Source: Macrostomum lignano (Eukaryota). Taken from it: DNA of 64,000 nt. Positions 1 to 64,000 of the stretch are shown here, piece after piece (position 1 is the first letter of the stretch; every line of letters starts with the position of its first letter). The translations under genes and the position numbers were made by a program. The notes beneath the pieces are model-generated. The model did no database searches. It was not told where the DNA came from and worked only from the letters and a program-made list of their open reading frames with translations. The DNA lies in the NCBI GenBank assembly GCA_002269645.1, contig NIVC01000013.1, forward strand, positions 620,001 through 684,000, in the 5' to 3' direction.

Positions 1-319
1 TGAAAGAGCAGCACTCAGATGCTCTAGGCCAGGCAGCGACAAAGACAACAGTTGGCTTAAGAAGTCAGACGGATTTCCTTGATCAAGAATTTGCAAGTCC
101 CTCAGCTTAAGTCCATGAAACTTGAGCAAGCTCGAGACGCAGATCTTCTCCGCCTGAAAGATCTGACGCACGGAAAGGAAGAAGTTGCCACTGTGAAATT
201 GGCGGTAGCGACCGAAGCGGCGCTCAATCCAATCGCTGACAATGCGGCCTGTCAAAACGGAAGGAAACGAATGCTTGGCCAACAGGTGCTCTGTGAGGTC
301 AGCAAGAGTGAGGCAGCAG
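1..319 (-). pseudogene. P-element (THAP9-like) transposase, C-terminal catalytic part
   Basis: Minus-strand translation LTLADLTEHLLAKHSFPSVLTGRIVSDWIERRFGRYRQFHSGNFFLSVRQIFQAEK matches the P-element 'ltg..sqD.lE.fFg..Rq..GgN' motif. It joins in frame to the 2717 segment once 320-2716 plus one TSD copy is removed. It is absent from the ORF track because it has no start codon. Confidence 0.85.
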
Positions 320-532
320 CATACATGCGCAACTGCTGGCCGACCTGGCCAATCCGGCCACCGTAAATTGTGGCTGACCAGGGGTAAGTCGCAAAATTGA
401 GTCAACCAAAAACAGAAAAACACAAGAACCAAGAAAGGCAAGAGGAAAGCGAAAGAAAGAGCAGTTCAGGGAAAATGGTGAAGCAAAAGAAAAACAATTC
501 ACAAAAGAAGCAAACTAAGTTGTAAAAATAAT

Positions 533-1233
533 CAGGTAAGTCGCAAAAAGGATCAGGTAAGTCGCAACAGGAATCAGGTAAGTCGCAAAAGGGTTAGGTA
601 AGTCGCAGAAAGGATTAGGTAAGTCCCAAAAAGGATTAGGTAAGTCGCAAAAGGATCAGCTAAGTCGCAAAAGGGTTAGGTAAGTCGCAAAAGGGTTAGG
701 TAAGTTGCAAAAGGGTTAGATAAGTCGCAAAAGGGTTAGGTAAGTTGCAAAAGGATCAGCTAAGTTGCAAAAGGATTAGGTAAGTCGCAAAAAGGATTAG
801 GTAAGTCGCAAAAAGGATTAGGTAAGTCACAAAGGGTTAGGTAAGTCGCAAAAGGATTAAGTAAGTCGCAAAAAGGATTAGGTAAGTCGCAAAAAGGATT
901 AGGTAAGTCACAAAGGGTTAGGTAAGTCGCAAAAAGGATTAGCTAAGTCACAAAGGGTTAGGTAAGTCGCAAAAAGGATTAGGTAAGTCGCAAAAAGGAT
1001 TAAGTAAGTCGCAAAAAGGATTAGGTAAGTCGCAAAAGGGTTAGGTAAGTCGCAAAAGGATTAGGTAAGTCGCAAAAAGGATTAAGTAAGTCGCAAAAAG
1101 GATTAGGTAAGTCGCAAAAAGGATTAGGTAAGCCGTAAGTCACAAAGGGTTAGATAAGGTTAAGTAAGTTGCAAAAAGGATTAGGTAAGTCGCAAAAAGA
1201 AGCAACTAAGTCGCAATAAGAGGGAAGTAAGTC
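533..1233 (+). repeat. ~20-21-bp minisatellite (consensus GGATTAGGTAAGTCGCAAAAA), about 30 units
   Basis: Directly visible tandem units. The core TAAGTCGCA also occurs at ~385, ~2650 and ~2674. Confidence 0.95.
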
Positions 1234-1449
1234 ACAATCAGAGGCAATCAGGGGGTAGTAGGTGCAAGTGTGGCAGGAGAGCAAAAACAGAATAGAAGCC
1301 TTCAACCACAGACAAGATCTTTGAAATCAGAAGCCCGCGTCATTTCTTAAACTCTGGAGCAGGGGTTAACAAACTCCGGCTCGCGAAGCCCCTCTATCTG
1401 GCCCTCGCCCCTCGGGTTCTTTGAAACTTCCTAACTACGAGTAGCAAGG

Positions 1450-2130
1450 TTGGTGTCTCTTCAACTCTCATCTTGCCTCCCCTCCTCTCTCTCCCCCCTT
1501 TTCCCTCTTCTCTCTCCTCTCATTTTTACTCTCCTCTCTTCTCCCCCTTTCTCTCTACCCTTTCTCCTCAATGCCCTCTTCTCTCCTCTTATCTTCAGCA
1601 AAAATATGTGCATATTTTCTTACTTCAAAGTAGAGGGAATAGAAGATTAGAGATAAGCAAACAGAGGAGAGGCGAGCGATGCGATGGGAGAAAAGATAGA
1701 AGAGGAGAGAAAAGATAGAAGAGGAGAGAAAAGCTGAGGGAGGAAAAAGAGATGAGAGAGAAGAGGAGATGAGAGAAAAGAGGAAAGAAAAGATGATGGA
1801 TAAGATCAGAAGAGAGGAAAGAGGAAAGAGGAGAGAGTAGATGAGAGAAGAGAGGATAAAGAGAAGATGAGAGGAGAGTGAAGAGAGGAGAGATGAGAGA
1901 GTAGAAAAGAGAGGAGAGATAATGAGAGAGTAGAGTGGAGAGAGACGAGAGGGAAGATAAGATGAGAGAGTAGAGTGGAATGGAGAGAGACGAGAGGAGA
2001 GATAAGAATGTAGAGAGGAGACAGAAGAGATAGGAGAGGAGAGGAAAGAGAGGAGAGAGGAGAGGAAAGAGAGAAGGGATAAGGGATGAGAGAGAAAAGA
2101 AAAAGAGGATGAGAAGATTGAGGAATGGAG
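1450..2130. repeat. Polypyrimidine/polypurine (CT then GA) low-complexity tract
   Basis: CT-rich 1450-1600 and GA-rich 1630-2130. The ORFs here are S/L/F-rich artefacts. Confidence 0.85.
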
Positions 2131-2716
2131 AGAATTTGCAAAGGCCTCAAATCTTAGTTTAACATGCATTACTCCCATCTTTGCCTTTTTCCTAACTGTT
2201 AACAAGTTTTTGTTTGAGCATGACTTCAAATTTAGAATCTATGCAAAAATAGTTCCGGGAATTAGAATTCAGTGGTTTAAAAATCTGTGGGTTTTCACAG
2301 CTTGTATCTCTACTGGATTCGTATTCTGCATCTGATGAGCCATCTGAATCAGGGCTCTCATCTTCCATGCCAAATCGTCTAGCAAATCGTTCTTGAGCTA
2401 TAGGTCACACTGTATTCACTTCACTTACTTCTGGACATTCATGAATCATGACTTTTGTAGTATGCTCACTACACTGTACTGACAATTTACTAATTGCTTC
2501 ATGCCGCCACTAGATGACACTGATTAGCTGTTATAAAAACGCGGAATCTGCACGCAGCACTAATTAGCTGGCGAGGCATTTAGCTTTAAAAATATGGTCA
2601 TAGTTACTCCTGCCGTTTACCTAAAGTTTTTGCTTGGCTCTTTCATAGGTAAGTCGCATTTTTTATCGAAAACTAAGTCGCACGGCCAGCGTAATTTCAG
2701 AAGTTGCGCATGTATG

Positions 2717-3700
2717 GGCAGCAGGATCTCACGGCTAAGAATGTAGGAGCAGTCAAGCCAGGCAGCTTTGACTTCTTCCATCGATGAAAAAAAGTGGCAA
2801 ACTGGCGCAGCTTTGAAAGCCTTGGATCATTCGGAACCAACGGAGCAGTGTCCGGAAGCCGCTTCTCCTTTGCCTTCTTCGTGGTCCTAACATTCCACAT
2901 CGTCCACAGACTCAGAATAAGCTGTAAGAAGGTGATCAGACCGATGGGAAACCTGTGGAACTTGGCAGCCTCCACTGTGGACTCGCTGAAAACATTGGCA
3001 GCGTTCTGGACGTTTGTCTTCTTCAGGTTTGTCGGATTCAAGGACCTCCTGTTCAGCTTGTGAGCAATCCGAGCAGGCTGCCGAGCTCCAGGTCATGCAG
3101 CCGGTGCAACTCTAGGAAATTCGCTGTCTGGATCTTCTGTGGATCCGAAAAGTCAGGGAACTGAAACACTCCACGAGAAATCCAGTTGTTCAGGATGTTC
3201 TTAAAGTTGTGCACGGGATCAAAAAGGAGAAATAGACGCTCACCGGACACCGGATGGGAACGGAGGACTGAATCTGACCTTTGCACAGATGAACCTGAAA
3301 CAGGCTCCCGTTCACTGAATTGTTGTTCACCACACAGACAACCAGCTTCAAGCCAACCTTGTGCAGCAGGGTAATGCAGTCAATCAGATGCTTGTGCAGA
3401 TCCTGGGCGTTCAGGTGGCTTTTGGGGACCAGGGAAATGACTTCTTGGAAGTCTCCATGCAGGGACTTCGTGAGTATACGCGTCTTTCTCTGGGGCCTTT
3501 GAGTTTGTGTTCTCACTTTCTTGAGATAGATGTCTAGCGGTCTAAGGTTCTTACAGCTCTTAGTCTCTCCTATCAGGCCGTCAGAGAAAACCGTATAAAC
3601 TGACGGGATCTCCTAGTATCTAAGCTGAGTTCGATTCTGTCTAGTATTTGCTCTAGGCAATAGTCAAAGCAAATAATTGATTCAAGACTTGGATTTGTGC
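2717..3700 (-). pseudogene. P-element transposase, central part (frameshifts and stops)
   Basis: ORFs 3190-3516, 3053-3286 and 2697-3041 carry P-type motifs FDPVHNFKNILNNW, NLKKTNVQNAANVFSES and FLQLILSLWTMWNV. Confidence 0.85.
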
Positions 3701-4779
3701 CAACTGGATAATCCAGAAACTAATTCAAATGGAGCGATTCAAGATCGAAAACTGCGCAGAAAAAAAACGAAGCGCCGCTCCAGCTTGAGATGAGCGTCTA
3801 TTTGTACCAATTAGCAGCACTAATGGTATTTGTACCATTTTTGGCCTCCCCCGCCGCCCATTTTTGTCTTCGCGTTGTTAGCAACGGCGGGGGGTTTTGA
3901 GCAATAACAAACTGGGACTTAGTCCCCTAATTGTACATGAATTTAGTTAGTTCTAATAGGTTGCTAAGTGTGAAGGTTAGAGATTATTCGGGCTTTCGCA
4001 AATCTATGTGTTGAGTTGGATAAAATTTGGGATTGAAAGATTATAGAAAGAGTGCTTAGTTTTCCGTCTCTACACTCTGTCCATGAATGATTAAACAGTC
4101 CTCTGTTTCTCTCGGTTGTCAGGCAGCTTGGGGTTGATCTCGCCTTCTTGGGCAGCTTCGGGTTGGGTAGGAGTCTCTAGGTGGGCCTCACGTTTTCTCC
4201 CTCAGGGTGCGCCAGAAGATGCCGCGTGCCGCGTTGTTCTCTAAGTCAGGCCGCTGCTCAGTTTGCTTTTCCCGGCCGGTTTAGTCGCCATTGTGCCTGC
4301 GGCGGGGTGACACTACTAACTGGAATGGAAAGAGGTTTTGTTAGATTCGGCTATTCAAATTGACTTGACAGTTGATTAATTATCTTAAAGCTGCTTCTAT
4401 TTGCTCTTCTAATAGCTATCTAGGGGTTCCAATGTGCTCTTCTGCCTCGCCCTTCACTGCGCCTGGGCATTTCATAAATTTCTACCTATCTTCTAACTGA
4501 GAGCAAAACTTCAGATTTTTAACTCTTACATGATTCTTCCTTTTTTCAAAATCCTTGTGCTAACAAGGATTTGATTCATCTATTATCGGTGTGTTATCTG
4601 TTATAGTAAGATATAAGATGTTAGAAATCTGCAGAAGGCAGTAAAACGTTGTATTAGAAGTAGAGGTAAAATTAGAGGTTGAGGTAAATTGGAGGTAAAA
4701 TTAGAGGTAGAGGAGGATGTGCTAGCAGAGATCTATAAATAGCTATGTCAAAGTTTTTCAGTGTTATAGAGAGGCAGCT

Positions 4780-5629
4780 TCAATTATTGTAGCCTTCCTC
4801 GTCCTCTGGGCGGGTGCCTTTCGACCATAGATATTGGCGGTAGCCCTGTGACGTGGGCCACGGCCGGCTGGTCGCGGAGGCCTTGTAGGGGCCTCCGTCC
4901 CATGGAGTCTTTTTGGGGGTTAACACGCGTCCCCATTCCTTGTCTTGTTCGGCGGTTTGCGTGGCCACCGAGTGGCCACCGTCGATGTCGTACTCGGCGA
5001 CCTGTGTTTGTGCGTCCTTTTTAACGCACTTGTGGACATGGATATTCACGTCCAGAAAGGCCTGGCCCGGTCGCCGGGCGTAAACTTTATCGATGGTGTA
5101 TGCTGCCATGATTTAAGCGCTGAAAGTAAACGAGAGTATTTTATTGATTCTTGCGTGTGGTGGTTTAGCGTGTATCTTTCTCGGCCCATAGCTTCTCTTA
5201 GCGATCTGCTGTACATTAGATCTATCCCCTGCGTACATGGGGTGGTGGGTGAGGCGGGACGCATGGGGAGGGATTTTGAATCTGGACTTGGAGCCGCAGG
5301 GGGTCCTTTCTTTTCTAATCGTCGGCTCCTTCCGTTTTTAACCGCGGCGCATGTGAGAGTAGCCCCTAAAGTTAGCTATTCAGCATGTTTTCCGATTGCC
5401 CTTAACGCTAACTGATCTCATTATGTCTGAGTTTGCTATGCAACGTCTGATTCGTATTATTGGCGAGTTGAAGGAGCGTCTACACGCCGTGGAAGACCGG
5501 TCTGTCGGTCTCGAGCGGCGACTGCTTTACTTGGAATCACGATCGGTTTCGCAAGATTATGGGCTACGTACGCTACAAGGTTGGCTGGGCGGAGTGGGGG
5601 CGGCGGCCTCCTCTTGTGTCTACTCCTAG
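4780..5629. other. Unidentified GC-richer segment with two divergent short ORFs (4780-5109 minus; 5396-5629 plus, coiled-coil-like)
   Basis: ORF track only; no recognisable family motif. Confidence 0.3.
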
Positions 5630-5879
5630 TGCTCTTATTCTGCTGCCTCTACCGGCGTCGTTACCAGGCCCTACCTGCCTAGTGAGCAAAATGATTGCAT
5701 TGATTAGATTATTTAATAACAATATATTAGGGAAGTCTATTTTGTATGTCATAAACATGGTTATCAATCGGGTGTATAAGTGTCAGTGGGCGTTGAATAT
5801 CACGACGTTGAGAATAAAGAGTAACATAGAGAATATATCGAGAGATAAAATTCGGGTGCAAAAATTATCAGGATGAGCA

Positions 5880-7470
5880 ATATTTGTGGATACAATTTGT
5901 TTCAAGGTTAATGTGGTTAGTGTTAGATTATATAGCGTTGTAGCTCGATATTTACTTGTAGCTTTCTTACACTCCTGTATATTCAAGGTTAACTTCAAGA
6001 AAACAGCCCCTGCCATTAGGAATATTCTTGTGATACTCTAGATTATTTTCAAACTTGAAATCTCCCACAGGAAGATTTTTCATCATTGCTTCACCATCTA
6101 AATTATTCTTGTCCAAGTATAGCATGTACGACGATTCAGAATTGCTGTCATAATTTTTTAAATACTTGTTATTCATTTTTAATATTGATCTCCACGAATT
6201 CCAGAGAAACCGCCACGAATGCCACTTTCTATCATAGATATAATTTCTTTATCACCAAGTAATTCCAATTCCACATTATTATATTTCAACCCAAATGCCC
6301 ACGATAATCCAGAAAGGGAAAAGCAATACGCAGGATCTATCTTGAAATATTTCAAGAATGTTGATCGAAAATTCTCAAAAGCATTGATAAATGAGTAAAT
6401 CTTTCTAATTATTGCTGTTGTATCACTGGGTGGCAAATATTTTATTTCTTCTTCAGAGAGTGTAAATGGTGGTTGCAAAAACCTAGATCCATCTAAAAAC
6501 ACAACGCCACTTGTATAATTCCCCCACTTAATTGCAACATCCGATGATCCGATGAGTCTTCCGATTATTTCGAAATGAAATCCAATTTATACGCTGTATT
6601 CTTTATTTGTGTTAATGGCACTATCCAATAGTTTAGATCTTTTCCAGATTCATTCAGGAGAAACAACGGTACTGTTTGATTCGCCTTGCCCTCCTTGGTA
6701 TTACATGATTAACATGCTACGCCGCGATATTTACCATTGTAGTGATTATGCTCTCCAATTTTTTACTATCTACAAATGGCCTTGAGCAGAGAAAACATTG
6801 TTCTGCCGCTTTGTAATCAGTCTCTTCGTTATCACCTAATCTTGGATGTTTATATCTGTCCATTTCATTTTTTATATGCTCAACTTTTTAATTACGATTT
6901 CAACGAATGATTCCACTGTAGTATTTGAAATAATATCTGATTTTATAATATTTTCATAATCGGAACAAATAAAAAGTGTCCAGTTTGATAGCTGTATGGA
7001 TTTATCATCCATCGTTACATAATCCAATATAGCATAAAACACAAATGGCTTTCTTACACTCATGTGGTAGTTTTTAAACTTTAACATCCTCTTATCAATC
7101 TTTGGAACTTCAATTGACACCTTAAAGTCGACACAAAGTGCTTTATGATTATCCAGTGCATCCTGGGAGTATTTAACTTGAAGACACTTTCGACAAAGTA
7201 AAACCCCATTGTTGGACGTGAGGAATGAGTTTAGGTCTGTTATTAAACAATAATGATTTTTAACAAGTAGTAAATCAATAAAATCGGGGTTGTCGTAGTC
7301 TTCTGTCAGACAAATGGAATATATTGACTCTTAATTTTTAATATCTCTCAATCAAAACACATTTATATGGAGGCTGTTCAACTTTTCAATCTCAGAGATA
7401 TCTCGAATGTCCACTGAAAACCAAAGCAGATGTCAATCATGTAATACCAAGGAGGGCAAGGCGAATCAAA
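5880..7470 (-). pseudogene. Protein-primed family B DNA polymerase fragments (endonuclease-VII-insert subtype)
   Basis: FKIDPAYCFSLSGLSWAFGLKY...IESGIRGGFSG; YDSNSESSYMLYLDKNNLDGEAM; HYCLITDL...CRKCL...HKALC; CFLCSRPF zinc motif near 6790. Many stops and deletions. Confidence 0.9.
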
Positions 7471-7497
7471 ACCAAAGCAAAGATGTGTTCATTTTTA

Positions 7498-8007
7498 TCA
7501 TTCATGTTTGTGGCAAATATGTCTAAAATTGGATAAAGTTAAAATGTATAAGAACAATGGATACACTATAAGAACAGTTGATCCTTCAGTGGCCGAATTA
7601 ATATGAACTCTATAAACGGAGAATTTTTTGGTGAAAGCTACTTCGAAATACTTCATCACTCCAGGAACTAAACCAGTGTTTTCGGTAGAAAAAATATTCT
7701 CAAAGTCTCTCTTGTTATTGCTTCTTTTCAGAATAAAAATTTTTGGTTGATTTTTTATAATTTCACCACCTGCTTTGGTTCTTTTCAATCCGAATTTCCA
7801 AATTTGAGTAGACTCGGGAAGTCGTACTTCAATGTAAGAATTGGGATCATTCCCCGATGCCCATTCGGAATTAGAAACTATATACGTTTTTGTGTAGACA
7901 TTGTTTACGCGCCCATGAGCATCGTCAATTAATTCTAACACGGTGATATTTATTGCGTCACTATCCGTCTTGGAATAAGAGCCTGAAACATTTCTCTTTG
8001 CTAACAA
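7498..8007 (-). pseudogene. Polinton fibre-like protein fragment with discoidin (F5/8C)-like region
   Basis: KRNVSGSYSKTDSD matches the KRNVADSF/DSYSRTDSD repeats of 22154-23701; YIEVRLP...FSVYRVHI. Confidence 0.55.
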
Positions 8008-8179
8008 TAAATTATCTATTTCTCTCTCTTATATCCTTCACTTTCATTGATGTATCGATCATCAGCTAACGCTATTGTTATTCCAGGCGCTATATCATTT
8101 GAATTTGACGAGTAACCAAATTGATTTGCAGTATTCTTGTTACTTATTTTATTTTAATTGCTGCAAAATTTCATTATAG

Positions 8180-8579
8180 CTATCTCCTTTATCGATTCGG
8201 TGTAAAAAGTACAGATACATTTGACCGCAATATTTCTTATCAAAATTTTGATTTGTTTCTTCCCTGTCTCCACATATTCTATTCTTTGTGTGATTAAACT
8301 TTTCCATAATTTTTAGTGGGGGTGGTAGTGCATAGGAATATAAAAATAAACCTTATCAGGAGCTGAAAAGATAGCTGAATAATGTATACCCAGTTCTTTT
8401 GAAGTGTGAATATTTGTCATAAAGTAACCACACTGTGCTAAATTAACAATCTCATCTCTTATGGCATAACGAAATGGTTTTAACTTGAGATATTTTGCCC
8501 AATTTATCTGATCAATTTTTGTCGTAGTGTCAGTCCCAAACTTTTGTTTGAATGCGCTCCAGGTTTCAGCTTTGCTCAT
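8180..8579 (-). pseudogene. Adenain-like cysteine protease (degraded)
   Basis: TWSAFKQKFGTDTTT...IRDEI...NIHTSKELGIHY is clearly homologous to 21709-22084. Confidence 0.85.
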
Positions 8580-8588
8580 TTTTAACGC

Positions 8589-9010
8589 TCATATTTGTCT
8601 TATGTTAAGAATAATAAATATTTCCTCACCATCAAAGTCGTATAGAACACCAGACTCATCTTCGATGACTAAGTCAAATGTGCTTATCATGTTTGTAGTT
8701 AGTCGTAGGTACACAGGATTTGCAGGCTCTTGAATAATTTTAGTTCTCATCGGGACAGAGAACGATGGAATTGAAAGAAGTATTTGCTCATCAATTAAAT
8801 GATTTCCATTAGCTGGATCAGTGATAAAACCCCCTTTGATATTTAGACAACGAACCATGATCGCACTTCTAGCGCCGTCTATCCGTGCTGCATTTCGAGC
8901 TCTCTCAAATGGTTTCAAATACACTTCCCAATTGAACCCCAACAGTCTTCTAAAATTATTAGAATGTGCATCCCTGAAATCAACTTGATAATCTGTGGCT
9001 AACCGTAACT
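8589..9010 (-). pseudogene. Penton/minor capsid protein, C-terminal half
   Basis: SIPSFSVPMRTKIIQEPANPVY...DESGVLYDFDGEEIFIILNIRQI is homologous to 20990-21511. Confidence 0.85.
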
Positions 9011-9269
9011 CAACTCTACGCGTGTCTAGGCTTGCACTGAAGACAATAGCTCCCTCTTTCCAATCCCATGAACCTGCTTGAATCTTTATTTTTTTTATGT
9101 TCTACCACTATTCCTAGAGTATCGTAACTCGATAACTCGAGTATTGCCTGCTTTAATATTGTTAATGGCATATGTCCTTCTGCCTTAGCTGCTAATAAAG
9201 TTAACAGGAGGCTTATATCATATATCATATTATATCATAATATCATGCTACTACTACTGTCTTCTTAAT

Positions 9270-9470
9270 TTTTCGCTACTTTTGCGCCTGCTTCATCGGC
9301 TGTTTCTATCATTGACTGCCTTTGCGATTCCAGCTGCACCCCCAGCTACTCCTCCTGCAGCTGCTGCATCCGCCAGTCCTGAGTGGTAAATTGTCTTCTT
9401 TAACTAAATTTAACTCCGGCAGAAATAATATTGCCTATGTAATCTCCATTGTAAGCCTCTCCTTCTGCCT
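9270..9470 (-). pseudogene. Glycine/alanine-rich core protein remnant
   Basis: AAAGGVAGGAAGIAKAVNDR matches GAAGGVAGGVAGIAKAVNDK at ~29650-29740. Confidence 0.75.
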
Positions 9471-9956
9471 TATACTCGCGCATCTCGAGTGGGTTTATTG
9501 TGTAGCTCATTTTCTTACTCTTTTTGTATAGAGAAATTAAGAAGACGCGAACACAAAAGATGGCACATCTTTTGGCCTGTTCCAGCGGTGCACAAGAGGC
9601 TTTTTATCATGCTTTGCATGTAAACCATAGGTTCAATTCAATGGGGGGCAGTTTTCTCTTTGCTCTCGGCGCATTGTGTGATCAAATAAGCACATGAATA
9701 TTCTCAATTTTAGAGAAAACCATGTATGCACTAAAAAGATAGTCCATTTAGTAGAAGTAGAAAATAGACTGCAATTGTTTACTTCTTCATTCATTTTCCA
9801 CGCTCGAGCACCTCTCGGACATCGGTGTCGCTCTCAGCAGCATATTCTGTGTCGTACACGTCAGGATTTTCGTTGAAACTTACAATATAAAAGCAAAGCT
9901 TTAAAAAATATGAACTTACTTACAATAACACAATATTGAAGCAATCACTTACTATC

Positions 9957-10490
9957 TTAATACCACTGGTGAACTTGTTTTTTTTCTGGTTGACCATCTT
10001 TCGAAACCAAGGCAACTGTCTCATGTGACATCTTGAGAAGATCCTTAAACCTAGTATTGTTAAGCATTTTTGCCTTCTTGCGGATCGCAGTGCTATAATT
10101 CATGACGACACGTATTGAATAGGTAGAAAAAATTAACCCTGGATATTTAAGGCAGAGTTGATAATATTTGTTGTAGCCCTCAACCTTCCGGATTGTGATG
10201 TTGAATTCTTCGGCTGGCTCTCGCTCTTGCATTTGAAACTTGGCGTTTAGATAGTAGATCACCCTAGCTTGCTCAAAATTGCATCATTGCCTTAGCAATT
10301 ATATAGATGATCGATTGATGTCTTTAATTTGTTAAATATTTCTATTAAATCACGCTTAAGCGTATCTTTTAGCTTGTGGCCAACATTGAGGGACAAGCCT
10401 TGCGTAATCGCTTCTGTGCACACACTCACTACTCTATTTTAATTCTCTAACTTCTGATAGATCGTATCTAGCACATTCTCCACATAACTC
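9957..10490 (-). pseudogene. Homologue of Polinton hypothetical gene 31286-31987
   Basis: YNKYYQLCLKYPGLIFSTYS...STAIRKK versus FNKYYQLCLDFPGLFFSTYT...STQIRKK. Confidence 0.85.
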
Positions 10491-10517
10491 ATTTCTTTTC
10501 TCCTTAAGGTGGTAACC

Positions 10518-10940
10518 CACTGGAAAAAAGTCGGCGGCCCGCCGGTGGCACTCGCCGGCGGCACTCTCCACGGGCCGCCAGGCGGCATGCGTCACGGGCC
10601 GGCAGGCGGGCCGACGGCGGCATGCGCTGAAATGCCGCTTTCATGCCGCCGAGAGGGCGTGCGTACTGCTTACATGCCGCTCTCTTGCCACTCTGATGCC
10701 GCTCATTTCGCTTGCCTGCCACCTGCAAGCCGCTATTCTCTAGAGGACATCGACTTAAAGATTCTTACAAGATCTGACTTGAACTTCTATTTACGAACTT
10801 GCAAAAAATTACAGGATCTTACCTATGTACCTATGTATCTTACCTGATCGTGCATGTTCTTGTAAGATACGATCTTTTAAGATCTTAATTAACACATCAC
10901 GATCTTGTAAGATTGTGCAAGATATGCCAAGACAGCAGTG
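10518..10940. mobile_element. CACTG...CAGTG-ended non-autonomous CMC/EnSpm-like piece
   Basis: Starts CACTG and ends CAGTG. Two different subterminal repeat arrays (GCCGCC/GGCGGC, then TCTTACAAGATC). No TSD found; may be two fused halves. Confidence 0.5.
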
Positions 10941-11414
10941 TACACTTGCGACCAAAGAAACTTGGTTATCTGGTCAGATCTGGGCTGAACCCAGGCCAGC
11001 TTATAATAATGCAGTTTAAAAGAAAGTATTATGAAGAAAGTAATCATAAACTGATTTTAATTTTTTAATATACATCAAAATCTCTTTTAGTTGTACTAAC
11101 TGCTTCATAAGCTAGAGTGAGTGTATTGACTATTTATTATGTTGCCATTTGTTGAGCATATACATGGTTATGTGTAAATAAACAGAAATACCTAAAAAGT
11201 GCTTACAAGTAAAAAATGAATAATTGAAATGATAGCGTAGCTATCATTGATGCACAAGGGTCTTCTATAGGCAGTTGTAATTTTGCCAAATCTGCGGGTG
11301 ATATGAGCATATTAATAAAATAAGTGTAGTAGTATGGGGTAAGTAGGTTTAGGCGCAGAGCATACCTTGAAATTCACTGAAAAATGACTAAAAACAGGAG
11401 AGTAGAATAGACGA

Positions 11415-11728
11415 AAGGGCTTTTGGGACAAATTTTTAACCCCCACAATCCCATTAAATCCATCCATATTATCCCTGACAGAATCAAAAAAGGGAGGAGG
11501 GGTTGAGTGGGGTGCACTTGCTTCAAAAACTTCGAAAATAATCCATCCATATTATCCCCGACAGAATCAGAAAAAAAGGAGTGGGACGCACTTGCTCCGA
11601 AAACCTCGAATATAATCCTAAATCCATCTATATTATCCTTGAATCAGAAAAAAAGGGTCGCACTCGCTTACAAAACGTCATCCGTAATCCACATAAATTC
11701 AATCATATTATCCCTGACAGAATCAGAG
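11415..11728 (+). repeat. ~75-80-bp imperfect tandem repeat, about 4 units (ATCCATATTATCCCTGACAGAATCAG...)
   Basis: Visible direct repeats. Confidence 0.8.
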
Positions 11729-11879
11729 CATAACAGGTGTACTACATAATCCGCTGACATCAGCCTGGGTAGGTAGCAGACAGTTTGTACAGACGAATGT
11801 AAAAATAGCCAGTTGATTGCTGGATGTTTACTTTTTTGCACAAATGGGCGAACTGCACTTTAAAATCATGTTTAAAGTT

Positions 11880-12350
11880 CTATTTCTCTTCGGTGCGATA
11901 ACTTGTAAGCAGCCGCCCAACTTTAAGAATCCAATGTAGACCTCCAATTTGAGTCTTTTTGTACTTTGCTAGAGCAGCCTTCACCCTAGTGATGATGTTC
12001 TGCTCGCCAGATGGAAGCTGGTGATCAACAGCATCCATTAGCTGATCATTTATTGTTTCGCGGGATGCGTACAGCTTCTCCCTGAATTTCTGCAGATCCG
12101 CCATCTTCTTCTGCAGATCCGCCATCTTCTTTTTTTCGCTACTCACATTTTGCGCTTCATTCGCTGCGGCGATATCATCAGGGGCCATGGCGAAAAACTC
12201 TGGTAGGTCGCCAGTTTCTAGACTGAAAAAGTTGGTTAGTTCCTCTCTTCTTCTTGCTTGTAGATGTGACGGCATATCCTGTAAAATTCTTTGTAGCGTG
12301 GCACAAAGGCCTTGCTTATCTGTCAAATGAGGATTCCACTCGACTTCCAT
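11880..12350 (-). CDS. Hypothetical 156-aa coiled-coil protein with a KKMADLQ duplication
   Basis: Uninterrupted ORF with protein-like composition; no family recognised. Confidence 0.4.
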   Translation of the reverse strand: MEVEWNPHLTDKQGLCATLQRILQDMPSHLQARRREELTNFFSLETGDLPEFFAMAPDDIAAANEAQNVSSEKKKMADLQKKMADLQKFREKLYASRETINDQLMDAVDHQLPSGEQNIITRVKAALAKYKKTQIGGLHWILKVGRLLTSYRTEEK

Positions 12351-12974
12351 TTTCTAAATATTTATAGAAAGCAGCTGTGAAGTGAACTGCAGCAGTGGCC
12401 TTACAAGAGGCAAACTCTTCCCCTAACTAGCACTGCATTTTTTTCACCCCTGATTCTGCAAATCAGCTCGCCTCCACACCATACCCCTTTTCAGGCCCTG
12501 CCAGGCGTAGAATTTCAGAAAATTTTAGACTGTACAATCTTGGAGTCAAGCAGGGAAAAGTAATCGATATAGCTCAGTGTACGATAGAACATGAGGCGTG
12601 TAAAAGTGAGGGGTGAGACTTCTCTGTACAAATAGCATAGGGTGAGGAGGTGAGGAGCATAAAGGAGAAGCATGGTGGAAAGAGAAATTTTAGCCGAAAC
12701 CAGTGTGCTCAAGATTGTACACTTGTGTGGAGAGAAGAGAAGCGAAGGCCAGAAGGCCAATTTGCGATAAAATTTGGCCTCGCGCAAGGCCAGCTTGAAG
12801 AGGATTTTGGCCTCGAGTAAGACCAGATTGAAAAGGATTTTGGCCTTGTAGTTTACAGATGCACACTGTTAAGTGTCAGAGTGTCTTGTAACAATTAAGG
12901 GGAATTATATATTTTTAAACCAGTAGTGGCTTATTTTTTGGTTGTCTACTTTATCGCTCTCTCAACCCCCCCCC

Positions 12975-13145
12975 CCCTAGTGACCCAAAATGCACAAATA
13001 ATGCATTTTTAGTGGCCATTATAATCCATTATAATGGCATTAAATGGCACTATAATGGCATGTAAAAATGCTATTTAATTGCATTAATAATGCCATTAAA
13101 ATGTAATTTGAAAAAATGCATTTTTAGTGAACTTTAGTGGCCAGC
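12975..13145. repeat. CMC/EnSpm terminus (CCCTAG) with subterminal ATAATGGCATT / AAAATGCATTTT repeats (3' end of EnSpm element 1)
   Basis: Same CCCTAG start as 33014; clustered short repeats. Confidence 0.55.
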
Positions 13146-13681
13146 TTATACTTTTAATATTACTTGTACCATGTATATGATATGTACAGATCTCATCAGC
13201 TGCAAAAGTGTAGACCTTCAATTGCATTATTACCTAATACATGTGACCTGATTGCTTCGGCAGGATCTACATTGGGTATGAAGATATCCAATAAAACGAC
13301 TTGATATCGCAAAATCTATAATAGTTTTCGTAGCAATTTTGACGCGGTCGCCCAAAACCTACCAGCTGCTCTTCCACTCCACTAATACTGCTCCATATAC
13401 CCGTAAATAATAAAGAATTGTTGAAAACTGTTAAAAGTCATTTCGATAGAAAATAATAACAGAACATGAAACATTGGCGCCTTAGCAGACTAAATATATT
13501 AGCGACGTTAGCGTAGACTATAGGTGGATTCATTTTCTCACCAAAATTACAGCTCGTAGTACAATAAGAGCACTAAACTGCATTTGCGCACTAGACGGTA
13601 GATGGTGCTGATCAGTGTTGCCACTACAAAAAGCAATATTTTTGCAAGCTGAGAAAAAATTTGCAGACGACTCGGGGAATG

Positions 13682-13768
13682 GGTTCAGGGCGATTCTGAG
13701 GGCTGGTTCAGGGCGATTCTTAGAGCTGGTTCAGGGCGATTCTGAGGGCTGGTTCAGGGCGATTCTAA
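13682..13768 (+). repeat. 23-bp tandem repeat x4 (GGTTCAGGGCGATTCTGAGGGCT)
   Basis: Visible. Confidence 0.9.
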
Positions 13769-13879
13769 ATGCTACTTTGAGTTGATTTTAATCATTGCTG
13801 CAGCAGCAGTGGCAGCATTGGTCCTAATTTGCTCCCTGATCAAATTCACTGTCTGGAAAATATTGAATAATATGCTAAT

Positions 13880-14334
13880 TTAGTCGTGCTCGCACTCCTC
13901 CAGCAACGGTACAAGACAAAAACTGCCAGATGGAATATTTGAAAAGTTGACATTAACTCGAATGCATCTTGCGACAACATTGGTAAGACAAATACAGTCA
14001 AAATTTCCTTGAGTAGGCTTTGGATTCGCAAAAACAAACATATTTGAAAGCGGGATATGAGGTTGAAAAAAGGCTACAAAATTTGCTTGCTCGGATGAAG
14101 CAGCACCAATGTTGGTAAAATCTGGAACAGAAGAGAACAATAAGTCAATCAAACGATACTTTTGGGTTAGAAAAGAGCTAAATATTTTCTTTTCGGCAAA
14201 ATGATGGATGAAAAAAAATGAACCTGATACTGTCTGAACATATGAACTGCATGTTATCAAGTTACAATCTTCAGACGTCTGGGTTAGAATCTTGCCTCCA
14301 GTAGCACCTACGGTTCGATTTTCGCGCTCAGGAT
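13880..14334 (-). pseudogene. EnSpm/CMC-type transposase 1, C-terminus (left of the Polinton)
   Basis: Ends ...LEECEHD like the 36000-38297 transposase (...KSFEHD). Continues across the Polinton TSD from ...QYTDHPE. Confidence 0.75.
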
Positions 14335-14639
14335 AGTAGTATATACGATACAAAATTGCCAGCAAACCGTTCTCAGCATTCAATCAATTTAACCCTTTAT
14401 CAAGTTGAAACGAATCGTTTTTCACTCCATTATCGCTCGTCTTCACTCCGCTCAACTCGCTCCGCTCATCCTCGCTTCATTCCGCTCAAAAACGATTCGT
14501 TTCAACTTGTTAACGATCAATTCTCTTTGAATGCTGAGAATTCGCTCTCGTCGTTTGCTTTAGTTTGCTGGCAATTTTGTATCGTACTCAAACACACAAA
14601 CACACATTAACCCGCCGCCCACGCCGCAGGCGCCAAGGG
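14335..14639 (+). repeat. Polinton left TIR (305 bp) containing an internal ~243-bp palindrome
   Basis: Reverse complement of 32358-32664; I noticed one substitution and a 2-bp indel. Confidence 0.97.
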
Positions 14640-15212
14640 TCTTTTTCTGTTACTTAAAATTAACCGAGTTTACACCTTTTCAGTTAGTGATACTTTTGAG
14701 ACTGTTGCTAAAAATTCAGAGATTATAAAACAACATATTTTTAATAGAATAATTGATGAAGTTTATTTAAAATATGATGACAAAATAGAACTAAAACTTT
14801 ATCCGTTAGAGTTGGATGGTTTGTATGATCTAGAACAAGAGGGTGAGTTAATATTTCAACTTGGAGATTATTTAAATTCAGGCGATTGGGAGGTTCGTTC
14901 AGAAGATTCCGACTCAACAAATAGTTCATACGAAACCAGTGATTCGGAGAACGAAATTGAAATTTTTATGTAAAAAATGGAATTAGTTAACAGACCCTAC
15001 TTTTCAGTAACTGAATCAACCCAAACAATATTAATTTTTTTATTGAATCGAGTGCATTGAATAAAGGATGAAATACTCGATGAAGTATATATATTTCCAG
15101 ATATAAAGATATATCCGCTTGAAATTGGAGAATTAGATTATATTTGGGATAAGGGGGAGCAAAGTCTTCTTTTAGCACAATGTTTAAACTGCGAAAAAAT
15201 ATTTAAAAAATG
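14640..15212 (+). pseudogene. Two tandem small acidic paralogous ORFs (first lacks its start; second has an in-frame stop)
   Basis: IIDEVYLKYDDKIELKLYPLELDGL versus ILDEVYIFPDIKIYPLEIGEL. Confidence 0.5.
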
Positions 15213-15367
15213 AACTATTACTCTGTAACAGAAACAACATTTATTGTGAAAAATATAACTAAAAAATGAAGGTAAATCGCCCCTTAAGTAATTATTATTT
15301 AAAATTTATTCTTAAAAATGGATATAAGCAAGTCTGATACAGCACACATTTTTATTTTCTAATTTAT

Positions 15368-15628
15368 TTGTTATCTATAGGCTATCGAATTATTCGTTTA
15401 TATCAAATAACGGATATTATAAAACAACAAAATAATACATTGGATAAGACAAAAATAGAAACAGAGATGACAATGTTAATAGTAATAATATCAATTGCAA
15501 CTATAATATTAATAATAATTTCATTACTTTTCTATATTATATGTATCTGTCCCAACAGGTGTTGTAAACGAAAAGAAGAACAACAAGAGCTCCCACAACA
15601 CGACCCTCTAGATTCACTAAAAGTCTAA
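15368..15628 (+). CDS. Small single-pass membrane protein with a Cys-rich/basic juxtamembrane tail
   Basis: MLIVIISIATIILIIISLLFYII followed by CICPNRCCKRK; real start probably the ATG near 15468. Confidence 0.6.
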   Translation: MLSIGYRIIRLYQITDIIKQQNNTLDKTKIETEMTMLIVIISIATIILIIISLLFYIICICPNRCCKRKEEQQELPQHDPLDSLKV

Positions 15629-15629
15629 A

Positions 15630-17226
15630 TTAAACTAACATTATCTGGTTCTCATAAAACGAACCGAATGTTTCTTCACCATCCTTATCAGCAATGATTA
15701 GGTTGTAGGATTTGTAATTAAAACTTTACTAATAGTAAATTTCTCACTTATTTTCCAATATCCTTTTCTTCCCTTTTCAAACTTATCTTTCCATTTATAG
15801 ATATAAACAGAATCACCAACTTTAAAAGGTTTCTTTTTATTTTTTCAAAGTCCCCGAAGGTAACTTTAACGTTTTCAGGATTGTTATAAGCTTGTTGAGG
15901 AGTCATCATTATAGCAGAATGATATGAATTATTATAATCTTTCACGATGGCTGGTAAAATTTTACCCACTTTTGGTTACCATTCAGACTAAACTGAAACC
16001 ATAATTTCTTACCTAAAGTTCGATTAAATCTTTCTATTAATGCGTTTTTGCTTTCTCCATAAATAGAATAAATTTTATTAATATACTCCCCATTCACGTC
16101 CTTCATCCTTTCTTTTCCTTTTTAAAAATGATATAATTTATACATATGAGGATTGTAAAATTCTTTTCCTTCATCAACACACAACCTTTCACTTTTTTCT
16201 CCAATGCTTCTAAAAGCAGCAGCAACTTCTCCTTTTTTGGATTTTAAAGGAACAGCCCACGCATATCGAGTAAAACCATCTAATATGGTTAAAATATATT
16301 TATATCCTCTTTCGTTTGGCATTGACATTAAATCAGCATACCAAATTTCATTCTTTTTGAAGTTCATGATTTTTCTATAAAATTTAGGCTTTCGGTATTC
16401 TTTATGAAGAACCTTTGTCTCATCAGAACTTAATCCGCTACCACTTAACAACAAACACTCAACACAATTATTTCCATGTTGGTTGTAATTAATTCCCAAA
16501 CCAAATTTAACTTTAGACTGCAGAATCTTTTTAACCATCCACCGAGTTAATCTCTGGCTTACCGATAATCCCTGTAGATTATCTAATCCTTGAATCATTT
16601 TTCTATCGGCTTCATGTTTTAATCGTAATGCTTCCTCGGGGGAGTTCTTATCAGCATCTGTGTATGCTAAGTCATGATAATATGCTAACCAATCAATACC
16701 ATTAATGGGGATTGAATCAGCTTTTGGAGTATTGTCAGGATTTAATCTTAAATCCAGTCTAGTACCGGGTAGTTTACCCTCAATCTTTCGAAAGAGGCTG
16801 GAGCACACCATAAGCGGTTAAATTACCACCCACCTCCGTCTGCTCTCTGAACCTTCTCCTTATACTTTTATACTTAGGAGCTTGGCTGCGCATTGCCACC
16901 GTGTCTTCAAGCTTGTTACCATTAGAAGAGGAGTTACCTCTGTTCCTTCAAAAGATTTCTCACTTGAAGTGGTACTTGAAGCTGTATGACGGGTTTCACG
17001 CAATTTGAAGATGTCGCCACAAATAGTGACTAGCAGTAGCTTTGCTTCTACCACTCAGGCCACGGGTTAACTTACAAACGAGTACCCAGGAATGTGTAAT
17101 TCATTTGTATATTTCCCACTAGAAAAAAATACTCGGTAAGCTTGTTAATCCTTTTTGAACATCCAACAATCCACCTTCATACACGATCGACCCAAAGGGT
17201 CGCGAACTTCGTTCGAGTTGGTTCAT
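15630..17226 (-). pseudogene. Parvovirus-type phospholipase A2 fused to retroviral-like (RVE) integrase; interrupted by a ~300-bp insertion and C-terminal frameshifts
   Basis: LHIPGYSFV|PGTRLDLRL...PINGIDWLAYYHDLAY...HEAD (PLA2); WYADL...YILTILDGFTRYAWAVPLKSK...VDEGKEF (DDE); GSFYENQI C-terminus. Confidence 0.9.
16771..17070 (-). mobile_element. ~300-bp insertion, probably a tRNA-derived SINE
   Basis: GC-richer block splitting GYSFV from PGT. 5' A-box-like GTGGCCTGAGTGGTAGAAGC and a weak B-box-like CTTCAAATT. Confidence 0.5.
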
Positions 17227-17710
17227 TTTTAATGTTTAAAAAACACGTTTCTATCAATTTAATAATTTCTAAATATTGATCACGATATAAAAAATTTAAA
17301 GCAAATTCCCCAGTTAACAAGGTAACACCATTATCAAATTCTTTTTGTATTGGGTTTTTAGTAGTATTATTAATGCAAATATAATATAAATCAAATTCGG
17401 GATTAACATATTTAAATTCTAATAACTTTTGAATATTTCTAAATCGACTTGATGAATTATCTGTATTATCAGAAGATTTCAACTCTAACACAATTTTTCT
17501 TTCGGTATGAATTAAATCAATTTTCTTTATTTTTTCAAAACCAAAATGTTTAATAGCTAATAATTCATAAAGAGATCCAAGCCTCATTTGAATTGTTTTA
17601 ATACGATTTGAAATTATTAATTCATCTTGAAATATTTTATTTAGTATTCTGTCAGAACCGACTTTATCATAAATAGATTTACAAAGACAATCTTTTATCG
17701 TATTTTCCAT
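17177..17710 (-). CDS. PD-(D/E)xK nuclease resembling Eco47II/Sau96I-family type II restriction endonucleases
   Basis: KTIQMRLGSLYE...IDL-x(9)-ELKSSDNTDNSSS...IQKL matches my recollection of the Eco47II-family pattern K.lqn.iG..he...D...ElK...NT.Nsss...KL. Intact 177-aa ORF. Confidence 0.75.
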   Translation of the reverse strand: MENTIKDCLCKSIYDKVGSDRILNKIFQDELIISNRIKTIQMRLGSLYELLAIKHFGFEKIKKIDLIHTERKIVLELKSSDNTDNSSSRFRNIQKLLEFKYVNPEFDLYYICINNTTKNPIQKEFDNGVTLLTGEFALNFLYRDQYLEIIKLIETCFLNIKNEPTRTKFATLWVDRV

Positions 17711-17729
17711 TTTTTAAAAATAAATTTAA

Positions 17730-18395
17730 CTAAATACCGGTATGTCCAGCAGCTTTTGCAGCGGCTAGAACTAGTTTTCTAGGAGTTTTAAATCCTTCGC
17801 CAACAGTCCGCTTGTTATTTATTGATTGAACAATTCTTTTATACAAACTAGTGGTTTTAACAGATCCTACTCCCATCTCATCATAAAAATTTCTAGCACT
17901 TACTAATTCGTCCCTAGTATATAAATCGGCATTAAACTTTACCTTAGGATTCATAATAATATTATATGCTCCACCCAATTCTCTATATAGGTCATTTCGA
18001 TTTTTATCAACCCCACCAATTCGATAATTATCACCACCTAACTCTGTCACAACAATACTTCGCGGCACAGCTCTCGGATATTCTTCACGATTACCCCGCT
18101 CTTCAGCCCGAATCTCTGCAGCTCTCAATTGTGCTTGATCAACATCATAAGCAGGCGGCTCATCTTCCTCCTCTTTTGGCTCCGTATTTTTGGCAATTTT
18201 TTCAAGAAGGTCTTTATCTGTTTTTTCTAGTTCACTAATTTTCCCCGTAATCGGATTAACAAAAGGAGCAGCAAATTTCTCACCAGCTAACTGTATTCCT
18301 AACTTTCTTTTTTGTAAATTTCTAACAAAATCAGAATATCTTTGATTCTCTTTATAAATCGCTAACTCTTCATCAACATCCATAAATTGACTCAT
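17730..18395 (-). CDS. Polinton hypothetical (putative core) protein, 221 aa
   Basis: Intact ORF; C-terminal VGEGF...LVLAAAKAAGH resembles Polinton core-protein tails. Confidence 0.6.
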   Translation of the reverse strand: MSQFMDVDEELAIYKENQRYSDFVRNLQKRKLGIQLAGEKFAAPFVNPITGKISELEKTDKDLLEKIAKNTEPKEEEDEPPAYDVDQAQLRAAEIRAEERGNREEYPRAVPRSIVVTELGGDNYRIGGVDKNRNDLYRELGGAYNIIMNPKVKFNADLYTRDELVSARNFYDEMGVGSVKTTSLYKRIVQSINNKRTVGEGFKTPRKLVLAAAKAAGHTGI

Positions 18396-18429
18396 TTTTT
18401 AACATAAAAAACTTTTTTAACTTAAAAAA

Positions 18430-19910
18430 ATGGCTGAAACAAAAACCATATGAAGTGATAAATTTCATTTCAAAAAGTATCGTCAGTATATTAATGAGGT
18501 CAGGAAAAGAGATTTAAATTTTACTCAACCAACAAGCGATAATTCAAACAATTTTACTAAGGGAACCCTAACTTTGGACATTGGTGCAACCAATACCATA
18601 TTGGATTTGAAAAACGCATTTTTCCGCGTTAGGTGGTTGTATACTAGAAATGATGGAACGGCACTTACAGCCCCAGATATCGCAGATCGTTCTGGTATTA
18701 TTATAGAAAATGATTGGTTTTATAAATGTTTTTCCCAAGCCCAACTAACAGTTAATGGAGCCGAGGTTGAGACAGCATCAAACCCAGCAGAGATTAATGG
18801 AGTTTTGAAACATTTAAATTATACTTATTTATCAAAACAAGTTGGTGATAGTGTTGGATGGATGCCGGATAAGGGTAATGGTCAAGCAGTAGTTTTCCCT
18901 AACATACAAAACGTAGCTGGCGCAGATACCGCAGCTCTATTGCTTATCTTAATACCAATATAGTTCCAGTTGTAACTACCATGACTAACACAAAAGATAT
19001 GAACACCGGTTTTATAGATCGTCAGAATAAATTCCCAGTCGCGGTTTTAACCACAGCAACAGCATATGAGCAGGACTTTTCAATCTTCCCACTATTTGGG
19101 TTCTTCTCACCAAATCGGGTATGGAAAGGATTAAAATTTGGGATACAGTTGCAAATATCTGGTGGATATCAGCCTAGGATACTTTATGGAAATTCGATTT
19201 CAACCGATATAGCAGTTCGCATAGCTTCAATTCAATTTGGCGTACCAACTATTGAGGTAACAGCTCCGCTTTTAAAACACATCAATGATCAGTTATTGGT
19301 AGATCAGGAAGTATTTTATTTGAATCGCCATCACTTTATGCGAACTATTAATAACAATCAGGATTTTTTCCAGTGGCAGATAATGCCAACAAGCCGTCAA
19401 GTGAGATATATTTTTGTTTGGTTTAAGATAACAAATAGAAGGAGTAAAAGAGCAAATGGAGATTTATATTGGCTTCAATCGGGCGACGTAGCAGCACAAG
19501 CAGCCACCGCAACTGACAACGCGGTTTCGGCGATTAACGAGTTTAATATCCAGGATATCCGCCTGCAGGTTGATGATCAACATTATCCCGTTGCAAGACC
19601 TCTTAATCTAAACACAGCAAATAATAATGTTAATGATTTTATAAAATATTATCAGGATTATGTCAAAAATGAGGCGTACGCCGTTCCTCAATATACTCCT
19701 ACAGAGTTTCTAAACATTCACCCAGTAGTTGTTTTTGATCTAACCGCACAGAAAGAAAATGTAGCCAGCGTTGGTTTGAATTATATGTTGGAGATTAATA
19801 AAACCGGAAATCAGGGAGTAGATGCCCACGTATTGTTTCTAGAGGAGTTTATGTCAATTGCTAAAGCCGACGGCACCGTTGTTAAGGACGCCCCCGTAGA
19901 TAAAGATTAG
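18430..19910 (+). pseudogene. Major capsid protein (double jelly-roll, hexon-like); TGA at codon 8 and one frameshift near 18945
   Basis: DLKNAFFRV, AQLTVNGAEVE, VRYIFVWF, IRLQVDDQHYP, PVVVFDLT; lies directly upstream of the ATPase and penton. Confidence 0.9.
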
Positions 19911-19929
19911 TTAAATTATTTCCTTAAAA

Positions 19930-20691
19930 ATGGTAAAAGCAAAACACAATAAGATATTTCCAAATGATCCTTTTCTTTGTTTAGTAATTGGTGGGTCGGG
20001 TAAAGGAAAAACACACTTTGTTTATGACCTGTTAACAACCGATGGAATGTTAGACTATAATAATTTAATAATTTATACTAGCAGACCACGAATTAAATAT
20101 TATGAATTTCTTAAACATGGATTAAAAAACAAATTAAAAAAAGATATCTTGTTTAGAATGTTAAGAGCATATGAGCAATATGAGGATGACGACGAACCAA
20201 AATTTACACTCGATGACATTGAGGATTTATGTAAAACAACGACATGCGGACAAAGTCCGATATCCGAACGCTCCCCAACCGTTAAAATATCAACCCGATT
20301 ATCCTATGATCAAATTCCAAAACATGATAAAACACTAATTATTTTTGACGATTGTATTAACGACAGAGATCAAGAATTGCAAAAAGATATTTTTGTTAGT
20401 GGTAGAGGAGATAGAATTGGCGCGTTTTATCTAACACAGTCCTTTAAAGAATTACATTCGATTATAAAAACGAATGCAACTTGTTGTGTAATGTTTGATT
20501 TAGATAACTATGATCTACAAAACATACATGCGAGATTTAATCCAGGGTTGGATGCAAAACCATTCAAAAGCATGTGTAAAAAAATTTGGGATGATAGTCA
20601 ATATAAACATATATATATCAACCCCAGGTTAGAAAGGAAACACCGGATCTTAACAAATCTGATAAAAGAAGATAATGATGATGAGGATTAA
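19930..20691 (+). CDS. A32/FtsK-like DNA packaging ATPase
   Basis: Walker A GGSGKGKT, Walker B LIIFDD, GRG...YLTQ; intact 253 aa. Confidence 0.95.
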   Translation: MVKAKHNKIFPNDPFLCLVIGGSGKGKTHFVYDLLTTDGMLDYNNLIIYTSRPRIKYYEFLKHGLKNKLKKDILFRMLRAYEQYEDDDEPKFTLDDIEDLCKTTTCGQSPISERSPTVKISTRLSYDQIPKHDKTLIIFDDCINDRDQELQKDIFVSGRGDRIGAFYLTQSFKELHSIIKTNATCCVMFDLDNYDLQNIHARFNPGLDAKPFKSMCKKIWDDSQYKHIYINPRLERKHRILTNLIKEDNDDED

Positions 20692-20709
20692 AGCTTTCCC
20701 ACTATAAAA

Positions 20710-21511
20710 ATGGCTACAAATTTGGATACTATAAAACGATTGGTAGATCGAACCAATTCAAAGTTTAGTACAACATTACAGTTTATAATGACAAGTAGTG
20801 AGCAACGGATTCAATTGCGCGATCCGTTACAACTCGATCAAAGCCTAAGTTATCAAATTAAATTGATACTATTTTCGGTTTTTAACATGCCTTTAAAATG
20901 CAACAAATAATCAATTTAGATATTCTAAAGATTCTGGAGCAAATTGGACAACATTTAGTGTTAACCCAGGAGCTTATAGCTATACCGATTTGAATGCTTA
21001 TATAGAGGGAGAATTAACAGCTAATGGTGATTGGGTAGCAGGCGCGATTGTTATAGGGGTTGATTTACCATCTGGCAGATTTACACTATCACTAGGATCT
21101 GGATATCAGGTTGATTTCACAATTGCAAATTCACTCAGAACCATACTAGGATTTAATTCCCGAATAGTTACCACATCAAGCACCGGCGATACGGTGGGAA
21201 ACATTGAGGGTGAAGTCAATACAATTAATATAACAACCGACATTTCAAACGGTGGTTATATAACAGATGATAACGGAGTTTTGGTTCAACGAGGCATCAT
21301 TTATTCAATTCCCTTTCTTGCTGTTCCAATTGGAGAGAAAATGATTGTTTCACCCCAAACCCCAATATATTATCCTTTAAATCAATATAGTGTTCAATCA
21401 ATTTATATTAGGATCGTAGATGAAAGCGATAGGTTAATAAGTTTTGGCGGACAATCAATAACAGTAATTTTAAGAATAAAACAAGTTAAATTATATAGTA
21501 AAAATGGGTAA
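20710..21511 (+). pseudogene. Penton/minor capsid protein (single jelly-roll), frameshift near 20895
   Basis: NNQFRY...PGAYSYTDLNAYI, LRTILGF, PIYYPL...IRIVDESDRLISFGG. Confidence 0.9.
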
Positions 21512-21707
21512 CCAATCTGAAGGAATGCGGACAAAAGCCGCCTACATCGCTATAAAAAAACAAACGGATAAAGTTCAAAATGCAAAGGATAATTATGATA
21601 TCGAACTAACAAAATTGAAACAAATTCAAGCAGAAAAAGTAAGAAAGGAGTTGTTAAAACCCGCGGCTACGAAACTAACTAAAACCAAGAGTTTTTCAGG
21701 AACATAA
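21504..21707 (+). CDS. Small basic helical protein (67 aa)
   Basis: ORF fits exactly between the penton and protease genes. Confidence 0.55.
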   Translation: MGNQSEGMRTKAAYIAIKKQTDKVQNAKDNYDIELTKLKQIQAEKVRKELLKPAATKLTKTKSFSGT

Positions 21708-21708
21708 A

Positions 21709-22084
21709 ATGGCATTAACGTGGGACTCATTCAAACAAAGATATGGAACTGACACAACAAGCAATATCGAATTAACCAATTGGGCGAGGCAATTAAAAAT
21801 AAAACTAATAAGATGCGTTATGCGGGATGAGATCAAAGACTTACCAAGATATAGATCTTACATTGTCAATATTGAAACGACAAAAGAAAACGGCGTTCAT
21901 TGGTCAGCAGTTTATTCAAAACCCAAACTTGTTTATTTTTTTGATTCATGCATTACCTCCGCTACAGGAAATAAAAGACAAATTTAATCATACTAAAAAC
22001 CGATTATGTGGAGATTATCACGAACAGTTTCAAACATTTGACAAAATTTATTGTGGACAAGCAGCGTTATATTTTTTTATATAA
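21709..22084 (+). pseudogene. Adenain-like maturation cysteine protease, frameshift near 21950
   Basis: GVHWSAV (His), YFFDS (Asp), QTFDKIYCG (Gln/Cys). Confidence 0.92.
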
Positions 22085-22153
22085 AATTAACAACTCGAAG
22101 GAAAGACCTGAAGACTTTAAGACGATTTTAGACTATAAAATAGGCAGTAAAAA

Positions 22154-33010: not shown

Positions 33011-33868
33011 TTACCCTAGACTCCAATCATGGATTATCCATGCATGTTCCATGGTTACATGCATAAACCATGCATGACCATGTTGTTTCCATGCATGGAC
33101 TCTTTTTTGTCCCATCGATATCCCATGCATGGCTTTAAAATTAAAATTTTTCGAGAATGTTACTGAAAATGAACGTAGCACAGAAGGGGATTCATTAAAA
33201 GAAGTTGATCTGTGGTGACCGGAATACCATTTCATCTTCACTTAAAATTAGAGTTGTGTTCTTTTTGTTATTTCTTCTCATGCACATCTGCACAAATCAT
33301 AATGAAAACACTAAAATGAATGGTGCGCTGAAATGGAATTATCTTAGTATCGTACAATGTTAGGCCTATAATATTGTACGGTACTTTAAAGCTTTCAGCT
33401 CTGTGTTTCAAACTATGGCCTATGGCCTGTGTTTCAAACTCTTGACCTATGGCATTTTATTTCTCTTTCCCAAACCAACATAGGTCTCCACATTTGGTAT
33501 ATGCGTTATATTATTAGTGTAACAAAACTATGGCAAATTGCCTTTTTTGCTCAGGTATCTACTTTTCAGTATGGCTATATACACACATATATATATTACA
33601 TAGCTGTAATAAATATGCTGGAATGAAATGCAGAAATATTTTGATTGTTTTTATATGTTCAAACTTCAAATGTCATTGAGATTTTGGACTGACTATTCGT
33701 CATCTTACTTTGTTTTGGATGTGGTAGTCTGGTATCTGGTTTATAATTAGGTATCTATGCATGGCATTTGCCTCTTTGGTCTAGTGACTTTATGACTTTC
33801 AAAAAGTTTTTCCCTTATAAAAAATCATTTACCTAGGCAATTTTATACTTCAGAATGTAATTTAAGTC

Positions 33869-35822
33869 ATGGCTTCTACCCGAAGGACTTCAAAGACGCC
33901 TTCAAGATTTACAACTGACTATTCTGAATCAACCTTCTATTGCTTCATTTTGCATTCAGTAGCACATGATGAACAATATGTTTCTATTTCTTTTGGTTCA
34001 CCATATTGGCCAAGGTCTATGACTTGTGAAGATAAGATTCAATTGATACAAGTAAGAGAATTGTTTGATTTTTGTAAAGAAATTAATCAAAAAAATTAAT
34101 TTATTAATAATAAACCAGATTTCTTTTTTTCCTATTTTTAGGGAAACAAAGTGTTTCTTCACATGTATGGTAAGCTCTTTGCTGCTACCCTAGTAGCAAA
34201 GGGAACAGAGCGCCATATCACTTCTGCCATGAACCAACTTTCAAACTTGGTTAGTGAGGCAGAGAATACAGATAGCCTTATAGAACAGGCAATTAAGCAT
34301 TTTCGGAAGAGTTACTCAACATCAAAGTTGAAGTCTACCTCTAACCATCAGGCTATTGAGCCTAGTTCACATGACCATGACCTTCTGAATGACATGTATG
34401 ACCTAGCTGGAGTAGATGATGAGCAACAAAGCTCATTCCTGGAACCAGTGCCTCAGCATATGGGTAAGAAACTATTTGGGCTTCATCTTTAAAGATAGAT
34501 AAAAATGTTTGCTTCTGATATTTTCATATTTCAATGAGAGCTTGTTTCCATTTTTAGCTAAAGTGGCTCCTGTTTTTGACAAGGAGGTTGGCATTGTAAC
34601 CAATGAAATTGCACAAGCTGCAAGCTTCATGGACTCAAGTTAGTACAAATTCTGTTCATTTTTATAATTGTTCATGTTGACTGATGAAAAATATTTTACT
34701 AATTAATTATTTTCTTGACTTAGATTATAAGGAGAAGTCATTTTTATTTAGAAGATCATTATACTCCTATTATATTTTATTGTTCATGTAATCTAAGGAT
34801 ACATCTATATTTTCCTCTTGTTATATCTAGGCAATGCTCTTGCTAGAAAGATGCAGCCAGTCACAATGCTAAATCTGTGTCAGGTAAAAATGGTTTCCAT
34901 TGTGTTTTGCTGATTGTAAAAGTATTTAAAAATTAGTAAGCCTCATTAAGCTCATCTTATTTTAGACATCAAAGAGTTCATCCGGGCTGAGTTAATTGCA
35001 CTTGAGAAGCGCCTAATGGCCAGGATGAGTCGCCTTCTAAGGAAGGATGTCAGCTTTGGTGGCCAGCTGACAATTAAGGAGTATCAAGATGAGGTAGCTC
35101 TGGTCTTCTGAGTATTAGCAAATTGTACTTTTGGTTAACATACTTATAGTTGTTTATATATACTGATTTTAGGAGTTCAGACGCATTGATGGATCTCTGG
35201 CTACTGTTTCATCAATTTTGTGTAACGACCCCAAGGTCTTCATTAAGCGCTACATCAAGCATCGCTTTGGTGAAGGGTACCTAATAGAGCACATTATCGA
35301 CTCCTCCTCTGGGCGACGCAGTGCCCGGCTACCAGCTCCAGCTGAGCATGTGGCTGAATTTCAGCGTAATGTTATTTGTACTATGCTAATGCAATTCATT
35401 TAAAAAAAACAGAAGTTTATGAGAACTTTATGTGAACTTTAAGAACTTTATGAACTTTATGAACTTTAAGTTTATGTGAACTTTATCTTGCCAACAATTC
35501 TAAATTATAGAAAGATGAATTGTAAATTTGAATTTAGACCAGGAACTGAGATCTAGACTCAATTTTAGTGTAATTAATTAAGAGGTGATTTTTAGGCATG
35601 CACCAATTTTGCAAATGGAGGGCATTTTCGTAATTGTAAGTATTAAGTTCAACCATTTCTATCCCCCAAATACTTCCTCTTCCAGGTCTTCTGCAGCTGT
35701 GCTACCGGACATCTGGCTTCAACTTCAGCGAAATATGGCAGTCTGTCTGCGATCATCTTAACCAGCTAGCCAGGGAAAAAACGCGTTCCAGGAAGCGATC
35801 TGCTGCTGAAGCAGCGGCCTAA
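33869..35822 (+). CDS. Spliced accessory gene with a C-terminal BEN-like domain
   Basis: Phase-consistent GT-AG introns: exons 33869-34051, 34142-34463, 34558-34638, (middle exons uncertain), 35173-35365, 35686-35822. C-terminus PKVFIKRYIKHRFGEGYL...EIWQSVCDHLNQLAREKTRSR. Confidence 0.65.
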
Positions 35823-35999
35823 GATTGTCGTTCTTCTCATGGACATGGATGCATCCTCTATGCTGACTTCTTTTTGCATGTGCTTATTTTTTTCTACTAC
35901 AATGTATTTCCTTTCATAATTTTGTCTGAAGTATTCAAAAATGCCTGGAATTCTCACTTGCTCTATAATCAAAAGTAATTAGTTCTTTTTCAACAAATT

Positions 36000-38297
36000 A
36001 TGGTAAAGTCTGAAAATGAAAGCGAGTTTTCTCTCTCAACTGACTATTCGGCGCACTTATGCGAGTCCATTAGTTCGCCTTCTGATATTTCATCATTGAG
36101 CAATATCAGTGCGAATGCAAATGCACCTAGCATTGAAATCGATCTGAAGCGGACTAGCACTGCTGCTACTGCTTGCTCTGATGATTTAGTGCCAGATGAT
36201 GAGGACATTAAAAATCTGTCTAGTCTATCAACCATTTCTGATCCTGATGTACAAGCCGCTCTAATCTACCAATGGGCCATTACATCGGGGGTTTCTGAGG
36301 CAGCTCTCGATAGGCTATTAAAACTTGCTTCTGTTCTTCTTCGGGGTGCAGGGCCCCACACATTTCCAACCAGCGCTAAAGTGCTTAAGTCGAGACTAAA
36401 CAATGTTTGTTCTATTAATGACAGCTGTGTTTCCGAGATTTCTGTTTGCAGTGAATGCAAAGGCAAATGTGATGTTCATCCTCTAAAGGCAAAAGCTACC
36501 GTGACTCTTCTAGACATTGTTCCTCAGCTCCGGGTCATCTTGACTAGGTACATTGGAACAATTCTCCAGTATGAGCAGGAGTTACGAATGAGTAGAAACA
36601 GTGATGTCCTGAATTCTGAAATTGTGAACAAGCAAAATTTAAAGCTATCTTCAGGCAAAGAACTCCACTTGCATCTTCTCATATCTGCCGATGGTGCCAA
36701 CTTTTTCGAAAGCATTCAGAGCAGTTTTTGGCCATTTCAAGCCCAAATTCTGAATCTCCCAGGGCACATTCGTCAACGCTTTGCCAATCTAATTCTCATA
36801 GCCCTTGTTTCCTCCAGGGCCGTTCCTAACTTTCAATATTTTTTGTCCGATTTAATGAATCACTTGCCGAAGCAGTTTGATTTTTTGGACTATTGTGTGT
36901 ACGTCCATTGCACACTATTTGTGTGTGACCTACCAGCTCTTGCTAAGCTCTTTTGCATTCGTCAGTTCAATGGGGCATTTAGTTGTCCGAAGTGTCTCCA
37001 TCCTGGCGAGAGTATAAAAGTGTCTCAAAAGGGATCAAATTGGGTTTTCCGATTTGACAAGAACCACATTTTTCCTCTGCGAACAGCAGCTACTCACAAT
37101 GAGCATTGTCAACTTGCTAACATTCGCAACAAGCCTGTTTTCGGTGTAAAAGCACGCAGTTGTTTGTTGAACTACATTTCTTTTCCGAACTGCTATGCCA
37201 TCGACAGCTTACATTGCTTTTTTGAAGGTCATGTAAAATACCTTCTAGAAGAATTGACATCCTCGGCGAATACACATCAGCAATATATTTGCTCAACAAG
37301 TTGTCTGGCATTTGTCGCAGCTTGTATACGCAATTCTGTCATCCCATCCAGTGTTTTCGTTAATTCCAATTTTGGAAGTTTTTCGGATTGGAAGGCCAAG
37401 CATTTTAAAAGTTTTGCTTTGTATTTTCTTTTTCCTACCTTAGTGCAGCGAGTAACGCATTTGCCTCTGAAGCTGCTACTTACTAATTTGGTGCTTCTTT
37501 ATCACATGCTATATAACCCACGGTCGAATAAGTCGGACATTGAAAAATTGGCTGAGTCGTTTGTTGGCAATGCTCAGAAAGTCTTCGGTCCGAGAATTTT
37601 GCGTCTAAACTTTCACTTGCTTTTGCACATTGCTGATCAGTATGAATTGCTTGGTCCTGTGTCTTTTTATTCCATGTTTGCTTTTGAAAGCGCAATTGGA
37701 ATGTTTAAGAAATTTTTGTGTGGAACTTCATCGTTTGTCTCCCAGCTAGTATTGAAGTTTTTGTGGCAAAAGGAGCTATTTCATTATTTTAGTCAAGCCC
37801 AGGATCCTGCGGTTCTAGAAGCCTTCAATTCCATATCTTTGGAGCCAATGCGATCAGAGGGCATTCTTCGAAGCTCTGAAGCCTATGTCCATGGATATTT
37901 GTTTTCCAGTGTACTCTCTGCTGGCAAATCTACCAGCTCAAATCATCTTTGCATTTTGAAGTCTGGCGAAATTTGCTCAATCCTTGAATTTAGATTACCG
38001 AAATTTGTGCGCGTTCAAATTCTGGAACCAATCGTCTTGCTTTTTGACTACATTTCTTCTAGCACATCATGGCCTGAGGATTTAGTAGAGTGGCAACAGA
38101 TGCTTAGCGCAATGTTTAAGAGGTGCTCGTCATTTAATTATGTTCTAGTTATTTTGTCGACTGCACAGCGATTGTCCCCGGAAAAGTTTGTCAATCTGGC
38201 GGATATCGACCGTCCTTGCATTGCTGTTCCCGTAGCGTCCTATAGTAAGGATTGCTTTTGTGCTATTCCCCTGTGCAAATCATTTGAGCATGATTAG
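36000..38297 (+). CDS. EnSpm/CMC-type DDE transposase, 765 aa, intact
   Basis: CSEC; ISADG...WP; CDLPA...FNGAFSCPKC; DSLHCFFEG; WKAKHFKSF; NFHLLLH...F.FES; terminal EHD. Confidence 0.92.
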   Translation: MVKSENESEFSLSTDYSAHLCESISSPSDISSLSNISANANAPSIEIDLKRTSTAATACSDDLVPDDEDIKNLSSLSTISDPDVQAALIYQWAITSGVSEAALDRLLKLASVLLRGAGPHTFPTSAKVLKSRLNNVCSINDSCVSEISVCSECKGKCDVHPLKAKATVTLLDIVPQLRVILTRYIGTILQYEQELRMSRNSDVLNSEIVNKQNLKLSSGKELHLHLLISADGANFFESIQSSFWPFQAQILNLPGHIRQRFANLILIALVSSRAVPNFQYFLSDLMNHLPKQFDFLDYCVYVHCTLFVCDLPALAKLFCIRQFNGAFSCPKCLHPGESIKVSQKGSNWVFRFDKNHIFPLRTAATHNEHCQLANIRNKPVFGVKARSCLLNYISFPNCYAIDSLHCFFEGHVKYLLEELTSSANTHQQYICSTSCLAFVAACIRNSVIPSSVFVNSNFGSFSDWKAKHFKSFALYFLFPTLVQRVTHLPLKLLLTNLVLLYHMLYNPRSNKSDIEKLAESFVGNAQKVFGPRILRLNFHLLLHIADQYELLGPVSFYSMFAFESAIGMFKKFLCGTSSFVSQLVLKFLWQKELFHYFSQAQDPAVLEAFNSISLEPMRSEGILRSSEAYVHGYLFSSVLSAGKSTSSNHLCILKSGEICSILEFRLPKFVRVQILEPIVLLFDYISSSTSWPEDLVEWQQMLSAMFKRCSSFNYVLVILSTAQRLSPEKFVNLADIDRPCIAVPVASYSKDCFCAIPLCKSFEHD

Positions 38298-39430
38298 GAA
38301 GCAATTATTTTGTTTACTACGAGTTGACATATGCTTGGCGTGCTTTAATAGCAGCTATCTGCGAATTTCGGCGAAAAATTACCTACATCAATGTCAAAAA
38401 GTTTGTGGCGCATTCCCGGGTCGGCTTTTTATCAAATGCAGAATGTGACATAATATCTGGTTGCCAAGAGTGGCAGTTAGCTGTTAGTGGCAGTGGTAGT
38501 TCTGGAATTCAGAGTGGCAGTTAGCAATAGCGAAAAATTGACTTGTAAATCTTTGAATTTGTTTGATAAAAGTGTCATTTTATTCGTGTGCATTCATATT
38601 TGTTCAACTTTCAATTTATCATGCGCCATTATTTAGAGCTTTATGTTCGATGCCTGCAAAAGCTACAAATGTGCGTTCCATGCCCCCCATTGTGTTTCAT
38701 GCGAGCATGCGTTTTTGCAGTTAATTTTTTGTGTACATTTTCATATTGTTCCTTTTGTGCTCCAATGCTTGCTTCTAATTTCTATTCATTGTCTATTTTT
38801 AATTGCGTCATGTCTTATGTACATGTGCTCTATCCAGTGAAAATTTGTACTCCAATGCATATGCGTTTCGTGTGTCAGCACTTTTTTGTCGTTGATTGCT
38901 CCGTTACATTTTTCACAGTCTTTTATGCTAAAAGACTCCTATGTTTTGCTGTCATTTCTATCAACAGTTTAATTTTTGTGTACATTTTTTCATGTTCTCT
39001 TTTAATAGTTTTTATTTTTATTTTTCTTAAATAAAAAATGTCGATCCTTAATGTCGATTCTTAAAATAAAAACATGTCGTTTTCCCATTTCTATAAAAGC
39101 TAAAAAATTCACCTATATAACACACTTTCGTTGCTATGAAATGATTTCCATTGGATTTGCTTTTGTTTCTTTTAGAGCTTCTTTAAAGAATAATGATAAT
39201 TACGAATGATCAAGTACAACAATTAGGAATATATAAAGCGCTCTAAGCACATGTTGTAATTTCTACTTGCAAAAGTAGTGTCATGAGGAATATTGACCGC
39301 TTTTTAGTTTCATACATGGACATGGATGGCATCTTTCGATGCATGAATTCAACATGGAACCATACATGATCACGGATGGGGCCATACATGAGCAGGGATG
39401 TACGGATGTATGGAAAATACATGACCTGGG

Positions 39431-39813
39431 CAAACCAGCGTGGGGAGCCAGAATGGAAATAAGGCGAAGGAATTTGCTAAGAGCGCTCTTTGACACGTTG
39501 GACAAGATCATCCACAACAATAAAAGTGTAGCTTTAACCTCCATAGAGACACCTTGGGCACAAAGGGCAGTGAGAAAGCTACTATCTTCACTCGCAGGAG
39601 ACCTTGCCAGGGGCTCGTAGGCAGCTTGATCAGCTGCCTGTTGTTTATTCTCGTTATCTCTTCAGAATCAAGTTTGGCAGTAGACGGTTGCCCACCAACA
39701 TTTGCCGGAAACACAGAGGAAGAGCTCGAATCGCTAAAGTCACCGAAGGATGTGTCGAGATCACAACTGCATTGACCAATGACCAATAAAATAAGAATTG
39801 ACGCCCTACCCAT
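39431..39813 (-). pseudogene. EnSpm/CMC transposase 1, N-terminal segment
   Basis: LLLWMILSNVSKSALSKFLRLISILAPH aligns with LIYQWAITSGVSEAALDRLLKLASVL of the 36000 ORF. Confidence 0.7.
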
Positions 39814-40027
39814 TAATCTAGCTGATCATTGAAATGGTTCGTAAATGGTAAATTGGCTGTAAGAAGCAGGATCTGGTAGAAAATTATATGAAAAGGGGAA
39901 AGTGAGTGAGAAAGTTATAGAAGTTTAGACTGTTACTGAAACAAATACTTTGAATATATGTTTCTCATGAATGTTATGTTTCTCAGAAATAGAAACATAT
40001 TGTTCATCATGTGGTACTGAATGCAAA

Positions 40028-40531
40028 TGGAACCATGAGAGATACTGCCGTGAGAGATACCCACTACCTCAGCTATCTCATCGATAGTCACACGGCGATC
40101 CTGATCAATCAGCTGCTGCACAGCCGCCACATTGTCCTCTGTGCTCGATGTCGTTGGCCTGCCAGACCGCTGGGCATCTTCCACGGATTCTCGGCCTTCC
40201 TTAAAGGCTTGAATCCAGCGGTAAAGCGTCGGATCAGATGGCGCAGTATCACCGTAGACCTTGAAGGTCTCGATAATATCGGCTGGCTTCCAGCCAAGTT
40301 TCACTAGAAACTTTGCATTGATGCGAGCTTCGATTTTTGAATTTTCCATGGCTGAAAGGGGTATACTGTGTTTAGAGCTTCACCAAGCAGACATATATCA
40401 TTCTAGAGTGACCAAAATTCTATTAAATAAAGAAGAAAAGACTATTGTTCTAATGAAACCAGTTTCACTTCGATACACCATATATTTTAGGAATTACAAC
40501 AGTATTATCATTACTTTTTTACTGACCCTCG
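40028..40531 (-). mobile_element. Mariner transposon 5' fragment (TIR plus HTH domain)
   Basis: TA|CGAGGGTCAGTAAAAAAGT TIR-like end; ORF ...WIQAFKEGRESVEDAQRSGRP...IDQDRRVTIDEIA. Confidence 0.9.
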
Positions 40532-40703
40532 TACCCCTCCAACTAATAGTAGCTTAGTTTATTAGCAGTCAAAAACACATGGAAATCCTGTATTCCTTGT
40601 TCCTATTACAATCTGTCTATTTATTAGTCTTATAGTGAGATACCCCTCCAACTAATAGTAGCTTAGTTTATTAGCAGTCAAAAACACATGGAAATCCTGT
40701 ATT
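40532..40703 (+). repeat. 63-bp direct repeat (40532-40594 and 40641-40703)
   Basis: Identical TACCCCTCCAACTAATAG...GAAATCCTGTATT. Confidence 0.9.
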
Positions 40704-43104
40704 GAGTCGAATGGCGCTCTGCCTGATTGCAATGCCGAGGAGGATCTGGTTGTGGGCATCAAATTGGCTGCCGCGTCTGTCCGTAATGCAGCTGAAATTC
40801 TCAACGTTAGGTTCCCCAGTGGCAGTGTAAGAACTGCACCTGGCTCGAACATAAAATATATCACGGAAGGTGGAACTGCTCTTGCTTTTCATGATGGAGT
40901 AGCAATTTTCCGTAAGCGAAGCAAGGCGTCAGATTGCCGTCAAGATATCGCAAAACGAATAAAAGCCGCCGAAGCTGGAAAGGCATGGCTTGAAAATCAC
41001 GGATGGACGGTCCTTAGTAAAAGAAACAGTGAGATATTCACAGAAGTGTATGTCAGTGAGGCACTAAAACAGCTTGAATTGGCTATGTCCGTTGCACCGA
41101 AAGAAATGCTGACTGCGATGCGCATAATGCTAGTCAGCTTTCGTCAGCTGCACCTCGAAGTTTGTAGAACGGTAAAAGCATGCTCTACAAATCCGAGTCT
41201 CCGAGTCCGGCAGCGACGCAGATGAAAGCAGGAGCAGTTGCGGCTGAGAGAGTGGAGGCGGCTGCTGCGACTGAGAGAGCGGAGGCGGCTGCTACGACTG
41301 TGAGAGCGACTGCTACGAGCTATTAAACTTTTAATTGAATTTGCTTGTGCGAATTTTACTACCCTTCTCTTGCGACTATAGCTCATAAATCATTTATTTT
41401 TTAACAATATTAGTATAGCGTTTTCAGCAATGTATTTAATTGTCATGTCTCTAATCAGCTACTCCTCTAATATTTAGTTTCTGCTCCTCACATAATTACA
41501 ACCGCAGTCTACTGGGTTGTAGTCTTTCAGTTAGTCTTTCACAAAATCAGACACATGGACACTGGACAGGCACAAACAGCTAGGTCATCGGGCTTACATG
41601 TACCCATAGCATAGCATTAGGTTCAGCAGACCCTGTGGTCGTACGATGACTGTAGTATGACCCCCCTGGCTGCTCTATGTCACATCAGGACTCACACGGG
41701 TTGTAGAATACTGCATGCAGAATCGAAAATAAATTGGCTTTGGTTTGAATTGCCTAGTGCCTTTGCTCTGGTGGCATAGCTATATGCTCAATTCAATCAC
41801 TGCAAGTAGGAGTGTAGCAACTACGTATCGTGCAGCTTGGTGCCGATTCCCTGAAGGTCCGTCGGGGTGATGTCGGCATCTAGAACCGCGGCAAGGTGTA
41901 CAGCAGAGGCGGAGAAAAAGGTGGCAACGATGGTTGAAAATCGCATAGGCCAAGAAGATTTCGTTCATACTGGAGAGACAACTCTTGCCCAAACCCCCCA
42001 TTTCCATACACTAGGAGGCCATGCAGTTTACATACAACAGATAGGAAACTATCAGCGTCACGTTCGATAAAAATGATCATAAGTGCGGTTTGGTTCAATC
42101 AATTTCAAAAAACGATGGTGTTACTGTACAGCTGAATAAATTCGTTTGTAAAGTCAGAAAATTTTTTTTTTATTGTTTTGCTGAAAAAGTCGAGTAGTTG
42201 AATACAAAACAGCTACTCGGAACCGATTGTACGACATGGAAAATTGCGATGTTATAAATGCCTGGATTCCAAAAAGGCAGTAAATCGCTTGGAAGCTTTA
42301 CGTACAAAACACCATCAAAACTGTCGAATTTCATTACGCCTTGATCAGTGGCGCTTGCGACAATCACTTTAATTGAGTGTTGGAAGGAAAATTGGTGTAG
42401 TTCTAACATGCAATGAAAGTAGTGCAACGATTTAAGAGGTGGCAATCAGGCAAATACAAAAAAGAACAGTTTTCGTTGGAAGAAAGTAAAATAAAAATGC
42501 GAATGACTATTGCTTTTGAGAAGCTATATGAGAATGCTTGGTTACTATTGTAAATTTGGGGGATGGTGAGCTGGGCGAGATAGGGCACAGAAGGGGGGTT
42601 GTTGGCGGTCTGAAGTGAGTGGCCAAGGGGTGTATAGACAAATGGGTGGTTGAAGTTGAGCTGAAAGACAGGAGATGCTAAGTGATAAGGTGGGGCAATA
42701 CGAGCTAAGCAATCGATAATTTAATTAATGGGCATGTGCAAGTACACTGGACAGAGAGGACAGAGAGGGAGGTTATTCATGACTGGCATGAATACTGATT
42801 AAGCAACCATTTATCCCCATTTTAAATGTCCAAATTCTCTTTTAGCTTGTCAAAGGCAATAATAAAAGCCGTCATGAAATAGCAGCCGTAAAAATGTACG
42901 CTAAAATTGTATAGCGGACTATAAAATAGTAACGCAAAAGCAACGATGGTCACACCGGAAGTCTAAAGCCTTTTTCGCAGATGGATTAGGCCTAGTCGGC
43001 TTTATTAAAACTATTTTGCCATGTAACAGAACATTAAACAAAAACAATAAAAGTGGGGAACTAATTGGCATTCACTGCACGCAAAGACGTGAAGGACCGT
43101 AAAA

Positions 43105-44593
43105 TTAGCGATTGAAAAGAGCGCAGCAGTTTTTCTTTATGCTTTCAAAAACGGCATAGAGTATTGATACTCTACAGGTGTTGAGATCACTCACGTAAAA
43201 GCAGGTAAATCCATTTGGAAAAACATACGCTACGTAATGGCCTGTTACTACCGAGCTGCCAAGATGAACAACGGCAGCTCGAAGTTGATGAACTCTGCTG
43301 CTTAAGACAAGCTTGAGTTCTACCGGAATGGGAAATGTAGTCTTACGAAAAGAACCATTTTTACGATCGAAAACCACTTGATCAATTCCGATGCACAGGT
43401 ACTCAGACTTCAATGCAGACACCTGATTGTGGCTGCACCAACCGGCCTGACATTTCGGACAGGAAATGTTTGTTTCACCCGACGAGGAAAGAGTAGAGTA
43501 GCGGACTAACTCGGGAAAGCTGCGGTCACTGACATTAGAGATCGACAGCTGCAGGATCGTTGTCGTGTCTTCTTGCTGCCGTCGCGTCACGGTATTGCAT
43601 GAAGAACATACAAGAGCAGTAGTTGACTGTAAAGGTAAGGCGTACGCGGTTCGTGCGTTGTAACAGAAAACGGGATGCTTAAATTAAACTAGCTAGTTTT
43701 TGTAAAAACTAAAGCGCTGGAATCCTCAAGGTGAAAAATTCTGTTACTTGCAATAAGAAGTAAAATAGACTCGCGCACTTATTTTTAGGATTTAAAATTT
43801 AATTTAATTTAATTTAAATTTAAACTTACTTGGTTTTGAAAGTTGTGTTTGATTTCGTCGATGGACAATATTCCTGTTAATATTTTAAGCACGCAGTTTT
43901 CTTCATTGGGGTCCAAATGTAACGCCCTGGTACATCAAAAAACGCGGGCGTGTGCAGTTTCTTCATAGAAGTACGATCGGCAGTGAACAGTGCATTTATG
44001 AAGGAAATCACTGGTGGCGAATCGGCAATTATTGTTAAGCTTTTGCTCAACGTGGCAGCTATGGACTGGCATGCTGCTTTAAACGGGCAATAAGTGCGGC
44101 TCGGATTTGGAAGTCCAATCAGCGGGTGATATGAAACGTGGCCCAAAGCCGAATAGCCAGCTTGCGGCTGCGAATAAATACTACGTGACCGCCTGACCCC
44201 TCTTAAAGCCTTCTCCAAAGGTGAAACAGGTACCTCATGCCGTTGAGTAATAGAAGATGCATCGGTGCTGCAAATGACAGTAGTAGAAATTTGAGGCTCG
44301 GTTGACTCAGTTGGTGTTGTCAATTCTACACTTTCCGTGGAAGACACAGTGGACGCCATCGACAGAGTGGGCGCCATCGACACAGTGGACGCAATCGACA
44401 CAGTGGGCGCCATCGACACAGTGGGCGCCGTCGACACAGTGGACGCAATCGACACAGTGGGCGCCATCGACACAGTGCGCGCCGTCGACACAGTGGGCGC
44501 CATTGACACAGTGGGCGCCGTCGACACAGTGGGCGCCGTCGACACAATGGGCGCAATTAACGAAGCTGCATGTCTGCGCTTCCTGTCTAACAA
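43105..44593 (-). CDS. USP (peptidase C19)-like deubiquitinase, spliced, behind an S/T-rich repeat linker
   Basis: Cys box GLPNPSRTYC...QSI; acceptor CTTTACAG near 43627 then CSSC...LQLSI and CPKC; His box AVVHLGSSVVTGHYVAYV; YVSD. Confidence 0.8.
44343..44557. repeat. 18-bp tandem repeat, about 12 units (GTCGACACAGTGGGCGCC), encoding STAPTV on the minus strand
   Basis: Visible; open in several frames. Confidence 0.95.
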
Positions 44594-44763
44594 TGATTCT
44601 ATACGTAGGCTTGATCGCCACAGGTGCAGTTGACGAGGTCACTGCCGATGCTGCTGAACGCTTCTGTATAAAGCGTGTTAAAGATAAAAGCATACAAACT
44701 GGAAATTACTCGTAGTATTCTGATTTCCGAACAAAAGCAAAGAAATGGATACAACCCACAATT

Positions 44764-46383
44764 CTAACAGCATTTACTTACGTAACATAATTTCAACACT
44801 GAAGTAGGCGCACTTTCCTTTTGTACTTCGGGTGCATTGCTCTGTGAATCATGCACGGACAGAGCTGGTGGAGATGCAACTTCTAGAATAAATTGAGTGG
44901 ATGTGGCCCGATTTTGAACTGATGCCAACACCGATTGATTAGTACTCTGAGGAGCGGCCAACACTGACTGATTAGTATTTTCAGCAGCGGCCAGCACCAG
45001 CTGATGCTGCCTTTGCTCTTGCAGCTCTGAGCGGCTCCAACCTTTCGTGCCAGGCTTTCGGGTACGCGGTCGGCGCTGGGATTTCAACAGTCTTGATAAA
45101 TTGCTCATCCTTCGACCACGGGGAGCAGCGAGACCTAGCTTTGATCTAACAGCGCTGATGTGGTCGCAACCAGTCTTTGCAGAGCACGAGCACATTGGCT
45201 GGCCATTCGAGAACGATACCACATTGAAGTGCCCAGAAATGCTACGAACGGTAAAGTTACCTTCGTTAGAATTAAAAGAGATAAAGTCATTTTGAGCAAT
45301 CAGCTGGCTTTGAAGAGAGACAAGTCCTGCGAATTCCATTGGTGGCTCATTCACTAATGAGGTAGTACACTCAGGCGAGTGAGTCGTAGAGGTGCGCATG
45401 TTATCATGCAGTCTTCTAATTATCTCTTCGGTTGTGGGCACATGAAGCAATTCAACTTCGGTAGGGTCTAGTTGCATGTGTCGAAATTCCTGCTTCAATT
45501 GGTAGCTGCCAGTGCCTGTAAGACCACGCATGATTTCATTGTATGCTGCAGCCGATAGGCAGTACAGACTGATAGCGAAATTGTCGATCGAAGCCGCCTT
45601 TGAGCCTTCGAATCGCTTGAGAAGAGCGTTAACAGATTCAGACTGATTCTGGGTTATGCCCAAAATAGGCGAGTAGTGGAGGCCAAGAACCCATTCGCCA
45701 AAGAAATTTGAGATAAGCGGCTCGATACTCTTCTCACAATATGTAACAAAAAGAGGCTTCCAATTAGGCCTTTTTTCTCCCAACATCTTCAGAAACGTTT
45801 CCTCGTTTTCACATTTAAGAAGTAGGATCACATCACGAACGCAGGCTTTCTGGTCGTCGAGCGTACCACCATGCTCATGAACCCAGGTCCGAATGTCTTT
45901 CTTCAAGTGGTTGCAACATCCAAAGAATGCAATCAGTGGAAGATGACGCAACATGGATTGCCGCAAAGCAATCTCTCCATCCATAACGCAGGTGGTGGTT
46001 ATTTTGGATAAAGACGGCAAAGCTTTCTTCACTTCTGACCACATTATGTCATGCACTTCGGTGATCTTTCGCTCGTGCAGAAGAAACATCACTGGACATG
46101 TAGGATTTCCTTCGAAAATTGTCAATCGTACAACTACTGGCGAAACGAGCTTCAGTCAAACAAAAACCCGTATCATAGGACAGAAGGTGGTCTCGGTGCT
46201 CCATAGACGTATTGAGTCGACAACTTGAAGCAGACTTTGGAGGCCACTGACAATAGCAACGTCCGGAAATGTTTGGATTTTAGCAATGAAACCAGGAGTG
46301 TCATATGCGAAACAGTGAATAGCGAATAAAGAGTCACTTGAAAACTTAAGCAGTGATTGAACATTTTTACAAGAAAAGTGCAT
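44764..46383 (-). pseudogene. Mutator/MULE transposase with SWIM finger (5' part frameshifted)
   Basis: YDTGF; PVMFLLHERK; MDGEIAL...CCNHLKKD; TQNQSESVN; SWIM CSCSAKTGCDH. Confidence 0.9.
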
Positions 46384-46844
46384 TTTTAACGGTAAACAAA
46401 AGACCTCTTTTTAAGTAAACGAGGTTGTAAAATCTTTCTAAGCACTTGTGTTAATAAAATGTGCACCGAGTAATTGATCATGCACACTTATAGGTCCACG
46501 AAATAATCTGATTAAAATTGAAAATTCCGTTGCAAATAATGCACCGAAAATGCATTTTTAACCATTAGAATCTGAAAATGCATTATTTGCGCATTTTCAG
46601 CGCAAATAAATGGTAAGTCCAAATTTTAGAACCATATTAGGTATCCTGTCAGGGCCAGGAGCTCCTCCTGACCTGAGATTTCTACTTTCCCAAAGTACAT
46701 CCTTATCAATAATATTTAAGATTTCACCTCCAATGTCTTCCTTTTCCGGATCGTCTGGGTTAGCATGCTCTTTATGACAGGAAAGGGCCGCAATAATATA
46801 ATTGTGGGGTTTGAAGATCTCATGATCTTTGCATTCCGTGTGAA

Positions 46845-47860
46845 TTACTATGGTTTTCTCGGGGTGGCCTGGTAGGTCTTTGAATCCCACCGCCTCCACC
46901 AGTGAAGTACTTATGGTTTTCTCGGGGTGGCCTGGTAGGTCTTTGAATTCCACCGCTGCCACCAGTGAATTACTTGTGGTTGTCTCGGGGTTGTTTCGCA
47001 CAGCGATTTAGGCTCTCCGTCTTCTTACTCGGAAGCCTTCTTAACTCTTAGTAGCGTAGGTAGTGCTGCCACCAGTTCCTTCAGGTCTCGGCCTTCGATG
47101 AAGTGAGTTTCCCGTCGGAACGAAATAACGAAGTCAACGAACACAGCACCGGGTGCAGATTTGCAGCTCAACGTATCAGGCGTCTCGTCAGCAGCACCTG
47201 CCGGGCTTGGTTGGTACAGGGAGGGCTGAGTTAGCCTCTCGTAGGCTTGGGGTTTGCTTTAGTAGAGTCTCAGACAGACCAATGGCAGAGAGATAGTTGT
47301 ACGGGTGACACAGACTTGGAAACTGCAGTCTTCAAACGCTAGAAAACTCCTTGACGGAAACATGGGGGAAAGAGGTCCTATTTATAGCGCGGGATTCACC
47401 CCTGACCCATTGTACAAGATCTCGTGACTCGTTCTATTTTTAGAACTGACGTCACTTGGGGTCTTCAGGCAGAGTGCACGCGGCTGTGACTCAGTTGCTA
47501 TTTTTAGCAACATGAATCACTCCTCTCCTTAGAGAAGGGAGGGGGCCGTAAGCACGTGACTCACCCAGTAAACAAGACCTACTCCAAGAACGAGAGATCT
47601 GTCATGTGACTAGCTCACATGACAGGGAAACCGTGACTGACGAAACAAAGGCAGCCCTCAGCAGAGAAGCCGGGGGCTGAGAAACGCAGGGCTAAACAGG
47701 CAGAAGGAGGGAAGGGAGCAGCAACAGACAGCCAAAAGGAGGGAAGCGGGAAGCTGACCAGCGGCAGACAGCAACCCAAGGCGGGGGCGAGGGCAATGGC
47801 AACTGCTGACAAAGTGCGACGCCTAACACTAAAACTAGCGGATCTCTATACATGACTCTT
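46845..47860 (-). mobile_element. ~1-kb LTR-like insertion in ORF2 of LINE copy A
   Basis: Begins TGTATAG; contains TATA and a transcription-factor motif cluster; 60-bp duplication near its 3' end. No TSD found. Confidence 0.4.
47377..47624 (-). promoter_or_regulatory. TATA box with a dense cluster of MEF2, AP-1, CRE and E/M-box motifs
   Basis: TATAAATAGG (47377-47386); CTAAAAATAG twice (47434, 47498); TGACGTCA (47447); TGACTCA twice (47487, 47557); CACGTG (47553); TGTCATGTGA-5nt-TCACATGACA (47600-47624). Confidence 0.55.
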
Positions 47861-50800
47861 TTATAAATCATGGAGTCTTGCTTAGGGTGGGATTGCATTT
47901 GATCTTTCAGGAAATTGCTTAAGAGCTTAGCTTTTTCCGCTTCGGCATCTGCGTGGGTGTTTTATAGACAAGGAGCGGGTAGTTGACTATCTTAGACCCT
48001 TCCCCTGTCATTTTTTTTATATCTGTCCAAAAGTTTTTTGGTTCTTTCTTATAACTAGTTTTGGCTATCTTAGTGCAAAGATCTTCGAATTTTCTGTATC
48101 TGTGCATGCGAATGGCGTTTCTAATATCTTTTGCGGCTTGATTTGCCTGCACTCTGAAATCGTCTATTCTAGTTTTTTTAATAGCTTTCTAAGCATTCTT
48201 CTATGCTTAATTTTGTTAATTATGTCTGGGGAAGCTGCTCCCTGGGGTCTCTGTTGGGAACCACTTTGTCTATGGTATCGTGGATGCATTGGGTCAGCAG
48301 GTCCACCGCTTTATCAAGGTCTTCGGGGGTAGAGAACCTGCGGCTGATGATCTGTTTGCTGCTAAGTTTGTCTTGAAGGGCCCCTGAAGGTTTCCCAGTC
48401 AGTGTTCCAAAAGCTTTTAGGGGGGTTTCTGTCAAGCTTGCGGTAGGGTCTAAGTAAACTTTAATAATGATAGGGAGGTGATCGCTGTCAAGATTTCCCC
48501 CACTATAACATTACTGGCGTGTTTGTAAAGGTCAGGGGAGCAGATCCCAAGATCTCAAGTACGTTTCTAAGAACGGAGCCGCTGCGGTAGCTAACCCTGC
48601 TGCAGTCACCATAATTATTAAGGATAGTGGGTGGGTTGGGTTGAGAGTCTAGCCACTCAAAAAGCTGTTTGCCTGGGAAGTTGAGCTGGGTGTCAGTCCC
48701 TAGGGCTGGGTGATTACAGTTAAAGTCACCAATGACAATAGTAGAGGGTCTAGAGAATAAATGGTCAAGAAGCCCAGTATCAAGTCGGGTTGGGTCGGGG
48801 CTCTGTAGAACAGGACCACATTTAATTGTTTAAGCTTGTTATTTTTAAGATGGATTTCAAAACTAATGATTTCGTGATTGCTGTTGTCAAAATATTTTTC
48901 AACATTCATGATTTCCAAATGATTTTTGTAGACAACAGCTAGTCCTCTTCTACAGTTGGGGACATCAAACCGGAGCGTGGCATACTCAGGTAAGTATTTT
49001 TTTTCCTCTAGGCAAGTCTCAGAAAAAAGTCCAGTATCTAAGTCTTCTTTGTTAATCCAAGTTGAAATTTCATACTCGTAGAATTTGTTGCTTAACCCGT
49101 TGCAGTTAAGGTGCCCTATGTTTAGAGAGTCCCGCACAACAGACTGTCCCACTTGCCCATTATTTTGAAATAGATTATTAGGTGTTTTGAATTTTTAGAT
49201 CAAGTTTACGCTTAACATTTTTAAAAAAAAATCGGGTTCAGGTTTCACCTCCGCCCGCTTGCGCGGCTTCAGTGTCCCCTGTCCCTGAATCAGGCCCCCT
49301 TCGACCCCTGAGCGCCGCCAGGATTTCTGTCACTGCCTGGATAGCGAGTTGCCCCGCTTCCCATTCAGTGAGCATCTGCCCCGGATTAGCGCCCATGAGC
49401 CGAGTGAGTGCCTGAAGAACTAACTCGAGCACCCCCATCCGGGAAATTAGGCCCTTCTCACTTGATTTCCAACTGTCAGTGGCGACGTCAACTCCTTGTT
49501 TGGGCGCAGCCAGAGTGATGGAGTCAGATGCGACTGCAGGCAGCGTAGGCGGATTGGCGAAGCCGCCGGATTGGCCAGAGCAGGAAGACTCGCCGGCGCT
49601 TCGGCTGATGGGGCAGCAGCAGCGGCAGCGGCAGCGGCGGCGCGGTTCGAGTACACGATAGGACCCAGGATTGGCTTGGTGAGTCCAGGTCGCATTGCAT
49701 CCGCGTAGGAGAGAGGTCCTGGCACCCCAAAGGCCTCCCCCAGGGACTGACTACCAAATAGATTGTAATTTTGCTTTGCTTTCTCTTTCTGTGCCCTAAT
49801 TCGGTCATGTGTTTTTTCGTTGCGATTTCATTGGCTGTTTTAATTTTGGAACACCTGAATGAATAAGCTGGGTGCTCGTCCCCACAGTTAGCGCATTCAA
49901 ACTTGCGGTCCTTGGGGCAGTCAGCAGAGAAATGATCCCCTGCGCATTTGTTGCATCTGTTCGATGACGCGGTACATCTGTTTTCGTGATACCCTAGCCT
50001 TTGGCACTTCTTGCACTGAATTGCTTTGACTGGCGGAAGGTTAACAGACTCTTCACACCGATACCAGCTGAAGCCAAGATGGACGCCGTGGATGCATCGC
50101 TCCATCACACCCTTGCTCTTTGTGAAGAGGCGAACATGTGACGGCTCACCAGTTGCCTTGAAGACGATGCGCACGGCGCCATCAATCGGCAGTTGCTGTT
50201 TTGATTCAGACAGGTGTTTTTCTAATTCTTTTGCATCCACCGCAATGGGGACGTGTTTAACAATAAACGAGTACACTTGTGGTGATTTGAGTGGTGCACG
50301 CACCTGGTCATCCCCATGTTTTGTTGGCCGCTTGGCCGCCATGCGCCTTGTGACTTCAAATTCGTTAATTTTTGTTAGTTTTTAGTGGAGCTGTTAGTAG
50401 AGTGTTAAAGTCTTTAGGATGATCTGGAGTTATTATGTAGCCGGGGCTGTGGTAAAGATCCTTAACTGATCTGATTCTGACTTCAGGAAAGTTCGTCTTC
50501 AAGAACCATTCGAACTTGATTGGGTCTTTGCCCTCTTGCGCGATTTCGAAAATGACTGGTGCTGAGTTCTTAGGTTTAGAATTGTCGTTAGTTTTTTAGC
50601 TGATAATTGCTATTGGCAGAATTTAGTTGGCTAGATAGACTAGAGCTAGGTTGGCTAGTTCGGCTTGGTTGCTTAGGTTGATTTGGCTGATTAGTTTGGC
50701 TAGATTGACTAGGTTGGCTATTGTTATTGTTGCTTGGCTTGCAAGATAATTTAGAGTTAGTTTCAGTGTGCTGTTGCTGCTGTGCTGTTGCTTGTGGTGG

Positions 50801-52679
50801 CTTTTGAGTGTGCGAATGCTGTGACGTGGCAGATGACGGCAGCTGCTGCTGCATTTGCATGTCGGCTTGTGACTGCGAGCTGAGTTTGTTGGTGGCTGAT
50901 TGCTGTTCGTGAGCTTGTTAGTGTGGTTGCTGAGGTTTCTGAGCGTTTGCCTGCTGATTGTTAGATTTGCGCCCTGTGCGACTGCTCCAGCGTGACCTAA
51001 TTTGCTTAAGATTCTCTGCTTCAAGCTCTGCTCTGCGGCGAACCGACTCTTCGTCGTCGAGATCGCAGGTGATGCTGCTATCGATTAGTTGCACACAAGG
51101 ATTAGAATGAGCAGAGGCAGGAACTGGGTCTTTGGGAATTCTTGAAGCGTGTGTGAGTCTGAATGTGAAGTTGACTCTAAGGTCCTTGATTTTTCCGTCC
51201 TTGAGGACGGCTTTCTGAAGGTGCGTTTGAGTTGCACTGCTCATGACCAGCAGCGAGCCGCTAGCGAGTTTTTGAGACCAAGCTATATTCGAGGAGGGAG
51301 CTTTGGCTCTCATCACTGACAGTGTATTGGAGTCCTGGGCTGGAAGTTCGTCCCGAATTGGGGAAAACCGGCTGAGTCCGGTTTCCTCTTGCCCCTTGTG
51401 CCCCTCCCCCCCCCTTGGCTGGCCCTTCCGAGACTAGGGTAATCCCTCTCTCAGACTATATATTATCCAAACAGTGTTTAGAGCTGGGTGGTGAAAAAAC
51501 CTTGAGGTTTGCAGCCCTGCAGTAGGAATTTTGCGAAGTTTCGCCTTCTGGCAGGGACTCGGCCCTGGTAAATAAGCTGCCCAGACTCGCCCCAATCTAA
51601 AAGCCTTCTTCCGTAGACTTTGGGGTCTCCCCACTCTCGGACTGCTTCTTAAAAATTCCAATTCTTTTTTGCGCACACTCGGGTTTTGTCGTTGGGTGGT
51701 GGCTTAGGTGGACTTGGTCCTAGCACCGTCCCTGATTCCACTTTTGGGTTGGCGGTGTCTTGTACCGTAGATTTGGGCAAGTAGCACCAAAATTCCCCCC
51801 CTGGCCTATACGTCGGGGCCCAAGCATGTGGGTATCTCGGGCTTAGGCCCCTGGCAGTGCCCCTCAGCGGCAGAGCCCCCTTTCGGGCTGATCCGCGGGT
51901 AGCCCCCGGCTTCCCACCCTCGTTTAACAACAACAACAATGCAGAACCCGCGCGCAACCGGCCGGCCGGTTGTGGACCGCTGAGAGAAGCCTGGCGCCGC
52001 CGATGCCGCAGCCGTGTCGACGAGCCGTCGAGCCGCCGCCGCTGCCGAGCCGGGCTGCCGAGCTGCCTGGCCGAGCCGTCGAGCCGAGCCGAGCCAAGCC
52101 GAGAGAGCCGCCGAGAGCCGAGAGAGCCAGTCGAGTCGCCAGGAGCCGCCAGGAATGTGTAGCGACCCCAGTGGTTATAGGTCACAATTAACAAGTCGTC
52201 CCACACTGGATAACGTCTAGAATTAAATGCTAATCGATTACTAGTCACCAGAGAGGCTGTTGTTGGTCAGCCCCTGGGTGGGGCTCTGCCGCAATATATA
52301 TATTTATAAATTAATTTTTTTAAACGAGCATTGTTTTATATTTTGCGAAATAGTATTCACTTTGTATAAAAAGTTTTGAGGAAAGAGGTGTAAAAACTTT
52401 AAAACATTTAGAATGAATATAAAAGTAAAATTATTGTTAGAATATTTAACTCAAAAAGGAAAATATTAGGAATAAAAAAACAGGGGAAGGGGATCCTTTT
52501 GAGCTGGGTGAATTTAAAAACACAGAGAATAGTATTAGAAAGGTAAAAAAATTAATATCGATGTATAAATTGAGAATAAAAATTTCATTTATTAGTATTA
52601 TTTGTGTTGTATCGCATAAGTTGATATTGTAAATAAAAAAACATGTTGTTATTGTAGAATTAAAACAATTTTTAGTAAA

Positions 52680-55600
52680 AAGTTTTACTAGAAGTTTTTC
52701 AAAGACTTTCCCTAAGCAGGATGTTAGGCTAATAGGTCTATAGGAGCTAGGTGATTGCGGAGGTTTATTGGGTTTGGGGATCATTGTGACCACCGCTTGT
52801 TTCCATGACGTAGGGAAGATGCCTGTTTTGATGCAGGAGTTGAACAGGTTGGTGATCCGGTTGATCGCTACTCCTTCGAGGACAAATTTGATGATTTTGT
52901 TTGGGATCTTGTCTAATCCGGGGGCACTGTTGACCTTGAGATGTTCGAGTTCCCAGATTATATCGGAGACAGTAAATGGGATCTCAAGCAGGTAAGTGAT
53001 TTTGACAGTTTTACCCTGCGGTATGGGTTTGAACTCAGGTCTTTTGCACACTTTCTCGATCTCTTCTCTGAAGGAGAAGCTGGTGGATAAGATGGGTTGC
53101 ATTCTGTTATTTAGTGTGGTTGCGAGTAGGTTTGCTTTGTCAATGTCTGTGTGTGCAGTCTCTCTTTCCGTTGAGAGAGAGAGAGAGAAATAGTTCCTGT
53201 CCTATTCTTGCCCATAAGAACTTTAGTGTCCCTCCAGAAATCTTTGATTTTTTTATTGTTACTGTTCTCAACCATTCTTTAACACATTTTGGTAAGTTTC
53301 CCGGCCTCAAAGGCATCAATTTTTCTTCTGATTTCTTTGGCTGTTTGGTTGGCTTTCTTTCTGAGAGTCATCTCTCGTCTGGTTAAAGATCCTACGGAGC
53401 TTCCTACGTTCTTTTATGAGTGTTATAATCTCCTGAGGGAGAGGTCTTTAGAGATTTCTGGTTGGGACTACCTCTTCGATAGTTTTTGTATGACTTCTGT
53501 AATAGTTTTTACTTCCTGGTTTATTTTGGTGATTGAGTCTAGGGGAGAACTTGTGTCTATTCTCGTGAAGCATACTTCCTCTTAAATGAGCTTGGAAGAT
53601 GTCCCAGTCTACTTTGTTGATTTTTTTTTTGTTTTTTTTCGGTCCTGACCAGGCTGGGGGCTTGAAGTTGAGAGTGACGAAGATGGGAAGGTGGTCACTG
53701 CCGACATCCTCACCAATGTGGAACTTGCTTATCCAGGGGCAGAAATCGGTAGACGAAATCCCCAAGTCTAGAACGTTTCTGGAGATGACTCCTGCTTTGC
53801 TCGCGATTCTGGTGAAAACCCTGGGGCATTTAGGATTATGGGGTTGTTAACGTTGTTTGTTGCCTATTCATAGAGTTGGTTTCCTGCTCTATTGCATCTG
53901 CTCTCGCTGCCAAGAAACCCATGCCTAGCATTAAGGTCCCCCAGCAGGAGGCCGTGTCTGTTTGAAAGGAGCCTGGAGAGGAGGTTGGTATCAAGCTGGT
54001 CCGGAGAGGGATTCCTGTAGACCAGTGAGAGCGTAAAAGCTGGACAAGGATTATTTGAGCAGTCTTTCCAGTGATGTGGTTCGGAGCAGATCCGGCAGGC
54101 GATGCCCTCCTCGCACTCTCGTGCCGAGTGACCGAAAGCCTGGCATCGTTGACACTGTAGCGCTCTCACTGGAGTCAGTACGGCTGGTTTCACAGAGATA
54201 GTGACAAAAGTCTGTCGCAATGCAATCGGCCACGCACCGTGCTGCTAGGGATTCATCGTCTGTGAAGGCTCTGATCATCTGTGTAGCGTATCCCTTATTT
54301 TTGGACCTGATTCGGCGGACGCTCACGACGTTGAGTCCGAGGTCGTTTTTGAGCATTTCGAGGAATCCAGCCTCTTGGATGGTGGTTGGGACATCAGGGA
54401 TGACAAAGGTTGTCAGAGGTTTTCGGCCATGTTGATTTTGGTTGACATTGGTGAATTGGTCAGCGCCAATACGGTTGTTTAACGGCCTGGCTCTCGGAAG
54501 TCGCCTGGTGACAGGTTCACCACCCAGCAGCGGAGCTCTAAGTTCGCCATGTAGAAGACTTTTGTGGTCTCTGACTGTGACCGGAGTCACTACATATCCT
54601 GTGCCGTTGGCCAGGGGCTTGGTTCTGATGGCTCTGGCTGAGCCCTGGAAATTGGTTGCCAGCCATTCTAGAAATTTCAGCTGGTCCCCGGCAACTTCGG
54701 CGTCAACCTCAAAAGATGACAGGTGTGGCCTCAGAGTTAGACCTAGCTGGAGGAGGAGCTGGTGCTCTAGTGACGCCTGCGTAGGACCGGAGATTTCCGC
54801 TTTGAGTCGCTGCTGCTTCTGCTGCCGCGCCAGCGCCGTTCCGAGACGCCATCGCCGCTGAGCCATTTCCGCCGTCGGACGTCGCCGCCGCCGCAGCCGC
54901 CTCGTCGTTGTCGTCAATGGTCGTTGGACTGTTGTTTACCTCGTTGGTGACACGGAAAGTAAGTGAGATTTGCAATCTTGAGTTTTGCAATCAGGCACCG
55001 AGTGCAGGAAGTGTTGTTGCGTAGAGCCAGACATTATGTCGACAGAGCCTGGCGTTGTCCTGAATTTTGCAATCTGCTTATTAGTTTGCTTTTCCTTTAT
55101 CCAGAATGACCTGACCGCGCCCATGGAGACAGTGGCGACGAAGGGACGCAGGCCGAGCTCCGGTTCGTCATCAGAATGATAAGGAATTTTGTCTGAAGCC
55201 TTTGTATAAAAGTTTACTAGGCAGGAGTTGAATTCAGGTGCCTGTAGGTCAGCTTTGTCGATGAGGAACCTTTTGATTTGTTCCACCGCAGGGTGCCAGA
55301 TGTAGTTAGGTTGGAGCGGAACGCCTGGGTAGGAGTATTTAGGCACGTACCAGTACACTAGGCGACGTTCGAGCTGGCGGTTCTTGAAGGCTAGCGGCAG
55401 TACATCCTTGATGAGTTGCTGGTAACAGTCCTCGGCCACTGATTGCAGCATGTTGGGGAAGTATTCAATTCGCGCATCGTGCCTGTACCGAATCTTTTCA
55501 GCTTCCGTGACGTCCGGTGAGTCCGGGAACTGAAGGTTGGAAGTCGATCTGGACTCGTTCTGCATGACGAAGTCGTCTATCTCTGCGATTGCCTCGCTGA

Positions 55601-55760
55601 AGTTGTCGTTCATGCGGCTTCTTTTGCTCGTCGGTCGCGATTGCTTGGGCTCGAGTCTTGATTGTACATTTAATAAGAATATTAAATATAAAACTATAAA
55701 ACTAATTATTCTTGTTGCCCAAAGGGCACAGTTGCTTCTTTGGCTATTGGCCACGTGCTT
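52680..55760 (-). mobile_element. LINE copy B: AlkB-ORF1, internal deletion fusing zinc knuckles to mid-endonuclease, RT truncated
   Basis: ORFs 54936-55754, 54709-54990, 54051-54917, 53864-54220, 53448-53765 (GSDHLPI) and 52446-53102 (APGLDKIPN...YRPISLTS). Confidence 0.9.
54950..55613 (-). pseudogene. AlkB/ALKBH2-3-like Fe(II)/2OG dioxygenase domain at the N-terminus of LINE ORF1
   Basis: FNSCLVNFY, IPYHSDDEPELG (HxD), VATVSMGAVRSF, FLHSVP (distal His). (R)ISLTFR is restored by a 1-nt insertion. Confidence 0.92.
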
Positions 55761-55911
55761 TGACTAGGATGATTCAGCAGCGAACTCTTAAAAATTATTG
55801 AGAACACTGCAATTTATTGATATTTTTCTAAAATTTCTACTTGTTATCTTAAAACGAAGTGCCGAAACCGGCGCGGGTCAGTTCCGAAGAACTCTCAGCG
55901 CGTAGTCTCTT

Positions 55912-58900
55912 CAGGTCTGAGAGGCTGGTGGTCAGCCTAACCCTGGGGTGGGATTCCCCTGTTTCTTTCCTGACGCCTCATGGCATCCCAGAGGACATTG
56001 AGGACGTGGGTTCGGCCCAGAGCCCGAGGGGCTTCCGGCTCAATATGGAAGCTGTGGAGCTTGGCTGCCCTCATCTTGAGCAGCCAAGCCACCCCCAGCT
56101 GCTTGACCCTGTCTGCGAGCATCGGCATACCTGCCAGCTTGTGCAGATATTCGATGCTGATGTAGGATGGCACACCATATCAGATACGGAGAGCCAGGTT
56201 TTGAAGTTTTTGCAATTTTATTTGATTAGTCGCACAAATTTGGCTCAGCATAGGCGCTCCATAGGTGAGAGCGCTTTCTACGTATGCCCTGTACAGCATT
56301 CTGTGGGTGGTGCTACTCAGCTTTGTCATTTTTGCAATTCTGCATAGCGACATAACAATGGCTCTGCTGGTATCTGCCATGTCCACATGTTTGTTCAAAC
56401 AGAGGCTTTGGTCAAGGAGGACACCAAGGAATTTCACCTCCTGACAGTACGGAACCTCAGTGTCCCCCAGATATAGTTTGGGTCGCAAGTCCATGCGCCT
56501 AGTAGGCTTGTAGTTGAAAGCGATTGCTTTACTTTTCCCGGAATTCAGTTATCTAATGCCCTGTTTACCGCACCAGTCAAAGACTCGTCTGAGGTAGCTT
56601 TGAAGGGATGTTCGGAGCCCCGCAAAGGTGTCTGCTGAGGCCCAGACAGCCATGTCGTCTGCGAATTGACTGCGTTTGACGCTTGGGATGTTGGGAGTCG
56701 GCATTGAGCTGATGAAGAGGAGATACAGAAGAGGGCTCAGAATGCCTCCCTGAGGGACGCCAGCCGGGGTGGTGTGGGGATCGCTCAGGGCCCCCTCGAT
56801 TCGAACCTGGATTTGTCTGTCTCGCAGGTAGTCTGACAGGATTCGCATGAGCATAGGTGGAAAACCATCAGTGAGCATGCTATGCCTGATCTTGTCGTGC
56901 CAGGTAGAGTCAAAAGCTGCCACTGCATCCAGGAAGACTGCAGCGGACTTTTTAGCTTTGCCCTTTGCTACCATGGCATCTTGTGCCAGGCGGCACAGGC
57001 TGTCATACGTGGAGTGAATTTTGCGGTAGGCGCATTGGTCATCTCCTAGGGTCTTATTGTTCTCAAGGTGCTTAGTAAGTCTTTTTGCTATTAGCTTCTC
57101 AAACACTTTGCCCAGACATTAGGTCAGGCTGATTGGTCTGTAGGAGTTGGGGTGTTCGAGCGGTTTGTCCGGCTTGGGGATCATCGTCACCACAGCTTTC
57201 TTCCAGGCGCTAGGGAAAATCCCCCAACCGTAGCAGGCGTTAAAGAGATTAGTGAGTCTCGTTATTGCCACCCCCCTCTAAGCCCAGCTTGAGGACGCAG
57301 TTGGGAATCTTGTCTAGGCCGGGTGCACCATCGGGCCTGAGGTGCTCCAGTTCCCACAACTGTGTCTGCCACAGAGAATGCAGCATCAAGTGGGTGGGTC
57401 TCAATGGGTTCGATTCCCTCAGGAACGGGATTGAATGAGGTGAGCTGTGCAACATCGGCCACCTCACGTTTAAGCCGGTCGCATGTGGAGGGGACTGGGC
57501 GCATCTTCGAGTCCAGAGTCTCGGCTAGAAGGTTAGCCTTCTCCAGATCCGTGTGCGCAGTTGTTTGACCCAGAGTGAGGCTGGGGATGGAGTTTGGCTT
57601 AAATTTGCCCATCAGCTTTTTAGTGTCGTGCCAGAAATTCTTCACTTTCTTATTTTTGCTATTCTCAACAATACTCTCACAGATTTTGGTTAGCTTTCCA
57701 TTCTGGAAGGCGCTAATTTCTCTCTTTATGCGATTTGCGAGCTGGTTTGCTTAGTTTTTGAAATTTTGATCCCGTGTGCTGAAGAAGAGGCGCCTGAGTC
57801 GTCTGCGCTCTTTGATCAGGTCGAGGATGTACTTGGGTAGGGCATTTTTGGCACCAAAGTTTGGCACTGTAGAGTCAATCACGGTGTGAATGGCCTTTGT
57901 GATGTGATCCACTTCGGCATTAATTTGAGCAGCATTTGATAACTGAGCTCAAAGCTTCACTGATTTTGAGCCAAAACTCGTCCCAGTTTGTTTTTGAAAA
58001 GTTTTTGGGTCTGGGGGGACCAGCCCATTTCTTAGACCGAATGTTGAGCGTGAGGATTATAGGTAAGTGGTCACTGCCCAGGTCAGGACCCACCTCAAAG
58101 TCCTGCACAAATGGGAGAAAGTCCTCAGTGGCCAGGGCGAGGTCCAAGACATTCCTAGAAATCAGCCCGTTTTTGGTGGCCAGTCTGGTGAACTGACCGG
58201 CCTTATTGAGAATGGTGGGCGAGGTGGGGCCCTCAGACAGCCAGTCGTGCAGCTGGTTGCCAGCCATGTTGTTGCTGCTGTCACCCCCGAGGAAGCGGTG
58301 TCTGGCGTTGAGGTCACTCATGAGCACACTGCGCCTACGGGAGAAAATATTTTTGAGTAGGTTCAGGTTCAGGTGGTACGGTGCTGGAGACCAGTACACC
58401 AGAGCGAGATTGAAGTCAGGACCAGAGTTGTCAGACAAGCTGACAGTGCAGGAGATGGCTTCATGGTTGACATTGTCGTATTGCAAGCGCACATTTGTGA
58501 GTTTGACGCGAGGAGAGTGAGCAAGGAGCAGCCCGCGTTTGACATGCGGGGTATCATACCGAATGATAGAGTACCCGGGAATCTGGACAGTGTGACGACT
58601 TTTGAGAATGGTCTCAGAGAAGAGGGCAATGTCTAGCTCTTGACTGACGACCCACTGTGTCAGCTCTCTAATTTTCGGGTTGAATCCCCTGCAGTTTAAA
58701 TGCATAATCTTCAGGGCTGTAGTTTGATTGTTTGAGTCTACAGTTAACTCACTGAAGTTTCAATTCAAGTCTTGAGTTTAGCTGCCTGAGACTAGGACTC
58801 AGTGGTCGCGCCAGCCATGCTCGGCACTTCCTGGAGTGCAGCCCGCACAATGTCCTCAACCATTTTACTGGTTGATTCCACAGTGAGGACCTCCCCAGGC

Positions 58901-59155
58901 GGTCGGGACAGGGCCTGCACAACCACTTAAGTCAGGGAGCGGGTGATCAGGGGCAACAACATGCTCACCACCGACAGAAAGTCAGCTGACGGAGCAGTCG
59001 CATTGGCATCAGCGCTGGCAGCTGCTGCTGACTCGGTCTCGGCCGCCGGAGCGCTCTTGGCATCATCAGTCACGATGACAAGCGGCCGGATCGCGGCGGG
59101 TACCGGCACTGTGCGTCTGCCTCGGCGGATCAGCCAGCCGCTGTCGGAGTCGTCA
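55912..59155 (-). mobile_element. LINE copy C: ORF1 C-terminus, near-complete but decayed ORF2 (EN plus RT), 3' UTR
   Basis: MHLNCRG...SET...GSDHLP; FLDAVAAFDS; GVPQGGILSPLLY; QFADD; VKFLGVLLD. Cut at 59156 by an EnSpm end. Confidence 0.93.
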
Positions 59156-61070
59156 CCCAGCGGGAAAGGCACCGCTGGAACAACGTTGTGTTCCAACGGC
59201 GGACCAACGGTTACAAATGTCCAGCGCAAAACCGTTGGAACAACGGTGGCAATACAACGGTTATACAACGCTATACCAACGCCAAACCAACGCCTGTGTG
59301 GCCAATTGTGGGTGACTTTTTAAATGTACGTACTTTTTAGCTTATACCCGCAGCCTTTCGATCATCCATCCGAATGATATTTATCGCAAATATCTCCTGA
59401 AATTTCACAATTTGAAACAGTGCCATTCTCTTAAGCTAGGGATCAAATGCGTATCCCAATGTCCAATGCAAAAAAATTGTATAAAAATATGACGAGTACA
59501 TTCAATGAAGATACTGCAAGTTTTTTTTAAATAGGCTGTTAGATGGTTTTTAATTAAGTTTAATTAAGCGTTCTGATTTCATATGTAATAAAGTTATTAG
59601 TAAAATTGTATATAAGCTGGTAATAGCAAAATTTTTAGTATGAAATTGAACGGCTATACTATGTTAATAAGTGACAACGGTGGCTTTAATCAGTGATATA
59701 ATATGTTCAATTGCTGTCGCTGTCATTATCGCTACTGCCGTTGCTTACAGATTCGACGCTACCACCACCAGGTCGACTTCGCTTGAAGCCCGACGCTGAC
59801 GCACGACTTTGCCAAGTGATCGCCTTTTGTCTTTACCAGCCTTCAGAGCTGCGACTACGGCCTTCTCCACCTCGCTCTCCCCCGGTTGGAGCTCACTGAT
59901 TGATTTTTATATAAGCTTTTTATTAAAATTCAACTCCTGCACTGATAGCTTGGCAGCGGTATATACAACAGCAAACAGCTTACTTTGAATGATAGGAAGA
60001 AAGGTGGCACGAAAGGCCAACTGTCTATCAGAAAGAGCGGAGCCCGATAGTCTCTGCAGTCCTTGGCCATTGTAGTTGATCAGGGCCAGCATTTTGGTGG
60101 AGAGAATTTTACGCACCATTCTGCGTACAGTGTCCCATGTGGTAGACGACTTGCACAGACGAAGATGTGGCTTCTGTAGAAATAAATTAAGAAGGTACAG
60201 CGACAGGCAAGCAGAGCATTTCCTAGATGGTGAAAATCAGCATGGGAAACAAAAACCTAGAAATCGTATGCATTTCATTCTAAGGACTTTCTGCCTATCC
60301 AGAAGCAATTATACACTATTTATACAAAATTCTACGCTTGCAAATGGTAGGTAAGAAGTCAGAGTTTACGAAAAACTCACCAGATCATTGGCCAATTCCG
60401 GATTATTTACATAGTCAATATAATCCTCCCAGGAATCAAGTGGCAATTTAGAATCCGAAGCCACTATTCCGTCTCTAAAGTCATCGCCATTGCAAGCTTG
60501 AATCAGACCCTTCAGCTCGTTACGGCAGCAATGCACATGCTTGTCCGACGAAGATTGTACAGTCCAAGCAGGCACAGTCCTTCAGACAAATTAAGATCAA
60601 CACCCAGCTTTGCCTCCATCTTGGACCGTAGGGTGGTGAGGCTGCTTGCACCGAAATTTAAAGACGTTAAATCCGCAAGATCAGGGCATGATTGTTGCGT
60701 AATCAATTGCCCTCGATTCGTAGTCCTGCATTGGATAGCCGAACGCTGTTGTGATCACCAGAATGGTGTCGTGGTGTGGCTGATGATCCAGGTGACTCAG
60801 CCACCAGTTCAATGCTTTATTGGAACGATCTCTGCTGTGATGCACCTGAAAGATGTGGCGTGGCTGCAGCCGTCAGTTGATGGCTTTGAAGGCGCTGCTC
60901 TGCAGACCGTGGAGCCTGTGACAATGCTGAAACGGATTCAGAAGCCAACATTGATGGTGGGAGTGGTAGGAGTTCTGATGATGGTTCAGTTGTATCCAGT
61001 GAAGCCATAGAAGGCGATTCGCCGCCGAGGGGCTGGGTCGAAGCACAGATTGGTTGATCCATGTTATTGT
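59156..61070 (-). mobile_element. Fragment of another EnSpm/CMC element: CCCAGC terminus with CAACG repeats and a spliced DUF4806/BEN-like accessory gene
   Basis: CCCAGC at 59156 followed by many CAACG(G) repeats. Exons TVRRMVRKILSTKMLALINYNG...LAFRATFL and EVEKAVVAALKAGKDKRR with GTAAG/GTGAG donors. Confidence 0.6.
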
Positions 61071-61288
61071 TATTATCTTTTAGTTTCGGTATTACCCCCC
61101 TGCAATTTAGGTGGCCGATCTTAAGCCCTGTGGCAGTGGGGATAGAGCTATCATGCCCGTTATTACCGAACGTATCTTAAATACTCACATTTTAGGTCTG
61201 GCCATCCGCCTGTCGCCGGGGGGCGCCAAGCAGCTGACCAAGGCCTTGGTGACTATCCGACCCGCCTTCGAGGACCCGGGCCAGAACC

Positions 61289-63941
61289 CTACCAACTACG
61301 TCTTGCACCGTTTGACGGACGGGTGCCTTCAGTAGTAGGCGGCAGTTCGGCTGGGCTCTGCCAGAGGGTCGTCAGCACCTCAACGAGTGCCTGGACCAGG
61401 AGAGGAAAAAACCCACTCACCAGTCCTTGAAATTGAGGATCTCCGCTAGCAATTGGCGGCGTGTCATTATTTGAAGTCATATTCGGCGCAGATGTTTGTG
61501 TTGTCGAGTCGGTCGATTCGCGCACAGGGCGCTTTCGGCTAGGGAGGCTGGGGCCTGTCGCCATTGGCGCCCGTGCTGCGGCGTCGACCGACCTCGATGT
61601 TGCTGCCGGTGCTGGTCTCAGTGCGGGGGCGGGGGGCGCCGCTGCTGCCGCTGCCGATGATGGTGCTGCTGCCGCAACTGCCGCACTAGGTGGTGGAGCG
61701 GTCGACTGGCCAGTAGCAGCCGTTGCTTGGTGGGCGCCCGCTGCATAAGCAGCCGCACGCCTTTGGGCCGCGCTGTGGCATTCAATCGCCACCTGGCAGC
61801 TGGGGTAGTTGGCACGGTGCGGCTCATTGCAATTTGCACATTGTACCGCCTCTTGGTTGCTACAGTCACGCCAATGGTGTTCAGCCGCGCAGATCCTGCA
61901 GCGCTTGGCCGCCTTGCACCGCTGGGCGTGGTGGCCGAACCGCTGGCAGTTTTGACACTGCGGTGCGCGTGCAGGAGTAGCGGTTTTATTCGGCTCACAT
62001 TGGTAGGTCGTGAAGTCTGTTATTTTACACGTAGCGAGACAGGCATCAACAGTTTGTTTGTTGTGAACAAACACTCGCACAAGGTGAGTGGGCTCATTGT
62101 TGCGTTTGGCGATTATGCGGCTGACAGAGATTACTCTCAAACCTGCGTTCTCCTGCAGATGCCGCTTAAAGTCACCGGCCTCGACCTCCGGTGGTACGCC
62201 GCGCACCACAAAGGAGTGGACCGCCTGGGTCACCGGTCGCTGCTGCACGGTAGGTCTAGGTCGTAGGTCGGGTCGAGCTCTCGGAAGCCGCCTCGTCACC
62301 GGCCCCCCGACAAACTGGGGCTCACGCAGGGGCCCACGCAAGAAAATTTGGTGGTCCTGCGGAGTGGCCGGGAAGACAAAGAAGCCGTCTTCCTGCGAGA
62401 GCTTCCTGGTAAGTGTGGCCCGGGCCGACCCTTGAAAGTTGGCCGCGAGCCACCTGAGAAAGTCAATTTGGCTTGCCTCAGCCACAATGTTGAATACTAT
62501 CGGTACCACATTATTGTTGCCCCTGTTATTATTAGGCCGTGGTCCTTCCGCTCTTGGAGCTGCCGCCGTGGCAGCATAGGAACGGCGATAGCCGCCCCGC
62601 CGCGCACCGACATTTCCGCCGTCGTTGCGCTGGGCTAGAGGGCCGCCGGGACCGCAGGGCCGGACGCGCCGGCCGCCCCGCGATCTGGCTGCCCAGTTCC
62701 CGCTGCTGTCCGGGGGCCCGGCGCAGCCAGGCTGGTGCACGCCCCGCCACCGCCAGGCCCTTCCCCGTCGTGTGCAGCTGCTGTTTGGGTTGTGCCTCCG
62801 CGTCCCGACGTGGCACTGCCAGGTGGGTGGGTTACTCGAAACGTGAGCGAGATACGAACCCCTTCCTGCATGCGCACCGCCGGGACGCTGTGCTGGCATC
62901 TGCGCTGACACCCGCCTGCCATGACAATGACTGAGCCTGGCTCGGTTTTGAAGCGCCCTATGATTCGATGGTCACTATTACGCCGGACAAGGAAGCTCCG
63001 CACCGCCCCAAGCGACACTGTGGCAATATACGGGTCAGTGCCTAGCTCGGGCTCGTTGTCTGCGTAATACGGTATCATGTCGTCGGCTGTTTCATAAAAA
63101 TTGATAAGGCACGAGTTGAATTTCGGCATGCCGAGGTCAGCGTTGATTTCCAGGAAATCCCGCAGGTCCTCGACAGCCGGGTGCCATGCTTGATTAGGTT
63201 CTAACGGTACACCGGAATAGGAGTAGTTTGGGCCATACCATACTACTCTGCGCTGCTCTTGCGGCCGGTGCCTAATAGCTTTCGGCAGTCGGCGATGAGG
63301 CAGTCGTAGAGCTGCTGGGAGACCGATTCAAGTAGTTTTGGGTAGTACTCTAGTACAACGTCGCCATGATGCTGAATATTCTCCCCGGATCGGTCTGGGT
63401 GAACTGGGAAGCCGATGGGATTATGAAGATAGTTTGCTGAATCCGCATTGACCTCGCTGTCCGCAACGTCATTACTATTTGATGTGTCGGATACTTCAGA
63501 TGCCGCAGCTGACTCGGGATCAGGGGCCACAGTACCTGGGTCATCAGCAACCTGGCCGGGTTCCTCTAGTACTGTATCAGAGCCACTTGATGTTGAGGCA
63601 TCCGAGTCGGCTGGGATCTTAACGATCTCAGATTGAACATTGACCGCCGGGTTTGCTAGCACCGGCGAATCGGGAGCCGATGAATGGTCAGACCCAGGTG
63701 TAAGCGTGCTCGGTGCAAGGGGCGGTGTCGTCTTGCTGGACGGGCCAACGGAGGAGCGCCGCCTTTGGGCCGGAGGCACAGATACTCGGCTCATCGTGCC
63801 TCTACTAATTGCTACAACCGAAGAAGATGCACCGGCAGTATTGCTGTTTGACGACCAGTCCGAGGACTGGCGGTTGTTCGCTCTCTTACTCGGCGGCTCA
63901 ACTGCGCCAGCCGATTTTTGGTAGGTTGGTAGTTTAGACAT
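61289..63941 (-). pseudogene. LINE copy D ORF1: low-complexity N-terminus, AlkB, linker, RRM, three CCHC knuckles; two frameshifts; ORF2 missing
   Basis: ORFs 63243-63941, 62635-63129 and 61289-62911 join by single frameshifts. RRVVWYGPNYSYSG...NSCLINFY...HSVP...RISLTFR; QCQNCQRFGH. Confidence 0.9.
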
Positions 63942-64000
63942 GCCTAATAAGATAAATATTAAAACTTATTTTTTGGTGTAACCTATGGGGCAAAAAGCAA

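Follow-up and report, generated by a model that had tools for sequence, protein, structure and literature searches.

A restriction-type nuclease gene and a group I intron in a Macrostomum lignano Polinton: possible self-protection by site loss in place of methylation

How does an element that encodes a restriction-type endonuclease, and no methylase beside it, spare its own DNA? The question is raised by a gene of 177 aa in a stretch of 64,000 nt from Macrostomum lignano (assembly GCA_002269645.1, contig NIVC01000013.1, positions 620,001 to 684,000 of the forward strand; hereafter the window). An earlier note, made from the letters of this DNA alone, had described it as an intact bacterial-type restriction-endonuclease-like gene within an animal Polinton. 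The Polinton is indeed present as a complete element of 18.3 kb (Table 1), in which Pfam finds matches to PolB, the A32 ATPase, a PLA2-like domain and the integrase, and the reading frame is unbroken, with zero internal stops on the minus strand.

Table 1. Features of the element, with positions counted in the window.
Feature	Position	Strand	Remarks
Whole Polinton (PolB, A32 ATPase, integrase)	14335..32664	.	272-nt inverted ends, 6-bp target duplication; zero GGNCC
PLA2-integrase exon 2	16122..16769	-	PLA2-like domain, then rve integrase core; stop-truncated here
Group I intron	16770..17069	-	300 nt, ORF-less, between PLA2-loop Gly and Pro codons
PLA2-integrase exon 1	17070..17226	-	frameshifted here; 3' end departs from sister copies
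Eco47II/EcoO109I-like PD-(D/E)xK endonuclease gene	17177..17710	-	intact, 177 aa, predicted GGNCC cutter
Upstream conserved gene	17730..18395	-	221 aa; bounds the variable nuclease slot

The nuclease gene, its family and its relatives

The catalytic residues that the note had read from the protein are present, but their spacing is one residue shorter than the proposed E...D-x(11)-ExK, namely E49...D65-x(10)-E76-x-K78, and the accompanying NTDNSSS motif begins with N82. The gene is also intact amid broken neighbours, as had been stated: the integrase frame of the window copy stops at 229 aa, while the sister copies have open frames of about 400 aa, and PolB is split into several pieces. The nuclease gene has 105 matches in the genome, and 169 homologs were found at E ≤ 0.001. 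Among 14 distinct unbroken copies of the same Polinton family (family A), the dN/dS check proposed in the note gives 0.23, with a codon bootstrap interval of 0.15–0.37 that is optimistic because the copies are related; the truncated copy L029 is left out of this value, which becomes 0.27 when it is included. E49, D65, E76, K78 and N85 are invariant in these 14 copies, and 90% or more of 110 homologs keep D65, E76 and K78. The open reading frame is real and under purifying selection.

The structure prediction agrees with a PD-(D/E)xK fold, the absence of which would have spoken against the note. In the AlphaFold2 model of the window protein (pLDDT 92.5) the core α/β fold of the restriction type is found, and no extra DNA-binding domain is predicted. 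The highest TM-scores in Foldseek belong to EcoO109I (0.61–0.63), an enzyme with the site RGGNCCY, and AvaII is high too; with VIA-align, run on 996 Foldseek-ranked chains, EcoO109I is again best (Z 11.3, rmsd 4.7, 175 aligned), followed by the next family at Z 6.3. In the ESM Atlas, unnamed viral clusters come first, then clusters of EcoO109I and Eco47II. Searches of PDB sequences with the window protein and with the profile gave zero matches. A profile search assigns the proteins to the Eco47II-like family, since 102 of the 110 aligned homologs match Pfam RE_Eco47II at E ≤ 0.01; the window protein itself scores 22 bits (E 1.4e-4) against PF09553, below the curated gathering cut-off of 25.9, which several homologs exceed.

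The close homologs (47–58% identity in local alignment) are environmental proteins, while a more distant clade comprises 71 loci in IMG/VR contigs, many of them labelled GVMAG. At 62 of these loci the window protein finds a detectable match, and 61 of the 62 have a C5 methylase within 3 kb, the sole exception running out at a contig edge; the 9 further, weak loci have neither such a match nor a C5 methylase. The nearest relatives with known context are thus nucleases of giant-virus restriction-modification (R-M) pairs. In a set of 39 sequences the window protein detects these nucleases by phmmer with E 1e-11 to 1e-16, whereas two annotated bacterial Eco47II-family proteins of the same set are undetected. 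Homolog P0022 is a natural fusion of a C5 methylase with the nuclease, and the two plasmid hits examined for it both pair an Eco47II-family nuclease with an adjoining methylase. P0128 is a second natural fusion, in which a C5 methylase domain is joined to a nuclease of this family.

The origin from bacteria or giant viruses suggested in the note is therefore retained in its viral part, while "bacterial-type" applies at the level of the family only and no donor is fixed. Quick trees, which are effectively unrooted, yield neither a donor nor an order in which the two arrangements of the gene described below, free-standing and nested in an intron, arose. No match was obtained by tblastn with the window protein against phages and plasmids, or with two homologs against phages, and scans that required exact peptide words returned zero loci, both in viral contigs (window protein, A1, P0064, P0182 and A3) and in bacterial genomes (A1), an outcome that, given this requirement, does not amount to absence. 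The gene likely came from a giant-virus-like R-M pair, minus the methylase. The absence of a methyltransferase from the element, already remarked in the note, was borne out by Pfam scans of 25 element ORFs, which gave zero methylase families, and by tblastn of the element with a related C5 methylase, which gave nothing at E ≤ 1, so that the element lacks the cognate methyltransferase of a type II R-M system. Elsewhere in the host genome, L092–L095 are exons resembling DNMT methyltransferases; two genomic loci with PF00145 were read, and by their appearance we take them to be DNMT1- and DNMT2-type exons. The host DNA that flanks the element in the window holds a DUF1258/transposase-like ORF (35979–38297) and the endonuclease domain of a LINE-like element (57920–58759).

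The group I intron and the distribution of the nuclease

About 110 nt downstream of the nuclease gene lies a group I intron that is missing from the earlier note. Its boundaries were inferred from intronless copies, and it matches RF00028 with 55.6 bits (E 6e-12, over 16779–17148), above the gathering score of 50; in 13 of 17 loci the match reaches 61–89 bits. The Gly-Pro pair of the PLA2 loop, which it splits, is conserved for calcium binding in PLA2 of the parvovirus type. In seven nuclease homologs the C-terminal tail resembles a translation of the sequence just past the window gene, that is, of the intron. The window intron ends in A and not in the usual G (omega-G), as do 34 of 41 family-A introns, whereas 16 of 16 introns of the family-B type, introduced below, have the terminal G. 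Splicing of the A-ending family-A introns may be impaired. Among sequencing runs recorded as RNA, none contains the stretch. Contigs from runs that were guessed to be RNA cover the nuclease gene, with zero joints across the window intron. Two contig joints across the family-B intron were considered as evidence of splicing and rejected, because matching intronless genomic alleles exist. In the P7 helix the family-A introns show paired changes relative to family B.

The arrangement of nuclease and intron differs between Polinton families. In family A the nuclease is free-standing, upstream of the intron, and occupies a variable slot; it is present in 36 of 140 scored copies, in a survey in which 150 of 511 candidates were scored. 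Most of the 30 nuclease-less family-A copies examined carry an unrelated HNH-like gene in this slot, as do all three intronless family-A copies. The product of this zinc-finger/HNH-like gene measures 190–205 aa (e.g. L056:7406–7975 and L074:1953–2570); it has zero hits in Pfam, and the ESM Atlas gives an HNH lead at 0.89. In family B, by contrast, the nuclease (62–66% identity to that of family A) lies inside a homologous intron at the identical PLA2 site, in 18 loci, and the metagenome contig L051 also has an intron-nested nuclease in a PLA2 gene. The 47 genomic loci that bear the nuclease and have an exon-2 anchor (L001–L028, L031–L048 and L050) all show an insert at the Gly|Pro site. The GGNCC of the junction is kept by 3 intronless copies of family A and by 22 of family B, and among those examined none has a nuclease nearby (0/3 and 0/20, respectively). 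For family A this mutual exclusion of the nuclease and an unsplit site does not reach significance (0/36 against 3/104, Fisher p 0.57), and for family B it follows from the arrangement itself, the gene being located within the intron. As in known cases of homing, an optional gene is thus located in or beside a group I intron, the intron splits the predicted site, and intronless alleles exist.

The neighbourhood of the nuclease had led the note to raise a role in integration or genome processing. The nuclease does adjoin and overlap the PLA2-integrase gene in family A. Exon 1, whose ATG at 17226 has an identical position in intronless copies, shares 50 nt with the 3' end of the nuclease gene in the window copy, where the note had already seen an overlap, and 20 nt in most copies. 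However, the unrelated alternative gene overlaps the PLA2-integrase start likewise, so that the overlap is a property of the slot. Moreover, intronless family-B elements integrate without the nuclease, and the 6-bp target duplication agrees with the action of the integrase by itself. With the gene in roughly a quarter of the family-A copies, replaced by the HNH-like gene in others and nested in the intron in family B, a role in integration or processing appears extremely improbable. The nuclease and the integrase are adjacent because the site of the intron lies in the PLA2 exon, not because of the integrase.

Loss of GGNCC from the element and its relatives

The element contains no GGNCC where 17.2 are expected, the lowest value of all 256 words of the form abNcd, while its flanks hold 102 against 118.7 expected in 45.7 kb; the nearest sites, at 13820 and 32874, are in host DNA. 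Shuffling the codon order of the element gave zero GGNCC in 0 of 1000 cases, and synonymous shuffling with the proteins fixed in 24 of 1000, the signal being weaker by this measure. The sites are likewise absent from one family-B copy (0 against 18.0 expected in 16.8 kb) and from five nuclease-bearing family-A stretches (0 against 41.0). Depletion is also seen in 24 family-A stretches with the HNH-like gene (12 against 209) and in the intronless family-B element parts (10 against 78); 6 other family-A stretches have 34 against 68, with 33 of these sites in two stretches that include host DNA. That copies without the nuclease are purged as well calls either for selection at the level of the population or for an ancestor that bore the nuclease. 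At the protein level, Gly-Pro is missing from the element ORFs (0 against 5.6 expected), while Pro-Gly occurs 5 times. Because the codons of Gly-Pro always read GGNCC, the site at the junction is forced in an intronless PLA2. Giant-virus loci with a methylase, by contrast, keep GGNCC (422 against 693), and 59 of the 61 loci have one or more sites.

As a control, family C, which has the nuclease in 0 of 17 stretches, was found to be mildly depleted (119 GGNCC against 188), the word being tied for the lowest palindrome. This mild depletion could speak for the view that the nuclease is an inactive passenger and that GGNCC was lost for another cause. Such an explanation is very improbable, as the gene is under purifying selection with invariant catalytic residues, and the depletion in the element is total and confined to one word. 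Family C (L119, L120 and L128–L142) is an abundant third Polinton family with an intronless PLA2, in which GTNAC (0.63), TCNGA (0.71) and GGNCC (0.63) are depleted; perhaps these losses are footprints of other nucleases.

A specificity for GGNCC is predicted from four partly independent lines, namely the Eco47II family, the EcoO109I fold, the methylase partners and the loss of the word, and the footprint suggests a site of 5 bp. Eco47II itself has been linked to GGNCC, "without certainty" in the words of the source (PMC10305163). Alternatively, the enzyme could be a classical homing endonuclease with a long site, comparable to I-Ssp6803I and directed at the intronless PLA2 junction only, the purge being a relic of a restriction phase. 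The nuclease is encoded within the intron both in family B and in L051, seven close environmental homologs terminate in intron-core-like peptides, and its alternation with the HNH-like gene of family A would suit such an enzyme, whose long site would moreover leave host DNA uncut. However, families A and B have diverged so far that synonymous changes between their nuclease genes are close to saturation, and the purge is still complete in both; the protein also has no predicted extra DNA-binding domain. Furthermore, a cluster of 11 near-identical family-B loci without the nuclease has a shared GGNCC upstream of the gene, whereas the word is missing close upstream in 14 of 15 loci that bear the nuclease. 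A long-site enzyme is for these reasons considered unlikely. The shared family-B GGNCC (L218–L236) is located about 660–730 nt upstream of the junction, in a duplicated repeat whose other copy is without it.

Proposed mechanism and comparison with known systems

We consider it probable that the gene encodes a restriction-type GGNCC nuclease derived from a giant-virus-like pair without its methylase, and that the element protects itself by the loss of sites and by intron masking. We lean, more slightly, to the wider reading of a methylase-free discrimination of self from non-self, in which a viral genome has been recoded to be siteless, a ribozyme intron masks the last site, and the cutter serves both as a weapon against competitors and as a homing endonuclease. 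According to this scheme, a GGNCC cutter would have lost its methylase, which would be tolerated since the element had shed its sites, and the group I intron would hide the last of them, the one that Gly-Pro of PLA2 would otherwise force. During active replication the enzyme would cut any DNA bearing GGNCC. A co-replicating intronless relative would offer about one site, so that the break would fall at the position of the intron. Once it is repaired from the copy that bears the nuclease, the intron would be carried over, and with it the nearby or nested gene. Because the remainder of the element is purged, a 5-bp cutter could behave as a homing endonuclease, while unrelated elements with many GGNCC sites would be degraded. 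Judged from sequence, rival elements are the likely targets of the enzyme, which would promote its own spread and that of the intron and leave its own DNA uncut.

Host DNA has about one GGNCC per 450 bp, from which we infer that integrated copies are silent or that the enzyme is confined to the lytic phase. Degradation of host or helper-virus DNA in that phase could then be the main task of the enzyme, and intron homing a side effect. The purge would suit any cutter with a short site, the 102 GGNCC of the host flanks would provide targets, and chlorovirus R-M enzymes degrade host DNA, whereas the marseillevirus R-M system leaves it undegraded (PMC7253447). About three quarters of the family-A copies, however, are without the nuclease, and the family-B gene travels with the intron. 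Since patchy presence and movement with an intron indicate a selfish or competitive gene and not a core lytic function, host degradation as the main task is quite unlikely.

If the competitive scheme is true, it describes how a restriction enzyme can turn into a homing endonuclease without a long recognition site, with self-protection through sequence avoidance and an intron in place of methylation. The coexistence of a nuclease beside the intron and a nuclease inside it, at one site in one genome, would document a path proposed for mobile introns. The footprint would also be a testable trace of how Polintons compete with one another; little is known of their active phase in animals.

One of the closest known arrangements is collaborative homing by F-CphI and the psbA group I intron in cyanophage S-PM2 (PMC6083498). 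As there, the nuclease of family A is free-standing beside an intron-containing gene, the intron would block self-cleavage, and intronless alleles are the predicted target. Unlike F-CphI, the Polinton enzyme has a type II restriction fold and a predicted 5-bp site that would be made unique by genome-wide site loss; the Polinton is, moreover, an integrated virus of a eukaryote, and its sister elements nest the nuclease in the intron. With the R-M systems of giant viruses it shares the nuclease family, found in the IMG/VR contigs, and the proposed use against competitors, which has been put forward for marseillevirus against competing viruses (PMC7253447). The giant-virus loci, however, have a methylase (61 of 62) and keep their GGNCC sites, and the Polinton has neither. 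Budvirus has a predicted GGNCC R-M pair (PMC10960955), which is alike in its predicted site. Likewise, the PD-(D/E)xK fold, the family match and the predicted GGNCC-type site liken the window protein to the Eco47II family (PF09553), which is listed as bacterial (PMC3424549), and to EcoO109I, from which it differs in length (177 against 272 aa), in the lack of a cognate methylase and in a score under the Pfam cut-off. As a class, the system would act like a restriction enzyme and a collaborative homing endonuclease at once, and the missing methylase sets it outside R-M systems.

Among other known enzymes, PacI is an orphan whose host is said to be without its site, and I-Ssp6803I is intron-encoded. 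The latter is a PD-(D/E)xK homing endonuclease that forms a tetramer, recognizes 23 bp and resembles PvuII (PMC3384342), and thus has a restriction-like fold in the homing role that is proposed here; unlike it, the window protein resembles EcoO109I and is associated with a short-site footprint. In nematode Polintons, HNH and VSR domains are reported in the polymerases (10.1101/2023.08.22.554363), and insect-associated Polinton-like viruses (PLVs) have free-standing homing genes (PMC11296320). RF00028 introns of about 300–380 nt are known from protein genes of protist PLVs, the reported cases being from Paulinella, Desmodesmus and Rhodomonas only (PMC12220804); the Polinton intron differs by its nuclease partner and by the site purge, neither of which is described in the available part of that source. 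In a literature search that left most subscription papers outside, no report was found of a Polinton in which a restriction enzyme occurs without a methylase and together with a masking intron.

Two further kinds of insert were observed in these Polintons. In L002, L012, L015, L027, L028, L071–L076, L079 and L080 of family A, the Gly|Pro site is taken up by a second, different insert, which is about 326 nt long. It has zero Rfam matches at E ≤ 0.5; by its core motifs we take it to resemble another group I intron, and in the exon that follows it the Pro-Gly motif is seemingly lost. Short palindromic inserts, each about 30 nt long, were met repeatedly and at varied sites, in genes as well as in intron loops, for example at about 17185–17215 of the window, in the L005 intron, and upstream of exon 1 in L052, L061 and L077. 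They mostly shift lengths by multiples of three and are possibly a tiny mobile hairpin element.

What the first reader, a model, noticed from the sequence alone, without database searches (positions are those of the whole stretch)
54051..55613. LINE ORF1 carries an N-terminal AlkB (ALKBH2/3-like) demethylase domain
Seen: a complete catalytic set (NxY, HSD, distal H, and R-x5-R after restoring one deleted G: TGC-A[G]A-ATC). It is followed by an Ala/Gly linker and the gag-like RRM plus CCHC region. Known: AlkB enzymes oxidatively remove m1A/m3C and some m6A; several plant RNA viruses carry AlkB in their replicase. AlkB is not among the Jockey-superfamily ORF1 types I know (RRM/CCHC, PHD, esterase). 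Inference: an ORF1p that coats its own RNA in cis and erases methyl lesions or marks that would stall reverse transcription or flag the RNA to host surveillance.
Basis: partly seen in the sequence, partly recalled or inferred. Interest (0 to 1): 0.85.

Follow-up and report, generated by a model that had tools for sequence, protein, structure and literature searches.

The report
LINE gag protein with AlkB demethylase
A family of flatworm jumping genes (LINE retrotransposons) has fused an AlkB/ALKBH3-type demethylase, an enzyme that strips methyl damage from RNA and single-stranded DNA, onto the protein that coats their own RNA; this architecture turned up in none of the literature searches run here and suggests these elements clean their template before copying it.

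Summary
On the minus strand, 55613-54966 encodes an AlkB domain (Pfam 2OG-FeII_Oxy_2, E=2e-22). Its closest solved relative is human ALKBH3, then ALKBH2. It is followed by a low-complexity linker, two RRM-like domains and CCHC knuckles, then APE/RT remnants.

This copy is dead: three small indels and an internal deletion. The window is Macrostomum lignano scaffold NIVC01000013.1. It holds two more diverged AlkB-gag LINE copies (B at 63941-61289, D at 51283-49848).

Intact relatives show the architecture is genuine. Another M. lignano locus has a near-intact element where one ORF reads from AlkB into gag. Four uninterrupted ORF1s of 757-962 aa from unidentified sequencing runs have AlkB, RRMs and three CCHC knuckles, followed where the contig extends by an APE or APE+RT ORF2.

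All intact copies keep N-x-Y, H-x-D, the distal H and R-x5-R. Between families, AlkB has the lowest dN in ORF1 (dN/dS about 0.08, dS saturated).

AlkB-bearing ORF1s also sit upstream of two Penelope-like elements. No prior description was found. Substrate and benefit are inferred, most likely removal of RT-blocking m1A/m3C from the element's own RNA.

The parts
55614..55848 (-). Element A: probable 5' UTR, between the 3' end of element C (about 55849) and the ORF1 ATG
   Evidence: C's conserved 3'-terminal motif ends near 55849. The ATG is at 55613. The length is similar to the 287-bp 5' UTR of the L001 element. Inference only.
54966..55613 (-). Element A: ORF1 N-terminus and AlkB dioxygenase domain (first reading frame). 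NFY 55214-55206, HSD 55178-55170, distal His 55004-55002.
   Evidence: Pfam PF13532 E=2.3e-22. PDB phmmer gives ALKBH3 at 1.1e-19. Family-profile hit covers 55529-54969 at 347 bits. Motif coordinates.
54970..54975 (-). Element A: 1-bp deletion that destroys the first Arg codon of R-x5-R and shifts the frame
   Evidence: Frame comparison. Relatives read ...G-[VI]-R-I-S-L-T-F-R.
54949..54969 (-). Element A: last AlkB strand ISLTFRV (second Arg of R-x5-R at 54954-54952), in the second frame
54713..54948 (-). Element A: Ala/Gly/Ser-rich low-complexity linker ending in ...SYAGVTRAP...ATPVIF
   Evidence: Translation. The SYA and PVIF motifs are shared with B, D, L001 and the Logan ORF1s.
54711..54714 (-). 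Element A: 1-bp insertion in a T-run (PVIF|EVDAEV) that causes the second frameshift
54174..54710 (-). Element A: gag-like region with two RRM-like domains (EVDAEV...FLEWLATNF...TTFVIPDVP...CETSRTD)
   Evidence: 41.7% identity to B's gag. An AF2 model of the homologous B segment has two beta-alpha-beta-beta-alpha-beta units, and Foldseek's top hits are tandem-RRM proteins.
54172..54174 (-). Element A: 2-bp deletion (SRTD|.PVRALQC), the third frameshift
   Evidence: compared with L001 'SRTDEPVRALQC'
54059..54154 (-). Element A: two CCHC zinc knuckles (CQRCQAFGHSAREC, CRICSEPHHWKDC). The third knuckle and the ORF1 C-terminal domain are deleted.
   Evidence: Direct reading. Pfam zf-CCHC E=0.006, below cutoff.
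52590..54043 (-). Element A: ORF2 remnant (APE endonuclease from about residue 85, then the N-terminal part of RT), joined to ORF1 by an internal deletion at about 54043
   Evidence: tblastn of L001 ORF2 covers 54157-52590 at 41-42% identity. Pfam Exo_endo_phos_2 and RVT_1 traces.
61289..63941 (-). Element B: second, diverged AlkB-gag ORF1.
- N-terminal Ser-rich region 63941-63411.
- AlkB 63410-62824, with a frameshift at about 63286 and HxD mutated to YAD at 63066-63058.
- Linker with a frameshift at about 62655.
- RRMs and three CCHC knuckles 62515-61796.
- C-terminal region to the stop at 61289.
   Evidence: Pfam E=2.7e-19. tblastn 53.5% to A's AlkB. Profile hits. Motifs. P0002, an intact relative, has HAD.
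61096..61150 (-). Element B: start of ORF2 (IGHLNCRG...), then truncated
   Evidence: No ORF2 homology between 59155 and 61095.
55849..59154 (-). Element C: 5'-truncated copy (ORF1 tail, APE and RT) of the same family as the near-intact AlkB-LINE in L001. It lacks about 490 nt of 3' UTR.
   Evidence: blastn 93.7% over 3293 bp to L001 12328-15614. Pfam. 3' ends aligned.
46615..51283 (-). Element D: third, decayed AlkB-gag LINE.
- AlkB C-terminal remnant 51283-51149 (...LRVNFTFRL).
- Gln-rich linker.
- gag and three CCHC knuckles 50595-49848.
- ORF2 remnants 49113-46615.
   Evidence: Relatives of this family, P0129 and P0274 (both partial at the N-terminus), each read from AlkB into gag in one chain.

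Best explanation
SHOWN. The finding is the decayed 5' half of a non-LTR (LINE) retrotransposon of Macrostomum lignano. In functional copies its ORF1 is a single polypeptide made of:
- a disordered N-terminus
- an ALKBH3/ALKBH2-type Fe(II)/2-oxoglutarate AlkB dioxygenase
- a low-complexity linker
- two RRM-like domains
- three CCHC zinc knuckles
- a helical C-terminal region.
It is followed by an APE-RT ORF2. At least four diverged families in M. lignano and four more in unidentified sequencing runs share this architecture. The AlkB module keeps every iron- and 2OG-binding residue and evolves under purifying selection at least as strong as on the RRM/CCHC part.

INFERRED.
- ORF1p binds the RNA that encoded it through its RRMs and knuckles, which places many AlkB active sites along the template.
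- The enzyme oxidatively removes Watson-Crick-face methyl groups (1-methyladenine, 3-methylcytosine and similar) from the single-stranded RNA, and possibly from the exposed single-stranded target DNA or cDNA.
- Those lesions stall reverse transcriptases, so their removal should raise the yield of full-length, unmutated insertions.

My estimates: architecture real, about 0.97. Active copies are catalytically competent AlkB-type demethylases, about 0.8. The selected substrate is the element's own RNA, about 0.45.
For: Domain identity.
- Pfam PF13532 E=2e-22.
- PDB sequence search: ALKBH3 1e-19, ALKBH2 5e-11, EcAlkB 6e-5. With the family profile, ALKBH3 scores 104 bits and ALKBH2 69 bits.
- AF2 model of P0001 has residues 165-365 at pLDDT above 90. 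Foldseek gives ALKBH3 TM 0.82-0.86 at rmsd 2.2-2.8 A, then ALKBH2, with ALKBH6, EcAlkB and ALKBH5 clearly lower.

Single ORF.
- L001 copy 2 ORF 17259-18392 spans AlkB to gag. Copy 1 is one 1-bp indel away from a continuous ORF1.
- Intact ORF1s P0124 (962 aa), P0125 (757), P0130 (843) and P0132 (892) exist. P0130 has an APE+RT ORF2 downstream; the ORF after P0124 shows APE only before the contig ends.

Recurrence. There are three copies in this window. M. lignano UniRef proteins of the D family also read from AlkB into gag.

Catalytic residues. N-x-Y, H-x-D, H and R-x5-R are invariant in all intact TE copies.

Selection.
- P0124 vs P0125: AlkB dN 0.23, dS 2.8 (saturated), ratio about 0.08. RRM+CCHC gives 0.17; linker and termini give 0.36-0.45.
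- P0130 vs P0132: AlkB dN 0.30, against 0.32 for RRM+CCHC and 0.60-0.65 elsewhere.
- Mean inter-family identity is 43% for AlkB and 39% for gag.

RNA-binding part. Two RRM-like folds match HuR, NONO, Pub1, HuD and U2AF65 tandem RRMs at E about 1e-7.

Precedents. Plant-virus AlkB domains repair m1A/m3C and prefer RNA (PMC2553587). An orchid Gypsy element encodes an active AlkB-family demethylase (PMC9289625).

Established knowledge (mine, not retrieved): m1A and m3C block reverse transcriptases, which is why AlkB pre-treatment is used in tRNA sequencing.
Against: - No biochemistry: substrate, cis action and benefit are all inferred.
- The copy in the finding is dead (three indels and an internal deletion). 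Copy B has lost the first iron ligand (H to Y). Copy D keeps only a remnant.
- TE AlkBs are 2-9 residues shorter than cellular ALKBH3-like proteins in the segment before the 'RRxVWYG' strand. By my recollection this is the ALKBH3 substrate-recognition hairpin, so specificity may differ.
- ALKBH3-type enzymes also act on ssDNA, so RNA is not the only candidate substrate.
- The RRM call rests on an AF2 model from a 7-sequence alignment (mean pLDDT 73.6, pTM 0.35). Pfam finds no RRM.
- dS is saturated, so dN/dS values are approximate.
Confidence: 0.55

Rival explanations
1. The AlkB domain is an epitranscriptomic eraser. It removes m6A, or another regulatory mark, from the element's RNA to escape reader-mediated decay, sequestration or silencing, rather than repairing RT-blocking lesions.
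For: The orchid Gypsy AlkB protein demethylates m6A in vitro (PMC9289625). Arabidopsis ALKBH9B promotes Onsen mobilisation (PMC10686560, listed). The shortened lid region leaves specificity open.
Against: Sequence and fold place the domain with ALKBH3 and ALKBH2, not with the m6A erasers: ALKBH5 has TM about 0.6 and ranks 34th or lower. For human L1, the eraser ALKBH5 suppresses retrotransposition and the writer METTL3 promotes it (PMC7873242 abstract).
Confidence: 0.2
2. The enzyme works on DNA. It clears alkyl lesions or N6-methyladenine from the nicked, single-stranded target site or from the nascent cDNA during target-primed reverse transcription.
For: The best structural matches are ALKBH3-ssDNA and ALKBH2-dsDNA complexes. 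ORF1p travels with the RNP to the target site (general LINE biology, my knowledge).
Against: The domain is fused to RNA-binding RRMs and knuckles rather than to ORF2p. The viral AlkB precedents prefer RNA. There is no direct evidence either way.
Confidence: 0.15
3. The AlkB module is a non-catalytic nucleic-acid-binding or protein-interaction domain, comparable to inactive methyltransferase domains in DIRS1 elements, or a neutral passenger.
For: Inactive enzyme domains in retroelement polyproteins are known (DIRS1 MTase, PMC4738411).
Against: Every Fe(II) and 2OG ligand is invariant across families that share only 33-69% identity. AlkB has the lowest dN of any ORF1 segment.
Confidence: 0.07
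4. Chance juxtaposition or one-off capture: a LINE inserted next to, or transduced an exon of, a host ALKBH gene, so AlkB is not really part of ORF1.
For: In this window every AlkB and gag segment is in a different frame. M. lignano also has host-like AlkB genes (P0281, P0215).
Against: The same order and linker motifs appear in at least 8 diverged families. There are uninterrupted ORFs and purifying selection. TE AlkBs score higher to each other than to any cellular AlkB.
Confidence: 0.02

Closest known systems
Type I LINE ORF1p (RRM plus CCHC zinc knuckles, as in Jockey, I, R1 and some CR1-group elements; Khazina & Weichenrieder 2009, from my knowledge)
   Same: RRM-like domain(s) followed by CCHC knuckles. 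It is encoded upstream of an APE-RT ORF2, and 5'-truncated copies exist.
   Different: It carries an N-terminal AlkB dioxygenase of about 200 aa joined by a low-complexity linker. No such enzymatic module was found described for LINE ORF1 in the searched literature.
Human ALKBH3 (and ALKBH2): m1A/m3C demethylases of ssDNA/RNA and dsDNA respectively
   Same: Closest solved relatives by sequence and fold. Same N-x-Y, H-x-D...H and R-x5-R set.
   Different: About 31-34% identity. Fused to a retrotransposon gag. The segment corresponding to the ALKBH3 recognition hairpin is shorter. Orthology is not established.
AlkB domains in replicase polyproteins of plant RNA viruses (Flexiviridae, Closteroviridae) (PMC2553587, PMC544882)
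   Same: A selfish, RNA-templated replicon that carries its own AlkB. Those domains are shown to repair m1A/m3C with a preference for RNA. Viral AlkBs are structural matches.
   Different: There the domain sits inside the replicase, not in the RNA-coating protein. Those are RNA viruses of plants, not a retrotransposon of an animal. Identity is 30% or less.
paALKBH5-like ORF of Phalaenopsis Ty3/Gypsy elements (PMC9289625)
   Same: A retrotransposon-encoded AlkB-family dioxygenase, argued to act on TE RNA.
   Different: ALKBH5 clade (m6A eraser). It is a separate additional ORF in an LTR element, in a single recent plant lineage.
Esterase (SGNH) and PHD modules of CR1/L2-type LINE ORF1 (Kapitonov & Jurka 2003; Metcalfe & Casane 2014, from my knowledge)
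   Same: A precedent for modular, sometimes enzymatic, accessory domains in LINE ORF1.
   Different: Different enzyme class. AlkB acts on nucleic acid bases.
ALKBH8 (cellular RRM + AlkB protein)
   Same: RRM and AlkB domains in one polypeptide (PDB 3tht appears among the fold matches).
   Different: Opposite domain order, tRNA wobble-uridine modification, and a distant AlkB clade (TM about 0.4).

Membership tests
AlkB family of Fe(II)/2OG dioxygenases (Pfam PF13532) | Sequence match to the family model above the curated threshold | tested here: met
   Element A 80.6 bits, element B 70.6 bits, cutoff 31.2.
AlkB family of Fe(II)/2OG dioxygenases (Pfam PF13532) | Double-stranded beta-helix fold superposable on solved AlkB proteins | tested here: met
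   Tested on the close relative P0001, not on the window copy. AF2 pLDDT is above 90 over residues 165-365. TM is 0.82-0.86 to ALKBH3.
AlkB family of Fe(II)/2OG dioxygenases (Pfam PF13532) | Iron triad H-x-D...H | tested here: met
   Element A has HSD at 55178-55170 and H at 55004-55002. The triad is invariant in intact relatives. Element B in the window has YAD, so it is not met in that dead copy.
AlkB family of Fe(II)/2OG dioxygenases (Pfam PF13532) | 2OG-binding R-x5-R and N-x-Y | tested here: inconclusive
   N-F-Y and the second Arg are present in A. The first Arg codon is destroyed by a 1-bp deletion. Both motifs are intact in B, L001 and all intact relatives.
AlkB family of Fe(II)/2OG dioxygenases (Pfam PF13532) | Fe(II)/2OG-dependent oxidative demethylation activity | not testable with these tools
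   Needs biochemistry.
ALKBH3 subfamily | Closest to ALKBH3 among characterised AlkBs | tested here: met
ALKBH3 subfamily | Orthology: clusters with animal ALKBH3 in a phylogeny | tested here: inconclusive
   In an NJ tree of 58 domains the deep nodes have under 40% bootstrap. With the 4-sequence profile A3, the M. lignano host-like P0133 (137 bits) and the best short AlkB hits such as P0131 (138 bits; short hits carrying a name in the separate search were all bacterial) score alike, and spider ALKBH3-like P0195 scores 117. With the 3-sequence profile A1, human ALKBH3 scores 104.
ALKBH3 subfamily | Substrate-recognition beta-hairpin (the R122/E123 region of human ALKBH3, from my knowledge) | tested here: not met
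   TE AlkBs are 2-9 residues shorter here and lack the W-x-Q...G...PRL pattern. The P0001 model shows coil in this region.
Non-LTR (LINE) retrotransposon | ORF2 with APE endonuclease and reverse transcriptase downstream of ORF1 | tested here: met
   Remnants in A. Intact in L001 (926 aa) and L002 (948 aa).
Non-LTR (LINE) retrotransposon | 5'-truncated copies sharing a common 3' end | tested here: met
   Element C equals L001 positions 12328 to the 3' end, with a shared terminal motif.
Non-LTR (LINE) retrotransposon | Target-site duplications and 3' tail | not tested
   The copies abut one another, so flanks were not resolved.
Type I ORF1p (RRM + CCHC) | CCHC zinc knuckles | tested here: met
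   The C-x2-C-x4-H-x4-C pattern is read directly: two knuckles in A, three in B, D and relatives. Pfam zf-CCHC passes its cutoff only in P0132.
Type I ORF1p (RRM + CCHC) | RRM fold | tested here: met
   The AF2 model of B residues 133-385 has two beta-alpha-beta-beta-alpha-beta units at pLDDT 80-94. Foldseek top 50 hits are tandem-RRM proteins at prob 1.00. Confidence is moderate because the alignment is shallow and there is no Pfam RRM hit.
Jockey clade or superfamily | RT-domain phylogeny with reference LINE clades | not tested

The most novel reading that the evidence does not exclude
Template self-repair is a recurrent retroelement strategy. An ALKBH3-type demethylase has been built into the RNA-coating ORF1 protein of several LINE lineages and, separately or by exchange, into the ORF1 of Penelope-like elements. 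There it removes RT-blocking or surveillance-flagging base methylation from the element's own RNA. If so, RNA base methylation would be a real, selectable barrier to retrotransposition in animals.
Probability: 0.4. Interest if true: 0.85.

Novelty: new variant of a known kind. Interest (0 to 1): 0.75.

Why it matters
LINE ORF1 proteins are regarded as RNA chaperones with a small repertoire of accessory modules. An ORF1 with a conserved, selected nucleic-acid demethylase would be, as far as these searches show, the first case of a LINE carrying its own base-repair or epitranscriptome-editing enzyme. It parallels AlkB in plant RNA viruses and in one orchid LTR element.

It makes one question directly testable: do methylated bases in the RNA template (m1A, m3C or m6A) limit reverse transcription or mark retroelement RNA for the host?

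The host, Macrostomum lignano, has established transgenesis (PMC5730564). Near-intact and intact copies are available for cloning.

The same module in Penelope-like elements suggests convergent or transferred use across unrelated retroelements.

A practical point: M. lignano 'Fe2OG dioxygenase domain-containing' gene models such as P0001 and A0A1I8JCX4 are transposon ORF1s, not host repair genes.

Tried and rejected
- First protein search with the frame-corrected AlkB+linker+gag query returned one hit. Probably the Ala-rich linker filled the 8000-candidate list. It was repeated with linker-free alignments.
- The gag-only profile search gave only a weak Haliotis hit (3e-5), so gag relatives outside this group were not found that way.
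- The word-indexed AlkB search returned only AlkBs of about 200 aa; those that carry a name are bacterial. It missed the TE fusions. The exhaustive search found them.
- NJ phylogeny with 100 bootstraps. Only shallow clades are supported (A+B+P0001 92%, P0124+P0125 100%, P0130+P0132 100%). Monophyly of TE AlkBs and their source (host ALKBH3-like, bacterial or viral) remain unresolved.
- blastn of the Logan and JGI contigs against the window and L001 gave no useful similarity. The organisms behind SRR31628392/394/403/434/437, SRR19430222 and JGI 3300055003 remain unknown.
- P0124 vs P0271 differ by one codon, so that pair says nothing about selection.
- Element D's AlkB: only the last 45 profile positions are detectable in the window (E=4e-4). 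It counts as AlkB only because less decayed D-family proteins exist.
- Ten literature searches found no LINE or Penelope-like AlkB. AlkB mentions in the krill and tubeworm genome papers are host genes.
- The 3'-terminal hairpin fold is not clearly better than shuffles (z=-1.7).
- RT clade assignment (Jockey or other) was not attempted, for lack of reference sequences.
Full report
WHAT IS THERE. The window is Macrostomum lignano (free-living flatworm), assembly GCA_002269645.1, scaffold NIVC01000013.1, at roughly 620-684 kb. This rests on an exact match of the 765-aa ORF at 36000-38297. The finding lies on the minus strand. From the ATG at 55613, the ORF reaching 54936 matches Pfam 2OG-FeII_Oxy_2 (PF13532) at E=2.3e-22.

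Three small lesions interrupt the reading:
- a 1-bp loss in the first Arg codon of R-x5-R (about 54970-54975)
- an extra T in a T-run at PVIF|EVDAEV (about 54712)
- a 2-bp loss at SRTD|PVRALQC (about 54173).

An internal deletion then joins the second CCHC knuckle (54097-54059) to the middle of the ORF2 endonuclease. Endonuclease and RT remnants run on to about 52590.

THE NEIGHBOURHOOD. Window positions 46.6-64 kb hold four LINE copies, all on the minus strand.
- Element B (63941-61289) has a Ser-rich N-terminus, AlkB (Pfam E=2.7e-19), a linker, and an intact 540-aa gag ORF with three CCHC knuckles. It has two frameshifts, and H-x-D has mutated to YAD.
- Element D (51283-46615) keeps only the last AlkB strand (...LRVNFTFRL), a Gln-rich linker, gag with three knuckles, and ORF2 remnants.
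- Element C (59154-55849) is a 5'-truncated copy.
A and B share 53.5% identity in AlkB and 41.7% in gag. They are different families, not duplicates.

IS ALKB REALLY PART OF ORF1? Yes. A's AlkB is 46% identical to M. lignano protein P0001. Its locus L001 carries two head-to-tail copies, 99.7% identical, of a near-intact element of about 6.45 kb. That element has a 287-bp 5' UTR, ORF1 at 10001-12705, and an intact 926-aa APE+RT ORF2. Window element C is 93.7% identical to its 3' 3.3 kb. In copy 2 the ORF 17259-18392 reads without interruption from ...WHSDDE...RISLTFRV through the linker into the gag RRM region. Copy 1 differs from a continuous ORF1 of about 902 codons by one 1-bp indel.

The exhaustive profile search of 1.84 billion representatives ranks long proteins above the short cellular-type AlkBs. 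P0124 (962 aa), P0125 (757), P0130 (843) and P0132 (892) are uninterrupted ORFs with AlkB, linker, gag and three CCHC knuckles, plus a C-terminal helical region. They sit on contigs whose next ORF is the ORF2: APE+RT after P0130, and APE alone after P0124, whose downstream ORF runs off the contig end. M. lignano UniRef entries A0A1I8JCX4 and A0A1I8GKP7 are less decayed relatives of window element D; both are partial at the N-terminus but read from AlkB into gag in one chain. P0002 is a B-family fragment that retains H-A-D.

WHICH ALKB? By sequence, the nearest solved proteins are ALKBH3 (1e-19) and ALKBH2 (5e-11), with E. coli AlkB far behind (6e-5). The AF2 model of P0001 is confident over the domain (pLDDT above 90 for residues 165-365), with a disordered N-terminal 160 residues. 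It superposes on ALKBH3-ssDNA complexes at TM 0.82-0.86 and rmsd 2.2-2.8 A, and on ALKBH2 at about 0.8. ALKBH6, EcAlkB, ALKBH5, ALKBH8 and NMAD-1 are clearly lower.

All intact TE copies keep N-x-Y, H-x-D, the distal His and R-x5-R. One difference stands out. The segment before the 'RRxVWYG' strand is 2-9 residues shorter in TE AlkBs than in cellular ones. By my recollection this segment corresponds to the ALKBH3 recognition hairpin, so substrate handling may differ.

The origin of the domain is unresolved. With the 4-sequence profile A3, the best short AlkB hits (about 138 bits; the short hits that carry a name in the separate search are all bacterial) and an M. lignano host-like gene (P0133/P0281, 137 bits) score about the same. 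With the 3-sequence profile A1, human ALKBH3 scores 104 bits. The NJ tree has no supported deep nodes.

THE GAG PART. Pfam finds no RRM. However, the AF2 model of B's gag core shows two consecutive beta-alpha-beta-beta-alpha-beta units (residues 6-76 and 100-172, mostly pLDDT 80-94), followed by the knuckles. The Foldseek hits shown (top 50) are tandem-RRM proteins such as HuR, NONO/SFPQ, Pub1, HuD, U2AF65 and Sxl, at E about 1e-7 and prob 1.00. This fits type I LINE ORF1p. The alignment was shallow (7 sequences), so confidence is moderate.

SELECTION. Between the intact families P0124 and P0125, AlkB has dN 0.23 and dS 2.8 (saturated), a ratio of about 0.08. The ratio is 0.17 for RRM+CCHC and 0.36-0.45 for the linker and termini. 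Between P0130 and P0132, AlkB dN is 0.30, against 0.32 for RRM+CCHC and 0.60-0.65 elsewhere. Across six families, AlkB is on average more conserved than gag (43% vs 39% identity). The domain is therefore maintained by selection in replicating lineages. It is not a passenger.

MECHANISM (inferred). ORF1p of LINEs binds the RNA that encoded it. Here each bound molecule brings an ALKBH3-type active site to the template. ALKBH3-type enzymes and the AlkB domains of plant RNA viruses remove 1-methyladenine and 3-methylcytosine from single-stranded nucleic acids, and the viral ones prefer RNA (PMC2553587). These lesions block the Watson-Crick face and stall reverse transcriptases (established knowledge, mine). 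The most economical reading is that the element cleans its template, and perhaps the single-stranded DNA intermediates, so that ORF2p can make full-length, unmutated copies.

The rivals are:
- m6A erasure to evade readers. This has precedents in the orchid Gypsy element (PMC9289625) and Arabidopsis Onsen. But the fold is not ALKBH5-like, and for human L1 the eraser is inhibitory (PMC7873242).
- Action on target DNA or cDNA.
- A non-catalytic role, which the invariant ligands argue against.
- Chance capture, which the evidence above refutes.

BEYOND LINES. Two other top hits are ORF1s of Penelope-like elements. P0206 (JGI metagenome, 883 aa) has AlkB plus a weak GDSL/SGNH signal. It lies between an ORF ending in GIY-YIG and an ORF with RT. 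P0273 (SRR19430222, 1012 aa) precedes an ORF that gives weak Pfam hits to RT and GIY-YIG. The two RT-EN proteins are 44.6% identical, and the ends of contig L004 repeat each other, as in a tandem array. AlkB has therefore been recruited by at least two unrelated retroelement classes.

NOVELTY. Ten full-text searches and targeted reading found AlkB in plant RNA viruses and in one orchid LTR lineage. None found it in LINE or Penelope-like ORF1. Repbase Reports, Dfam and subscription journals could not be searched, so an unnoticed database entry cannot be excluded. The proteins already sit in public databases as 'hypothetical' or 'Fe2OG dioxygenase domain-containing' proteins. I rate this a new variant of a known kind: a LINE ORF1 with a new enzymatic module.

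VERDICT. The functional interpretation is plausible and untested. Interest is 0.75.

Noticed in passing
L004:1-7148 and L005:2120-7398: AlkB-bearing ORF1s (P0206 883 aa, with a weak GDSL/SGNH signal; P0273 1012 aa) lie upstream of RT plus GIY-YIG ORFs. These are Penelope-like elements. The ends of L004 repeat each other, as in a tandem array. Organisms are unknown (JGI 3300055003; SRR19430222).
   Followed up: partly
window 46615-64000: Four LINE copies of three or four families (D, A, C, B) lie head-to-tail on the same strand with little sequence between them. This LINE-only cluster could be a nest or a piRNA-cluster-like region.
   Followed up: partly
window 16100-29100: A Maverick/Polinton-like virus-like transposon: rve integrase (16122-16811), A32-type packaging ATPase (19930-20691), protein-primed PolB (26176-27540), and several unassigned ORFs.
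   Followed up: partly
window 36000-38297: An intact 765-aa ORF with DUF1258, DUF4218 and Tnp2-type transposase signatures. It is called as a gene in the NCBI annotation and was used here to identify the scaffold.
   Followed up: partly
L001:9714-21146: Two 99.7%-identical full-length AlkB-LINE copies sit directly head to tail. They differ mostly by single-base indels, which may be long-read assembly errors. ORF2 of copy 1 is intact, which suggests recent activity.
   Followed up: partly
L001:16112-16166 and window 55849-55900 (-): A conserved 3'-terminal motif of about 50 nt, including a GUUC-UUCG-GAAC hairpin, is shared by the L001 element and window copy C. C lacks about 490 nt of the 3' UTR upstream of it. 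The fold is not clearly better than shuffles (z=-1.7).
   Followed up: partly
P0281 (BOX15_Mlig032459g1) and P0215 (BOX15_Mlig015948g2): M. lignano also has host-like AlkB proteins. One has an RS/K-rich N-terminus and a canonical ALKBH3-like core. The other has C2H2 fingers before the AlkB domain. They are candidate sources of the TE domain but are not resolved as such.
   Followed up: partly
window 534-1132 and 44343-44554: Tandem repeats: a unit of about 20 bp in about 29 copies, and an 18-bp unit in about 12 copies. The latter lies inside an ORF with a TVS(T/M)AP repeat.
   Followed up: no
window 59155-61095: Sequence between truncated element B and the 5' end of element C has no homology to the LINE proteins. 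Its content was not identified.
   Followed up: no
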